Of a stretch of DNA of 64,000 nt, positions 1-64,000 are shown piece after piece. The stretch comes from Mytilus trossulus (taxonomy: Eukaryota): positions 10,292,001 through 10,356,000 of the forward strand of contig NC_086384.1 of assembly GCF_036588685.1 (NCBI RefSeq). The letters are read 5' to 3'. The position numbers were made by a program, and so were the translations under genes. How positions within the stretch are numbered: position 1 is the stretch's first letter; each line of letters opens with the position of its first letter. The notes under the pieces were generated by a model that saw nothing but the letters and a program-made list of their open reading frames with translations, had not been told where the DNA came from and searched no databases.

Positions 1-1448
1 GTATCTTCGAAAGGGCATTCGATAATCCATATAACAACAATATAATAGTTTATGATAATTCAAATAATAGAAACATTTAATCTATATAGTTTTCAAATAT
101 AAATGATCAAATAATATCTATAGTATACAAACTTTATGTAAATACATGGTCATATGCATTTAAACTGACGAACACGTATGCTTGTAATATTTCTTATGAA
201 TAAAAGCTTATTTAGCATTCAAATATATGAGTATAATGCGAGACCGTCTATTTGATCCTAACAGAGCATAAAGCACGAGGAAATGGAAATGAAACTTAAC
301 GAAGTTTCATGATGCAATTAAATAAAATAATAAATTAAAATACTTGACTTACCTGAAAACAGTTAAAACAAACACAGTGAATTTGGATGTAAATCTTATA
401 ATCTTCTAAAGCGCATGAGACCAAAATTCACTTGTTCGTATGCGTTACTGTTTCATGTTCGTCCAATTAGATTCGTTAAACAATCAAGCTGTTTAGTTAC
501 CCTGATCTTTTGGGGTGAATGAGGCGTGGAAATGTCTTTGGACAAAGAACCCTAATTGACTTGATTGTATTTACCGGACAATAGAATTAGTAAAAAAAAA
601 CATGTCTAATTAGCTTGTCGCTAAAAATCTTAATTGATAAAAATAATGTCTATAACAAAGAGAAAATTTAAAGTGACAAATGCCAAAATAAGTCTCGGTT
701 AATATATAGAAAGGTATATAATATGAAACTTAGAGAATGAATGAACTTTATTCTCACAAAACTACATGTCATAGTTACAGAGAAAATATATATTTACAAT
801 TACATATATGTATATATAAGCATGGGGCTTGCTATGTGTGCTAAATATCTGTTAGACTTGAAATTCATATCTTAAATATATCGAGAACATAAAAATGATT
901 TCCTTCAACAATAATGAACGAATATAAAACAAAAAGTCTTTTAATTAATACTGCAGCTTCGAAATGGACTTTAAATAACTAAAATATATTAAACTTATGC
1001 CTTTTTGCTGAAAACTAAATTTTCACCAAAATATAAAAATGAGGTCTACTGGATTGCCGGTTTTATGTATTTTAGGCAACATATAGAATCGTTCGGCCTT
1101 TTTCCGGTAAATTTTGAAAATATATGTAAATATTTTATAAGAGGTGAGACTCAAATAGAATATTGTCTTGTCTTGTCTTGTCTTATCTTTATGTCTTCGA
1201 GGCTGACAATTAGCTGGAGGCCATTTTCGAGACAACGTTTGGAAATTGTTCTATAAACTTCATTCTCAATTTTAACTTTCTTTAATTTGTTTTACTTAAT
1301 AAGTTTATTCTTCTGTCATTTTATTTTATAATTTATTGATAAATATATTCTCTTGAACTTCTGTGCATTTTCCCATTATCCAACAAAACTTTATTTGTAA
1401 TTTATTAATAAATGTTATCTTTAGATATCACGCATTTTTGCATCATTA

Positions 1449-2360
1449 TATTTGGCACAACTTTTTTGAGTTTTGGGTCATCAATGCTCTTAAACTTTGT
1501 AATTGTTTTGCTTTTTAATTATTTTGATCTGAGTGTGACTGATGAGTCTTATGAAGACAAAACGAGGGTCTAGTCTAATAAAAAAAGCACCTTATAATAA
1601 AAAAGCACCTTATAATAGAAAACCACCATCTTATAATAGTAAAGCACCATCTTATAATAGAAAAGCACCTTCTTATAAAAGTAAACCACCATCTTATAAT
1701 AGAAAACCACCATCTTATAATAGAAAACCACCATCTTATAATAGAAAAGCACCTTCTTATAATAGTAAACCACCATCTTATAATAGAAAACCACCATCTT
1801 ATAATAGAAAACCACCATCTTATAATAAAAAAGCACCTTCGTATAATAGGAAACCACCTTCTTATAATAGTAAACCACCATCTTATAATAGAAAACCACC
1901 ATCTTATAATAGAAAACCACCATCTTATAATAGAAAACCACCATCTTATAATAGTAAGCCACCATCTTATAATAGAAAACCACCATCTTATAATAGAAAA
2001 CCACCATCTTATAATAGAAAACCACCATCTTATAATAAAAAAGCACCTTCGTATAATAGAAAACCACCATCTTATAATAGAAAACCACCTTCGTATAATA
2101 GAAAACCACCATCTTATAATAGAAAACCACCATCTTATATTAGAAAACCACCATCTTATAATAGAAAACCACCTTCGTATAATAGAAAACCACAATCTTA
2201 TAATAGAACACCACCTTCGTATAATAGAAAACCACCATCTTATAATAGAAAACCACCATCTTATAATAGAAAAGCAATAAAAAAGACACATAAGACAGCT
2301 ATGGCGTTCCATAGTCTAGCGTATAAAATTATAAGTCTGGTACCTTTGTTAACTATTTAC
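1449..2360 (+). mobile_element. Decayed retrozyme copy (same family as 42184-42688, opposite orientation), split by a minisatellite insertion; retrozyme parts about 1449-1577 and 2312-2360
   Basis: tttggcacaac...ctgatgagtcttatgaagacaaaacg...gtc and tagcgtataaaattataag...ggtacctttgttaactattt match the reverse complement of 42184-42345; hammerhead GAAA is mutated to AAAA. Confidence 0.8.
1578..2275. repeat. 21-bp minisatellite (ataatagaaaaccaccatctt), about 33 copies
   Basis: Direct periodicity; explains the (YNRKPPS)n ORF and both antisense ORFs. Confidence 0.97.
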
Positions 2361-3611
2361 TGTACTGTTAATTAATATACCGGACATTAATTTATTACAG
2401 TGCAATCTTCCTTAACTATACCGGAAATATAAAAAACAAGAAGAAGTGGTATAATTGCAAACCCTCCACCCGAGACCAAAATGACATTTACGTTTGCAAC
2501 TGTAGGTCACCGTACGGGAATCATTCTATTCATTTATTCAAAATGAGTAACTCGATCACTTCACAGAGGTTGTCTAGGATATGATACCTTTGTACAAACA
2601 AAAGATAAGAACTGGGGAGGGTAAGAATTCTTCATTATTGACCGGTCATACTAAATAGCGTTTCGGCTGTTTTCTGCTCTATGGTCGGGTTGTTGTCGCT
2701 TTGACACATTCCCAATTTCCTTTCTCAATTTTATTTCGTGAATGATTTTGTTGATCCCTAATAGTTAAGTAGTCAGGCCAACCAAAACAGTATGTGTGTT
2801 TACTGTCACATGCTGAAAAAACACCAGCGTAGGTAGTTTTTAATTTTTAATAATTTATTTTACATTGAGATTGTGGGAGTAACATTGTGACGTTAACAGT
2901 GTTTAATATTTTTTTTAGAGGCTTCAAGAGATACATAGGACGTAAATGTCGTTGCTTGTCATAGTTCCAAAATGTGGTAAAAATCATTCATTAGTGGTTC
3001 AGAATATTGTTCTTATATACCTTAATATTTTATATTAAAAGGTATATAAGAAAACAAAACAAAGGCAAGTGCTTGTGATTTAGTGGTAAAGGAACAAAAT
3101 TTGATCACCGAACAAAACATAAAACAAATTCAACAATGATGATTTTTTTGGTATTTTCACCCATTCTCAATGGTAAACACCCTACATTTTCCCCAATTTG
3201 AGAGCAAATTTCCAAAACGATCTACCAAATATCAATTTGAATAACTATAAAGGTTTGTTGTACATGTCGATTTAAAATCAAATTTATATGGTCTTGAATT
3301 TGACAACTTTTATATTTTTTACTTTAATGTTCTTTTTAAGAAACTCTCAAAGTCCTAAAATAATCTGACGTTAATCCAAGATTGAGTAGGTTAAATAGAC
3401 AATTTATGGTAATGATGTTTACAAAAAATCTAAGCACTCAAGCCCAAATATTGATACTTCAAAAGGAATATTTCTATATACAAATACCTTAAGTGCCATT
3501 GACAAAAAATATTTGTTTGTTTTCACGTCGCTCAAAGCTCTATGATTTGATTTTTAAATATATTTAGTGAAAAAATTCGAGGTTCGTCTTGTTGAAACTT
3601 ATGAATATAAA

Positions 3612-3999
3612 ATAAGAAGATGTGGTATGATTGCCAATGAGACAACTCATCACAATAGACCAAATTACCTACAAAGTAACAGCTATAGGTCACCGCAAGG
3701 CCTTCAACAATAAGCAAAGTCAGCTACAAAAGGTCCCGAAATCACAAATGTGAAATAATACAAACGAGAAAACTAACAGCCTAATTAGTGTACAAAAAAA
3801 GCAAATATGTAACACAGCAACACACGACAACAACTAAATTACAGGCTCCTGACTTGGGACAGGCATATACATACAGAAGGTAACGGAGTTAAACATGTTA
3901 GCGTGATCACAACCACCCCCTTAATCTCGGACTGCATGTGGTGTAACAGAACATGAGAACGAAATATAAAAATCAGTTGAAAAAAGCTTAACTTATCAG
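3612..3999 (+). repeat. High-copy interspersed repeat, family A (aagaagatgtggtatgattgccaatgagacaac...)
   Basis: Related copies at about 5900-6300(+), 8030-8280(-), 18150-18480(-), 29500-29660(-), 33755-33970(+), 38790-39070(+), 46840-47140(+), 52240-52390(-). Confidence 0.85.
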
Positions 4000-4000
4000 A

Positions 4001-4612
4001 TTGATAAAAAATGACAAAAGATATGATTTCAGCTTTCCAATTTTGAACTTTCCATTTCTTAGTAGCAACATTCCAGCAGCACCTGCATACGGGGCATATA
4101 TCTACCAATTGATGCGATATTCCCGTGCTCGCATTTCCTATCATGATTTTCTCAATAGAAGGTTGCTACTCACAAGGAAGCTATTGAACCAAGAGTTCCA
4201 AATGGAGAAGTTGAAATCATCCCTTCGTAAAATCACGCCATCACGAGTTGGTTGACCCTTATGGAATAACTGTTTCACAAATGATATATGATATGTTGCT
4301 AATTACAATCCTCTTACCTTTCATGAATGTGACCTACCGAATTATTAGACTATTTACTGGATTTGTTATTACATAAGCAACACGACGGGTGCCACATGTG
4401 GAGCAGTATCTGTTTACCCTTCTGAAGCACCCGAGATCACCCCTAGTTTTTGGCGGGGTTTGGGTTGCTTATTCTTTAGTTTTCTATGTTGACTTGTGTC
4501 GTGTGTACTATTGTTTGTCTGTTTGTCCTATTAATTTTTAGCCATGGCATACTCAGTTTATTTTCGATTTATGAGTTTGATTTTCCCTCTGTTATCTTTC
4601 GTCCCTCTTTTT
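4001..4612 (+). mobile_element. Penelope-like retroelement 3' fragment (RT C-terminal region plus conserved 3' segment), nested in a family A repeat
   Basis: Translation DKRYDFSFPILNFPFLSSNIPAAPAYGAYIYQLMRYSR resembles the C-terminal region of invertebrate PLE-type RTs; the host repeat resumes near 4620 (compare 6240-6300). Confidence 0.7.
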
Positions 4613-5399
4613 GAAATACAACATACAAAAAAATAAAACCAGCGTGGACGTGACCGGGTACATTGTACATCCCAGAAAAACAAAAAGACACATAGTACAT
4701 ATCTGAGAGTACTCACAGTTAATGACACCAAGTTCAAAGCCAATAACAACTAACGAAAACAAACATGAGTCTCAGACAAAACTATCAATCAAAACCCATC
4801 CAACATCCAATGGATTTAGTGTATGGACATCATAAACAGTAAAAAAAACACCTAAACCTTGTGCAAGGCCAAGATACGAGAATCGACAGATCGGAAATCC
4901 GTTAGTGCATATGTATATAAGCATTATATTTAGTTTACTTTTAATTTACTGATAACAAAAACAAAATCAATATTAATACCAATAAAAACAATATATAAAA
5001 ATATCTAAGTACAGTGTTAAATTGATAACATTTAAAATTAAAATTATTCAAAAGATCGATAAGTTTACTAGGATCGTTTCCAAATTTCCGGCCACGGTTA
5101 ACAACATCTCCGATGCAATGAGGATGTGCAATCCAGTTTGAAATAATTTTTCTAAAGATACAACCAAACTTCTATTTTGTTTTGTTTATGTCTATGGAAG
5201 AATTTAGTAAACGCGATTACTCTCAGGTGTATACTTAGTTTCGTCATTTGTGTAAGGGATGCAGGATGGATAAATTCTCTGCCACTGCCGATTTTTTGGT
5301 TTTGTTTGGTGTGACTTTATCTGCTTTGTGTCGATCTAATACATGTAAGTGCAGTTTTTTCAACTAAATTATATTATACATGCGCAGCAGTTTGTTCTT

Positions 5400-5860
5400 A
5401 TGTTGTGCTGATGGTAGGTTAAATACCAAAATTTATGACAAACGCGATGATTTCAATTTTCCTATAGTCAACTTTCCATTTCTGTGTAGCAACATCCCCA
5501 CGACATCAGCATATGGAGTATATGCGTCTCAATTGGTACGTTACAAAAAAACTAGTTCAAAGTACGTTAATTGTGTTAAGCGAGGAATACTGCTTTCTCA
5601 AAAGTTGCTAAGACTGGGCTATGAATCAATCAAATTAAGGTCATCAATCAAGAAATTTTACGGTCACCATCATGAGCTGATAGGCCATTCTGACAAAAGT
5701 GTGTCAGAAATAAGCTATTCTTCCTCAGTCATAATAACCTTCTATTATTACCGAACTGAACAAATAAATAACAAGACGGGTGCCGTATACGGTGCAGGAA
5801 ATGCTTATCCTTCCGAAGCATCTTATTTCACTACCGGTGGAGTTCGTGTTGTTTCTTGTT
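5400..5860 (+). mobile_element. Second, divergent Penelope-like RT C-terminal fragment
   Basis: GRLNTKIYDKRDDFNFPIVNFPFLCSNIP...AYGVYASQLVRY...KFYGHHHELI, homologous to 4001-4255. Confidence 0.7.
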
Positions 5861-6307
5861 TTTTTTTTGTTAACTGTTGATGTAAATGTCTGTTGTTTTT
5901 TGCCAATGAGACAACTGTCCACAAGAGACCAAAAATGACACAGACATTAACAGCTATAGGTCAACGTACGGCCCATACCACATAGTTACATGTAGCTATA
6001 AAAGGCCCCGATAAGACAATATAAAACAATTCAAACGATAAAACTAATGTGTAACACATAAACAAACGACAACCACTGAATTACAGGTTCCTGACTTGGG
6101 ACTGGCACATACTTAAATAATGTGGCGGGGTTAAACATGTTAGCGGGATTCCAACCCTCCCCTAACCTGGGACAGTGGTATAACAGTACAACATAAGAAC
6201 GTACTATAAAAATCAGTTGAAAAAGGCTTAACTCATCAGATGGAAAAAAAAAATACAAGTGGACGTGGCCGGGTACTTGTACATCCCGACAAAAAAAGGA
6301 CACTCTA

Positions 6308-7227
6308 AGGACGGCGTGCACAAAGCTGAGTCTACAAATGTAAAGTCTTCAAATTACAAAAACCATTTACGACGTCGGTATTTTCCCTCAGAAAACGTCA
6401 GCGTAACAAAAAAACTGGACACTTAGTTTACCACATAATTCTAAACATTCACGTTCAACATATTTCTTTTTTTTCGAACAAAAAAGTACAGCAAATGCAC
6501 ATTTTGAAAATATAAATAAATATTTGCTACGAGCAGTATAATGGAAATAAGTAGCGACGATCTCGTGGATCCTTTTCAGAAAACAGCGTCAAAACGCCAT
6601 TTCTTTAGAATGTAACATAATAGCTGGACATTTAAAAAATTCAGGTGTTCAGTATGGACTATCGAATCATTCTTATGTTGCAGATTTTATTAAACCTATG
6701 GTTTTGCACATTTCGAATACCAAGTTATTTAAAATAAAAAGATAGCAATTACATATTTTTTCTTACCGATTCTTCCATTTTGATTATTAGTCCAGTCCTT
6801 CCAAATTACTACTTCTTACACATAACTAAGATCATTCCAAGCATATCTACCATGGTTGTTTTTGATTTTTTTTGCGGTAAATTTCATATAATGTCAGAGT
6901 CCGAATTTGAACAATTCTATTATACGAAAATTTGGAATAGAATGTTAAATTTGTATAAATTTTAGGTCAAAAACTCTATTTTATGCGAATTTAATGTTAC
7001 AAGTTACACCGATTTTTTGCCGTTTTCTATATGTCCGTTTCATGCTTTATAGATTAAATATTAATTTACCTTACTAGTAATGTGGATTCTTATGGCATGC
7101 ATTCATAATTTAATCATGATACAATATTCTTCTTCAAAAAATATTATAAATACATATAAAATTATCTGTTTAAAGCTATCGAAAAAGCGCATTTTACAGT
7201 TGCCGTTAACTTTGTGCACGCCGTCGT
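6308..7227. mobile_element. Non-autonomous DNA transposon with TIRs (gacggcgtgcacaaag / ctttgtgcacgccgtc), inserted in a family A repeat
   Basis: 16-bp inverted termini; the host repeat continues at 7228 (cagatctgagag, compare 4695-4710). Confidence 0.7.
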
Positions 7228-8928
7228 ACAGATCTGAGAGTATTCGTAGTTATCAATCCGTACACATCCAACATCCAATGAATTTAGTGTAAAGACGTCA
7301 TAAACAGCCAGAGAAAATATGACCTTGTGCAATGTTAAGTTACAGGTATCGATGTGCTTGTGTTATATTAACATTTTGTGTTTGGCAATTCAGATTTGAC
7401 TATAACAACTTTTGAAATAGTTGCTATAGTAAAATTATGATTTGCCACTGAAAGGCAAAATTTTAATATTACTGTTACAGACCAAACTAAAGTGAAAATT
7501 ATTCAATTTTTACAATTTGGGTTCAAAGTATTTTGAAGTTAAATTTTTTACTTTATTTCTAAAATTCCTTCTTATGTAAGTTACATTATTTTTGGATTGC
7601 GTAATTAGGCCAGATAACAAAGAGACATGTGAGTGCTAAATTATTTACTTTCAAATTGGATTATGTACCTTACACGTAAATTAAGGCTTTTGTTAAACAA
7701 CCTTTTCCTATTACTCATGTGCGAGATTGTTTATAACACCTGTCTTCCATGACTAATCTATAATTGACAAACCAGTGAAAGTAGGATGTGGTCAAGGGAG
7801 CGATATACGGTACTTTGTGATTGGTGAAAATTCGAGAAAGTTAAGAAATCAGTGATCATGTGACCACGCCTGCATGAAAGAAAACAAATTAGGTTTGCAA
7901 CGGTCACTTTGATTACTGATTTCCACTAATAAACATCTACTAGAACTTTCTCTTGTTTTTCACCAGGCGCTAAAAGTGATACGACACAGCAGAAAAGTCA
8001 GTACGACAAAATTAAGGAGCCCATAGTTCATTGACTAGTTGGTTATTGTGAGTTCATGTTTGTCATATTTATTGTTCCTAAATTGTTTTGTCAATTTTTC
8101 AATTTTATTGAATAGTTTCATATTTTTCTTGTCGGGGCCTTTTATAGCCGTCTATACGCTATGGGTGAATCCTTCATTGTTTAAGGCCATGCGGCTGCAT
8201 ATAATTGTTTATGTTCTCTTCACTGATTTAAACTTTGGTGTCAATTTGTCTCATTGGCAATCATATCACATCTCCTCATATGTATATCCCCATCTTTTCT
8301 CCCCTTGGTTATCATCCTAAACATGATCTCATGGCATGCCCCAAAACGAGGCCATCCTGATAAAGCAGATTTGATTTAGATTTTTTTGTGTTTTAATGTC
8401 ACAACAGGGTTCGAACTCACAACCTCAGATTACAAGAATTTTGTTGTCACCTAAACATTCGATGGAAATACATGCGAATGTTTTTATCCTGCACAACCAT
8501 AGTAATTCCTGTTTATAGCATGTGTTTCACAATACAAGATCGTGTTTTGTTTTCAATCGGAAATCCCCGTTTTTTGTTTTCAATCGGTAATCCTCGGGTG
8601 AATAGGCCGAGTTGTGACGAATGATGCCGATTGATGTGAGTATCTCCATCTTCACTTCCTGAAAGTAATCATCAAGTTGGATCTTTAAAATCTGATGATT
8701 TCTAATGTGATAAAAGTTTGTCGAGGTTCAACTCTCGGTCAGACACAGAAAATCAAGGTAACAAACTGAGAGAGTTGCACGAACTCAATAAAAAATGCAA
8801 CCTAGTGTCCCATGATATTAGTCCGAGATTACTCTGACGGCTGTTTTGCTAAACAAGCTGGGGCCGTCAGAAAATCCCCTACGAGAGCCTTTCACATTAC
8901 ACGAAGTTGTCAATTTCATTAACACCTG

Positions 8929-9147
8929 GGTTGAGTTCAATATCGTAGTAGCTACGTAGCGGCTACGTAGCAGCTATCAATATAATTATATTTATCCTGC
9001 AATTGGGTGTTCTACTATACAGATACAGCCCTACAGATACAATACGCAGCTGCTATCAATATCTATGTAACAACTAGTCTAAAGAAACCCGTTCAATAGT
9101 CAAAATCTACGTAGCACTACGTAGCCGCTACAATATTGAACGCAACC
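8929..9147. mobile_element. PIF/Harbinger-like MITE
   Basis: About 40-bp imperfect TIRs (ggttgagttcaatat... / ...atattgaacgcaacc) flanked by CTG on both sides (3-bp TSD). Confidence 0.7.
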
Positions 9148-10126
9148 CTGGCAGTTAGCTAAAAGGGTCGCGACCCTTAAAAGCATCCAATGATCTTTTG
9201 AGATCACCGGCAACCACACGTTGATTTTTTTTTATACAATGGGTTCGGAAAAGGATTCATTTCCTTAGAATTAGAGAAATTTATTTACATTCTCGTCTCG
9301 CATCTGTGTTTTCTAACAATACATTCGCCTCAACTCGGCCGGTTCCGTACCCTCAATGAGAGTAACGGATTCTACTGAAGATTGCCGAATGGTAATAATA
9401 ATGAAACTAAAATCCTTATGAAAGTATCTGTTTTAATGAAAACATTATTACTACTTAGTTGAAACTGTATCGTTCTCTCAAAAAAAAATCACACAAAAAA
9501 ACTAAAAATATAAAATTATGACACTACAAATGCACTCCATTATCCATACCTACAAGTATTTGAATTGTGTAAACTCTTCAGCTGTTGTTTAATCCAAATA
9601 GAACATAGAGTTATCTCCCTTAGAGCTGTTAGTGACCGTCAGTTTTTTTTAAATACTAGTATTATTTTCACACTTTTTCTGTGTACTATAAGTAACTTTA
9701 ATTTGCCTGAATTACCTAATGAGTTAGATTTCATTGCAAAGTCCCTCGCTCTAAATTTAATAGTAGTTTATAATTTTCAAAAGACTTACCGTTACTGAGT
9801 AAATTGTTATATAGAAGTGTAAAACAAACCAATTACAATCCTTTCTCTCAAGTGATTTGAAAATACAGATGACCAAACTGTTTAATATTAATATTTTGGT
9901 CAGAATGGTTTTCGTAAAATGTTCCTGTGAAAGATGGGGATATATATATTTGAAGTCAATATTTCCAAAGTGTTAACCTAGCAGCTGCAGAGAAATTGAT
10001 CTGGGGGTTTAGGGGGTAATGATGTTTCATGTTAAGTGTAATCTTCAAATTGGACAATCTGAGTCTGAGAAATTTTGCAATTTTTGGATAAATAATTTAC
10101 AATTCACAATAGTTTACAATTTAAAA

Positions 10127-10448
10127 TATCGGATATGTTCCTTACGTCGTAACTACAATCCCCTTCCCTTCATAAATGTGACCTACCGAATTATTAGACT
10201 ATTTACCGGATTTGTTAAAACATAAGCAACACGACGGGTGCCCCACGTGGAGCAGGATCTGCTTACACTTCCGGAACACTGCGATCATCCCTAGTTTTTG
10301 GTGGGATTCGTGTTGCTTATTCTTTAGTTTTCTACGTTGTGTCATATGTTCTTTTGTTTGTCTGTTTGTCTTCTTTAATTTTTAGCCAGGCTTTGTCAGT
10401 ATATTTACAAGTTTGACTGTCCCTCTGGTATCATTCGTCCCTCTTTTA
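10127..10448 (+). mobile_element. 3' segment of the Penelope-like element
   Basis: Closely similar to 4285-4612 (gcaacacgacgggtgcc...gagcaggatctgctta...ctagtttttggtggg); other remnants at about 32640-32750(-), 37000-37170 and 45720-45950. Confidence 0.7.
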
Positions 10449-10578
10449 CAAGCTTCATGTTTAAATTTTATTCCTTTTTAAAATCAGAGTTTTACATTCC
10501 GTTATACCTATCAAAACAGTGTTGGCTAATAAAATATATATAAACGGAACCGTTACCATTGACAACCATACCATGTAC

Positions 10579-10616
10579 CTGAGACTACTATAACACATGT
10601 GTTATAGTAGTCTCAG
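10579..10616. repeat. Perfect 38-bp palindrome flanked by a 7-bp direct repeat (catgtac)
   Basis: ctgagactactataacaca|tgtgttatagtagtctcag; catgtac at 10572-10578 and 10617-10623. Confidence 0.9.
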
Positions 10617-11839
10617 CATGTACTTTAGTTTATTTGATGTGGTACACTGCTTTGTTAAGACAAGGTTCACAACGCCATGACCATAAGGAACTCAAGGTAA
10701 TGCGAGGAAAACATCACAACATAATACCCACGTCAATTGCAAAGCCTATTTCCTCAAGGATTCCTCAAAATATTCTGATAGAATCCCAAATGTGTTTAAT
10801 GGGTACAGATGGACGAATGAACGAATAAACGTGCAAACGAACAAAAGAATAGACAGATGGACTTTAACACCATACTATATAGAGGGTAGAATGAAAAATG
10901 AAAAGAAAAGCAACAGGTCAGAAATACAGTACACTTTTAAAAACTTAAGTTTAAACAATATCAGTGCGGGGGTGAATCGTGCTCTGAAAGGGTATTAAAG
11001 AAAGTGTGATAAATATTATCGTTTACGTACGATTTACTTGTTTTTCTTTCTTTTCGTTACGTTTTAAAAATAAATTAAAATCCTAACTGTTTACAAATCT
11101 TTAATGTAACAAAATATGACGTCAAATACTTTGATCGAGACACTGTACAATCTTTAAAGCTTGGTTTGTGTAGATAATGAAATTGCCGATTTCGTAAACA
11201 AGTAACTGTCAGTCATATCATGGACCGTTAAGAGTATCTAAAGGATTATTTTAAACATCTATTACAAATTTGATTTATTTCACTAACGTCACCATCCAGT
11301 GAATAAAATTAAATTTTAATAGTTGATGAAATGTGAACTATATATGTTGTTCTACATGTATAACTTTCAACTAAGGTACAACTCACAGCCTATTGGGTCA
11401 CTTTCCCCACTCATTTACATGTTCAGTGAATTGTTGATAAAATCCCTAATTTGGCATATATACCAAATAAGTTCACTTATATATAGTGCTGATCATAACT
11501 GCTATGTTTCAAGTTAATTCGACCAAGATCTACCTTAGTTACATCAAACCTCTAACCTCTAAGCCATCAGATATCCATTTTCAATTTACCATGAAAAATT
11601 AGCAAAATCCGAATTTGGCATATACATTAATGATTTAAATACATTGTGCATAAAATTGAAAATGGAAATGGGAATTTTGTCAAAGAGACAACAACCCGAC
11701 CATAAAGCAGACAACAGCAGAAGGTCACCAACAGGTCTTCATAACCCCTGTATAACATTAAACTAATATTACCTCAACCTACTTTAAAACAAAACTTTAA
11801 ACTGATGCAGGACTGACGGAACCTACAATGAGGTCGACG

Positions 11840-12430
11840 GACGTATGCATAATCATATATTGGTTACAAATGTAATCCAACATCAGAATCATATCCATGA
11901 AATTACATTTTCCCATGCACTGCTATTAGCACTTCTCTGAACGCATTAAAAAGTTCAAATACCTCAATGAAGGAACACGATTATTTCCCCCTTCTTCCAT
12001 CATGCGTCCTCCTTAAAAAGAGTCTCTCTGTAGACCTAAGTATTAAATTTTAAAAGGCAATCAATTACAGGATCCTTGGTGTTATCAGTAGCAACTTTCA
12101 ATTCAACCGTTGCCGAAACGTATTCTTCTTCGATCTTTTCTTCTTTAGAAGTTGAAGGTATGATTGTACCTTTTCGAATATGTGATGTGAGTTTTGAATA
12201 TGCATATGCATGTATTTCGATCAGTATGGCACACTTACACCAACCAACAATAACGTTGTTGGCTACTTTGTCAGCAGATACCAAAACGTTGATCGAAAGT
12301 ACCAAAGAAGTGTGGCCATTTCCTGATGTATTTCTATCACTGGCAGTGTCTTACTTTAAAGTTATCAAATCTTGCTGGGAATTTAATGTAAAAGAGACGA
12401 TGTCATATAGTTTAAATATTTTTCAACAAT
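11840..12430 (-). mobile_element. Decayed Penelope-like RT N-terminal fragment
   Basis: VLVSADKVANNVIV resembles the PLE 'ADK..N' block; a degenerate 'YWLPKLH'-like segment (DCLLKFN) and RSANSS follow; stops are present. Confidence 0.5.
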
Positions 12431-13345
12431 TCTACATGTTCCTATAAAATCAAAATGCTATTTTAAAAAGCTGCTTGTTTAAAGTTTAAGGTATATTGAT
12501 AAAAATATCCAATTTTATATATGGTTTTTTTTGTAAAATTTTGCATGTTTATAGAAGAAGATTGTATAAAGTTATTTGAAATTGTTAATGTATATTAGAA
12601 AATAATAGTGAGATGTACATTTGAGCTATAAACTAAAAGTGGAACATTTGGACTAAAACCTTTTAAGTTTGGAATATGTTGAAATTTGGGCTAAATCTGT
12701 AGTCGACATTTGGGTTATATTTTAAAGTCGACATTTGGTTTAAATTAATCAACACATGTAAGGAATATGAAATTAAAATATTCTGTATTCAAGTAAATTA
12801 ATATCAAAAATGTTATAAACCGCGTATACAACGCGAAGGAATAAAAGAGCTTTTCTAAGATGTATATTAAACAAAATCTAATAAATTTGTCCTTAGATTG
12901 GTTCTGGTTCTAAATTTAAATCTTACAGGGTTTAAAATCTATAATCTTCTGAAACTGTAACACATGAAAGTAATTTTTTTAATATTTGATCTATAATGGC
13001 ATATGAAATATTTAAAATGATAAATTTGTTTCTGTATATTGGTTGAACAATAATTAACCCAAAATCAGAGAAATAAATATGTCTCTGCCCAAATGTAAAT
13101 GTTTTATAATTTTATCTGTTCTATACATGTTTTTATAATATTTTCTATGTTTTGTTAGTGGTGAGATTTGAATTAAATATTGTCCTGCCCTCATATAAAA
13201 TACCCAACCCTAAAAATACCTCGAGATCATCTCACTCCATCGGTCTCCCTTTATCTTGTCCGTTTCTATATTGATAAAAAGATTCTTAATCTTGTCAGAA
13301 TGTCAAAGACCACTGGTCGATGGGAATATATAAGATCATTCAGAT

Positions 13346-13558
13346 AGGTCAATGACCTCATATATCTTTGATCAGCAAACATTTACCCGGACATTGTGTA
13401 AATAAACAAGAAATGAACTATAACTATGCATGAATTGACCCATGTTATGTCCTGATGCAATGTTTTACATGAGGCCACCAATCAATAGGTCGGAGAGCGA
13501 TACACCTCCATGATGCAACACCATGCCGTGGTAACCTGAATTGTCGTGCTGATGCAAT
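13346..13558. promoter_or_regulatory. Candidate enhancer: perfect IR1 (AGGTCA-A-TGACCT) plus three C/EBP-ATF-type TGATGCAA sites and a CCAAT
   Basis: IR1 at 13346-13358; TGATGCAAT at 13453-13461, TGATGCAAC at 13511-13519, TGATGCAAT at 13550-13558. Confidence 0.4.
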
Positions 13559-14579
13559 AGCAAAAGGCGGGAAAAATTGACTACATAACCTTTAAAATAT
13601 TTTGATGGATAACTATCTATTTTTACTTTTTTTTTCTATTGATATTTTTCTTAGTTTAATCAACATTATCATCTTTAATGTTTGATGGTTTGGGCATTTA
13701 CTGTGCATAAATACCTTTAAATAAATTATGAAACAATCTAATTAAAATATTGATCTCTGATTACGTTATACTACATATGCTGATATGTAGTATAATTAGA
13801 ATGATCATGAAATAAAATATAATTAGTTGAAAGCTTTTTTGTGTTTGGTTATTTTGTATGTTATTTAACCTACATCTGTCCAGTTTGCAAGTTAAGAAAT
13901 GACACATATAATGACCCCTTTAAACGAAAACTTCTTATTTGTCAACATAGATATAACAATAATGAACTACATATCGCCTGACATAAATAAAGTTGGACTT
14001 TGTACTTTTGTTCATTCAGAAGTTGGATGTTTATATTTCGGTCGAAAGTACTGACTAATCTAATCCATATCTAAATTTTAGATTATATGTCATTCAAGAT
14101 TCTATATCGCATCTATAAAAAGGCAGTTTTTTTGTGTATTATAATACTTTACAATTTATGTCTAATTCTCACCAATGCAAAATTATTTCTAATTATCTTT
14201 TTAGTTGATTGGTGCTTGTTTATAACGTCTAGTAGCAAATATTTCCTGCATATTTCGGACGAGAACGAATTTATAACTAATTGTTTAGGAATGTCCTGTA
14301 ATAGGGTTTGGAATCAGGAATGCAACTTTAATATGAGGGCAATGGGTATGTAGTGTGGACAGTAATAAGTCTTGCATCAGGTCGGTCAGCTACCGTAAAT
14401 GATCTCTAATATAGATATAGGAAGATGTGGTGTGAGTGCCAATGAGACAACTCTCCATCTCATAGCATGCTTAGAGTTGGTGCAAGAGTTTCAACGTGCA
14501 TAGAACGTGGCACACTTTTAACAAGAGACATCGGATTTGATGTCCCCATATTCTAACCAGACTTGGCCGGAAATATTCA

Positions 14580-14870
14580 TAAACATGTTTAACCCCGCCG
14601 CATTTTTGCGCCTGTCCCAAGTCAGGGGCATCTGGTCTTTGTTAGTCTTGTATTATTTTAATTTTTAGTTTCTTGTGTACAATTTGGAAATTAGTATGGC
14701 GTTCATTATCACTGAACTAGTATATATTTGTTGATGGGCCAGCTGAAGGACGCCTCCGGGTGCGGGAATTTCTTACATGGAAGACCTGTTGTTGACCTTC
14801 TCCTGTTGTTTTTTCTATGGTCGGGTTGTTGTCTCTTTGATACATTCCCCATTTCCATACTCAATTTTAT
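14580..14870 (-). repeat. High-copy interspersed repeat, family B (...gtcgggttgttgtctctttgacacattccccatttcc...)
   Basis: Related copies at about 2660-2735, 11655-11740 (opposite strand), 25820-25975, 51380-52010, 59680-60270. Confidence 0.8.
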
Positions 14871-15616
14871 ATACCGCACAGTCAAACACTAGACGCCCCA
14901 CTTTGGCAAGCTTTTTGGTGTTGATCGGGAAAAGACCAAGAGATATCCGTATTTCAATACCCAAGTCAATACTTCGGGTAGGACTTCTAGAAACTGTGAA
15001 TTTAAGACATTATCATATGGAACCAGGATAGAACTAGCTTCCACCACGCGAACTTAGAAAAATATTATGTTTTGTGAAAAGTGATTTTTCTAATTAAAAA
15101 TAACATAAAATTATCTGGCTTTTCAGCGTTTCCTCTTTCTCACTGCGTGTTATATAATTTGCATGAAATAGTTATTTGGTACTGTAACAGATTGGTAGCT
15201 TGTAGTAGTCCTCTTATTTATTTCCTTAAAATTGCCGTTTTATAAAATTAAGTGTTGTCTCGTTAAATTTTTTTTAGAGTCCAAATGTCCAATATAAAAA
15301 CGTGACCCCCTCCCAAAAACCATAAACTTAAAAAAAAACTTAAAAAAAAAAAATTATATATACAATAGCTTATTTTATGAATGAACTTATTTCAGTACCG
15401 TTCAATGTATTTTTATTTTATTTTAGTACTTTCTAATTCAAAATAAGTCTTACTACTTTTAATTTGTTTTTCTATCATAACTACTCGTATCATATGTCGT
15501 ACGACACCTAGAGGTGTTAAAGATTAATTAACCATTGAGATTAATTAGGGCTACCTGTAGGCGCTTGACATAATAAGAGTCTTTCGCGGAATAGACTATA
15601 ACTCAACAAAATTTTA

Positions 15617-15637
15617 TGACGTCATATAATATATAAA
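15617..15637 (+). promoter_or_regulatory. CRE palindrome (TGACGTCA) next to a TATA box, core promoter candidate for paralogue 1
   Basis: TGACGTCA at 15617-15624 and TATATAAA at 15630-15637, about 80-100 bp upstream of the ATG at 15718. Confidence 0.55.
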
Positions 15638-15717
15638 TAGATAGTGTAGCGACCTGTCAAAACATTATACACGTTGTTGCGAACAAGGCTGGATCAATAC
15701 TAAAAAAATCTGTAAAG

Positions 15718-18700
15718 ATGAAACCACGTTCTAGGATATATGTTACAAGACAGATTCCGCAAGGAGCATTCGATGTTTTACTGGAAGACGGCAATGTTTC
15801 CTTTTGGAATAGCCATGAGCCGGTTCCTAGAGGCGAACTATTAAATAACATACAAGGCGTGGATGCACTTTTGTGTATGCCAACAGACAAAATAGATCGG
15901 GATGTTTTGGATAGGGCAGGTATGTAACTGTTTTATTACTACTATCTTCAGTATTCAGGAAAAAACGAAAAAAAAACTCGTGTGATGGGGGAAAATATAT
16001 ATTAAAATTGTCGTGTTACCAAATTATTTAAGGAACAGCTGATCGGCAACCTTGAGTCAGCCAATCAGATTGCTTTAAATCCACACACCTCTTAAAACAT
16101 GTTGTTAGTTGCTAATCAATATCAATATGTCACGTACACTTATGAAGTTTTATATTCTAAATGAAATATCAACGATATCTTATCATACCTATTTCTTATT
16201 CTTATGATGAATCCGATTCTTAGATAATATTTTTTGTGGGTTAGAAAAAAGGGGGAGGGGGTTATGGACTGGACTTTGGCTTGTCAGACTATAATAGAAA
16301 AATCATAAACTCGTTTATGTTTGCTTCTTTCTAAAGTAACAATATTTATTTTCTTAATATAAAATATGAAACGCTGTCGTATTATTTTGGTTTATTTAAA
16401 AGGAAGGCGTTCTTGTCACTCGTTGTATGAGTAACTTTTATTCATCGAAGCGATGTTTACAAACCCTTCACAGTGTAAGTGGCATCTTACAGAATATGTG
16501 GCATCTTCGAAGATTATATTAGATGCTGCATCTCACCTTTTTTGGACCCGCTTTTGTTTTTCTTCTAAGTGTTCAACTAAGTGTACAATTGTGTTCAAAT
16601 CCCTTATCCTAGTTAGAAAATTAGATGTACACAAAAAAAATTATGTATTTGTGTCAAGAAAGACCTCTGTACTTTAACAATGTGAATGTTTGCAGTTATC
16701 TTGACACAAGTACAGGTATGAGATCAAAGTCCACTTTCTCTGACCTCTTATGACCAGGTAAAGATAGATAAAAGTCACCTGAGTAAATATTCTTCCTATC
16801 TCACAAAGACATAACACATCTCTGTCTGTATTTTGACGGGATATATTATTGACAAAAACAGCACGTCTTAAGATCAAGGATAAACAAACTTAAGAAATTT
16901 AGGTCACCATCATACATACATGTATATGTAGAAGTATCTGTGACATCGTTTGAGAGTTGAAATGATACCTTCGTGATCGGTCTTGTACCTTAATTGTTTT
17001 CTTTTAAACATAGTGATACAATTTATACATATATATTAGCTTTTTTGATTTATAATTCATTTTATTTTCCGTGTCACCCCATTTTTGGTTTCTCATTCCG
17101 TACTTTTTTTTTCAAAAGAAAATAATACAAAAGAAAATAATAATGATTTTGACATGCATACTTGAGCAATTTAATTTACAAAATACTAAAAAGGATTTAC
17201 CTCCTTCTGAGAAATTAATAAATAGAAAATAGGACTTCCTTGTTAAAAAAATCTTGGAGTTCAAAACCCAGGTTTCAAAATCAAAGTTGAACTCAATTGA
17301 GACGGATTCAGGGTAAAGTGTTTTATGTCATTTTTTAAAATAAAAAAGAAGAGAGATCAGAGGGACACAGTTTTCTCCTTCATTTTTGTATATAAAATGA
17401 TATTCCAGAGAATATTTTGCTTCTGACACCGTATCTTTCACTGACTGCCTACTAGCTAAGCATACACGTGCACCACAATTAATAAAGGTTATTTGAAAAT
17501 ATTTAAATCATTTCAATATTGAAACTTAATAATGTTCTCAATCAAATTCTTTCAATATTGAAACTTAATAAATAAATGTTTTCAATCAAATTCTAGAATG
17601 ATATTTGTAATTTAGAATTTTAAATAGTAATTACTACTTTATTGTACATGTCATATAATATAAACATATTTTTTTGTGACAAAGAATAAAAACAAAATAA
17701 TACAAAGAGATAAGTAATTCCATAAAAAGAACTGACATTGTAATTGTGTAATGAGATTGTGGGATACATGTAGTTCCGACATGAGGTTAGAAGGATTGGG
17801 ATTAACTCTATTGTTCAATATTAAATTTAGATAACCCTAATGACGTTTTAGTCTATAATAATTCTATTAAAAGATCATGGTCATACCGGATTTAAAAAAT
17901 AACAACTCGACATGGTATCGAATAAAATACGTCATCATAGGCACACATGAGGAAGTATATACCGCACTAAAGAATTATTATAGATAAACCGATCGTAATA
18001 CTATTTAATCCGGTTTTGTCATGTTTGAGTTGTTGTCTTAACTTTATGAAAACATATATAATCATACGTTTTTTGATTGAGTTAAGTCTGCCAATTGATA
18101 TTTTATCGTATGTTTTTATATGTTGTGATGTTATGCTATTGTTTCAGAAAAAGGGAGAAGGTTTGGGCCCATTAAAACGTTTAATCCCGCTGCAAATGTT
18201 TGCACCTGTCCTAAGTCAGGAATCTGATGTACAGTAGTTGTCGTTTGTTTATGTAATATATACGTGTTTCTCGTTTCTCGTTTTATTTATATAGATTAGA
18301 CCGTTGGTTTTCCCGTTTGAATGGTTTTACACTGTTATTTTGGGGCCCTTTATAGCTTGTTGTTCGGTGTGAGCCAAGGCTCCGTGTTGAAGGCCGTACT
18401 TTAACCTATAATGGTTTAATTTTTGAATTGTTGTTTGGATGGAGAGTTGTCTCATTGGCACTCACACCACATCTTCCTATATCTAATAAATACATTATTA
18501 GCGTAACTTAATTTAACCGATGATAAAATAAATTAAGAATATAAGTTGTATGGTTTATACTGACCCCATACGGATCCATAGAGGATTAGTAAAATCCATA
18601 ATGGGTTAGGCCGAAAGGACGAATTATCTATAGATTTTACTAACCCTCTACGGATCTGTGGTGGTTCAGTAGTGAATCGAACAACAGCTGTTTCGCACAC

Positions 18701-20144
18701 AGAACTTTTTCTGTCAAGTTTGGTATAAAAATACAAATTCATTTAATAGATGCCGTCACCAGTTATAAAATCTCTTGACCAATGTTGGTGATAGGGGGTC
18801 ACCACATGACGGTGTTAAACCAGTCACAACGTACTTACTTACCCAATTCAAAGTGCGATAAATAACTTAGTTCAAAGTAACAGTTGACAGTCCCCTTGTA
18901 AATTCAATGTGTCCAAGGTTAAATAAAGAATTTGAATATAATTTATATATTGACAGAAAATGTCATATATACAAATATTAGAAAAGTTTTATTTATTTTC
19001 AGGTCCATCTTTAAAAGTGATTGGAACATTATCTGAACTTTGTGATCACATAGATGTAGACGAATGTAAAAGACGTAATATCCAAATTATCACCATGCCG
19101 TCCATATCTACAGAAATTGTAGCTGATTTAACGGTAGCTGCACTTGAGGGACAGTTAATGTCAATTGAAGGTAAACAACGATATATATTAGAGTTATCCC
19201 CCGTTGACCACTTTGAGAAAAAAAGTTTTGAATTTTTTAGCTTCATTTTGATTTTGTTCTTTCAAGTAACATGATATGTTTTTGTTTGAAACATATACTT
19301 TTTTCATCAGTGTGAAAATCGTTGGCAAAAATATGTAACAACTGTAAATATGTTTTGATTTCTGTTACGCAATCAGAAGTTATTACATACATTTACAATA
19401 CGATTGTTTCTAAGACAACAGAGTACAATATACATACTACATTTAAGTGCATTTTGTTTATCACAACAACAACATTACAGATATGATAGTTATGACTTCC
19501 ATGTTTCTGAACTTATAAACACGATAAAACATTGTCTTTTTTATTTTCCAGACGTTAATGCAAATGAGTCAATAAATAAGAATGACGTAATACAAAAAAT
19601 GTACAAAGGCAAGACACTGGGACTTATTGGACTTGGGAGCACTGCTGTTGCCATTGGTAAACGATTACGTGAAAAGGGCATCGCAGACATTAAATACAGT
19701 GATTTTACAGTCAAATCAGCACAAGAAATAGAAATAGGAGCCAATTATGAAGAATTTGAAAAAGTTTTAGAGGAATCTGACATCATTTGTATCTGCTGCA
19801 GAGGAAACAATAAAAACAGTGAACTATTTTACAAGGACGCTTTTAAAAAAATGAAGAAATCGGCCATCTTAATCGATGCAGCACGTGGTCATGTAATTAA
19901 CTACTATGATTTATACGAGGCCTTACGTGAACAACATATATCTGCTGCCGCTGTGGACTTGAGAGAGCAGGGAAAGATCCCTTACAAAGATCAATTGTTA
20001 GGATTAAATAACTGTATATTCGTTCCGTATCAAGAATCTAATCGCTGGGACAAGAGAAGCAAAATTTCTGCAGTTGTATCAAACAAAATTGTTGCAATCT
20101 TACAAATGGGTTGTATTCCTGAGAATTGTCCAGTGTCTGGCTAA
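15718..20144 (+). CDS. GRHPR-like D-2-hydroxyacid dehydrogenase paralogue 1, divergent and probably catalytically inactive; exons 15718-15919, 19003-19170, 19552-20144; 320 aa
   Basis: Two phase-1 GT-AG introns at the same positions as in paralogues 2 and 3; 963-nt spliced frame; YVTR, LLCM.TDKID, DIICICC and MK..A.LI..ARG motifs; GLGSTA, DLREQGK and PYQE replace GxGxxG, DVTEPEP and PHMG. Confidence 0.88.
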
Positions 20145-22239
20145 TGTTCGCTTGTTTCATTTTGTTGGTTCAAACTTTTTTTCACGCATCGAACAACATT
20201 GCATATGATTGAATTAATTTAAGCAGTGTACATGTACATACACATTTTCCACCATTCATTGAGCTATTAGATTTGAGAATGTTGGCCGTTACTTTATAAA
20301 ACATCTCAGAACGCTTGGTAGAAATTTTGATGTTCTTGTTGCAAGTTTTATGTATATAAAGATAGTTTATTTTTACTTCTGTTTCGTCAATATATATATA
20401 TTTTTTTTTATATCAGTTTTATTAATATACCAAATAATGAAGCTCATACACAAAAAGTATCCCACTGGACCATGGCTGTACAATCATCGTGATCAGACCG
20501 ATGCTGTATGTTACTCAGCACGCAAGACACATCTTTCTGAAATGACCTTGCTCTGGAGAACGTTAAAACAATTTTAATACTGTAGCATTACTAATAGAAA
20601 GTGAATAAAAAATGTCAACAAGAAAAAAATATCAAATAAGAAGATACGGTATGGTTGTCAATGAGACATGTACATCTCTCAATCAGAGAACAAATGACAT
20701 AAAGATTTTAAACAACTATATGTTACCGAACTAACCTTCACAATTTCCAAAATCTACATTATGTTCTACATGTACATATCATTTTTAATTTGATTATGAC
20801 TACCTACATTTAGTAAAATAGGATCAATAGGTTGTTTATTTTAATCAATCAATGTTTAAAAAAAAAACCAACATGAAATAAAAATGAGTAAACTATGAAA
20901 AGTAAACACTTGCTTGCCAAACCCCAACATGAAATAAAAATGAGTAAACTTTGAAAAGTAAACCCTTGATTGCTGCACAGATACTCTGTTATCAGATATA
21001 CTTTATTTTAACTTTTGTAATTTAATGTTTTCACTTTAGTTGAATTAGTTAATTTGTATTGTCACAGACATATGATATTTCAGAAACTGGACATTTATCT
21101 ATAGCTAGTATTTAATTTATTCAATACTAATAGACAAGTACGATAATCAATACGCACGAAAACAAATTAAATCGCAATGATTAAAAGTGCGTCTCCGCTA
21201 ACCTAAGCCATGTGGTTTACATATACATGTATGTACATGTTTACAAAGTGATTTAGCAAAAAAAAAATCTTCTTCCTTCTGTCGGTTGAATCACTGTTTA
21301 ACAGGATGAATGGTCACATGGGCGCTGGGGGTGGAAACACTTGTATAAGAACACATTTGATACATATAATGGTATTTTAATGTGTAGACCGATATTTGAA
21401 AGAATGCAACGTACCTACAACTATAGCAGTATTTTGGTGAAAACCACAAGTGGGAGTAATCACTTTTGTACGTATTGCACTTTCTCTTGAGTTTTTATAA
21501 ATGAAAGAACCCATGATTTAATGTAGATATAATATTATAAAATGTGAATATAGGTACACATAAACAACTTGTTACTAGACAGAACAATGATGACATTTTA
21601 TAAATACATGTAATACTATATGGATTTAAGAATTTATTATTGGAAAAAAAAACAACGTCATAAAATCCTCAAGTTTGCCGTCCAATAAAACTTTGAACAA
21701 GATAAGTTCAACATCGAAGAAAGATCTGAGATGGCTTTCGTTGACCCTACATGAGATAGCTATTGTAGAATACAAGTAACATATAACACGCAAATTTTTG
21801 GAATATTGTGCTTTTATAACTGATTTAACTTTTGATTGTTTAATCATCAATGTTTTCTAGAAAGACTAAATATTACACATGTACTCGAAGACGAGATTTT
21901 TGTGCATTTGAAACCCAATCATATATCAATATTTAGACTGGTCTTCGGATATATTTTATAAGTAAACCAGAGTTACCTCCCATTATACATACATTTGATA
22001 CAACTGTTTAAGGATTTATTTTGTTTTTCCAAAATTTCAGCAAAAGTGGCTATTCTTATCATACCACAGAAGAACAAAGGCAATTGTAGACACGATAGAT
22101 AAACAATGTTTTAAAAGGTGCAAGTCATCATCTCCCTGTCTTGTCCCTGTTCTCAGATCACTGGAAAGCTCAAAACTAAATCCCTACTATTAAAACGGTC
22201 CAAAGTGATTTTTTGCTTGCCTTAACTGTATACCACCAT

Positions 22240-22580
22240 GAAGGATAACCAAACTGGGCAAACAAACAAAAATCAGAGCTTTGCATGAGAAGATACGTTC
22301 CTCAATTTTTGAAAATTTCCAAAATTTTGTTACAGCATATTTTAACAACACAAAATGCCAGTACCCGAAGTACTGGCTAATGGGATGGCCGATTGGGGGT
22401 ACACTCCCACCAGCAGAGGCATTGAACCAGTGGTAGTAATACATGTAACATAAACGATGACAATTTTTCTGCAACAGATGCGCATTTCAACAATCAATGT
22501 CCATCCAGTGATGCTCAAGGCTCAACTCATTTGAAAATCCAAAGCTTATCAAAAGGATGGCGAGCTATTAACTAAAAAGT
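22240..22580 (-). mobile_element. Decayed retrozyme of a second family, with a degenerate hammerhead at 22471-22516
   Basis: Shares ccgaagt...ccaccagcag.ggcat.ga.ccagtggt with 42461-42535; minus strand reads gagcatca-CTGGATG-gaca..tgtt-GAAA-tgcgca-TC-tgttgc. Confidence 0.65.
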
Positions 22581-23222
22581 GGATAACTGTAACAATACTG
22601 AAATTAATATAACATCTGATTAAATATTCAATTACGAACAATATTTTTTTCAAGTTATTATGCATGATGATACTTACATGCATTTTATATGAACTTCAAA
22701 GGGTAGAGTAAATTTTACCCAAATTACTACTTCCTGAATATTCATGAAGTACTTGCCACTGGACAAACAACAAACCAGCCTTAAGAATCAGATCCATGTC
22801 AAGAAGTTGCTTTGCAAATGTCTTGCATGTTTTTATCAGCAGTACTTTAAGAACATAGACCACGATTTAAAATATAAATCAAGTCCTAGCTTATTCACTA
22901 AGGGAAGTTAGACATGTTTTTGATGTGTTTTAATGCTCAGGTAAATGCATTCAGTCAGACTTGATGCATTCATGTTGCATAATCTGTAGCACTTTGGCAT
23001 TAACGCATGTGCACACATATGTACCGAGAAGACCTCGCGAGTGATTGTGTTTTTTATCGAGATAACTTTTTTATTTCGTTCATTTAATTGTACAGTAAAC
23101 ATCCTTGTCCTATATTTGGATCAAAATAACAAACCTCAAGGAGAATAGCAATGCGCATGTCAAAATCATATTGACGGGTTATTTTAACTTATAGTCTGAT
23201 TCTTTGAACAACTCCTCGTAAA

Positions 23223-25416
23223 ATGTCTAAACCAAAAGTATACGTTACTCGACGGGTACCGGTTGATGGATTGGAACTTCTGAAACGTAAATGTGAGGTA
23301 CAAATCTGGGATGTCGATGAAGTTATTCCGAGAAAGACTTTATTAGAGAATGTTAAAGGAATTAACGGAATATTCTGTTTGATAACAGAAACGATCGATG
23401 CTGAATTCCTAGATGCTGCTGGTATGTATTTGTAAATGTGCATTTGAATGAATATGAACATAAAATGTATTGTTTAAAACTGATTTTTGTCAGTAAATGT
23501 CTTATCATCCTCTATAAATAAAAACGAAAAATACGCATGTTTTAACAACTATGATATGACTGAAATTGTTAGTCGTTGAAGTACTTATTTTTGAAAAAAA
23601 TTTAGTTGGGGATTAAAGCATTATTACTTTAAAATTAAATTTGGACCCTTTTTCTGAAAAATATGGCGTTGTGTATTCTTTGTGATAAATAGTAAATTTC
23701 TAAAATTCAAATCTTCGTTTACTAAATTCAACAAAAGTGCACTATTGATTGGCTAACATATGACAACAGGATGAAAAGCTATTACTATTATAACAAATAG
23801 AAACCATAGTTTGTTTTCATCTAGTACATTTTATTAATATTTGTAGGTCCTGACCTCAGAGTTGTGGCCACGATGTCCGTTGGGACTGACCATATTGATT
23901 TGAAGGAGTGTAAGAAGAGGGGAGTTTTCGTCTCTAACACACCGGATATAGCTTCGGACAGTGCCGCTGATCTTACTATGGCGCTTGTCCTAATGACAAC
24001 AAGACGTCTTGTTGAAGGTAATAATATAAAAAATATTTATGGGAGAGCTCTTCTTTTCATTCCAAGCCTGTTGCTTTCATTTATATAAGTATATATATAT
24101 AGAGAGATAATGTTGATGTGTGTGGCATGAGCTAAGAAAATATAGCTTCACATATTATTGAAAGGGAAGTGTTAACATTGGTTAGGAAATAAAAACACAT
24201 TTTGATATGACAGGAAATGAAAATACCTGTCGTTATAACTATAAATTGAAATATATGTAGGTATGACAAAAGGTTGACATATATGTAGGTATGACAAGAA
24301 ATGATAATATTGGTCTTAATTATTTTAATTGTTAAAAAAAAGTCGGAATTTAAAATGAAACACTTTTGGAACTGACATGTATTCGTTGTCCAATAACTTA
24401 TTGTAACATTCGAGTAAGTGATGGAGCATGTCTCTAGAGTATCACTGGTTATATATATAATACATGATCACATATATCTTAACATCTTCGTGAAGAGAAC
24501 GGGAGTGGAACGTACGGTAACCCTTGTGAAGAGAACGGAGGTGGATCGTAACCCTTGTGAAGAGAACTGGAGTGGATCGTAACCCTTGTGAAGAGAACGG
24601 GAGTGGGTCGTAACCCTTGTGAAAGAACGGGAGTGGATCGTAACCCTTGCCTAGCGAAGAGGATATCTTAATGGTAGTGCAAGTCAACTGAAATAAATAG
24701 TTGACAATAGTTGTAAACTATAACTAATGTCTTTAAAATACTGGTATATTTATACTACTTGTATGTTTAATGTGAAAATACAATATGTTATCATCAATTA
24801 TAATTTAATGGATTCCTTTTTTTTTCATCTTTAAGGAGTAGATGCTGTTCGACAAGGTCAGTGGACACATTGGAAACCCATGTGGTTATGTGGTTCAAAT
24901 ATGATGTCTAAAACTATTGGTATTCTGGGATTTGGTCGTGTTGGCTTTGGTGTTGCGAGGCGACTTAAACCGTTTGGGGTCAAAGAAATTATTTATAACG
25001 ATATCCGACCACATGAATTCGCAAAAGATATCGCTACCTTTGTCTCGTTTGACGAGATTTTAGAGAAATCAGACATAATTTGCATATGTTGTGCACTGAC
25101 GTCACTGACAAAGGGTTTATTCAATCAAAGTACCTTTAAAAAAATGAAAATGAAACCCGTGTTGATAAATACATCAAGAGGAGGAATTGTTCAACTTGAT
25201 GATTTGCATAATGCGTTAACATCCGGTCAGATTTCAGCGGCTGGACTTGATGTCACCGAACCGGAACCTCTTCCGTCGGACCACCCATTGGTGTCTTTAC
25301 CGAATTGTGTCATTTTACCTCACATGGGTACTAACACGAATGAAGCAAGGAAGAGTATGTCAATAAACACAGCAAAAAACATTTTGGCGGTCCTTGATCT
25401 TACTGATTCGGATTGA
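23223..25416 (+). CDS. GRHPR: Glyoxylate/hydroxypyruvate reductase-like (D-2-hydroxyacid dehydrogenase) paralogue 2; exons 23223-23421, 23847-24017, 24836-25416; 316 aa
   Basis: 951-nt spliced frame with GT-AG introns; TMSVG, GFGRVG, NTSRG, AGLDVTEPEP and LPHMG all intact (Arg/Glu/His triad). Confidence 0.93.
24484..24660. repeat. About 30-bp minisatellite (gtgaagagaacgggagtggatcgtaaccctt) x5 in intron 2 of paralogue 2
   Basis: Direct periodicity; the unit matches the right arm of the palindromic element at 27450-27528. Confidence 0.9.
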
Positions 25417-26815
25417 ATGAGTTATACTTATTTGCTCTTTTTCAAAAATTGGATGCAATTGTATTCGTTTTTTTGACATTTTTTTAAAGACAGTATCTAT
25501 GGCACATCAAACGATTTTTGTATTGGAAGGCACGCTTATCTATAATTATTCTAATCATTATACACACAAGGTGGATGCAATAAATAATAGCTTTTACTTT
25601 GTTTCAATAAAGCATTTTGCAAAGTACAGTGTTCGTTTCCGTTCGTAGTGACTACAAACAGAAACATATATGTCTGTGCTATAAAACATGTAAAAATGTG
25701 TAAAATATGATAGTGTTGTGAGATTATAGGTCAATTAACTTTTAAATTTGATTATAGATTATCTTAAATAAAATGTTGAACTGACTACTTCTACATCATA
25801 ATCTGTCAAAATTGTTCAATAGTTCACTGAACTAGTACACAATTACATATAGGGGCCAGTTGAGGACCACCTCCGGTTACGGGATTTGCGTTGCAGACAT
25901 TTCTATGGCCTTCGGCTGTTGTCTGCTATTTGGTTGTTGTTTCTTTGACATATTTCCTATTTCCATTCTCAATAATTGTATACGCCCAATATCAGGACCT
26001 ATAACTGAGACTCAAAACCAGACTTGTTTCCATTTATCAATATATATTTTTGCTCGACAGTTGTTAATTGCTAGTAAAGTATTGAGAACATGCATGTACT
26101 TTTGAAATATATCAAATAACTGCGGATCATCCACTCCATCTAATTGCGTCATTCTCCGAACATTGATACCAGCACAGGGCTTGACAGAGTATGTAAATTA
26201 TCACTTGTCTAGAAATGAAAGAAATGAAATTAAAAAAAGTATAATATGACAGTTTTGGCTTGATTTTAAGATCTTTAGAAGTTCGGCAAAATATGCGGGC
26301 GCAATATCATAGGAGTTGAAGTTGAAGTTACATTTTTCCCGCACATGCAACCGTAAAGGTTAACTGATTGATGCCACAGTGATAATATATACTTTCACAT
26401 AGATAGTTGCATGTGTAACTGTAGTCGTGTTCAGACATAACAGACCATTTTAGCACAGGATTAATCCGTTGACCTGTATTTGCAATAGCCAATTTTTGCG
26501 AAAACCTAACTAACCATGCATACTAAAATCATGAACAATAATCCATGCTGACTTAACGTTAAGTTGTTTGTATGTTCACTTGTGTCCATCATGGAAATAA
26601 TGTTGTTGAAACGAAAGGCCTTCTAAGATGATACGCACAGAGTTCCAGAGGTTGGATGAGTTTGCAACTTGCTTTTTACAGAAAAAGACGTAGAGCACAT
26701 CTTCCTCTTACGAAATATAGACAAGAAAAACATGAAGCACTGTCAAAAATGAATATACAATCCGCGAATAAAGAAATTTGAGAACTTTGTAGTTGTCACC
26801 CAGCTATTCAAGTTC

Positions 26816-27750
26816 TTAGCTCACCTGGCCTAAAGGGTCAATAGAGCTTTTCTTATCACTTTGCGTCCGTCGTCGTCGTCCGTCGTCGTTAACTCACACA
26901 AAAATCTTCTCCTTTGAAACTCCAAAGCCAAATTTAACCGAACTTGGCCGGCCCACAATCATCATTGGGTATCTCATTTAAAAAAAAAATGTGTTCAGTG
27001 ACCCAGCCAACCAACCAAAATGGCCACCATGTCCAATAATAGGACATAGGGTTAAAATGTAAGTTTTGGCTAATATCTCTGAAACCAAAACATTTAGAGC
27101 AAATCTGACAGGGTAAAATTGTTATTGAGGTTAAGATACATCTGCCCTGAAATTTTCACATGAATCGGACAACCCGTTGTTGGGTTGCTGTCCCTAAATT
27201 GGTAATTTTAAGAAAATTTTGCCGCTTTTGGTTATTATCTTGAATATTATTATAGATACAGATAAACTGTAAACAGCAATAATGTTCATCAAAGTAAGAA
27301 CTACAAATAAGTCAACATGACCAAAATGGTTAGTTGACCCTTTAAGGAATTATTGGCCTTAATGGTCTATATTTTACAATCTATATTTTACAAAAATCTT
27401 CTCCTCTGAAATTACAAAGACAAATTTAACCAAAATTAACTTGCCCACAATCTTCGCTAGCCAAGGGTTACGATCCACACCCGCTCTAAGAGAGCAGGAG
27501 TGGATCGTAACCCTTGGCTAGCAAAGATGCTTGCCCACATTCATCATTAGGGTTTTTAGTTTAAAAAATGTGTCCGATGACCCGGTCCGCGAACCAGGAT
27601 GGCTGACATGGTTAAAAATAGTACATAGGGTAAAATGCAGTTTTTGGCTCATATCTGAAAGCGTTTAGAGTAAATCTGACGGATACAATTCTTTATTAGG
27701 TCTAGATCTATCTTCTCTAAAATTTCCAGACCAATCTAGCAACCCGTTTA
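26816..27750 (+). mobile_element. Helentron-associated non-autonomous element (HINE-like), 3'-truncated
   Basis: Starts ttagctcacctggcc, has a (gtc)n tract and internal long tandem units; same family as 53963-55244. Confidence 0.75.
27450..27528. mobile_element. About 79-bp palindromic mini-element nested in the HINE
   Basis: atcttcgctagccaagggttacgatccac / gtggatcgtaacccttggctagcaaagat; cttgcccaca duplicated at 27440-27449 and 27530-27539. Confidence 0.8.
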
Positions 27751-30700
27751 TAAAATGGATTAAAAATGTTGCGCTAAAATTGCAATTAATAATTCTACTT
27801 TTCGCTAAAATCGGTGAAATAGGTTGCGCTAAACTAGGTTTAACTTTGTGGTCAAAACCTCCATTTTTTGCGCTAAAAAGTCCTCCATCGTGAATTTAAG
27901 AACACTGTCATGAGACTTTAATTGACTCCTAAACAGACCAGCTTATAAATTGTCTATGATGCATCGATCATTAAATTGTTCCGAAATTATTATTTTTTTA
28001 GCTGAAAGTAAAATACATTTCGGGTTAGAAAGGGACCGTTACAATTATTGGTATTCTTTCAATCTTCTTAAACATTTTTCTTTCAACATTTTTTTCCTTA
28101 CTTTGCATATCAAAGTAACGCAAAACTACCGTTTATGGTGTTCAATATTATACTAATGCAACAATAATTTGATGAATTAAAGTTATTTGTTATAGACCAT
28201 TTGCATACTCGGAAATCCGAAAAAGTCAATAATATGACTTTATTGCGTAGTACACTTGTACGCGATAAAACCTATTACTACGCAGTTTTATTTATTTGTG
28301 TAAATACAGGTTACCTTTGTGCACTTATCGTCGGATTTATAATCCTTGTGAATCGTTATAAATATGACATCTTCAAACAAACCTTTTGGGAGAGCTGTGA
28401 AGGGTGCCCTTTTCATATTTTTTGTACTTCACCAATTGATTCCGGAATATTTCAATATATTTAGATATGTGCATTAGGCATGTTAGGTAAGTCCTTTTAC
28501 ACATATTATATGATATATGGATAAAGTGATTGATAATGTTTGTTTCAATAACTAAAACTGAATACTATATAATTATACGCTCGGTATTTTTTGTAATCCT
28601 GTTTGCTGCAGTCAATTAAGAGTGACTAGGACGTTGAGAAATTAGTAATTAACTGATCAAACCACTATAAAATCAAAAATGGTTTCTTGATATTCAAGAT
28701 GTCTCTTGGTTTTAAAAATCATTACTTTTAATTTTATATTGAAAAAAAAATGATAAATTAACTAATATATTACTTCAAAAGGTTTAATTTAACAGTAACA
28801 ATTATTATTATTATTATTATTTGATATTTAATTATAATGGTATGTAATATTTCATTATTGTTTTCAATTTTAAATTATTTTAGCTTTGAAATTGTACTTT
28901 GGAATTAATTACCTCGACGTTTTGTATATTAAATGAACAGCGAATTTCTTCATATTCTAGTTGTCAATCGATCCCGGCCTGCCTACACATCGACAGCAAT
29001 GCCATGCACCATCCTAGGCATTGTCATAGCTAGTTTCCCCATCATGTTAAGACCCAGAACCAGCTCTCACAGATGTAGTTCGTCTGTTGAGAGTCTGTCG
29101 GGAATCAACGACTAACTTCACAATATACCAACAATCTATATACCATTCATATGTATAGCAATGTCGTCTTTTTTTTGGGTTAAAATATATGGTGGAGGAC
29201 CCGGGCAAATATCTGTCAGAATACTAGGTGTTTACTACCTTTGTATGTAAATTGTTAAAATAGAGGAAATTATTATCATATTATTTTTGCTGATGAAGAT
29301 AAACATAGTGGAATTTTATTCAGCAAACTATCACATATGACAACGAATAACATTTTGAAGAATAACAAAGGAATTCAAATACTGACTGCAGGCCATATTA
29401 TTTGTTTTAACTTAGACCATCCTATGACACCTATATGTATGTATCCTAACGATATAAAACCCAAATTTAGGACACATATCTTAGAAGACTTTGTTTAAAT
29501 TGTTTTACATTTGTCTTATCGGCGCCTTATATAGCTGACTATGCGGAATGGACTTTGCTCTTTGTTGAAGGCCGTACGGTGACCTATAGTTGTTAATGTC
29601 TGTGTCATTTTGGTCTTTTGTGGATAGTTGTCTCATTGGCAATCATATCACATCTTTTTTTTATATTTGGTAAATTTAACCATCAAAACACTAATTTGCT
29701 ATTTCGTGGCGGTCAGTTTTTGTTGATCAAGGTAGTGGTAGAAACAATACTAGTCAATTATGATTAGATTTGAGTGCATCTGCACCGTGCTGGAACTTAA
29801 ATGAAAGAGTGCATCCAGTCAGTACTATTAAAAAAAAATAAACAAAAATTGGGGGATAAAAACAATCCTCCACTCCGCCGATTTTTCTTACTTTTCATTT
29901 CTAAAAAGCTGTTTGGTTTCTTATTTCGCCCCAATATCGTAGACTCGGTCTATTTATAGTTTTTCATACAAAGGAGCAAAGAACGCTCGTTTCATTTATG
30001 TAATAATACGTAACTTACTACGTAAGATTGACAACGTGTCAAGAAATGAGATCTTTACATTTAATCAAACGGTAAAGCTTTTCTCTCCTTTGAATATATA
30101 TACAAGAAAGACAAACAAGTATGAATCAAGCGTGTTCGTGTGATATAATTTGTCAATACAAGTGAGATTTATAACAGAATGCACCTTTAAAGGGATAAAC
30201 CGAGTTGAAAATGTTACGTAATTAATGTCAGATTAAATTGTCAGATCATACAAAACACCTCATCTTTTAAATCGTTTTGAAATCAGACATAAGTCAATAT
30301 GAATTAGCGTGCACAGGATAGCACGTTTGCTGATTGATCAAGGTTATTTAATTAATATATAATTAGACAGAGGTATCAATTAGAATATTTTGTACTCTTC
30401 TGCGTTCTTTTTGTTAACGCACCCTTTTGTCGTCATTAAGATGTTCGAATGTTGTTCGTTATGTTGCGGAGGTTGGATCGTCCTTCATTTGACATTGTCT
30501 GGTATCGATCGATCGATAGAAGAGCTGATTCTAAACCTTAACTTTCTCACGTAATCCTTCCGTTCATTTCACTGTTGTGTATAAAATACTGTCCAGTATC
30601 GTATAAAGCCGTTTACAGTGTCACCGACATTTCAACACAGAAATATTGATAACAGCTAAAATCTTGCTATATTTACTCTATACAAATACTAGTTATAAAT

Positions 30701-30764
30701 AACATTCGAATATCATTTTATTTAACAGATTACTAGTATATGTTTTTTAACATATCGAGAGAGG

Positions 30765-33488
30765 ATGACAAAAATTAAAGTGTTTGTGACTAGGAGAATA
30801 CCCCAACCTGGACTTAATATACTACAACAGGATTGTGATGTACAGTTCTGGGACAGCGATGAAGCCATTCCACAAGAAGAACTTCTCAAGAGAGTACATG
30901 GAGTTGGAGCTTTGTTGTGCATGCTGACTGATAAAATTGATGAAGAAGTTCTAGCAAAAGCAGGTAAATATACATATTTTATTTACTTGTGAAGATTTTT
31001 ATGCCTCTTTTTTTTAACTTTTCGATCAGAATTGTAATATTTGTAGATAATATTATATTCATGTAAAGTCTGCTTTTGAATTCACTTGCAAAATCGCCAT
31101 GCAATCGCAGAAGCTGCTTTGGATCTTTCAACTGCTTTAGAATATAAATAACAAACTTTGCCGGCGACAATTAGGATTTGACTGTCCAAGATATGCGTTG
31201 GTTCCCTTTCGTGTCGTGTAAATTTTAACTGCGACGATGTATATGTTTTCATTTTTAAAAGCAGACATTTCGTAGCTGGTTTTATTTGAAATAATTCGAA
31301 ATAAATAAGCTTCATTTCAAGTACTTTTCAAGTTACGACAAACACTTTTACTTCATTTTTTTTTGGTGATTATTTAGATCAAAATTCGGGAAAAGGGGGG
31401 ATTGATGTATCTTAAAAATTCGTTTACTTGATTCAAAACTTAACAATATTGTAGAAAGATTAGTGCTGATTTGGCAATAAATATAAGAAGTTAGTGCATA
31501 TGTCAGACCCATGCATCTTACATAATTGTATTGATTTTGTTTAATATAAATGATGAATGACATCAACATTCAAATCTTCAATGGGAGCAGTGCAATAGCA
31601 ATCCACTTTATCTGGTTTTAAAATTCAATGTGAGTTTTAAATCTAACAAAATAAAAAAAATGAAATATATCGGAAAAAAAGTGCACATCAAAAACTATTT
31701 TTGCAGTGTAAGGGAAATAATCCCGATAGGACTCATAACAAATACTTGAAATAGGCTCTTTTTAATAGGTGAAAACCTGTGTATTAACACATATGCTCCT
31801 TTTAATAGGTGAAAACCTGCGTATTAACAAATATACTCTTTTTAATAGGTGAAAACCTGCGTATTGTATCCACAATGTCAGTAGGATATGAGCACATAGA
31901 TCTTGAAGCTTGTAAAAGGAGAGGGATAGCTGTTACAAACACTCCAAATGTGTCAACTGATAGTGTGTCAGAACTAACGGTGTCTCTTCTACTGCTGGTG
32001 GCCAGAAGACTATATGAAGGTACATGTAGATTTAAAATTAGTCTTGAGTTAGATATATCATAAAGTAGAGATGTTAAGTTATAAATAGTAATTGCTCAAC
32101 TTGATAAGTTACATGCATGCTTGTGCAAATGCTACCCACTTTTAAGCTATGTTCATGCTCTATAATTCAACATTTTTTGTTACAGCAATGTTTTGCTAAT
32201 GAATATTTTAAAGAAAATGAACAATAATCCGGTATAATTATTTGAACATGAGAATAATTGGAAAGTTCAGCTCCGACATTCCACACAAATAAAATGACAA
32301 ACAATTCATCCAAACTTCAATCTAATTAAAATATAGATCTCTGACTTTGTTATACTGCGTTATACTCATATGTAGTGTAACGAAATCAGAGATCTATATT
32401 TTAATTAGATTGTCCATTCTCAGAAATGATTATTATTAAAACCTTAAGAGAGCTCAACATAAATGTAGTTAACGAACACCAAGTAGTTTTCTTGGATTTC
32501 AATGAAATTGTTTGAAAACAAGACTTATTCGTATAAGAATTTCAGCTCATATCAAGTTGAGAGAAACTCAAAACGTCATAGCAAACCCCCACCCCCAAAC
32601 AAAAACACCACGAAAATAGAAACAAACCCACAAAAGCACAACTTAGAACAATACAGATAGTGCAACACAAACCTTACCAAAACCAGGAGATGATCTCAAA
32701 TGCTTCGAAAGGGTAAACGGATACTGCTACTCATTTGGCGCATGTTGAAAGGACCAGTTTGGCTGACCATGTCAATATGTGCTTTTTATCATATCATTAC
32801 AAATGCTATTGGTATATGCACAAAGACCCCTTTCCGTTAAATAATATACATATGCATCCATTGTATTTCAGGAATACGTGCAGTACACGGAGGAGAATGG
32901 GGTAAATGGAAGCCTATGTGGCTGTGTGGAGTAGAATTAACAAACAAAACAGTCGGAATCCTCGGACTTGGTCGTATAGGATACGGGGTGGCCAAACGAC
33001 TAAAACCTTTCGGAATTGATAGAATTATTTACCATGATGTCTGCAGAGTCAGTTATGCTGATGATATTGGCGCTACATATGTAGATTTTGCCATGTTGTT
33101 GAGCGATTCTGATATCATATGTATATGTTGTAATTTAACTCCACAAACAAAGCACAAGTTTAATACGAAGGCTTTCGAAAAGATGAAGAATAGCGCAGTG
33201 TTGATTAATTCCGGGAGAGGGGGAGTAATCCAACATGATGACCTATATGAAGCATTACGTACAAACACTATTGCTGCTGCCGGATTGGATGTCACTGAAC
33301 CGGAACCACTTCCTAAAGATCATCCGTTATTGACATTAAACAACTGTATTGTTCTCCCTCATATGGGTAGTAATACATGGGAATCAAGAAACAGTATGTC
33401 GGAAATTGCTGCGACTAATATTATTTCTGTTTTAAATGGTACGAATGCAGTAGGTGAAGTTATTCCTCCGCGTAGTAATGGTCTATGA
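30765..33488 (+). CDS. GRHPR: Glyoxylate/hydroxypyruvate reductase-like (D-2-hydroxyacid dehydrogenase) paralogue 3; exons 30765-30963, 31849-32019, 32872-33488; 328 aa
   Basis: 987-nt spliced frame; TMSVGYEHID, WKPMWLCG, GLGRIG, NSGRG, AGLDVTEPEP and LPHMGS intact. Confidence 0.93.
31756..31865 (+). repeat. 40-bp tandem triplication of the exon-2 splice acceptor of paralogue 3
   Basis: ctc(t/c)ttttaatag|gtgaaaacctg(t/c)gtatt occurs three times, with AG at 31767-68, 31807-08 and 31847-48. Confidence 0.92.
32318..32412. repeat. 95-bp fold-back (palindromic) element in intron 2 of paralogue 3
   Basis: caatctaattaaaatatagatctctga / tcagagatctatattttaattagattg; decayed relative at about 13733-13800. 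Confidence 0.8.
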
Positions 33489-36163
33489 TTAAAAAATAGA
33501 ATGACAGCAACACGAGATCGCTTTGTTATATATTTTTTTTATCGTTAATTGTTCCCGATTATCGATATATTTGTAAACGAAACAGTAAAGCATAATATAT
33601 GGTTGATGTTGTAATTTGATTTCTTCGTTTTTGTTGAAAATAGTCTATGTTGGTCAAGTTGAAGGTTAACATCATTAAAGTTAAGTTGTTTCTGATGATT
33701 TCTTTATCTAAATAAAAAAAGGAGCAAAAGGCGAAATTTTCTTTTCAATATTAAAAAGAAGATGTGGTATGATTGCCAATGAGACAACTATTCACAAAAG
33801 ACCAAAATGACACAGAAATTAACAACTACAGGTCACCGTACGGCCTTCAATAATGAGCAAAGCCCATACCGCATAGTAAGCTATAAAAGACTCCTATAAG
33901 ACAATGTAAAACAATTCAAACGAGAAAACTAACGGCCTTATTTATGTAAAAAAAATGAACGAAAAATTATCATATGTACCAATTGAAAATTCAATCTGAA
34001 CATACATGTAAACTAAATGTGGTTAATTCATCCAGTCTTTCGGAATATACTGCTTATGTTTCTTTTGACGCTAAAATCGGAAAAAACACATTATTTTGTA
34101 CTGACTTTTACTACACCCTCCGAAGGTATTAAATTGTATTTTGTACTTTATTTTTTCCATATAAACTATTGTCTGATTCTGATATTGCATTCTTGCTCGT
34201 AAACGCGAAGACGATCGAATTATTCTACATTCATTGTCAATTTGGGAATAATGGAAAGTAAAAGAGAGGCGAAAGATACCGAAGGGACATTCAAACTCAT
34301 AAGTCGAAATAAACTGACAACTTCATCTCTAAAAAAGAAAAAAAAAACAACAAACAAATGATAGCCCCTTCCTTATACAATAATAGCAGAAGCTACTCGA
34401 TAGTTGTTATTATAAGAAAATCCCGAAGGTACTATACTCAAACTCATAAATCGAGAATAAACTGACAACAGAATGGCAAAAAAATCAAAAAACAACAAAC
34501 AACGACAAAACAACATTTCTATAGCAGTAAACTTACAAAATATTGACTTAGCAACATCTTTCAATCATGCACGCTAGCACCGTAGATGATCTCAGGTGCG
34601 CAGGTAGGGCTAGCAGATACTGCTGAACAGATGAAACACAATTATTGATTTTGAAAGTCTTGCACCGTGGTTGTTTTTTTCTGTGAAAAAAAAATTGAAG
34701 TACGGTATTCAGTAATAGTGCTGAAATGCATTGAATCAGGAGACAAAAACAGTATGTTATTATATTCCTGACAATTATAAAACAGTCAACTGTCTTGAAA
34801 AAAATGAGATGTTACATATTATAACATATTGCATCTGTGGCGTGACCAATTTTCTATAATTGCTTAAATCGTTAAAAAATCTGCATTAAGGAAAAATAAA
34901 CGCGTATCATTTTACACAAACCGAGCCGCTCGAGATATGGTGAAGCATTTTGATGTTTTGAAACTGGTAAAGGGTATCAGTTTAAAGCAGGAAACCAGTG
35001 ATTGATTGGAAATGATTCTACAATATGTATCGTTGTCTTGAGCTAGCTTAATACATGTATTTTATTGGAATGATTTTTTTTGTATAGGCCGCATGTGAGA
35101 TCTTTCTTTTCAAAATATAAGACTATGTCATACATGTACATTGAGAAACTAAAGATATAGGTTATTTATCATCCATGACACACAATCAGTACATACACAG
35201 TACAAAACACATTAAAAGTACAGCTCTTATTATTTCTGTTCTGTAACTCAAAACCACCATGAGGCCTTCAACACGAGGAGCAAAAAAGAACTCTCACATC
35301 GCTGGTAGTTTAAGACGACACCAAGCTATTTGAGCGGAATTCTTTGTAAAATAATTCGGGGAGATGTTTCACCACAAAATCATGCAATGTCAAAGATATC
35401 ATACTGGAAAGTAGTACATAGCTTACATCATGTACATTAAGCTAAAGTATCTTCTTTTTGAAAAGAGTATATAACTTAAAAGGTCATTGTCTTAGCAAAA
35501 AGAAAAGCCCCGCTTACTAGAACACAAAAATACAGAACACCAAAATCCAAAAGCAGCATAATAATTAATAAACCATAAGATGCAAGGACTGATTATTGTT
35601 TGAATAACAACTCACAATAAATTACCCTTAATGATAACATGGATAACTTCGAAAATATAAATATTATTTTAACATCCTGTCTCATTTTAAATGCACTTTC
35701 AAGATATGCAAATATATATTTTTTTAAAAATTTTATGGGAATGCTGATAAACTCTAAGTCATTTTGTTTACGATTAATGTGTTTTACAAATTAAAATATC
35801 CACATGTATACATCACAATCACGTCCCTCATCAACTACGTTCAATTTATAAAAACTACATAATTGTGAATGTGTGCTTATCAATACTATTTAATTCGAAA
35901 CCTTGATTTAAATGCAAAATCGAAATTTGTGAAAAACAATGTAGGTTTTATCATCAACAATTCATGTAATTTTAATAGTTAAATGTTAATAGCTTTGATG
36001 ACGAATTATTTATTCATTATTGATGAATTTATATATGTTATCTAAATGATACTATCTGCCCCTATTTTCATTATTGTCTAAGGCAGTCTATTATATTTTG
36101 CTCGTTATAAGTCATGATTATTGGAAAACTGAATATATTTAGTTAGATCCTATGATACCAATT

Positions 36164-36333
36164 CAGGGGCGGATCCAGCCATTTTAAAGAGGGGGGGGGG
36201 TCCCCAACCCAGGATTAAAGGGAGGGTTCAACTATATGTCCCCATTCAAATGCATTGATCGACCAAAAAAAAAGGGGGATTCAAACCCCCGGAACCCCCC
36301 CCCCCCTTTTCCCCCTTTCTGGATCCGCCACTG
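36164..36333. mobile_element. MITE with cag(g/t)ggcggatccag TIRs (hAT-like termini), present in copy 1 only
   Basis: caggggcggatccag / ctggatccgccactg; empty site near 45015 in copy 2. Confidence 0.8.
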
Positions 36334-36668
36334 CATTGAATACCATGATAACAGTTAAACATAAATCTGTGACAAGTTATCCAGCGAATCTTCTCCTCTA
36401 GGACAATTAATATCATAGAAAGATCAAATTAGATGTCATTTTACAAGTATTTCGAATAAATATTATCAACGAGAGAGAGATTAAAATGCTGTATTTCCAT
36501 AAAATCAAATCATTTAATTCCACCGTAATTCCTTGTGGTAATAATCTCCATAGAAATATGCATTGGCAAAGTCCGTCCTGGGAAATGTAGTTGATTGATA
36601 CAAGTGTTCAATAGCTATGAGCATTTGACATTCCATTTAGTATCAGAGAAGATTCAGATATCAATAAA

Positions 36669-39600
36669 ATGGCAGAAGATAAGTAAGTATTGTTTGTTGA
36701 TCATTTATTTCTAATTTTGTAATTTTGTCATATTCCTGGTAACAATTCTAAAAAGGTATCATTTACAGTGTAACTTTATCGGCATTATAATGATGTACAC
36801 CACGTATATTTTTCAATTTCTTCGAAAAACACATGTCGAATTGGATTCAGTTACACAGAGTTAAATGCATTTTAATATGCGTCTCTTTGTGCTGAATCAA
36901 ATATTGTAGCGAAAATTTGATCGGAGACGTCGCATCCGTACACATTGAACCAAACGGTCAGCCTCAATGAAAGAATAATATATGTTCGCACAGAGGATAT
37001 GTTCCAATCCCCAACTGTAACCTACCGAATTAGACTTATCACCGGGTGTGTACTACCACGAACAGCACGATGGATGCCACATGTGGAGCAGGATCTGTAT
37101 ACTCCCATAGCACTTGAGATCATTTCCAGTTTTGGTGGGTTCATGTTGATCAGTAATTTGTGGGTTCATGTTGTGAATTGTGTAATGTTCAACTGCTTGT
37201 TTTTTGTTATTTTTTGTTCGACAACCTTCTATCAATATATCAAGGGATACAGACTACCAATTTTCACATTCTATAAAGTGAAGGATGTTGGTTATTGCTA
37301 AGTTAATAGCTCTCGGTGTATGGGTTAAAAAATGAGATTCGACGATACCAATAGACAAATAAATAAACAGCTTTAATTAAACTAATTTGTAGTACACTGA
37401 ATTTGGAAATACTTGAACTTTTCAGAACGTTTATAGAGGGAGAGTCGTGGACAAAATCATGCAAACGACAGGAAACAGAAAATACAAACAATTGTAAGTT
37501 TTAAAAACCACAAAAAAACATTAGAGCAAACAGAAACCGAACGACAATGAAATACCGGGTATTACGGTAGTGTAGTAGAAACGGAAATGTGATATAAAAC
37601 ATAATTGTTAAAGAAAATATCAATTTTCATATTATAGTATATATTTGGTCCTACATGGAAACCATGTATCTTTAAAAAAGATATCCGACGTATTTAGATT
37701 TGAGTATTATGTTTAAAACTATCATTTCGATAACCTTCAGAAGCACAATGACTTAATGATGCAGGACCTGTTTGATAAAATCTCCATCTGAATGTTACTG
37801 CAAGAATTTTTTTTTACTAAGTCTGTTTATATTAAAGGCAATAATATATAAGAATATTGTGATGACACCTAAAAATTTTATTGGTAAAAAATCTAGTGCA
37901 AATAAAAAGAAACTAATATACATTTACTACTGTTAACATTAAGCTTAATTTATGGTTATCAAAGCTAGAAACTATTGGTAGTATGCATGTAAGTAGTATC
38001 TTTCTGTTTACATTCACCCAAACCCCGCGGAAATCGCACATGCGTAGGTGCGTTCTAAAAGTCATGTACGTTCGTACAAAAAAGTTTACATTAAAAATTA
38101 TATAATTATATAATTGTCCCGAATAAACAGCTTTCGTGGATGCAAAGAACTATTGGAGAAACAATTATTTTAATAAAAATATAAATCTTTGTAAGATCTA
38201 GTTCAAATATTTATAATTTATCACTTGCTTTCCATCACGATATAATTTTCGAGACGATTTTTCAAACACAAACAAATCACCCACAATGATGGCATTTTGT
38301 CCAATCACAGAAAGGATTTTCGAGCATGCGTAGTCTGTTGCCATAGTGAAGCGTCCTTAAGTTCAAAGTGCACAAACCGAAACTATACCGACTACGTCGG
38401 AAAAAGAGATACCGTGTACGCGATAGAAATCATAAATTGAATTGCAACTTCAAGTACAGATACTTGCTATACTGTAATTTTAAACATTTACGATTGCTAT
38501 ATTCAAAGATTAGAAAAAAATGAAAAATTAATCATTGCGATTTTAGGAAAATATGAAAAAATCGAGGGTGATCTTAAGTGTTAAGGAAAGGTAGGCTAAT
38601 CCTGCTCTACAGGCTAACAGTTATACTCATGATGTTGAACTCTCGATCTTTTTTTCTGATTGAAATTGATTGTGTATACCGACATGCTTATCTGTACATG
38701 TATTTAAGTTTATATAAGCTAAACTATGTGTATTGGTTTTTTTTATACTTTGCACTTATGCAATCTGCATTATTTTGCTGAATTATAACACGAAGATGTT
38801 GTACGATTGCCATTGCGATAACTCTTCATAATTGATCAAAATGACACAGAAATTACTTAATAGAGGTCAACAATGAGCAAGGCCAATACTGTATGGCCCG
38901 AAATGACAAATATAAAACAATCTAAACTAGAAAAACTAACGGCTTAATTAATGTACAATGTAATGAACTAAAAACAAATATGTCACACAGCAACAACGAA
39001 TACCACTGGAATTCTGCAACAGGCTCCTGACTTAAGCCAGACACATACAGAATGTTTCGATTTTAACATCTTAGTTGGTAAAAAAACGAAAAACGATAAA
39101 CAAAAACGAACAAAAGCCACCAAAGCACGTGAAATGAGCAATACACTCCTCGTTAATAGAAAGTGATGATTTAAATTTCTCAAGATGAGTTGGAGACCAA
39201 GGGAGGTAACCCGGACAAGGACAATGATTGTGAAAAGGACGAAAAGAACGGATGTGATGAAGATAAGGACAATGCAGATGAAGAAGAGGAAGACAATGAT
39301 TGTGACTGGATGACGAAAGAAGAGGAAGAAAGAAAAATTATACAATGTGTAAGATTTTCAAATGTTCAAGTTAAGGATCTACTTACATGAGGTTTATAAA
39401 CTTGATTTTCGGATTTTTTTCTCTCCATACAATACAGGGTGAATGATTTTGCTCGTTAACACCCACTACACTAACACAACATTTTCGTGTATCTTCTACT
39501 TGACTGGGTTAAATAGAAGTAATATCAGAGGGCTCCCAACTTCATCTACATTTTGAACTTCTTTACTTTTAATGCAAATACTGCGGACAATATCTAATGC

Positions 39601-40256
39601 GTAATTCATACAGAATTCCGTATGTAACATGTCTGTTTTGTATCTGAACCTTATTTAGTGGTTGTAGTTGGTTGTTTTCTGTCATAGTTAATTTGCGTTT
39701 AGGTCATAGAATAAGCCATTGCTTATTTTTCTATTCGATCGTTTCACATTATGTCATGTAGTGGTCCTTTTAATGGATTATGTCATGTAGTGGTCCTTTT
39801 AGCTGAATTTGAGGGGTTTGTCGATTGTTGAAGGCCTCACGGTGACATACAATTACTTATATCTAAGTCATTTGATGTCTGGTTAGTACACGTATAGCTG
39901 TTCATTGGGCAATCATTACACATCTACTACATAAATCATACTTAGAAAAATATTCTAGAACATTCACATAAATATATTTATAACTGATATTTGTTTGTTT
40001 TACCTTGAACAATATCACGTGGTATTTTTCTTTTCTATAAAATTTTCGTTTGCAGCTGCAGGAAGTTGCAAGTAGATGTACTCATGCTAATACGAAGAAA
40101 AGACCCACATCTTATGAAGTACTCGATATGTTATATAAAGTATACGAACCACCAAAAGAACCATGGTCGTTCAAAAGTTTCTGTCAGAATCTATGTCAGG
40201 CAGAAAACTACGAAGATTATGACGACTCCACGCTGGACACACCGGTATCAAAATAA
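36669..40256 (+). CDS. Predicted 148-aa acidic protein ending in an IRAK/Pelle-like kinase subdomain X-XI remnant, copy 1; exons 36669-36682, 37426-37493, 39185-39348, 40056-40256
   Basis: Donors gtaagt, gtaagt, gtaaga; acceptors ttttcag, tttctcaag, tttgcag; phases 2/1/0 give one 447-nt frame: MAEDKTFIEGESWTKSCKRQETENTNNYELETKGG...DCDWMTKEEEERKIIQCLQEVASRCTHANTKKRPTSYEVLDML...VSK. Confidence 0.65.
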
Positions 40257-40648
40257 ATAAACGTCATCAAGGTTAAGACGCTTCAAAGTGTGTTGATAAC
40301 ATGGCTTCGCTTTTTCTTTAAATTACAAACAATAAATCCAATATGCATAGTAGAACACATTTATCTGCACATTCAAAGAGTTTGAACTGCTTATTGTAAC
40401 TCTGTTTGTTAAATAAATACATTTTTTAAGGATTAACTTTGGATTTATTTCTTTAGGTGATAGGTAATTTCAGATTCTCGTCCAGTGACGAATATCAAAA
40501 TTTATATTTTGATGTGAATATGTAAAAATGATATGAATGGAAACCCCGTTTTACTAGATAGATATTGGGTCAAAAATGTCAGTGTTGAAGACATCCCAAA
40601 TCTCCTTTGCCATGGGGAAATTGAATGTCAACAATGATCTAAATATAA

Positions 40649-41218
40649 CGCACAAACAAAGGAAAGGTCGCAGTTTCGTGGCAGATAGAAGGAAAGACCA
40701 AACAGAATAATGCATGATTCGCATAAACAAAGAAAAGGTCGCAGTTTCGTGGCACATAGAAGGAAAGACCAACCAGAATAATGCATGATTCGCATAAACA
40801 AAGGAAAGGTCGCAGTTTCGTGGCACATAGAAGGAAAGGCCAACCAGAATAATGCATGAATCGCATAAACAAAGGAAAGGTCGTAGTTTCGTGGCACATA
40901 GAAGGAAAGACCAACCAGAATAATGCATGAATCGCATAAACAAAGGAAAGGTCGTAGTTTCGTGGCACATAAAAGGAAAGACCAAACAGAATAATGCATG
41001 ATTCGCATAAACAAAGGAAAGGTCGCAGTTTCGTGGCACATAGAAGGAAAGACCAACCAGAATAATGCATGATTCGCATAAACAAAGGAAAGGTCGCAGT
41101 TTCGTGGCACATAGAAGGAAAGGCCAACCAGAATAATGCATGAATCGCATAAACAAAGGAAAGGTCGTAGTTTCGTGGCACATAGAAGGAAAGGCCAACC
41201 AGAATAATGCATGATTCG
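40649..41218. repeat. 60-bp minisatellite, about 9.5 copies
   Basis: Unit cgcataaacaaaggaaaggtcgcagtttcgtggcacatagaaggaaagaccaaccagaataatgcatgatt-like, repeating at a 60-bp period; explains three periodic minus-strand ORFs. Confidence 0.97.
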
Positions 41219-42218
41219 AATCATTTATTCATATAAAACATCGTTCATTGTAATCTTTTGACGAGGGGAAACAATAACAGCTCTTAACAATAATAGCATA
41301 AATGTGGGACAATATGTCTTATCAACAAGCAAAGTGGTTTTGAAATTTACATATAAGACGGCTGTACATCTGTAAAACTGTATATAAACTGTTGATAGCA
41401 TTACACAAGATGCAGTGGAAGAATCTATATGTTTAATTTTATACAGATTTAAAAATGTACAATTAATGTGCATGTTTACAGAGTTGCATTTTATATACAG
41501 CTTAACAGCTTTACAGTTAACATACAGGTTTACATTTGTACAGTGTATAAATATTTACAGCTTTACAGATGTGAATTTAAATTCATCTTGAGAACTGTAC
41601 ATCAAGATTGCTTGTACATAAGAAGCTGGGTCGTCTGATATCGTCCATGATAGGTATTAAATGATGACCTGATCATTCAACTGATTTTTTATTGTTTGGT
41701 CTTGTGTTGTGCTGTAGCACCAGTCCCGGTTTTGGGGAAGACTTAACACACATCCACATGTTTAACCAAGCTATAAGTAATGCACTGGTGCCAAGTCAAG
41801 CGACGGTAGTTCAGTGGTGATAACTGGTTTACGTCTGTCATATATATATATTTTTCGTAAATTGTTTTGTTATAAATAACGCCATCAGTTTTCGAAATTT
41901 ATTGCTAAAAAAAGGTGTTTACGCATATTTTATCAAGCTATAATCTAGATTTCGTTATTCATTAGTTGACCATTTATTGAATTTGTCAACACTTAAAGGT
42001 AAAAAATCTCAAATTTTATAAAGAAAATTAAGCATGTATTCTTCTTTTTGTGGTTTAAAGTTTCTCTAGACAAGTAAGATGATGAAAAATATAATATACA
42101 GATATAAAAAATACCAAATTTTCACATTATGTTTTCAAAATGGTCACAAAGTCTCAAATTTGCAATTTCTTTAAAGTCATAAGAATAGTTATCAAAAGTA
42201 CCAGGATTATAATTTTAT

Positions 42219-42262
42219 ACGCCAGACGCGCGTTTCGTCTACATAAGACTCATCAGTGACGC
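42219..42262 (-). ncRNA. Minimal type I hammerhead ribozyme; predicted cleavage between 42225 and 42224
   Basis: GCGUCA-CUGAUGA-GUCU(UAUGU)AGAC-GAAA-C(GCGC)G-UC^UGGCGU: full core, 4-bp stem II, palindromic stem III, 6-bp stem I. Confidence 0.88.
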
Positions 42263-42573
42263 TCAGATCAAAATAGTTAAAAAGCCAAACAAATACAAAG
42301 TTGAAGAGCATTGAGGACCCAAAATTCCAAAAAGTTGTGCCAAATACGGCTAAGGTAATCTACTCCTGGGGTAAGAAAATCCTTAGTTTTTCGAATAATT
42401 CAAAGTTTTGTAAACAGAAAATTTATAAAAATGACCATATAATTGATATTCATGTCAACACCGAAGTGCTGACTAGGGGGCTGGTGATACCCTCGGGGAC
42501 GAAACGTTCACCAGCAGTGGCATCGACCCAGTGGTGTAAATAGTTATCAAAAGTACCAGGATTATAATTTTAT

Positions 42574-42617
42574 ACGCCAGACGCGCGTTTCGTCTACATA
42601 AGACTCATCAGTGACGC
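42574..42617 (-). ncRNA. Minimal type I hammerhead ribozyme; predicted cleavage between 42580 and 42579
   Basis: Identical to 42219-42262. Confidence 0.88.
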
Positions 42618-43179
42618 TCAGATCAAAATAGTTAAAAAGCCAAACAAATACAAAGTTGAAGAGCATTGAGGACCCAAAATTCCAAAAATTTGTATAGAAG
42701 GGGGTCTGAAATCGAATGTAAACAAAAATCTATCCCATCCTGGAATTTTAATTGATTGATTGATTGTTGGTTGCTTAACGTTCAGGGGTAAATATTTCAT
42801 GCATATTCATGACGATGTATCAAAATAATCAAACTTTGCAACCTAAAATCGTAACTCTATATGATCACAGTAAATAAGGGTGTACACGTATTATTTAAGG
42901 AACTTTAGGTCACAAAACAGACGACAATATGAGCTTAACTATTTCACAGATCTGCTTATATTTATAATATTTGAACAAGAATATTGCTTTTAGGGCTCAT
43001 AACATAATTATCTTCAGAACAAAATACAAGTTCAGCTTTGTGTCATACTCAAAATGGTTTAATTCTTACTTTCAGATGACATGGTATTGTAAATAGAGTT
43101 ATCCGTGTGTTTCATATTGATTCGTAATTAAAATTGAATTTATTTTTTATCATTTGATTTGAAACTTATTATATTTAAA

Positions 43180-43330
43180 ATATTGTACAAGTTATAAGTG
43201 AAATTTAGCCTTATTTTGTACAAATTATAATGTGTACAGACACTTTTTGTACAAATTACAATTTGTACAAAGTCAAAATACAAATTATAATTTGTACAAT
43301 TTTTTTGTACAAAATGATAACTTGTACACA
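43180..43330. repeat. Irregular array of TTGTACAA/TGTACA palindromes
   Basis: About 8 occurrences at 15-35 bp spacing. Confidence 0.7.
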
Positions 43331-43774
43331 ACATATACATGCATTGGTTCAAGAATTGGATAAATATTATTTTCACCACTCACTCGTTTCATATGACTTT
43401 AATGAAAAATGCACACACAAAAAAAAACCTACCCATAACACTTCGGTTTTGTACATTTCATGAGAAGAAGATTAATATATAATTTTGTCTTATACCAACC
43501 CATCAATTATCATATTTTACATAAATTTCAAGAAAATCAACCAAAAACTGACCCCAAAAAAACCACTCATTTTTACGGAGTTATCTCACCCTTCCAATGA
43601 TAATTGCCATAGGAAATTAAAAATGCTGATTTTGAGTTTTCCTCAAGTTTGGTTTTATGGGATTTTTTTCTGTGTATGTAAAGAGCATACTGCTATATAT
43701 TAGAAATAAAACATGTTCTGTTGCATTAGTTTAGTTTGACTTATAGCTTTTATGAGGAATTACTTTATTCATTA

Positions 43775-44130
43775 ATAAATAAATTTGGTGTTTTTATTGT
43801 CTTCTGATTGGTTAAAATTATTAGTTTTATTTTCAATGTTGTCATTTTTTATGGCGACACGCCCACTCTGACGTTGTGTATTCATACGCCAACATGTGTG
43901 TACGTTGTTATTGTTTTTATAAATAATATAAAAAGTTCTTTGAGCCTTCTTTTTGATAGAAATTTATTTATAATGAATGGCAATAATCTATTTTGATTTT
44001 ATTGAACCACAAAACTAATTTTTGACTCTTCACATTTTACATAATCCGCTTTGCGGATTATTTCATGTGAAGAGTCAAAAATTAGTTTTATGGTTCAATA
44101 AATTCAAAATAGATAATAGCCATTCATTAA
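43775..44130. mobile_element. Insertion specific to copy 2, ending in a roughly 160-bp hairpin (43971-44129)
   Basis: taatgaatgg...ataatccgc-ttt-gcggattat...ccattcatta; absent at the orthologous site near 36015. Confidence 0.7.
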
Positions 44131-44157
44131 ATGCTGAGTTTATATATATTAACAATA

Positions 44158-44899
44158 CTAGAACACACCCGTGATATCGCGGGTCCGTGACTGAATTAAA
44201 GTATGTTACTATGCGCAAGACTTATTTTTGTATTAGTATTGTCATCTGATAAAGTCATGCCGATTATAAGATAGTTATCACAGTTTTCTCTGCTTTCAAA
44301 TCTTTCTGTTTGAACCCATCTAACTGAAACTTATCAATTATTGGTAATATTAATTATTTGGAAAACAAAAGGTCGGGGGATGGAGTATTTTTTAATCAAC
44401 AGCATTGTCCTATTTTAGTTATAAATGAAGTTGAATTCTTTGATTCGCTGTTTTACGTCATGCCCGCTAAAAAATTGAAAACTGTACCTATACGCCTTGT
44501 TTTTAGTATTCGTATTGTTATCTTATAAAGTCTTACTGATTAAAATACTACAATAGGTAACAATTTGACAATTTAGTAGTGTCAATCCTGTGATTATGAC
44601 CCGAGTATATAGCATATCCTGAATACACCGTTTGGTGGTGCGCCTGTCAAATGCAGAACGTGCAGATGAGGTAATAGGTAACAGATGATTCTACTATTGG
44701 TATCGGTATCGGACTCGACCCGGAACTTCTTAATTATTGGCAATATTAATTACGTGGAAAACAAAAGGGCCTGGAGTGGTGTAATTTTTAATCTACACCT
44801 TTGTACTATATTAGTTATATATAAAGTTGAATTCTTTGATTCGTCGTTTTTACGTGATGACGGCTGACAAATTGGACCTCGTAATTTAAGTATTATAGA
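44158..44899 (-). mobile_element. Non-autonomous Helitron
   Basis: Minus strand has 5'-TC, a subterminal hairpin acccg(c)gatatc(a)cgggt and 3'-CTAG; inserted between A and T; empty site near 36047; internal duplication at about 44330-44460 and 44730-44860. Confidence 0.85.
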
Positions 44900-45302
44900 T
44901 GATACTATCTGCCCCAATTATTGTCATTATTGAATTAGGCAGTCTATTCTGTTTTGCTCTTTATAAGTCCTGATTATTAGAAAACTGAATATCTTTAGTT
45001 AGATCCAACGATACTACATTGAATCCCGGTGTTGAATGCCCTAACAGGTAAACATAAATTTATGACCAGTTATCCAGCGATTCTTTCCTGTAGAACAATA
45101 AATATCACAGAAAAATCAAATTAGTTGTCATTTTACAAGAATTTCGAATAAATATTGTCAATGAGAGAGAGAGAGAGAGAGAGATTAAAATGTTGCATTT
45201 ACATAAAATTAAATTAAATTCCATCGAAATTCCTTGTGGTAATCTACAATTTGATCACAAGTTTATATTACCATAGAAATATTCATTGGTAAAGTTCGTC
45301 TA

Positions 45303-45316
45303 GGGAAATGAAACTG
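45303..45316 (+). promoter_or_regulatory. ISRE/IRF-like element GGGAAATGAAACTG upstream of the copy-2 mini-gene
   Basis: GAAA-N-GAAACT motif about 75 bp upstream of the ATG at 45392. Confidence 0.35.
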
Positions 45317-45391
45317 ATTGATACAAGCGTTCAATAGCTTTGAGCATTTGACATTCCATTTAGTATCAACAAAGTTTCCGATATCAATAAA

Positions 45392-48300
45392 ATGGCAGAA
45401 AATAAGTAAGTAATGTTTGTTGATCATTTATTTCTAATTTTGTAAATTTTGTCATATTCCTGGTAAAAATTCTGAAAAGTTATCATTTGCAGTGTGATAT
45501 TATCAATATTATAATGACAAACACCATGTGTATCTTCCAACTTCTTAAAAAAGCACATGTCGAATGGGATTCAGTTAAATGCATTTTAAAATGTGTCTCT
45601 TTGTGCTGATTCAAATGTTGTACTGAACATTGATATCTGAGACGTCGCTCCACAAATCCGTTCATATGAAACCAAACGGTCAGCCTCAATGAAAGAATAA
45701 TATATGTTAGCTCAGATGATTACGGATATGTTTCAATTGTTGTGACTGCAGTTCTATCCCCATTCCCTCGACTGTAACCTAGCTACCGAATAAGACTTAT
45801 CACCGGGTGTGTACTACCACGAACATCACGATGGATGCCACATGTGGAGCAGTATCTGTATACTCCCAAAACACTTGAGATCACCTCCAGTTTTAAGTGG
45901 GTTCATGTTGATCAGTAATTTGTTTTCTTTGTTGTGTGTTGTGTAATGTGCATCTGCTTTTTTTAAATTTTTTATTCGACGCCCAACTATCAATACGTCA
46001 AAGGATACAGACTACCAATTATCACATTCTATAAATTGAAGGATTTTGGTTCTTGCTAAGTTAATGGCACTCGTTGTATGGGTTCAAATTTAAAAAAAAA
46101 GGGAATTAAACGATTCCTTTAAACAAGAAAGTAGTTTAGGTATCTATAAATAAACTTAATTATTGTTCTCTAAATTTTGAAATGCTTGAAACTTTTCAGA
46201 ACGTCTATAGGGGAAGAGTCGTTAACAAAATCATGCATACGACAGGAAACAGAAAATGCAGAGAATTGTAAGTTTTAAAAAGCAAAAAAAAACAACAATA
46301 AAACAAACAAAAACCGAACGAAAATGAAATAACGGTTAACAGTCATGTAGTAGAAACGGAAATGTGATATAAAATATAATTGTTAAGGAAAAAATGAATT
46401 TTCATATTATAGTAAATATTTGGTCCTTCGTGGAAAAAAGAGTTACCGTGTACGCGATAGAAATCATAAATTGAACTGCAACTTCAAGTACAGATACTTT
46501 CTATACTGTAATTTTAACAATTCTGCGTATATTTACGATTGCGATATTCATAGATTTGAAAAAATGAGAAATTAATCATTGCGATTTTAGGAAAATAGAA
46601 AACAGATCGAGGTTGATCTTAAGTGTTTAGGAAAGGTAGGCTGATCCTGCTCTACAGGCTAACAGTGATACTCATGATGAATAACTCTAAATCTTTTTTC
46701 TGATTGAAATTGATTGTGTATATTACCGACATGCTTATCTGTACATGTATTTAAGTTTATATAAGCTAAACTATGTGTATTGTTTTTTTTTAATACTTTG
46801 CACTTATGCAATCTGCATTGTTTTGCTAAATTATAACAACGAAGATGTGGTTTAATTACCAATCAGATAACTATTCATAAGAGACCAAATGATACAGAAA
46901 TTACTCAAAATAGGTCAACAATGATCAAAGCCAATAATGTATAGTCATCTATATAAGGCCCCGAAATGACAAATGTAAAACAATCTAAACTAGAAAAACC
47001 AACGGCGTATTGATGTACAATGTAATGAACTAAAAACAAATATGTCACACAGCAACAACAAAAACCACTGAGTTTCTGCAACAGGCTCCTGACTTGAGCC
47101 AGGCACCTACAGAATGTGGCGGGTTAAACATCTTAGTTGGTACAAAACGAAAAAAAACGAAAACGAAACAAAAGTCAACAAAGCACGTGAGACTGAGCAA
47201 CCAATCCTCGTTAATAGAAAGTGATGATTTTATTTCTCAAGATGAGTTGGAGACCAAGGGATGTAACCAAGACAAGGACAATGATTGTGAGAAGGACGAA
47301 AAGAACGGATGTGATGAAGATAAGGAAAATGTAGACGACGAAGAGGAAGACAATGATTGTGACTGGATGACGAAAGAAGAGGAAGAAAGAAAAATTATAC
47401 AATGTGTAAGATTTTCTAATGTCCAAATTAAGGATCTATTTACATGAGGTTTATGAACATGAGTCCGATGTTCGGACTCCTTGTTTTTCCCTTCATACAA
47501 TACATGGTGGATTATTTTGCTCGTTAACACCCACTACATTGAAACCACATCTTCCTGTATCTTCTACTTGACTGGGTTAAAAAGTAGTAATATCAGAGAG
47601 CTCCCAACTTCATCTACATTTTGAACTTCTTTACTTTTCATGCAAATACTGCGGACAACATCTTAGTGCATAATTCATAAAGAATTCCGTATGTAACATG
47701 TCTGTTTTGTATCTAATAGGCGAGTGACACTTTCAAAAAAGACGCTTAGTTAGTGACTTTAATGCACCCACCTAACACACAGCTGAATTATTTGTATATC
47801 TTATAGAATAATATCTGAACTTCGGTCGTAAAAAATCGTACGGTGCAATTTTTGTAAAAATTGAATCAAAATCGAGAAAAGATTCCAAATTAAAAAATGA
47901 CCAACAGTTTTGAAGCGTGAAAAATTAACATGTAGCTTTATTTTCTGTTGTCACAATTCAAAAATTATGTACGTTTAACATGTCAATGTATAAAAAATAC
48001 TTTTCAAAAATAACCGAAGTAATTTTTGCGAGAAAAAAAAAAGATTTTTGTAACATTTTTGATTATTTTTATAAAAATGGTGGCAATTTTCATATTTTTC
48101 TTCATTTCCTAGATATTTTCGGCATAAAACCCAAATTAATGATGTTCGTTTTATTCAAAAGTTCATTACTCATTTAATAAATATTGTTATCACTCTATTA
48201 TTCTGGATTTCATACATTTTTACACACTCCCCCTTTTCAATCAAATTTCCGAAATCGCGTTCTCTGTTAGTTTCCCTCAAGTAAACGAACCGAAACTCTT

Positions 48301-49442
48301 CGAAAAAGAATATGAATAACCATGAAGGCACTTTTTTCTATACAAATATTGGGCAAAGTATTAAAAAAAAATCAAAGGACCATAGAAGATGTTATGTCAA
48401 CGTTTTTTTAGTCTTGGTAGAAAACCTATATCTTATTATTCTTATTCATTTTGCACTTACAAAAGGCAGAGATGATTATGAATAACTAATGAAAAATACT
48501 TTTTTCTCAATTGATCAATGCTCATTTTCGTTTTGCAACTAAAAGTACGCATAAATGTGTCATTCTGATATTTTCCCGATGAACTTGAACGTAAGATATG
48601 TCCACTTTTTAAATTTTCTACCGTTTTAACCATCGCATACGGTAGGCTTATTGATAAATTAAGTAGAATCATATTCAAAACAGTGTGGTCCTGGCCATTG
48701 ATTGACGACCTAAATTATCCCAGTGAATGGGACAGATTAGGTGAACGTTTGTCGGTAACAATCACTGCTCACTATGTACTTGTTAAAGACACTGAATCTG
48801 TGGGGTCACCAAAGGTTCTAAACACCTAAATAAAGCAATTCGAAAAAAGAATCCGGAATAATACGATGTGTTGATTTATATCAATAATATAAATCAAAAC
48901 ATAAAGGTTATTCCTGAATAATTTTTTGAATAATTATATTATCAAAGGCGTTAAGAACCTTTGGTGAACCCACAGTTTAAATTCTATAATAAGTAAGAAG
49001 TGCGCAATGGTCGTTACAGACAAACGTTCACCTAATCTGTCCCAGTCAATGGGATAATTTAGGTCGTCAATCAATGGCCAGGACCACACTGTTTTGAATA
49101 TGATTCTATGTAACATGTCTGTTTTGTATCTAGAACATTAACATACATATATTAATAACTGATATTTGTTTGTTTTAACCTTGTACAGTATAATAACGTG
49201 TTATTTTTTCTTTCTATAATTTATAATTTTTCATTTTGCAGCTGCAGGAAGTTGCCAGTAGATGTACTCATGCTAATCCAAAGAAAAGACCCACATCTTA
49301 TGAAGTACTCGATATGTTATATAAAGTATACGAACCACCAAAAGAACCATGGTCGTTTAAAAGTTTCTGTCAGAATCTATGTCAGGCAGAAAACTACGAA
49401 GATTGTGAGGACTCCACGCTAGACACACCGTTACCAAGATAA
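45392..49442 (+). CDS. Predicted 148-aa acidic kinase-tail protein, copy 2; exons 45392-45405, 46200-46267, 47242-47405, 49242-49442
   Basis: Same exon lengths (14/68/164/201), splice sites and phases as copy 1, with no indel or stop: MAENKTSIGEESLTKSCIRQ...DWMTKEEEERKIIQCLQEVASRCTHANPKKRPTSYEVLDML...LPR. Confidence 0.65.
48664..49108. mobile_element. Fold-back MITE with about 160-bp TIRs, inside a copy-2-specific insertion (47716-49106)
   Basis: tagaatcatattcaaaacagtgtggtcctggccattg... is mirrored at 48945-49108. Confidence 0.85.
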
Positions 49443-49884
49443 ATAAACGTTAACAAGGTGGAGACATTTCAAAGTTTGTTGATATAACATGGTATCGCTT
49501 CTTCTTCAAATGGCAAACAATGAATTTTATATACAAAGTAGAATACACTTATCTGCACATTCAAAGAGTTTTAACTGCTTATGGTACTTTTATTTGCATT
49601 CTATACCACATCTTCTTTTTTTATATCATTGTTATTGACCTATGCATGTTTTTTATTTTGGCTCCGTTCGTAGCTACATGTACCATCATTCCACATTCAC
49701 ATGCCTTTTTTAAGTAATAATATCCCGATCCTCTACCTGAGTCTGATGAAACATTTTTTGTTGTATTACAGTATAAAACAACGAGTGATTGATCAAAACT
49801 AAAACATGTAAAATGTAACCAACAATTTATGGTGGCCGGATGCGGACAGTTCGCCTTTTCTCGTTTTCTCTTTTCACTTTCACG

Positions 49885-50163
49885 CGAAATCGGGAAATCG
49901 GGAAATCGCGAAAGCGAGAAAGCGAAATCGAGAAATCGAGAAATTGAGAAAGCGAAAACGCAAAACGAGAAAGCGGGAAAGCGAAAACACGAAATCCAGA
50001 AATCTATTTCATTTCCCGTTTTCGCGTTTTCGCGTTTTTGCTTTCTTGATTTCTCGATTTCGCGTTTTCGCTTTCTCGCTTTCTCGATTTCCCGATTTCT
50101 CGCTTTCTCGCTTTCTCGATTTCCCGATTTCTCGATTTCTCGATTTCGCTTTCTCGATTTCCC
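49885..50163. repeat. Two inverted arrays of 6-8-bp GAAA-containing units
   Basis: (gaaatcga/gaaagcga)n at 49885-50003 followed by (tttctcga/tttcgcgt)n at 50007-50163. Confidence 0.85.
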
Positions 50164-50720
50164 GTTAATAAACTAATAAATTAATAACGTTCTTTACGTA
50201 GTCAGGCCAATTGTAAATTTGTTTTCTAGTAATATACATGATATAATAGTTTCGTGTGTCTTACAACACACCGACAACACTCTAATTCATCAATTATTTA
50301 ATTTAACTGAAATTTGTGTATGAATATGTAGATTTATTGTTAACCCGCAATTAAAAATTAGTTTAGAATCACTTTCATAACAGAAAATAAACTTGCGTAG
50401 TTGAAGTATAAGTGTATGTCTAGTATATCCTGTCTTTCTTTCCTTTTCAAGTATTTTAATCAATATATTTTTTGTTGATCTTTAAAATATCTACATCAAA
50501 CTTATTTTATGTTCCAAAACTGTCACAGTCAATATTGGTGTTGGTTGATAGTAGCTAAGGTATACAAGATGTATGTTATTCGTGCGTGAATACAATGATT
50601 CAAATGTTTGATTACAAGAAATATATGACTTTAAAATGGGATGTAGATAAAAGATTTAAAACAAATAATGTATCCTATATTAACAGATGATAGTTTCAAT
50701 TCACTGAAATATATGAATGT

Positions 50721-51155
50721 GGTCCGAGACCACCATTGTCGTCCCCTGAACAAATATAGTCCCTAGTGTTGATCAGTGTTGACAGTGGGTTACTTGCCAT
50801 TGATTTTTATACCCCTTCCAAATTTATTTCTCCATGTTTAATGCCTCAAATTGCAAGAAGGGGGATGAAATTACACTGTAAAATAATTTTGGTCCAGAAT
50901 TTTAAGGGAAAGTAGTGATTTGGTCCAGAAATTAGCAATTCGGAAGCTTTCAAAAGATTTCAATTAGCCCTAAACATAAAATTGTCCATAATTTGAGTTA
51001 GAGGCGATGAAATTTTCTATAATTTTGATATAATTTGTCCCAAAAGTAGTACAACACACTGTAAAAGTTTCTTTGAGAAGGCGCAGGTGGGATTTGTTTA
51101 ATTTTCATTTATGTTCTAAAAAAAATGCATTATGAAATAATTGTGGTGTCGGACC
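50721..51155. mobile_element. MITE with 4-bp TSD (ATGT)
   Basis: TIRs ggtccgagaccac / gtggtgtcggacc; atgt at 50717-50720 and 51156-51159. Confidence 0.75.
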
Positions 51156-53962
51156 ATGTGGTCATTTTTTTTATTACAAAACGGATAGTTTTCACTATTA
51201 AACTTATGTACATATATTGTTTACGAGAGAAAATTCCATAACTTTTCCACATCACGAGAAGTTTTTTTAATTGCTTGCTTGAAGCAAGCAATTCGCCGAC
51301 ATATTTAACTTATGCAAGTACCTTAGAGTGACCCTTTTCGTAAAAATCCGGTGATCTTGATAAGTATGGAACTAAACACATTTATTAAAAAATACAGTTG
51401 TTGACATGACACGGGTTAATATGTTCTTCTCATATATAATATGATGGTATGATACAAAACCCCTAACGATAAGGATTGTGCCTGATATTCATATGATACA
51501 ATCATAATCTTTCAATCGGTTTAATTGAAGTCTGGAGCTGGCATGTCAGTTAACTGCTAGTAGTCTGTTGTTATTTATGTGTTATTGTCATTTTTTTTTT
51601 AATTTTCTTTGATTACATCTTCTGACATCAGACTCGGTCTTCTCTTGAACTGAATTTGAAATGTGCGTATTGTTATGCGTTTACTTTTCTGCATTAGCTA
51701 TAGGTATAGGGGAGAGTTGAGATCTCATAATCATATTTAACCCCGCCGCATTTTTGCGACTGTCCAAATTCAGGAGCTTCTGGCCTTTGTTAGTTTTGTA
51801 TTATTGTAATTTGAGTTTCTTGTGTACAATTTGGAAATTAGTATGGCAATCATTATCACTGAACTAGTATATATTTGTTTAGGGGCCAGCAGAAGGACGT
51901 GCGGGAATTTCTTGCTACATTGAAGACCTGTTGGTGACCTTCTGTTGTTGGTTTTTTCTATGATCGGATTGTTGTCTCTTTGACACATTCCCCATTTCCA
52001 TTTCAATTTCATGGATCTGTTACTGAAACAAACTATTATCTGATTGTACAAGTTATACCCGTGCTCTATACCAATGCTTTTGTTCTGATTGTTTACTATA
52101 TATACCTAATTAGATGACAATCGGTAAACTACGGCTTCAAAACATGTCAAACATTTAAATTCGGTACGGTCGTTTGTGCTGTTTAAGCTGTTTTTGTTGT
52201 TTCTTTGTACATCTATTAGATCGGTTTTTTTCTCGTAAACATAGTTTTACATTTGTCATTCCAGTGCCTTTTATAGCTGACTATACGATATGAACTCTGC
52301 TCTGTTTAAAAAGTTGTCCGATGACAAAAGCTTGAAATGTCAGTGTTGTATGTGGAGAGTTGTCTCATTGGCAATCAAATTGTATTTTCTTTTTATACAA
52401 ATGGTTTACGCAGTCGCTACAGCCGTATTAATCCCTATATTTTGCAATCCTTGGTTTTTGTTTCAGTTGAGATATAACTACACAATAAGAAAAACTTGAT
52501 TGTCAAACAAATTAAATTAGTTGAATATTTAGAAGTAAGTTTATTTTCAGACAACCGTCTACAGAATTTTCGAAAAGGTGATGAAATTAAACATAGATAT
52601 TACAAAGATCTTCAACAATAAAAAATTATGCAAATGACAATTAAAATTATGATATTATATAAGACGATCGATAAAATGATCTTTTTATAGGATAACGTTA
52701 ACAAACTTTTGTATGTTAGGTATGTGGCAACAAAAAAAGGGTGCTAGAATATAAACAAAGAAGATTTAGAAAAAAAGAATTAAGGAATTATAGTAAATGT
52801 TAGCCCATCTATTTCTGTTTTTGATGGTACGCGTGTTTGTACTGTTGTATTGATTAGATGAATATCTTGAATAAATAGCGTGCTCCACATTTCAATGTTG
52901 TAGTTCCTATCATAGCCCCTTATTTAATCAGATAAGCTGGTATAACATTTCATTTTAAATGTAAATAATACTTCATAGAATTTTTAAGTATTAAGCAAGC
53001 AATACTTCTATTTTTGTTTGTCGATAGCTGCAGACATAATAGATACATGTATGGTATGCAAAGACTATCCATTATAAAGATGTATTTCAGTAGCGTCTAA
53101 AAGCATTGAAAAGTAATTCATGTCTGTGGTCCAATGAAAAGTGTCTAACGTCTATCAATAAACGAATGATGTATGGGTTCATTCAGACGGAATCGGGAAT
53201 TGTGTCACCACTGACGTCACCAGTCTCAGTGGTAATGAAATGTAACTCGATTTATTTTCCTAAAATGAACTAAATGATAGACTTCAACATAATAAATCAA
53301 TTGTGAAGATAAATGTTTTAAAGCCATGCTCACTCTAATGAATAATTAAATTGCAAATGGAAATGTGAAAATTGATACTTATACTCATTGTAAGTGGTCT
53401 TCGTTCATTATATAATTTACTAAAACACATTGGTGCATGTATATTGTATTTTAGAAAAGACGTGATGAAAGTGTTTACATTTCAGACAAAACACTGGACG
53501 ACCGAAAAACAACAAAAATAAAAACAGCGTACTAGATAAATCAACTCAGTAAAGTAAATTTAGCGACCCAATCGAACACAAGCCGAACCCATTTTGTTAT
53601 CAGAATGTCGATTAGAATGTTATGATAGTGTATCAGTGCATATAATAAAAAAAACTGTCCTTGAATGTAATATATTTTCGATGAATGTAATATGTTTTCT
53701 GTGAAACATAAAAAAAATACAAACTAGCAAAAGAGGAACGAAAGATACCTAAGGGACAGTCAAACTCATAAATCTGCAACTGACGCAGTTACTAATTATA
53801 ACAAAAGTAGCAATGTTGATATGCTAGGAAAATACATTAGTTAAGAAGGTTTCAGCCGGCCTTTCATGTGTTGGATTCAATGCTATACATGAGCCTCATG
53901 AAGAAAAAAGACAGAATATGGAGTACAAATAAAAGGCTGGTTTACCTTTTGACATTTACTTT

Positions 53963-55244
53963 TTAGCTCACCTGGCCCGAAGTGCCAAGTGAGCTTTTCC
54001 CATCACTTTGCGTCCGTCGTCCGTCGTTGTTGACTTTTACAAAAATCTTCTCCTCTGAAACTACTGAGACAAATTAAACCAAACTTGACCACAATAATCA
54101 TCGGGGTATCTAGTTTATAAAATATGTCCAGTAACCCGGCCAACCAACCAAGATGGCAGCCATGGCTAAAATTAGAACATAGGGGGTAAAATGCAGTTTT
54201 TGGCTTATAACTCAAACACCAAAGTATTTAAAACAAATCTGACAGGGGTAAAATTGTTAATCAGGTCAGGATCTATCTGCTCTACAATTTTCAGATGAAC
54301 CGGACAACCCGTTGGTGGGTTGCTGCCCCTAATTTGGTAATTTTAAGGACATTTTGCTGATTTTGGTTATCATCTTGAATATTATAAAAGATATAGATAA
54401 ACTGTTAACAGCAATAATGTTCAGCAAAGTAAGATTTACAAATAAGTCAACAAGACCGAAATGGTAAATTGACCCCTTTAGGAGTTGTTGCCCTTTATAG
54501 TCAATTTTAAACCATTTTTCGTAAATCTTAGTTTTACAAAAATCTTCTCCTCTGAAACTTTTGGGCCAAATTAATCTTAAATTGGCCACAATCATCTTTG
54601 GGGTATTAAGTTTCAGAAATGTGTCCGGTGACCAGGCCATCCAACCAAGATGGCCGCCATGGCTAAAAAGAGAACATAGGGGTAAATTGCAGTTTTCGGC
54701 TTATAACTCCGAAACCAAAGCATTAAGAGCACATTTGACATGGCGTAAAATTGTTAATCAGGTTAAAATATATCTGCTCTGAAATTTTCACATGAATCGG
54801 ACAACCTGTTGTTGGATTGTTGCACCTAAATTGGTAATTTTAGGGAAAATTTGCTTTTTTTTTACAAATTTTTTGGTAATTATCTTGAATATTATTATAG
54901 ATAGAAATAAACTGTAAACAGCAATAATTTTCAGCAGATTAAGATTAACAAATAAGTCTACATGACCGAAATGGTCAATTGACCCCCTAAGGAGTTTTTT
55001 TCCTTTATAGTCAATTTTTAACATTTTTTTATAAATTTGTAAATTTTTAATAACATTTTCCACTGAAACTACTGGGCCAAGTTCAAAATAGATAAAGCTA
55101 ATTTTAAGCAGCAAGAATGTTCAGTAAAGATATACAAACACATCACCATCACCAAAACAAAATTTTGTCATGAAACCATCTGCTTCCTTTGTTTAAATTC
55201 ATAAAGACAAAGGTGAGTGACACAGGCTCTTTAGAGCCTCTAGT
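53963..55244 (+). mobile_element. Full-length Helentron-associated HINE-like element with about 497-bp internal tandem units
   Basis: Sub-TIRs ctcacct / aggtgag; 3' stem-loop aggctct-tt-agagcct then ctagt; units start at about 54035, 54532 and 55040 (partial). Confidence 0.8.
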
Positions 55245-58200
55245 CGGTGTCTTCGTCATCGTCTGACGGAGGATTCTTAACTGTATTATGGTTTCATTTG
55301 GCTTACAACAAAAGTAGGTCAAACCCACCATTCTATAGTCAGGAAAATGACCGTGTTATCTTATATTTCGTTTCTTTGATTTACATTGTCTTTTTTTTGT
55401 TTCACTTGTGATGTGATGAATTGATGTGTTTCCCTCGGTTAAAGTTTGTAATCCGGATTTGTTTTCTTTTACATGTAATTCATTTTTGACTTCCGAACAG
55501 CGGTTTACTACTGTTGCCTTTATCATAGCTGAACTGTATTAGAAGTGTGTTGTTTACATATTAGTTTTGTGTTTAAAGTGTGTACAGATCGTCGTGATTC
55601 TTGTTTTGTTTTGTTGTTTATCTAGGTAGTTCTCGAAAAAAATTATAATGTTCTAATACCTTTATTCTATTACATATAACAACGAATACATAACTAACTA
55701 TTCAGTTTAACTTTAAACAAAGTGGTATATTTCGAGCCTTTTATTTATTATGTCTGTTATATGTTCACGTATCGTTGCAAATAGAACGGAATTTGATGAG
55801 ACTGTCGTAACAGTGAGAGGTTAAGCGCTATGAAACCAGGTTCAATTTACACTTTTCGACATTTGAAAATGCTAGTTCCAAGATTGGAATATGACAGTTG
55901 TCCATTCGCGTAGATGTGTTTTGTCATTTGTTTTTGTCATGTGAGTAGGGACTTTGCGATTGAATTTTCCTCGGATTTTAGTAATTTAGTGATTTTACTT
56001 TTTCTCTGATAATGCTTTTTTCTCATCTAAAGGACGTGACTGGTAGATGTAACCCCACTGATACGCCAAAATAAATCTTAAATCATATGCAGTGGTTGAT
56101 ATGTTATACAAAGTAACCCATTAAAATGTATGTGCTTTTAAACAGGACAAAAAGACATCGATTTGCCGGTACCAAGTCAGGATGGTATATGACAGTTCGT
56201 TTGATGTGTTTGAGTTTTTGGCTTTGCCATTTAATTATGGACTTTCATCTTGAAATTATCTTTGAGATCGGTATGTTTGATATTTTATTTTGTTTGTTAA
56301 TTCATTTAAATAATGATATAATATGTTAAGGAATAAGTTGACCTTTACTTATATAATTACTGTGTATGATTTATGTACTATTGAAAATATAATAAAAATA
56401 TGTGTTTACTCTATTTTATTAACAGTATTTCAAATATTTTGTAGATAATATGGATTTATCATCAGTTGAACCCCATACAGTTTTCCAAAAGGCTGTTCAA
56501 TTTATAATCTAATACAAAACAAACTAACCTACAAAATAATGAGATTAAACTTATCCTGAAATGTCTTGTTGGTTTATATGTTTTCATTGGAAATGATTGC
56601 TAACTAAATATATTACTGTTTCGTTATAGCGTTGCTTTCGGGCTACTCCTTTTGAAATGCAATATAAAGAGAAATACCGATGTATACTAGAAAGTCATAT
56701 TTATACAGTCAAATTCAACAAACGACATGTAACTCTCTCCGGTCACACTATGTTTGTGTCTTAGCCATTTAGTATTTGATGTTACTTTATGATGAGACAT
56801 GTCTAATCAGTGGAAAAGAATCAAATACTCATTTTTTAGTCTTGGGTTTGATCTATGATTTTCCAAACTCGAAGAAACGATCACGAAATCACCGAGGTTT
56901 GATTAAAATTGATTAAAACGTGGTATTACGCTTTCGAGAATGAGAATCATTAAATATATGATTACAGCAAAATTTGACAGTAATGCTTGAAATTACCAGT
57001 ATTAAAAAGGAAAAAATAAATTCAATTCATTCAACAAAAAAGTCGTTTGAGGTGAAATACCACCAAATCATTATACTTCACATCCGGTTGCATATGCATA
57101 GGGTGGAACAAAATCCCGAGAATTTGACAGTTAAAGATACTTATCCTACGCATATTTGTTATAACCATACAATGTATATTATCTTAATAACAACTGTTGA
57201 GAATGTATAGTTGAACGATTAATTGTTTATATTTGTTTCCTCTATACATGACGATTTAAAAAAATGTAATACAAACACCATATGAAACTGTTACATTTCA
57301 CATACACATAAGGAGTTATACATAGAAGGGTCTATTAGATTCTAAGTGTTATACAATTACAACATTACATTAGTGCATATCAAATATGTGAAATTAAGGT
57401 TTATATTTGAAGGTCTGACAAGTTTAAGATGCACTGCAGTGTTTTAATACAATATTAAACAAATATATAGTTGTGTGAACAAAAAAAATGATATTCAAAA
57501 TGAATTATTACCTATCATGTCATGCAGCCATGTTGTTAGAGTGTCCAAATGTTAAAATCGCGCAAGAAAGACACACACATAAAACACAAACAAAAGAAAA
57601 TCATTAATTTGTACACGCAGCACTTAAGGGCAGCTACTATTTTGACAAATTATTATTTTCAACATGTTCAAGAATAACTTTTGTCCACGTTTGTCAAAAA
57701 AAAGCCCCAAAACATTGTTGATGTAATATGAAATTTGATATCATTCAATGCGTATGTTTTGCTTCCTCGTTTTAACACCTTGGTTGTGTATACGTATGGG
57801 TTATAGGCGAGGCCATCTCGATGGTATTTAAGATGACGTCTTGAAAAAAATACTTGAAATGCTAATTCAAATGATCGAGTTCATGCATTTTAATTGTTTT
57901 TGTAAAACGTTTTGTAACGGTTGTACATTTCAGTATGATATAAGCACTAACAATTTATGCACACGTATGAAAAGACAAAACATTAGACCTCATGATTTTT
58001 CGGATGTTATCAATTTTAACCCTACCTCCCCCACCACAACAAATACTCCACATATTTAAAAACAAATGCTCTCCAGTTGACTACTACAGTTTGCTGAAGA
58101 CTAACCCTTATGATTTTGCATCATAACATTGTCACGTTCGTTTCATGCAGATTTACTTTAGTAAAGATTATGAAACAGATTGTATAACAAATAATTGCTG

Positions 58201-58312
58201 GGATATTAAATATTTGACCATACTTCTCATAACAAAAAATACACAATATACCTCATAAATATAATCAGCATATTATAATTTCAAGCAGAAATTAAAATCA
58301 AAAGTGAACGTT

Positions 58313-61300
58313 TTACAGATTTTCAAAATCCATAGCTCTCTCATTATCGTCAGTTAGAATATGATCAGCACCTCCTATTGGCACACCACACTGCGGACAT
58401 TTTATTTTCTCCATTGGCATGCCACATTCTCCTATAGAATAATAATGATCTGAAACGAGATGAATCAATAACTGGCAGATTGACTGCTTTACACTGAATG
58501 TTTTACGCCGTATGTATTGAAATTAATAAAATGTAGTATCTCAAAACACACAAAATGAAACAACCTAATTTCTTTTATCTACGATTTTGGCGCGTTTGAA
58601 AATGCAAATCAATAAACGAAAAGGAAAAATACCCAATAAAATTGTTTATGAAAACTGTCTATATTTTTATTGTAATGCCACTCATTGGGGAAGTAGGAGT
58701 TTTTGAATATCAACATGCTTTCGATAGTTCGCCGTGGGTTCTGAATTGGTACTCATGTGTCTTACGTTTGTCTCCTTTTTTTTTTACATTTAACATAAAG
58801 AACCAAATACAGAAGATATTTGAAGTACAAAATATGATATTAAGTATGAAGTTTCAAAATGAGCCAGTTCTTTAACCTCTTTTCATGTTAAATATATTAT
58901 TCGTTTAATGAAGGGAGTATGAACAGTAAGACCTCTTTTCGGCTGCAAAATATAGCAGTTTTACAAAATTGTGAAAATGCAATCTTTTAGCTATTAGTAT
59001 TTACTTGAAAGTAGAACATTAAATTTGTAGAATGCTTCTGCTACATAAATATGGGCTGTTACAATGCAAATACATCGGGTACTAACATCATTAAGTCATG
59101 CTAAATTACTGAAGTCCTCAATTTTAGCGGTTTAGTTAAATTTTAGACAGTTTCCATCTTAAATGAAAGTGGCAGCATTCATGTTCATTCATAATATTGA
59201 AATGTAAGTTTTATTTGATGATAATACATAACATATATAAAGGTCGAGGATAAACACGGTCAGGTTCATGATTGACAAAAACATCTGGAAAGTGACGTTT
59301 TTTGGAATATTTGATAGATTTTTCATATTTAAGCTTGAATCTAAGCGTTTTATGACTAAATCAGTTAAAAAGTAATTAAATCAACTGAAATAGACACTTG
59401 ATTTTTTAAAAGGTGTCCAAAATCTTTACCGGACCTTCTCCTTTGTAGCGCTTAAATTTGTCATATTTTTCAATAACATTTTGCCAAAACGCTGAAGGAC
59501 CTCCTTCCAAAACTATTGAAAATCTATTATGTATCGACATTATTACCTTAGTATCAATAAGTTACACATATTCACGAAACACCATCAATTAGCGTTTGAT
59601 ACGTGTAGGTTCATGTTATGCGATTTCTATACATATGAAATCTACTGAAATACCTATATGATAGTGCTTTGTTCTTATCACACATGTGCACATTGTATAA
59701 TGGTATGATACTAAACCTCTAACGAGACGGAATGTGTCCATATAACTATTATAATCTCCTTCAATCAGTTTAATTGAGGTCTGGAGCTGGCAAGTCATTA
59801 AATGCTAGTAGTCCTTTGTTTATTTTTGTATCATTGTCATATTTCTTAGATTCTTTTGTGACTTATTCTGTCACCGGACAACTTTTATACTGAGTGTTAC
59901 TATTCGAGTTGATGTGTGTTTGTTTTTCAATATTGGCTAGAGGTATAGGGCAAGGGGGGGGGGGGGTTGAAATCGCAAATAGTATGTGTAGCCCCGCAAT
60001 TTTTTTGGCGCCTGTCCCAAGTCAATAGCCTCAGGTCTTTGACACTCTTGTATGACTTTTAAATTTAGTTCATTCAAATATTTTGAGGTTCAGTATGACG
60101 TCCATTATCACTGAACAAGTACATAGTTTTGTTAAATCGCTAGCTGAATGACGCCTCAAGGTGCAGGATTTTCGCGCTTTGTTGAAAGCATATCGATGGC
60201 TTTCTGCTGTTTTCTGCTCTTTGGTCGGGTTGTTGTCTCATGGACATATTCCCTATTTCAATTCTTAATTATTTTTTTAGAACTTACCATTTTTACATTT
60301 GTACCAATGTCCTGATCCCATAAATTCTTTTTCCATGGCTCGCTTGATCATTTGCTTCTCCTTAAGTGTGAGACCAATCATTTTAGAAGAAACTTCTTCT
60401 GTTTCCTTTCTAATTTTAGATAATTCTTCGTCGTCCATGACTTCAGTAGATTCTAGTTTAAGCAAGTGATTTAGAATATTATCTGGCAGTGCTATTCCTT
60501 CAGCTTTTTTAGAAAGTTCTGTTTTGAATTCATGAATATCTAAGGTCAGCTGTAGTCGTCGTATTTCTAGGTAAAACTCGTTATGTTCTTGTCTTGCATA
60601 TCTGCTTCGCCTTAAAAACACCCATTTTTCTAGTCGATCTAACCATGCTTGTAAAAAACGTCGACTTTCGAAGGAAAATATTTCAATTCTGAGGCTAAAG
60701 ATTTCTTCATAAAAAGTTAATTGATCAACTACCATGTTCAGAATATCGATTGATCTAGTAGATTTAACTTTTTCCTTCAGTTTAGTATATATGTTGGTAG
60801 GCATGCCAGTCTCATATTTGGTGAGTAACTGTATTGTAGCAAAACGCTTTGCATGGAGATCTGTACCTTCTTCAATATTTCGAATGGTTTCTAATACCCC
60901 ACAAATGTTTTCGTTGATACGTTTTATTTCGTTCGAATATCTTTTTGACTTCGATATTTTAGTGCTGCACTTTGGGCATTTCAAAGACTTGATTTCGTCA
61001 CAAGTGTTATCAACAATATTTGAAATATATTGATCTAATCCATGTACTTCCAAGACACATTCGCAGTCTTCTAACCTAATGAACATTGCGTTATCTTCAT
61101 CTTCATTTCCAAAAAATATGTCTGTCAAGTTTTCGCATACTTTACAAACACACTTAGAACATTCACATAAAAGTCCTGAACATTTGTGACCAAGGCCACA
61201 GTCTAGTATTTCATTACAAAGTGTATTACATTTTTTGTCTTTACAAGGTTCTATACATAAATGATCACACTTTAACTTGTTTGGACATTTTGCTTTACAT

Positions 61301-64000
61301 TCCCATTGACAAAGTTCCATACACGGTATACAGTTATCGCCACATCTCCTTTTACATGTATCGCCATGACTACATTGTCGATCACACTTTTGCTTACATG
61401 GTGGACATCTATAACTGCAACTGTCCTTACAAATATGTCCACATACTAAGTTTCTATTGCATTTTTGTTTACAGGGTACATGAAGCCTTCCTTGACTACA
61501 ATCTGAACACGATCCTTGACATTTGTGACCACAAACTAAAAATGATAAGCACGGTAACCTACACGGTGGGTCATATTTGGTGCAACAACCAACCTGTACT
61601 AAATGTCCACAGCGGGCTTCTACTTTAATTAACTCCATGCAGTCATCCTCTGTATTACAAGGCTCTGTACAATGTCTCTGACAACGATGACCACATGATA
61701 TAATAGCTTGGCATTGCTCATCGCATGCCGCCATATCTGGAACTTCAGAACATTTCATACGTTTTTTATGTTGACATTTAGGAATTATCTTTTCCACAAT
61801 TTCACTGCATGTTCCACATAAATAAGGATCATGACAAGATTTCATGCACCTATGTCCCATTGGACATACTCTTTTGTAGCATTGTTTTGCACATTTTATT
61901 TCTGAATGACGAGGATCATCTATATGACACTTCCTTGAGCAGAAGTGGCCACATTCTCTTCTAAAAGAGCAAGATTTTTGACATCCGCCATCTGTGACAA
62001 GATCAAAGTCATTTGACTGAGAAATGTAAGTTGAACTATTGTGATTTTGACATGTTAGCTGCAGACGTGTACCAAAAGAGTTGCTACTGTCCGCATCCTT
62101 CAGAATATCATACCATAGTCTTGATTTCGATTTTAAAAGTTCGAAATTGCCTATTGCATAAAGTCCAATTTTCGCTCTTGATAAAGCAACGCAAACTCTA
62201 TTTGGCTCGGACAAATATCCTATTTTGTTTTCTATGTTACTTCTAACAAGTGACAATAAAATTATTTCATTTTCCTCTCCTTGATAATTATCTACCGCAG
62301 TCACTCGTACGGCAAGCTCACTAGACGATTTGTCAGGCTGACTTGAAACTGTTTTATGAGGATCATTTCTTGAAAGTTCTTCTTCTATAGGTTTTATCAA
62401 GTTGCGGAGAAGACGAACCTGATCTAAGTATGTGGACAGCACAGTAATTTTAGAAGGTGGATATCCTTGCATTCTGATATACCTGTACAACTGACAAATT
62501 AACTGTGCCTCGAAAGTGTTCTTGTGACTTCTTGAAAGTTCTTCGCGCTCCTGGTCTTCAAATACAGAATGCGATAAAAAGAACATGTTATTGTGCATTC
62601 CTTTTACGTTTTCGTAATCAAGCACACATTTGGCGTTTTCCAGAGTATCATAAATATGAGGCACTAAAAGCTTTGATATTGTTGGTCTCATTCGATGTTG
62701 ATTTTCTAATTTTCTAACTGGGAAGTTTCCATTAATAAGTCTTTCAAAAAGGGAAATATTTATTTTGTGTTGCAGTGCAGTCTTGTAATCGTTGTAAGAT
62801 GGGCGCAGTTGTTGGTGGTCGCCAATCATTATGATTTGTTGACACGACGATGTCAAACATGCCACCACGTGATGTTCTGGGATTTGGGCGGCTTCTTCAA
62901 GGAGAACAATGCTTGGAGAAACTCGTTTAAGAATTTCTATATCTCTAGCAGCTCTTGTTGTGGTGCATGCTACAAGTTTTGACCTCTTCAATATGTTGAT
63001 ATCAGCTATTTGTTGAATCTCTTCATAACGTTTTTGTGCTCTTTTGTAGCTGTTTTCACACTCTTGAATTTCCTTGTTTATTGGGATAAGAGCTTGTTGA
63101 ATCCAGTATTTATACAACTGCCACCTTTGAAGATCGTGTATCCACCATACATTGGACACCGACCGTGCTCCTTCAATTGACATAGCTTGTGTACAACAAA
63201 GTTTATCCTGTATTTTCTTAATGAAAATAGATTTTTCTTTCTGATTATATTGATCCCAAAACCATTCTTTGTTCTGGTTTTTTTCTTCGTTAATAAGACT
63301 TGAAGAAACAACCATTTTCAGTTTTTCGAAGTCTAGATGCATTAATATATCTTTTTCAACTGTTTTTATGTCCTCTTCATCGTAATCCCAACTCTGATCA
63401 TCATACCAATTGTCCTCGTCATCAAAATAATCAAACTCGTTTTCTTCATAAATGTTTTCTGAATAGTTTGGTCGTATTGTAACTTTTTGTTGAGTTGCTG
63501 ATTCAATATTTAACCATCTAATCAAAGAAGATTCATTTCTGAGTGCACTGTACTGCGAGTTAGTAATCACTCTAGCTACGTCATGAAGCCAGTCTTGATG
63601 AACTATTCCTGTCTCAATTTCCTCTCGAAGTTTTTTCAGGTTGTCATGCTCTTTAATTCTTATTTTCAAATTTGATCTGGCATTAGATGCCATTACATTC
63701 AGTAAGCCTGAGCTTTCCCTTTTTGTGCGTGATTGAATTTCTCCCCAGCGAGTTATGTATTCTTCCCGCGAGTAACTATATGCTTTGCGTTTAGACGTCA
63801 AGTTATATTCTCTCAAAATTTCGACTTCGGATCTAGATCCGATTCGGACAATATCAGCTGTGTCTGTTGATCGCAGTCGTTTTGATATATCAAGTAGAAA
63901 CTGATCTAATGCATGATTGGTGTAACTGAGTAGAAGCATTGGCCCTTGGTTTTCCTGTTGACGCCATATATGGTCATTTTTTAACAACAGTTCGGCTATT
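58313..64000 (-). CDS. ZNFX1: NFX1-type zinc finger-containing protein 1-like (SF1 Upf1-like helicase, NF-X1 zinc fingers, RZ finger), 5'-partial; exons >64000-60288 and 58449-58313
   Basis: YTNHALDQFL, VRIGSRS, CTTT, LLEEAAQI, MIGDHQQLRP, QHRM, DNYQGEE and NRVCVALSRAK; Cys/His-rich NF-X1 repeats; frame open to the window edge (IAELLLKN); G|gtaagt at 60288 joins ag|AT at 58449 to give WYKCKNDHYYSIGECGMPMEKIKCPQCGVPIGGADH...ENL*. Confidence 0.95.
58911..59442. mobile_element. Decayed TIR element in the last intron of the ZNFX1-like gene
   Basis: Imperfect termini aagggagtatgaacagtaag / tttaccggaccttctcctt. Confidence 0.4.

Follow-up and report, generated by a model that had tools for sequence, protein, structure and literature searches.

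The 64,000-nucleotide stretch of Mytilus trossulus DNA analyzed here (the window) carries three genes in tandem that encode proteins of the D-2-hydroxyacid dehydrogenase (2HADH) family, and the first of them, paralogue 1, has exchanged most of the residues with which these enzymes act on their substrates. This raises the question of whether paralogue 1 is a decaying duplicate, an enzyme of altered chemistry or a protein kept for a role other than catalysis. The three genes lie on one strand, each with two phase-1 introns at common positions (Table 1). Paralogue 1 shares 40% identity with paralogue 3 and 33% with paralogue 2; paralogues 2 and 3 are 56% identical. The paralogue 1 protein is identical to M. 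trossulus XP_063409608.1 (P0032 in our collection), which is named 'glyoxylate reductase/hydroxypyruvate reductase-like', and the paralogue 3 protein is identical to XP_063409606.1 (P0007). None of eight further long open frames in the window matched a Pfam model.

The preliminary description of this locus, made from the DNA alone, had held that paralogue 1 keeps a full-length frame with both introns in place. The gene model agrees: the coding sequence has 963 nt (320 amino acids) and is stop-free, and both introns are of the GT..AG type and match those of paralogues 2 and 3 in position. Expression had been named as a check. Of 20 listed runs, 4 (from 4 studies) were used. Intron 1 was skipped in contigs from 4/4 of these runs and intron 2 likewise in 4/4, one form having other letters at the exon end; note that the RNA status of these runs was guessed and that the organisms are not necessarily M. 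trossulus. A single contig spanned all three exons. Since the introns are skipped exactly, paralogue 1 RNA appears to be spliced; contig depth gives no basis for ranking expression between genes. The CRE-like and TATA-like motifs reported above the gene are indeed present as putative elements, and the first aligned base of a spliced contig (15655) lies just 3' of them. The 8-mer TGACGTCA occurs 4 times in the window (0.83 expected) and was not found in the 400 bp upstream of the start codons of paralogues 2 and 3.

Table 1. Features of the tandem trio, numbered from the first letter of the window.
Feature	Position	Strand	Content
CRE-like palindrome TGACGTCA	15617-24	+	upstream of paralogue 1; putative element
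TATA-like box TATATAA	15630-36	+	upstream of paralogue 1; putative element
Paralogue 1, exon 1	15718..15919	+	aa 1-67; GT..AG joint skipping 3083 nt, contigs of 4/4 runs
Paralogue 1, exon 2	19003..19170	+	Glu79-Leu80 (codons 19035-19040) replace carboxylate-binding Val-Gly
Paralogue 1, exon 3 to stop	19552..20144	+	Rossmann domain
Exon 3, cofactor codons	19629-46; 19701		GLGSTA; Asp174
Exon 3, Arg-loop codons	19875; 19884		Asp232; Arg235 (CGT, 19884-86)
Exon 3, Glu-loop codons	19962; 19971		Arg261; Gly264 (GGA, 19971-73)
Exon 3, His-loop codons	20028; 20034; 20046-51; 20055		Tyr283 (TAT, 20028-30); Glu285; Trp289-Asp290; Arg292
Paralogue 2	23223..25416	+	exons 23223-23421, 23847-24017, 24836-25416; 316 aa; catalytic residues complete; NADH-type Asp
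Paralogue 3	30765..33488	+	exons 30765-30963, 31849-32019, 32872-33488; 328 aa; catalytic residues complete

Paralogue 1 matched PF00389 (70.7 bits; cut-off 24.6) and PF02826 (114.7 bits; cut-off 25.1). An NCBIfam search returned no model above cut-off, and matches in the ESM Atlas were to generic 2HADH clusters only. A two-domain fold was predicted with a pLDDT of 88.8 from a mixed alignment and 87.3 from a clade-only alignment. Human GRHPR (2gcg, GHRB subfamily), to which the same two Pfam domains belong, was the best sequence match (E 2.4e-45) and the best fold match of the mixed-alignment model (TM 0.76, 31% identity, E 5e-29). In contrast to GRHPR, paralogue 1 lacks the His, the Glu, the Gly and Asn of the loops and the Trp arm that acts in trans, and it has an NADH-type Asp. 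Thus, as judged from these matches, paralogue 1 is a 2HADH by descent and fold without most of the catalytic residues expected of an active one.

According to the available text of a review of the family (PMC6303947), a Gly, an Arg, a Glu and a His bind the substrate core and are conserved in more than 90% of 2HADHs, and an Asn locks the Arg loop. Aligned with human GRHPR, paralogue 1 carries Tyr283 at the catalytic His, Gly264 at the catalytic Glu, Glu79-Leu80 at Val-Gly and Asp232 at the Asn, and retains one of the four core residues, Arg235. The exchanges of His, Glu and the substrate loop (SVG to SEL) are thus those that the preliminary description had read from the codons. The alignment to 2gcg has zero gaps across the catalytic loops, which rules against misalignment as the source of the losses.

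Related proteins were collected by word-index searches, one full HMM scan and cluster look-ups. The 445 proteins at sorting comprised 336 with the His at the site, 86 without it but with Pro282/Asp290/Arg292, and 23 that were set aside, mostly for truncated or garbled C-termini; one clear member among these (P0003) was restored by hand. For residue counts, the resulting 87 His-less rows were reduced to 35 representatives at <88% identity (30 bivalve, 5 gastropod) and compared with 30 His-bearing controls. Note that the group was defined by absence of the His together with Asp290/Arg292 and the controls were chosen for the His, so that counts for these residues are true by construction.

In a tree of 31 His-less and 50 His-bearing proteins, the His-less proteins formed one clade (100/100) with no His-bearing row within it. 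When the site loops and the dimer arm were removed, 25 near-full-length members still grouped at 100/99. We therefore reject the view that the selected trait or long branches alone produced the clade, although the long stems of bivalves and gastropods may attract each other to some extent. As its sister, the tree placed the paralogue-3 group, with support of 99/91 (87/58 after trimming). The paralogue 1-3 groups together formed a separate clade (100/100) apart from vertebrate and arthropod GRHPR, so paralogue 1 is not a GRHPR orthologue in this tree; other molluscan His-bearing proteins of GRHPR type (P0072, P0371) also fell outside.

Full-length orthologues, another check that had been proposed, were found across bivalve orders and in gastropods. 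The bivalve members come from five Mytilus species, Saccostrea, Magallana/Crassostrea, Pecten, Argopecten, Mizuhopecten, Potamilus, Sinanodonta, Mya, Mactra, Mercenaria and Ruditapes, and the gastropod members from Haliotis, Lottia, Batillaria and Bradybaena. The Pecten maximus entry carries a LOW QUALITY flag. Among the matches listed there was no named cephalopod, chiton or non-mollusc member, making the taxonomic range a lower bound, and scans of metagenomes did not find orthologous DNA. A recent origin as a Mytilus duplicate is rejected by this range. Because bivalve and gastropod members share one clade, the tree indicates that the His-less lineage is older than the bivalve-gastropod split. 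This split took place over 500 million years ago.

The losses seen in paralogue 1 recur throughout the clade. The carboxylate-binding loop Gly (position 80, equivalent to Gly73 of the reference) is kept in 1/35 representatives, Arg235 in 9/35 and Glu264 in 4/35, with Asp at 264 in 17/35; the Arg-loop Asn is Asp (position 232) in 28/30 bivalves. In contrast, Gly, Arg, Glu and His are all present in 30/30 of the His-bearing set. The claim that only the Arg of the triad remains therefore stands for paralogue 1 itself but not for most of its clade. Position 283 is Tyr in 19, Phe in 11 and Gln in 5 members, a mixture that leaves no conserved titratable residue there, and a His or Lys anywhere at 283-286 was seen in only 3/35. 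We reject Tyr283 as a substitute acid, since Phe stands in its place in 11/35. Substitutions of the His are known in the family: the accessible text of the review describes subfamily X4 (1qp8, His to Trp) and SERA type IIIK (His to Lys), the latter being active through its Lys (PMC6303947). The molluscan clade lacks this Lys, and unlike both types it combines Tyr, Phe or Gln at this site with the absence of Glu, Gly, Asn and, in most members, Arg. With the acid-base His exchanged, the loop Gly lost and the Arg mostly lost, we infer that paralogue 1 very probably does not perform canonical catalysis, that is, hydride and proton transfer.

Loss of catalysis would also be expected of a decaying duplicate, and an ordinary dehydrogenase with misaligned residues might give the same picture. 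The name GRHPR or GRHPR-like in all sources and the single LOW QUALITY scallop record fit these readings. However, besides the gap-free loops, full-length orthologues persist across bivalves and gastropods, and paralogue 1 is as conserved within the genus (92.5-96.9% identity to four other Mytilus species) as paralogue 3 (93.3-96.3%). Among 40 listed differences in contigs (448 others are outside this list), 4 fell in paralogue 1 coding sequence, in exon 3, and 4/4 were synonymous. Decay or misalignment is thus very improbable and already largely refuted by the tree and the Mytilus conservation. Over longer distances, paralogue 1 is 44% and 43% identical to its counterparts in Mercenaria and Mactra, compared to 71% and 70% for paralogue 3. 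These identities, similar to those of paralogue 3 within Mytilus and lower outside it, indicate that paralogue 1 is constrained now and diverged faster than paralogue 3 over deep time. The reading of paralogue 1 as intact, selected and no longer a canonical dehydrogenase is thus supported by splicing, full-length orthologues, a single clade and conservation like that of paralogue 3.

What is conserved in the old active site? Arg261 and Glu285 are present in 30/30 bivalves and 0/30 His-bearing controls, and Glu79 in 19/21 bivalves. Trp289 (30/30 bivalves) also occurs in the paralogue-3 group, and Asp290, another new fixed residue of these loops in bivalves, is itself a group-defining residue. 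Altogether, 24/309 positions are invariant in bivalves, and core positions dominate; 5 of the 24 are clade-specific, and 4/5 of these lie within loops 259-266 and 282-292, which together span 19 positions (nominal P 5e-5, with the loops picked post hoc). The models are least certain in the loop that follows Tyr283 (pLDDT at 284-289 <50 in the mixed and about 60 in the clade-only version). Gastropod members have Cys261 and Gln, Glu or Asp at 285, lack Arg261 and Trp289, and display a fixed set of their own (N-x-C-N-Q, P-Q-T and Glu286). With the bivalve signature absent from gastropods, the two groups may differ in mechanism.

Fixed charged residues in a cleft are a typical mark of catalysis, and Arg261, Glu285, Glu79 and Trp289 could form a new site, for example for an amine-containing or nucleotide substrate. 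Such a neo-functionalized enzyme would have precedent in the active His-less 2HADHs described in the review text (PMC6303947). We nevertheless consider it unlikely: position 283 switches between Tyr and Phe, there is free variation at 235, 264 and 284, the gastropod members lack two of the proposed residues, and no solved structure with another activity appeared among the fold matches listed.

We next consider the cofactor domain. The motif GxGxxG reads GLGSTA in paralogue 1, as had been pointed out. Its last Gly is Ala in 4/30 bivalve representatives, the other 26 keeping Gly. Across the clade, Gly147 is present in 35/35, Gly150 in 33/35, Gly152 in 27/35 and Gly or Ala at 155 in 35/35; all three Gly of the motif occur together in 21/35, and the middle one (Gly152) is missing in all 5 gastropods. 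The NAD-type Asp174 is present in 34/35 members, and the pyridine-binding Asp259 in 28/30 bivalves. An Asp in the βB-αD loop is given as a marker of NADH preference in the available review text (PMC6303947). GLGSTA is rejected as proof of lost NAD binding, and paralogue 1 is predicted still to bind NAD(H) or a related adenine nucleotide. Since GxGxxG is often incomplete and the clade has lost both the L-T-x-x-T loop and the Arg that follows the motif, this binding may be weak or even missing, particularly in gastropods. The Thr of NTP is lost as well. The loss of the middle Gly in gastropods would suit a ligand-free scaffold or an abundant crystallin-like protein, its cleft stapled shut by the new residues, as would the dominance of core positions among the invariant sites and the faster deep evolution relative to paralogue 3. 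Retention of the cofactor-specificity residue Asp174 argues against such a protein, which we regard as distinctly unlikely.

The preliminary description further noted that paralogue 1 lacks the Trp-rich WKPMW segment, and this was confirmed; the segment that holds Trp141 in GRHPR is replaced in all aligned clade members. The RR pair, W-x-x-W-x-P-x-W, the KPF Phe and the PEPL loop are each found in at least 90% of the His-bearing set and in at most 30% of the clade. We take the RR pair, the Trp-rich arm, the KPF Phe and the PEPL loop, in part after PMC6303947, to be dimer-building elements. The length of the dimer arm also differs widely between clade lineages. These observations bear on the possibility that paralogue 1 is a non-catalytic subunit that tunes or blocks paralogue 3 or 2, for example by withholding the Trp, which in GRHPR is supplied to the active site by the partner subunit (Trp141; PMC6303947, available text). 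The sister relationship of paralogue 1 to the paralogue-3 group and the L-x-x-L-x-N-C stretch conserved in both the clade and the His-bearing set are compatible with such pairing. So is the tandem, which seems to persist from other Mytilus to abalone: neighboring accessions of His-less and intact genes are found in M. coruscus (CAC5419170/172), M. edulis (CAG2194394/392) and M. californianus (XP_052081595/594), and accession or tag order suggests the same in Mactra (ACF0H5_019288/019289) and Haliotis rubra (XP_046562398/400, seemingly on one contig). In Mercenaria and H. asinina both paralogue types seemingly lie on one contig, which does not imply adjacency. However, tandem position alone is no sign of binding, and with the dimer arm remodelled and variable in length, pairing with paralogue 2 or 3 in a classical heterodimer becomes less likely; we rate the subunit reading as improbable. 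Of the three roles originally offered, the heterodimer subunit is thus weakened and the crystallin-like role is without support here.

The adenosine-binding half is kept and the cleft has acquired new invariant residues, suggesting that the cleft still does something specific. We therefore favor, tentatively and at a little under even confidence, a reading of paralogue 1 as a dinucleotide-binding regulator that would resemble plant ANGUSTIFOLIA in its working and have a separate origin. Its remodeled cleft would hold a partner or ligand, and the two domains might open and close depending on nucleotide, presenting the Arg261/Glu285/Trp289/Asp290 surface. As far as the available texts go, ANGUSTIFOLIA, from a sister clade of CtBP, has the 2HADH fold without catalytic residues (PMC6303947), and its NAD(H) domain is required for selected interactions (PMC5469197). 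In contrast to ANGUSTIFOLIA, paralogue 1 falls within a clade of molluscan GRHPR-like proteins and lacks both a long C-terminal extension and a dimer arm, whereas ANGUSTIFOLIA dimerizes. Animal CtBP1/2 share the fold and have been proposed as NADH sensors, but retain the triad and weak activity, according to the parts available (PMC6303947, PMC5469197). Neither came out as the closest relative of paralogue 1: GRHPR outranks CtBP as a match (E 1.6e-22 vs 4.7e-14), the tree itself holding no CtBP sequence.

A link of this putative regulator to redox or fermentative metabolism could run through its catalytically intact, NADH-type neighbors. The NADH-type Asp is present in 13/13 members of the paralogue-2 and -3 groups, compared to 4/17 GRHPR-type controls. 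In the available portions of earlier reports, the only LDH activity of Mytilus edulis and other molluscs is that of D-LDH (PMC2570690) and a snail D-LDH enzyme is NAD-dependent (PMC3819915). The literature searched held no paper linking this activity to paralogue 2 or 3, which we propose as candidate genes for the NAD-dependent D-lactate dehydrogenase of molluscs. In its furthest extension, the trio would be a Cambrian-age molluscan cassette of two NADH-type enzymes (the D-LDH candidates) and a dedicated pseudoenzyme under CRE control, which would sense NADH/NAD+ and control the metabolism of anaerobic end products; it would amount to an animal redox sensor like ANGUSTIFOLIA or CtBP that arose independently from a GRHPR-like enzyme. 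In full, this picture is rather unlikely.

In conclusion, the His-less proteins apparently constitute an ancient pseudoenzyme clade that is real and undescribed. Pseudoenzymes and His-less members of the 2HADH fold were already known; what the literature searched did not show is a His-less clade retained in both bivalves and gastropods, the bivalves with invariant cleft residues of their own. Molluscs are absent from the main text of the family review (PMC6303947; 111 proteomes are listed in its supplement), and no description of the clade was found in the literature searched, from which subscription papers were mostly absent. All named genome records encountered annotate the clade as functional GRHPR. 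Changes of 'GRHPR' in mollusc transcriptomes may therefore concern a non-enzyme; mentions of 'GRHPR' in mussel and oyster papers (PMC6697025, PMC10778899), in the parts available, are not assignable to a paralogue. Paralogue 1 thus emerges as a small, soluble candidate for a redox-linked regulator in anoxia-tolerant animals.

Paralogues 2 and 3 are not orthologues of GRHPR (glyoxylate reductase/hydroxypyruvate reductase). They belong to a molluscan clade in which 13 of 13 sequences carry the Asp typical of NADH-preferring enzymes. Both are candidates for the molluscan D-lactate dehydrogenase that depends on NAD.

Paralogue 3 begins with a further exon upstream that is non-coding; its GT..AG joint (window about 28486 to 30729), which skips 2242 nt, was found in two of the four sequencing runs. 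The acceptor of exon 2 of this gene has been copied by a 40-bp tandem triplication, with AG copies ending at 31768, 31808 and 31848. The last of these is used by the listed joints, and use of either of the other two would change the reading frame.

Two long tandem arrays in the window create open frames on both strands. Each of the four runs has many contigs that contain the interspersed, high-copy elements. Upstream of the trio, an open frame of 135 aa, whose composition is ordinary, gave no match in a Pfam search; it may be an exon that belongs to an adjacent gene.

Features of the window
Feature	Window position
Tandem repeat, 21 bp x 32.7	1591-2273
135-aa open frame	12040-12447
Interspersed repeats	about 18300-18490, 26860-27630, 29600-29660, 33750-34000
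Paralogue 2	23223-25416
Paralogue 3	30765-33488
Triplicated acceptor	31749-31865
Tandem repeat, 71 bp x 8	40649-41218

Within the His-less clade of paralogue 1, the gastropod branch (proteins P0180, P0182, P0183, P0185 and P0329), which has two adjacent entries in Bradybaena, has fixed residues of its own at the site (NxCNQ, PQT, Glu286), and in GxGxxG its middle Gly is missing. Because of these sequence differences, its function may differ from that of the bivalve branch.

What the first reader, a model, noticed from the sequence alone, without database searches (positions are those of the whole stretch)
36669..49442. Duplicated 4-exon mini-gene encoding only the tail of an IRAK/Pelle-type kinase behind an acidic tract
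Seen: both copies of the duplication keep four exons of identical length (14/68/164/201 nt) with canonical GT-AG sites and phases 2/1/0, giving an unbroken 148-aa frame. Their introns and flanks meanwhile gained many indels and different transposons. By hand count exons 3 and 4 differ at only about 8/164 and 10/201 nt. Established: 'DW...L.EVASRC....KKRP...EV..L' resembles subdomains X-XI (helices H-I with the invariant Arg) of IRAK4/Pelle kinases. No glycine loop, VAIK, HRD, DFG or death domain was found in either unit. Inference: a kinase-derived microprotein family, possibly a decoy or docking-surface regulator of TLR/IRAK signalling, located about 9 kb from the immune gene ZNFX1. Caveats: exon 3 uses a less common AAG acceptor, and all 9 exon-2 differences are non-synonymous in this frame.
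Basis: partly seen in the sequence, partly recalled or inferred. Interest (0 to 1): 0.8.

Follow-up and report, generated by a model that had tools for sequence, protein, structure and literature searches.

The report
Conserved kinase-tail microprotein gene pair
Two neighbouring mussel genes encode small acidic proteins whose only conserved part resembles the last two helices of a protein kinase; similar small proteins occur in annelid worms and an acorn worm, so this looks like a real but uncharacterised protein family, not gene debris.

Summary
Both 4-exon units exist as described, with exons of 14/68/164/201 nt and GT-AG sites. They are the only two copies in this 1.3-Gb Mytilus trossulus genome. 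Spliced contigs from public runs carry junctions 37493>39185 (2 of 4 runs) and 39348>40056 (4 of 4 runs).

Residues 65-136 differ at 4 of 216 nt between copies, against 225 of 2060 aligned intron sites.

New here: 69-155-aa proteins in Dimorphilus, Capitella and Ptychodera, and two from unnamed assemblies, share a ~40-aa module, mostly behind an acidic tract.

That module aligns to the last 33 columns of a kinase-domain alignment (hhalign 93%, P 3e-7; control P 0.5). All 60 listed PDB profile hits are kinases or pseudokinases. No kinase core lies in window 26000-53000.

"IRAK/Pelle-type" is unresolved, and the TLR-decoy and ZNFX1 ideas have no evidence. Function is inferred: a non-catalytic protein-binding microprotein.

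The parts
36043..40398 (+). duplication unit 1 (copy 1 gene with flanks)
   Evidence: blastn blocks against unit 2, 79.6-87.6% identity
44896..49586 (+). duplication unit 2 (copy 2 gene with flanks)
36669..36682 (+). copy 1 exon 1 (ATG, MAED + 2 nt), GT donor at 36683
   Evidence: RefSeq model P0001. The junction to exon 2 is seen only as a 9-10-nt loose end in run X4.
37426..37493 (+). copy 1 exon 2
   Evidence: Joint 37493>39185 GT..AG in 2 contigs each of X2 and X4.
39185..39348 (+). copy 1 exon 3 (acidic tract and start of the conserved helix)
   Evidence: Joints on both sides.
40056..40256 (+). copy 1 exon 4 coding part with stop; contigs run on to about 40391-40408 (3' UTR)
   Evidence: Joint 39348>40056 GT..AG in all 4 runs..
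39316..39348 (+). copy 1, residues 72-82: first part of the kinase-tail-like module (helix aligned to kinase helix H)
40056..40142 (+). copy 1, residues 83-111: C..(N/D)P.KRPT loop and second helix (kinase subdomain XI-like)
45392..45405 (+). copy 2 exon 1
   Evidence: RefSeq P0003.
46200..46267 (+). copy 2 exon 2
47242..47405 (+). copy 2 exon 3
49242..49442 (+). copy 2 exon 4 with stop; module residues 83-111 = 49242-49328
   Evidence: Best kinase-HMM frame of 1229.
28458..28486 (+). end of a possible alternative 5' exon (GTAAGT donor at 28487), joined to exon 2 in one contig of run X2
   Evidence: The loose end matches here exactly. Donor read. In-frame ATG.
47716..49132 (.). 1417-bp insert in intron 3 of copy 2, between perfect 26-nt direct repeats, with 131-nt inverted arms
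37662..38391 (.). stretch of copy 1 intron 2 absent from copy 2; very high contig depth, so probably a repeat element

Best explanation
What it is. The region holds a lineage-specific tandem pair of real, spliced, protein-coding genes of Mytilus trossulus (LOC134693097 and LOC134692908). Each encodes a 148-aa protein with no signal peptide.

Protein layout:
- a fast-evolving N-terminal third;
- an acidic tract predicted with low confidence (taken as disordered, inferred);
- a strongly conserved C-terminal part (residues 65-136).

Family. The genes belong to an unnamed family of small proteins (69-155 aa).

Shared module. The shared element is a ~40-residue helix-loop-helix: (S/T)xEEExx(I/M)LxxLxEVVxxCTxxxPxKRPT(S/A)xEVLxML. 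It corresponds to the last helices (subdomains X-XI, with the conserved Arg) of a eukaryotic protein-kinase domain. The closest kinases are probably of the TKL / RLK-Pelle-IRAK sort or similar.

How it probably works (inferred). With no N-lobe, catalytic loop or activation segment, the protein cannot phosphorylate anything. The most likely role is as a non-catalytic binding module, a microprotein. The hydrophobic face that packs against the C-lobe core in a kinase is invariant here (L83, C90, V104, L105, L108). That face would dock onto a partner, plausibly a kinase or a kinase-binding protein. The acidic tail would add charge-based contacts or solubility.

Shown: the genes, their splicing, the constraint, the family and the kinase-tail match.
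Inferred: descent from a kinase gene, the binding role and the partner.
For: Genes:
- Exon structure confirmed.
- RefSeq 148-aa models exist in M. trossulus (two), M. galloprovincialis, M. edulis (146 aa) and M. californianus (154 aa).
- Spliced contigs show GT..AG joints 37493>39185 (X2 and X4) and 39348>40056 (X1-X4; 3 studies, 2 organism codes).

Constraint:
- Residues 65-136 are 62-72 of 72 identical in all Mytilus pairs. Residues 1-64 are 37-62 of 61-64 identical.
- Between the paralogues the core differs at 4 of 216 nt, against 225 of 2060 aligned intron sites (Fisher p 1.3e-6).
- Exons 3 and 4 have pN 0.036/0.038 against pS 0.132/0.100.

Family:
- An exhaustive HMMER search of 1.84 billion representatives gave 6 hits at E<=0.001.
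- Three are small proteins with the same layout: Dimorphilus 106 aa (E 5.9e-6), a Logan contig 114 aa (1.9e-5) and Ptychodera 155 aa (1.2e-4).
- The other three were the query's own protein and two repeat proteins. No kinase reached that level.
- Further members are Capitella 104 aa and a Logan contig 69 aa.
- There are 12 invariant columns over 11 sequences.

Kinase tail:
- The family profile against PDB sequences gave 72 hits at E<=10. All 60 shown are kinases or pseudokinases, best E 0.0014. The match is at the C-terminal end of the domain in 57 rows. One search gave the same picture.
- Pfam's best weak hit for 3 of the 4 distant members scanned is Pkinase positions 222-259 of 263 (E 0.035-0.086).
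- hhalign against an alignment of 12 full-length kinase domains taken from the top of the PF07714 hits in this genome gave Prob 93.1%, P 3.2e-7, over the last 33 columns.
- The Mytilus-only profile gave 85.4%, P 5.9e-6. A control against a dehydrogenase alignment gave Prob 0.1%, P 0.5.
- A kinase HMM against 1229 open frames of window 26000-53000 ranked the two exon-4 frames first (E 0.057 and 0.084, HMM 236-259 of 261). The next best was E 3.2.
- AF2 with 11 sequences predicts helix 72-90, a loop, then helix 101-111, with pLDDT 77-93.
Against: - The Mytilus proteins alone give no Pfam kinase hit. They give no significant PDB sequence hit either (best E 0.3, an HIV-2 RT).
- All kinase matches cover only 23-38 residues and are individually weak (best E 0.0014, about 22 bits).
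- Structure searches are not significant. Foldseek's best is E 1.2. VIA-align's best is Z 5.1 in the wide search, where the tool says unrelated helical models often reach more. The second look gave nothing at Z 5 or more.
- The first AF2 model was poor (pLDDT 45.7).
- The runs are only guessed to be RNA, and they also hold intron contigs.
- The exon 1-2 junction rests on a 9-10-nt loose end that fits copy 2's exon 1.
- There is no peptide, expression-level or partner evidence.
Some could be fragments of longer models.
- No parent kinase was found in this genome.
Confidence: 0.55

Rival explanations
1. The protein is an IRAK4/Pelle-derived decoy that tunes TLR/IRAK (Myddosome) signalling, with its position near an immune helicase gene being meaningful.
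For: - 27 of the 34 rows in Foldseek's weak list are IRAK4 chains (26-30% identity over 33-38 columns, rmsd 0.6-1.6), plus BRI1.
- RLK/Pelle members BAK1 and SOBIR1 score E 0.004-0.014 in the sequence-profile searches.
- The ESM Atlas nearest clusters are C-terminal fragments of plant receptor kinases, score 0.90-0.92.
- The single VIA-align hit with Z>=5 is a chain of a plant resistosome complex, matched at residues 303-347 of a 327-residue chain record. By recall that complex contains RLK/Pelle-type kinases.
Against: - No IRAK chain is among the 60 rows shown of 72 or of 64. OSR1/SPAK (STE20 group) and TOPK rank first.
- Foldseek E-values are 1.2-2.7. VIA-align gives IRAK4 Z 2.0-2.2 at rmsd above 9.
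- The 27 IRAK4 rows are one protein, not 27 observations.
- ESM scores of 0.9 occur for 4-10% of shuffled proteins, by the tool's own note.
- There is no death domain.
- Nothing ties the genes to immunity. The other neighbours are three 2-hydroxyacid dehydrogenase genes.
Confidence: 0.12
2. The family is real, but its likeness to the kinase tail is convergent or fortuitous. On this view it is a helical hairpin with a Pro-x-Lys-Arg-Pro-Thr turn that never was part of a kinase.
For: - The match is only 23-38 residues long.
- Structure searches are not significant.
- No parent kinase is in the genome.
- The family is old enough that descent cannot be traced.
Against: - The match falls at the same place, the last columns of the domain, in every test.
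- It includes the positions that define subdomain XI.
- All 60 listed PDB rows are kinases or pseudokinases.
- The profile-profile P of 3e-7 compares with 0.5 for a control.
- UniRef's automatic name for the Capitella member is 'Protein kinase domain-containing'.
Confidence: 0.15
3. The working part is the acidic disordered tract (a small acidic chaperone- or buffer-like protein), and the C-terminal hairpin serves only for folding, oligomerisation or localisation.
For: - An acidic tract precedes the module in Mytilus, Dimorphilus, Ptychodera and one Logan member.
- Weak Pfam hits go to acidic loops of TTI1_C, Nop14 and CDC45.
- TOPK's match also spans an acidic insert.
Against: - The tract is the poorly conserved part. 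It evolves at about the intron rate between paralogues: 13 non-synonymous against 2 synonymous codon changes in residues 1-64.
- The 69-aa member has almost no acidic tract.
Confidence: 0.1
4. The units are transcribed pseudogene debris, or the terminal exons of a longer kinase gene.
For: - Intron contigs are present in the same runs.
- One contig joins a far upstream exon (ending at 28486) to exon 2.
- Exon 2 shows only non-synonymous change.
Against: - Frames are open in both copies and in four species.
- The core is conserved well below the intron rate, and the family crosses phyla.
- No kinase-like open frame other than exon 4 lies in window 26000-53000.
- None of the 150 listed (of 154) PF07714 matches in the genome lies in the window (only 144 of 979 candidates were scored).
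- The upstream exon encodes nothing kinase-like.
Confidence: 0.05

Closest known systems
C-terminal end (helices H-I, subdomains X-XI) of eukaryotic protein kinases, e.g. OSR1/SPAK, BAK1, SOBIR1, LRRK2, MLKL, IRAK4
   Same: Helix, then C-x(3-5)-P-x-(K/R)-R-P-(T/S) turn, then a helix with E-V/I-L-x-x-L. It aligns to the last 33 columns of a kinase-domain alignment. The predicted secondary structure fits.
   Different: Everything else of the kinase domain is missing, about 230 of 260 positions. The protein is 148 aa, and its family members are closer to one another than to any kinase.
TOPK/PBK (PDB 5j0a)
   Same: It is the only kinase whose match also spans an acidic insert just before the last helices. 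Profile positions 40-109 align to chain residues 230-298, E 0.0026-0.0029.
   Different: TOPK is a complete, active kinase. The score is no better than for OSR1/SPAK, and the acidic stretch adds little to it. Descent from a TOPK-like gene is a lead only.
[quoted passage not shown]
   Same: A kinase-derived piece kept without catalysis and used for protein binding. This comes from the abstracts of PMC2064798, PMC5338823 and PMC5928657, seen in the listing. The original description is recalled, not seen.
   Different: By recall, KIND keeps the whole C-lobe (about 200 aa) inside large multidomain proteins. Here only about 40 residues remain, as a stand-alone small protein. No KIND family appeared in the Pfam scans.
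microProteins (miPs): small single-domain relatives of larger proteins that act by binding them
   Same: Small size, and one module related to part of a large family. The concept is as in the abstract of PMC4427850 (listing).
   Different: Described miPs derive mostly from transcription factors. No target or dominant-negative action is shown here.

Membership tests
Eukaryotic protein kinase domain (Pfam PF00069 / PF07714) | Complete bilobal domain with glycine loop, VAIK lysine, HRD, DFG and APE | tested here: not met
   No Pfam kinase hit for the 5 Mytilus proteins at E<=10. The distant members match only profile positions 219-259. A kinase HMM against 1229 open frames of window 26000-53000 matched only HMM positions 236-259, in exon 4.
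Eukaryotic protein kinase domain (Pfam PF00069 / PF07714) | Subdomain XI: conserved Arg in a C..P..RP turn between the last two helices | tested here: met
   hhalign Prob 93.1% (P 3.2e-7) and 85.4% (P 5.9e-6), on the last 33 columns of 12 kinase domains. Control P 0.5. All 60 listed PDB hits are kinases or pseudokinases.
IRAK / Pelle (RLK-Pelle) kinases | N-terminal death domain | tested here: not met
   No death-domain family among the Pfam matches at E<=10 for the 5 Mytilus proteins. The N-terminus is 64 poorly conserved residues.
IRAK / Pelle (RLK-Pelle) kinases | Kinase part closest to IRAK/Pelle rather than to other groups | tested here: inconclusive
   Sequence profiles show no IRAK in the 60 rows listed. 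OSR1/SPAK and TOPK rank first, and BAK1 and SOBIR1 score E 0.004-0.014. In Foldseek 27 of 34 rows are IRAK4, but at E 1.2-2.7. VIA-align gives IRAK4 Z 2.0-2.2. The module is too short for a tree.
KIND domain | Retains the whole kinase C-lobe (recalled: about 200 aa) | tested here: not met
   Only 33 columns align to kinase domains. No KIND family appeared in the Pfam scans.
microProtein concept | Small protein consisting essentially of one module related to part of larger proteins | tested here: met
   Proteins of 69-155 aa. Their one conserved module is related to the kinase tail.
microProtein concept | Acts by binding the larger relatives or their partners | not testable with these tools
   Needs interaction assays.
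Unnamed acidic kinase-tail small-protein family (defined here) | Length under about 160 aa, a variable and mostly acidic N-part, and a C-terminal module with invariant E75 E76 L83 C90 T91 K97 R98 P99 T100 V104 L105 L108 (copy 1 numbering) | tested here: met
   Alignments A3 and A4 of 11 sequences. Members find one another at E 1e-4 to 6e-6 in a library of 1.84 billion proteins, where no kinase reached 0.001.

The most novel reading that the evidence does not exclude
This would be an ancient family of stand-alone 'kinase-tail' microproteins, shared by protostomes and deuterostomes. Its members would act in trans on TKL/IRAK-type or other kinases. They could compete for, or supply, the packing site of the last two C-lobe helices, or mimic the docking surface those helices form. 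That would be a previously unrecognised layer of kinase regulation, here duplicated and diversifying at its N-terminus in mussels.
Probability: 0.15. Interest if true: 0.85.

Novelty: new variant of a known kind. Interest (0 to 1): 0.55.

Why it matters
Kinase-derived non-catalytic modules are known (pseudokinases, the KIND domain). A free-standing protein that keeps only the last helix-loop-helix of the domain has not, as far as my searches reach, been described. The searches were and 65 of open-access full text; supplements and subscription papers were not seen. The module is conserved across molluscs, annelids and a hemichordate.

That piece is not an independent folding unit in kinases. 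Its strict conservation therefore implies a partner. Finding that partner could show a new way of regulating kinases, or a new use of a kinase fragment. For mussel genomics, it gives two "uncharacterized" RefSeq loci a family and a testable hypothesis.

Tried and rejected
- Pfam on single exon translations gave nothing useful. On the full Mytilus proteins it gave only sub-threshold hits to acidic loops, best TTI1_C at E 0.0039 against a cut-off of 27 bits. I rejected these as composition effects.
- The PDB sequence search with the Mytilus-only profile gave 3 non-significant hits: HIV-2 RT, CALHM1 and SPAK.
- The first AF2 model (5 sequences) had pLDDT 45.7 and was not used for fold search.
- Fold searches with the second model were all below significance: Foldseek, VIA-align wide and VIA-align second look. 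I use them only as weak leads.
- The search for a parent gene or further paralogues in the genome found only the window's own exons. With the wider profile it also found the terminal exons of two ordinary kinases, L012 and L013. Their hhalign scores come from hits picked by similarity. I therefore replaced them with the alignment of 12 full-length kinase domains taken from the top PF07714 hits, chosen without regard to the family.
- P0006 and P0007 are long repeat proteins whose E-values come from summing 20 and 7 weak stretches. I rejected them as relatives.
- The M. edulis RefSeq name 'capping protein inhibiting regulator of actin dynamics-like' is, I judge, a low-complexity artefact. I did not test it.
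- Literature: no paper holds any of six locus names. A search for microprotein / kinase domain / C-lobe / truncated found nothing on such a family in the 10 papers listed of 501. For KIND and miP papers I saw only the search listings with the starts of the abstracts. No paper was read in full and no supplement was opened.

Full report
**1.

- The window is G000:C12:10292001-10356000 of a 1.30-Gb assembly. The proteins it encodes are RefSeq entries of Mytilus trossulus.
- Copy 1 has exons 36669-36682, 37426-37493, 39185-39348 and 40056-40256. Copy 2 has exons 45392-45405, 46200-46267, 47242-47405 and 49242-49442.
- Each internal boundary has AG before the exon and GT after it.
- The copies are identical at 13/14, 59/68, 156/164 and 191/201 letters, and no exon has an indel.
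- The units run over 36043-40398 and 44896-49586. Outside the exons they align at 79.6-87.6% identity with many gaps.
- Copy 1 intron 2 carries about 730 nt that copy 2 lacks. Copy 2 intron 3 carries a 1417-bp insert between perfect 26-nt direct repeats.

**2. The genes are real, and already annotated**

- A search with the natural open frame around exon 3 of copy 2 returned 148-aa RefSeq proteins.
XP_063409610.1 (LOC134692908) is copy 2. All eight exon translations lie at the expected positions.
- Orthologous models exist in M. galloprovincialis (148 aa), M. edulis (146 aa) and M. californianus (154 aa).
- I laid contigs of four public runs on 36300-40500. The runs are guessed to be RNA and come from three studies and two organism codes.
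- The joint 39348>40056 (GT..AG) is in all four runs. The joint 37493>39185 (GT..AG) is in two contigs each of X2 and X4.
- The exon 1-2 junction appears only as a 9-10-letter loose end before 37426 in X4. Those letters equal the end of copy 2's exon 1.
- The same runs also hold intron contigs. Unspliced RNA or DNA is therefore present too, and contigs say nothing about expression level.
Wherever a full-length sequence was used, it was the database's own protein.

**3. Constraint**

| Measure | Value |
|---|---|
| Aligned intron sites differing between paralogues | 225 of 2060 (0.109) |
| Exon 3 | pN 0.036, pS 0.132 |
| Exon 4 | pN 0.038, pS 0.100 |
| Exon 2 | 9 differences in 7 codons, all amino-acid-changing |
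| All exons summed | dN 0.059, dS 0.103, ratio 0.58 |
| Core, residues 65-136 | 4 of 216 letters differ (1 amino-acid change, T95P); Fisher p 1.3e-6 against introns |
| Residues 1-64 | 13 changed codons against 2 silent |

- Across the six Mytilus proteins the core is 62-72 of 72 identical in every pair. The N-terminal part is 37-62 of 61-64 identical.
- So the frame is kept throughout, but only the C-terminal half is under strong purifying selection. The N-terminal third changes at about the neutral rate.
- The two M. trossulus copies share states that the other species lack, for example Q84 and N127. This points to a lineage-specific duplication, or to gene conversion.

**4. The family is wider than mussels**

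- The Mytilus profile was run by HMMER against 1.84 billion representative proteins. It gave six hits at E<=0.001.
- One hit is the query's own protein. Two are long repeat proteins that score by summing 20 and 7 weak stretches, and I reject them.
- The other three are small proteins with the same layout:
  - Dimorphilus gyrociliatus, 106 aa, with a 141-aa neighbour form;
  - a protein from a 1198-nt Logan contig, 114 aa;
  - Ptychodera flava, 155 aa.
- A word-based search added Capitella teleta (104 aa; UniRef name 'Protein kinase domain-containing') and a 69-aa protein from a 1065-nt Logan contig.
- All share (S/T)xEEExx(I/M)LxxLxEVVxxCTxxxPxKRPT(S/A)xEVLxML near the C-terminus. Twelve columns are invariant over 11 sequences.
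- The module mostly sits behind an acidic tract.
- No kinase reached E 0.001 in that exhaustive search. The small proteins are therefore closer to one another than to any kinase.
Some could be fragments of longer models.

**5. The module matches the end of the kinase domain**

- The Mytilus proteins alone give no kinase hit in Pfam or in PDB sequences.
- The 8-sequence family profile gave 72 PDB sequences at E<=10. All 60 shown are protein kinases or pseudokinases.
- Those rows are OSR1, SPAK, TOPK, BAK1, SOBIR1, LRRK2, a maize pseudokinase, MST3, STK25, CDKL2, MLKL, PKR, NEK7 and PAK2. The best E is 0.0014.
- In 57 rows the match lies at the C-terminal end of the kinase domain, for example OSR1 257-281 of 290.
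- The three PAK2 rows match elsewhere and have no stretch above threshold.
- The 11-sequence profile gave the same picture: 64 hits at E<=1, and all 60 shown are kinases.
- For three of the four distant members scanned, Pfam's best weak hit is Pkinase positions 222-259 of 263 (E 0.035-0.086, below the cut-off).
- For an unselected test I took 12 full-length kinase domains from the top PF07714 matches of this genome and aligned them.

| hhalign comparison | Prob | P |
|---|---|---|
| Family profile vs 12 kinase domains (last 33 columns) | 93.1% | 3.2e-7 |
| Mytilus-only profile vs the same alignment | 85.4% | 5.9e-6 |
| Family profile vs three dehydrogenases of the window (control) | 0.1% | 0.5 |

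- An HMM of the 12 kinases was run without filters against all 1229 open frames of 15 aa or more in window 26000-53000. It ranked the two exon-4 frames first (E 0.057 and 0.084, HMM positions 236-259 of 261). The next frame had E 3.2.
- This also shows that no other part of a kinase domain is encoded in or around the units.
- None of the 150 listed (of 154) PF07714 matches in the genome lies in the window. Only 144 of 979 candidates were scored in that search.

**6. Which kinase group is unresolved**

- Sequence profiles put STE20-group OSR1/SPAK and TOPK first. Next come RLK/Pelle members BAK1 and SOBIR1, then LRRK2 and MLKL.
- No IRAK is among the rows shown.
- TOPK is the only hit whose alignment also covers the acidic tract (profile 40-109 against chain 230-298). 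Its score is no higher than the others.
- The family's ending, EVLxML with no His-Pro-Phe after it, looks by recall more like TKL/RLK kinases than STE kinases.
- The ESM Atlas nearest clusters are C-terminal fragments of plant receptor kinases (scores 0.90-0.92). The tool itself calls that range borderline.

**7. Structure**

- AF2 with 11 sequences gives mean pLDDT 59.7. Values are 77-93 over residues 71-110, with helices 72-90, 101-111 and 121-131. The N-terminal 70 residues are below 50.
- Foldseek against PDB found nothing at E<=0.001. Of 34 rows shown, 27 are IRAK4 chains (E 1.2-2.7, 33-38 columns, rmsd 0.6-1.6). One row is BRI1, one is MAP2K6 and five are unrelated.
- VIA-align over 48,161 chains gave one chain with Z>=5: 6j5t_H, Z 5.1, rmsd 2.6, 45 residues. 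By the tool's own note this is within the range of unrelated helical matches.
- The VIA-align second look aligned 329 of Foldseek's 348 top chains. It gave nothing at Z>=5, and IRAK4 scored 2.0-2.2.
- The IRAK4 hint therefore stays a hint.

**8. No parent gene**

- The exon-4 peptide and the Mytilus profile find only the window's own exons in the genome.
- The wider profile also finds two ordinary kinase terminal exons at E 0.0018 and 0.17.

**9. How it probably works**

- Shown: a small protein without any catalytic part, with an invariant helix-loop-helix that corresponds to kinase helices H and I.
- Inferred: in kinases these helices pack against the C-lobe core, and the conserved Arg pairs with the Glu of the APE motif (established knowledge, recalled).
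- In a free protein the invariant hydrophobic residues (L83, C90, V104, L105, L108) and K97-R98-P99-T100 can hardly be conserved for self-folding alone. They imply a partner.
- I therefore read the family as non-catalytic binding microproteins, possibly acting on kinases or their partners. The acidic tail would be an accessory.
- The confidence of 0.55 is for the whole statement. The identity of the genes and the family is much firmer than the mode of action.
- A role in TLR/IRAK signalling is possible but has no support here. The neighbours are three 2-hydroxyacid dehydrogenase genes and a helicase/zinc-finger gene whose nearest open frame lies 10.8 kb away.

**10. Comparison with what is known**

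- The nearest concepts are the KIND domain and microProteins. KIND is a whole kinase C-lobe kept as a binding module inside large proteins. MicroProteins are small single-module relatives of larger proteins.
- Abstracts of papers on both concepts were seen in the listings.
- The present family differs from KIND in keeping only about 40 residues and in being free-standing.
- I found no paper naming any of the loci or describing such a family. This covers open-access full text only. No supplements were opened.

Noticed in passing
window 28458-28486 (donor GTAAGT at 28487): One contig of run X2 carries 27 letters before exon 2 that match this place exactly, 8.9 kb upstream. This suggests an alternative 5' exon. 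Its last ATG is in frame with exon 2 (MCIRHV-R-TFIEGE...). It lies among the dehydrogenase genes, so it may also be read-through from a neighbour's promoter.
   Followed up: partly
window 38923-39348 joined to 40056-40391: A contig in X1 and another in X3 (from 39101) keep the last 84-262 nt of intron 2 while intron 3 is spliced out. This points to intron retention or an internal start. Such RNAs could encode only the core, from Met70.
   Followed up: no
window 47690-49132: A 1417-bp insert in intron 3 of copy 2, between perfect 26-nt direct repeats (47690-47715 and 49107-49132). It contains 131-nt inverted arms (48659-48789 and 48983-49113, 89% complementary). It looks like a foldback or MITE-like element with an unusually long duplication.
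   Followed up: partly
G000 C3:16.309-16.365 Mb; C4:20.130-20.150 Mb; C1:26.001-26.028 Mb: Tandem arrays of near-identical intronless open frames (about 270-289 aa) that match kinase profile PF07714 positions 47-255. There are 30, 11 and 15 listed matches, spaced about 1.7-1.9 kb apart. These are kinase genes repeated like a satellite and lacking the first 46 profile positions.
   Followed up: no
window 1542-2375 (+): A 277-aa open frame made almost wholly of (K/R)(A/P)PSYN(R/S/K)-type repeats. It has no Pfam match. It is reminiscent of repetitive mussel structural or adhesive proteins.
   Followed up: partly
window 40554-41224: Three overlapping long minus-strand open frames with repeated peptide blocks. 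This is a tandem repeat filling part of the spacer between the two units.
   Followed up: no
window 42184-42338 and 42539-42693: A 155-nt direct repeat, 99.4% identical, in the spacer.
   Followed up: no
window 19404-20144, 24880-25416, 32916-33488 (+): Three paralogous last exons of D-isomer 2-hydroxyacid dehydrogenase genes, in tandem upstream of the pair. PF02826 scores E 3.7e-52 for the third.
   Followed up: partly
protein P0006 (ENA metagenome contig, 1302 aa): Twenty repeats of a ~60-aa unit containing ...ETLWKPWAPNKICQCTCKERHYEN... These weakly resemble the Mytilus-specific tail (residues 109-143). The summed E is 3e-13. The likeness is probably spurious and was not resolved.
   Followed up: no
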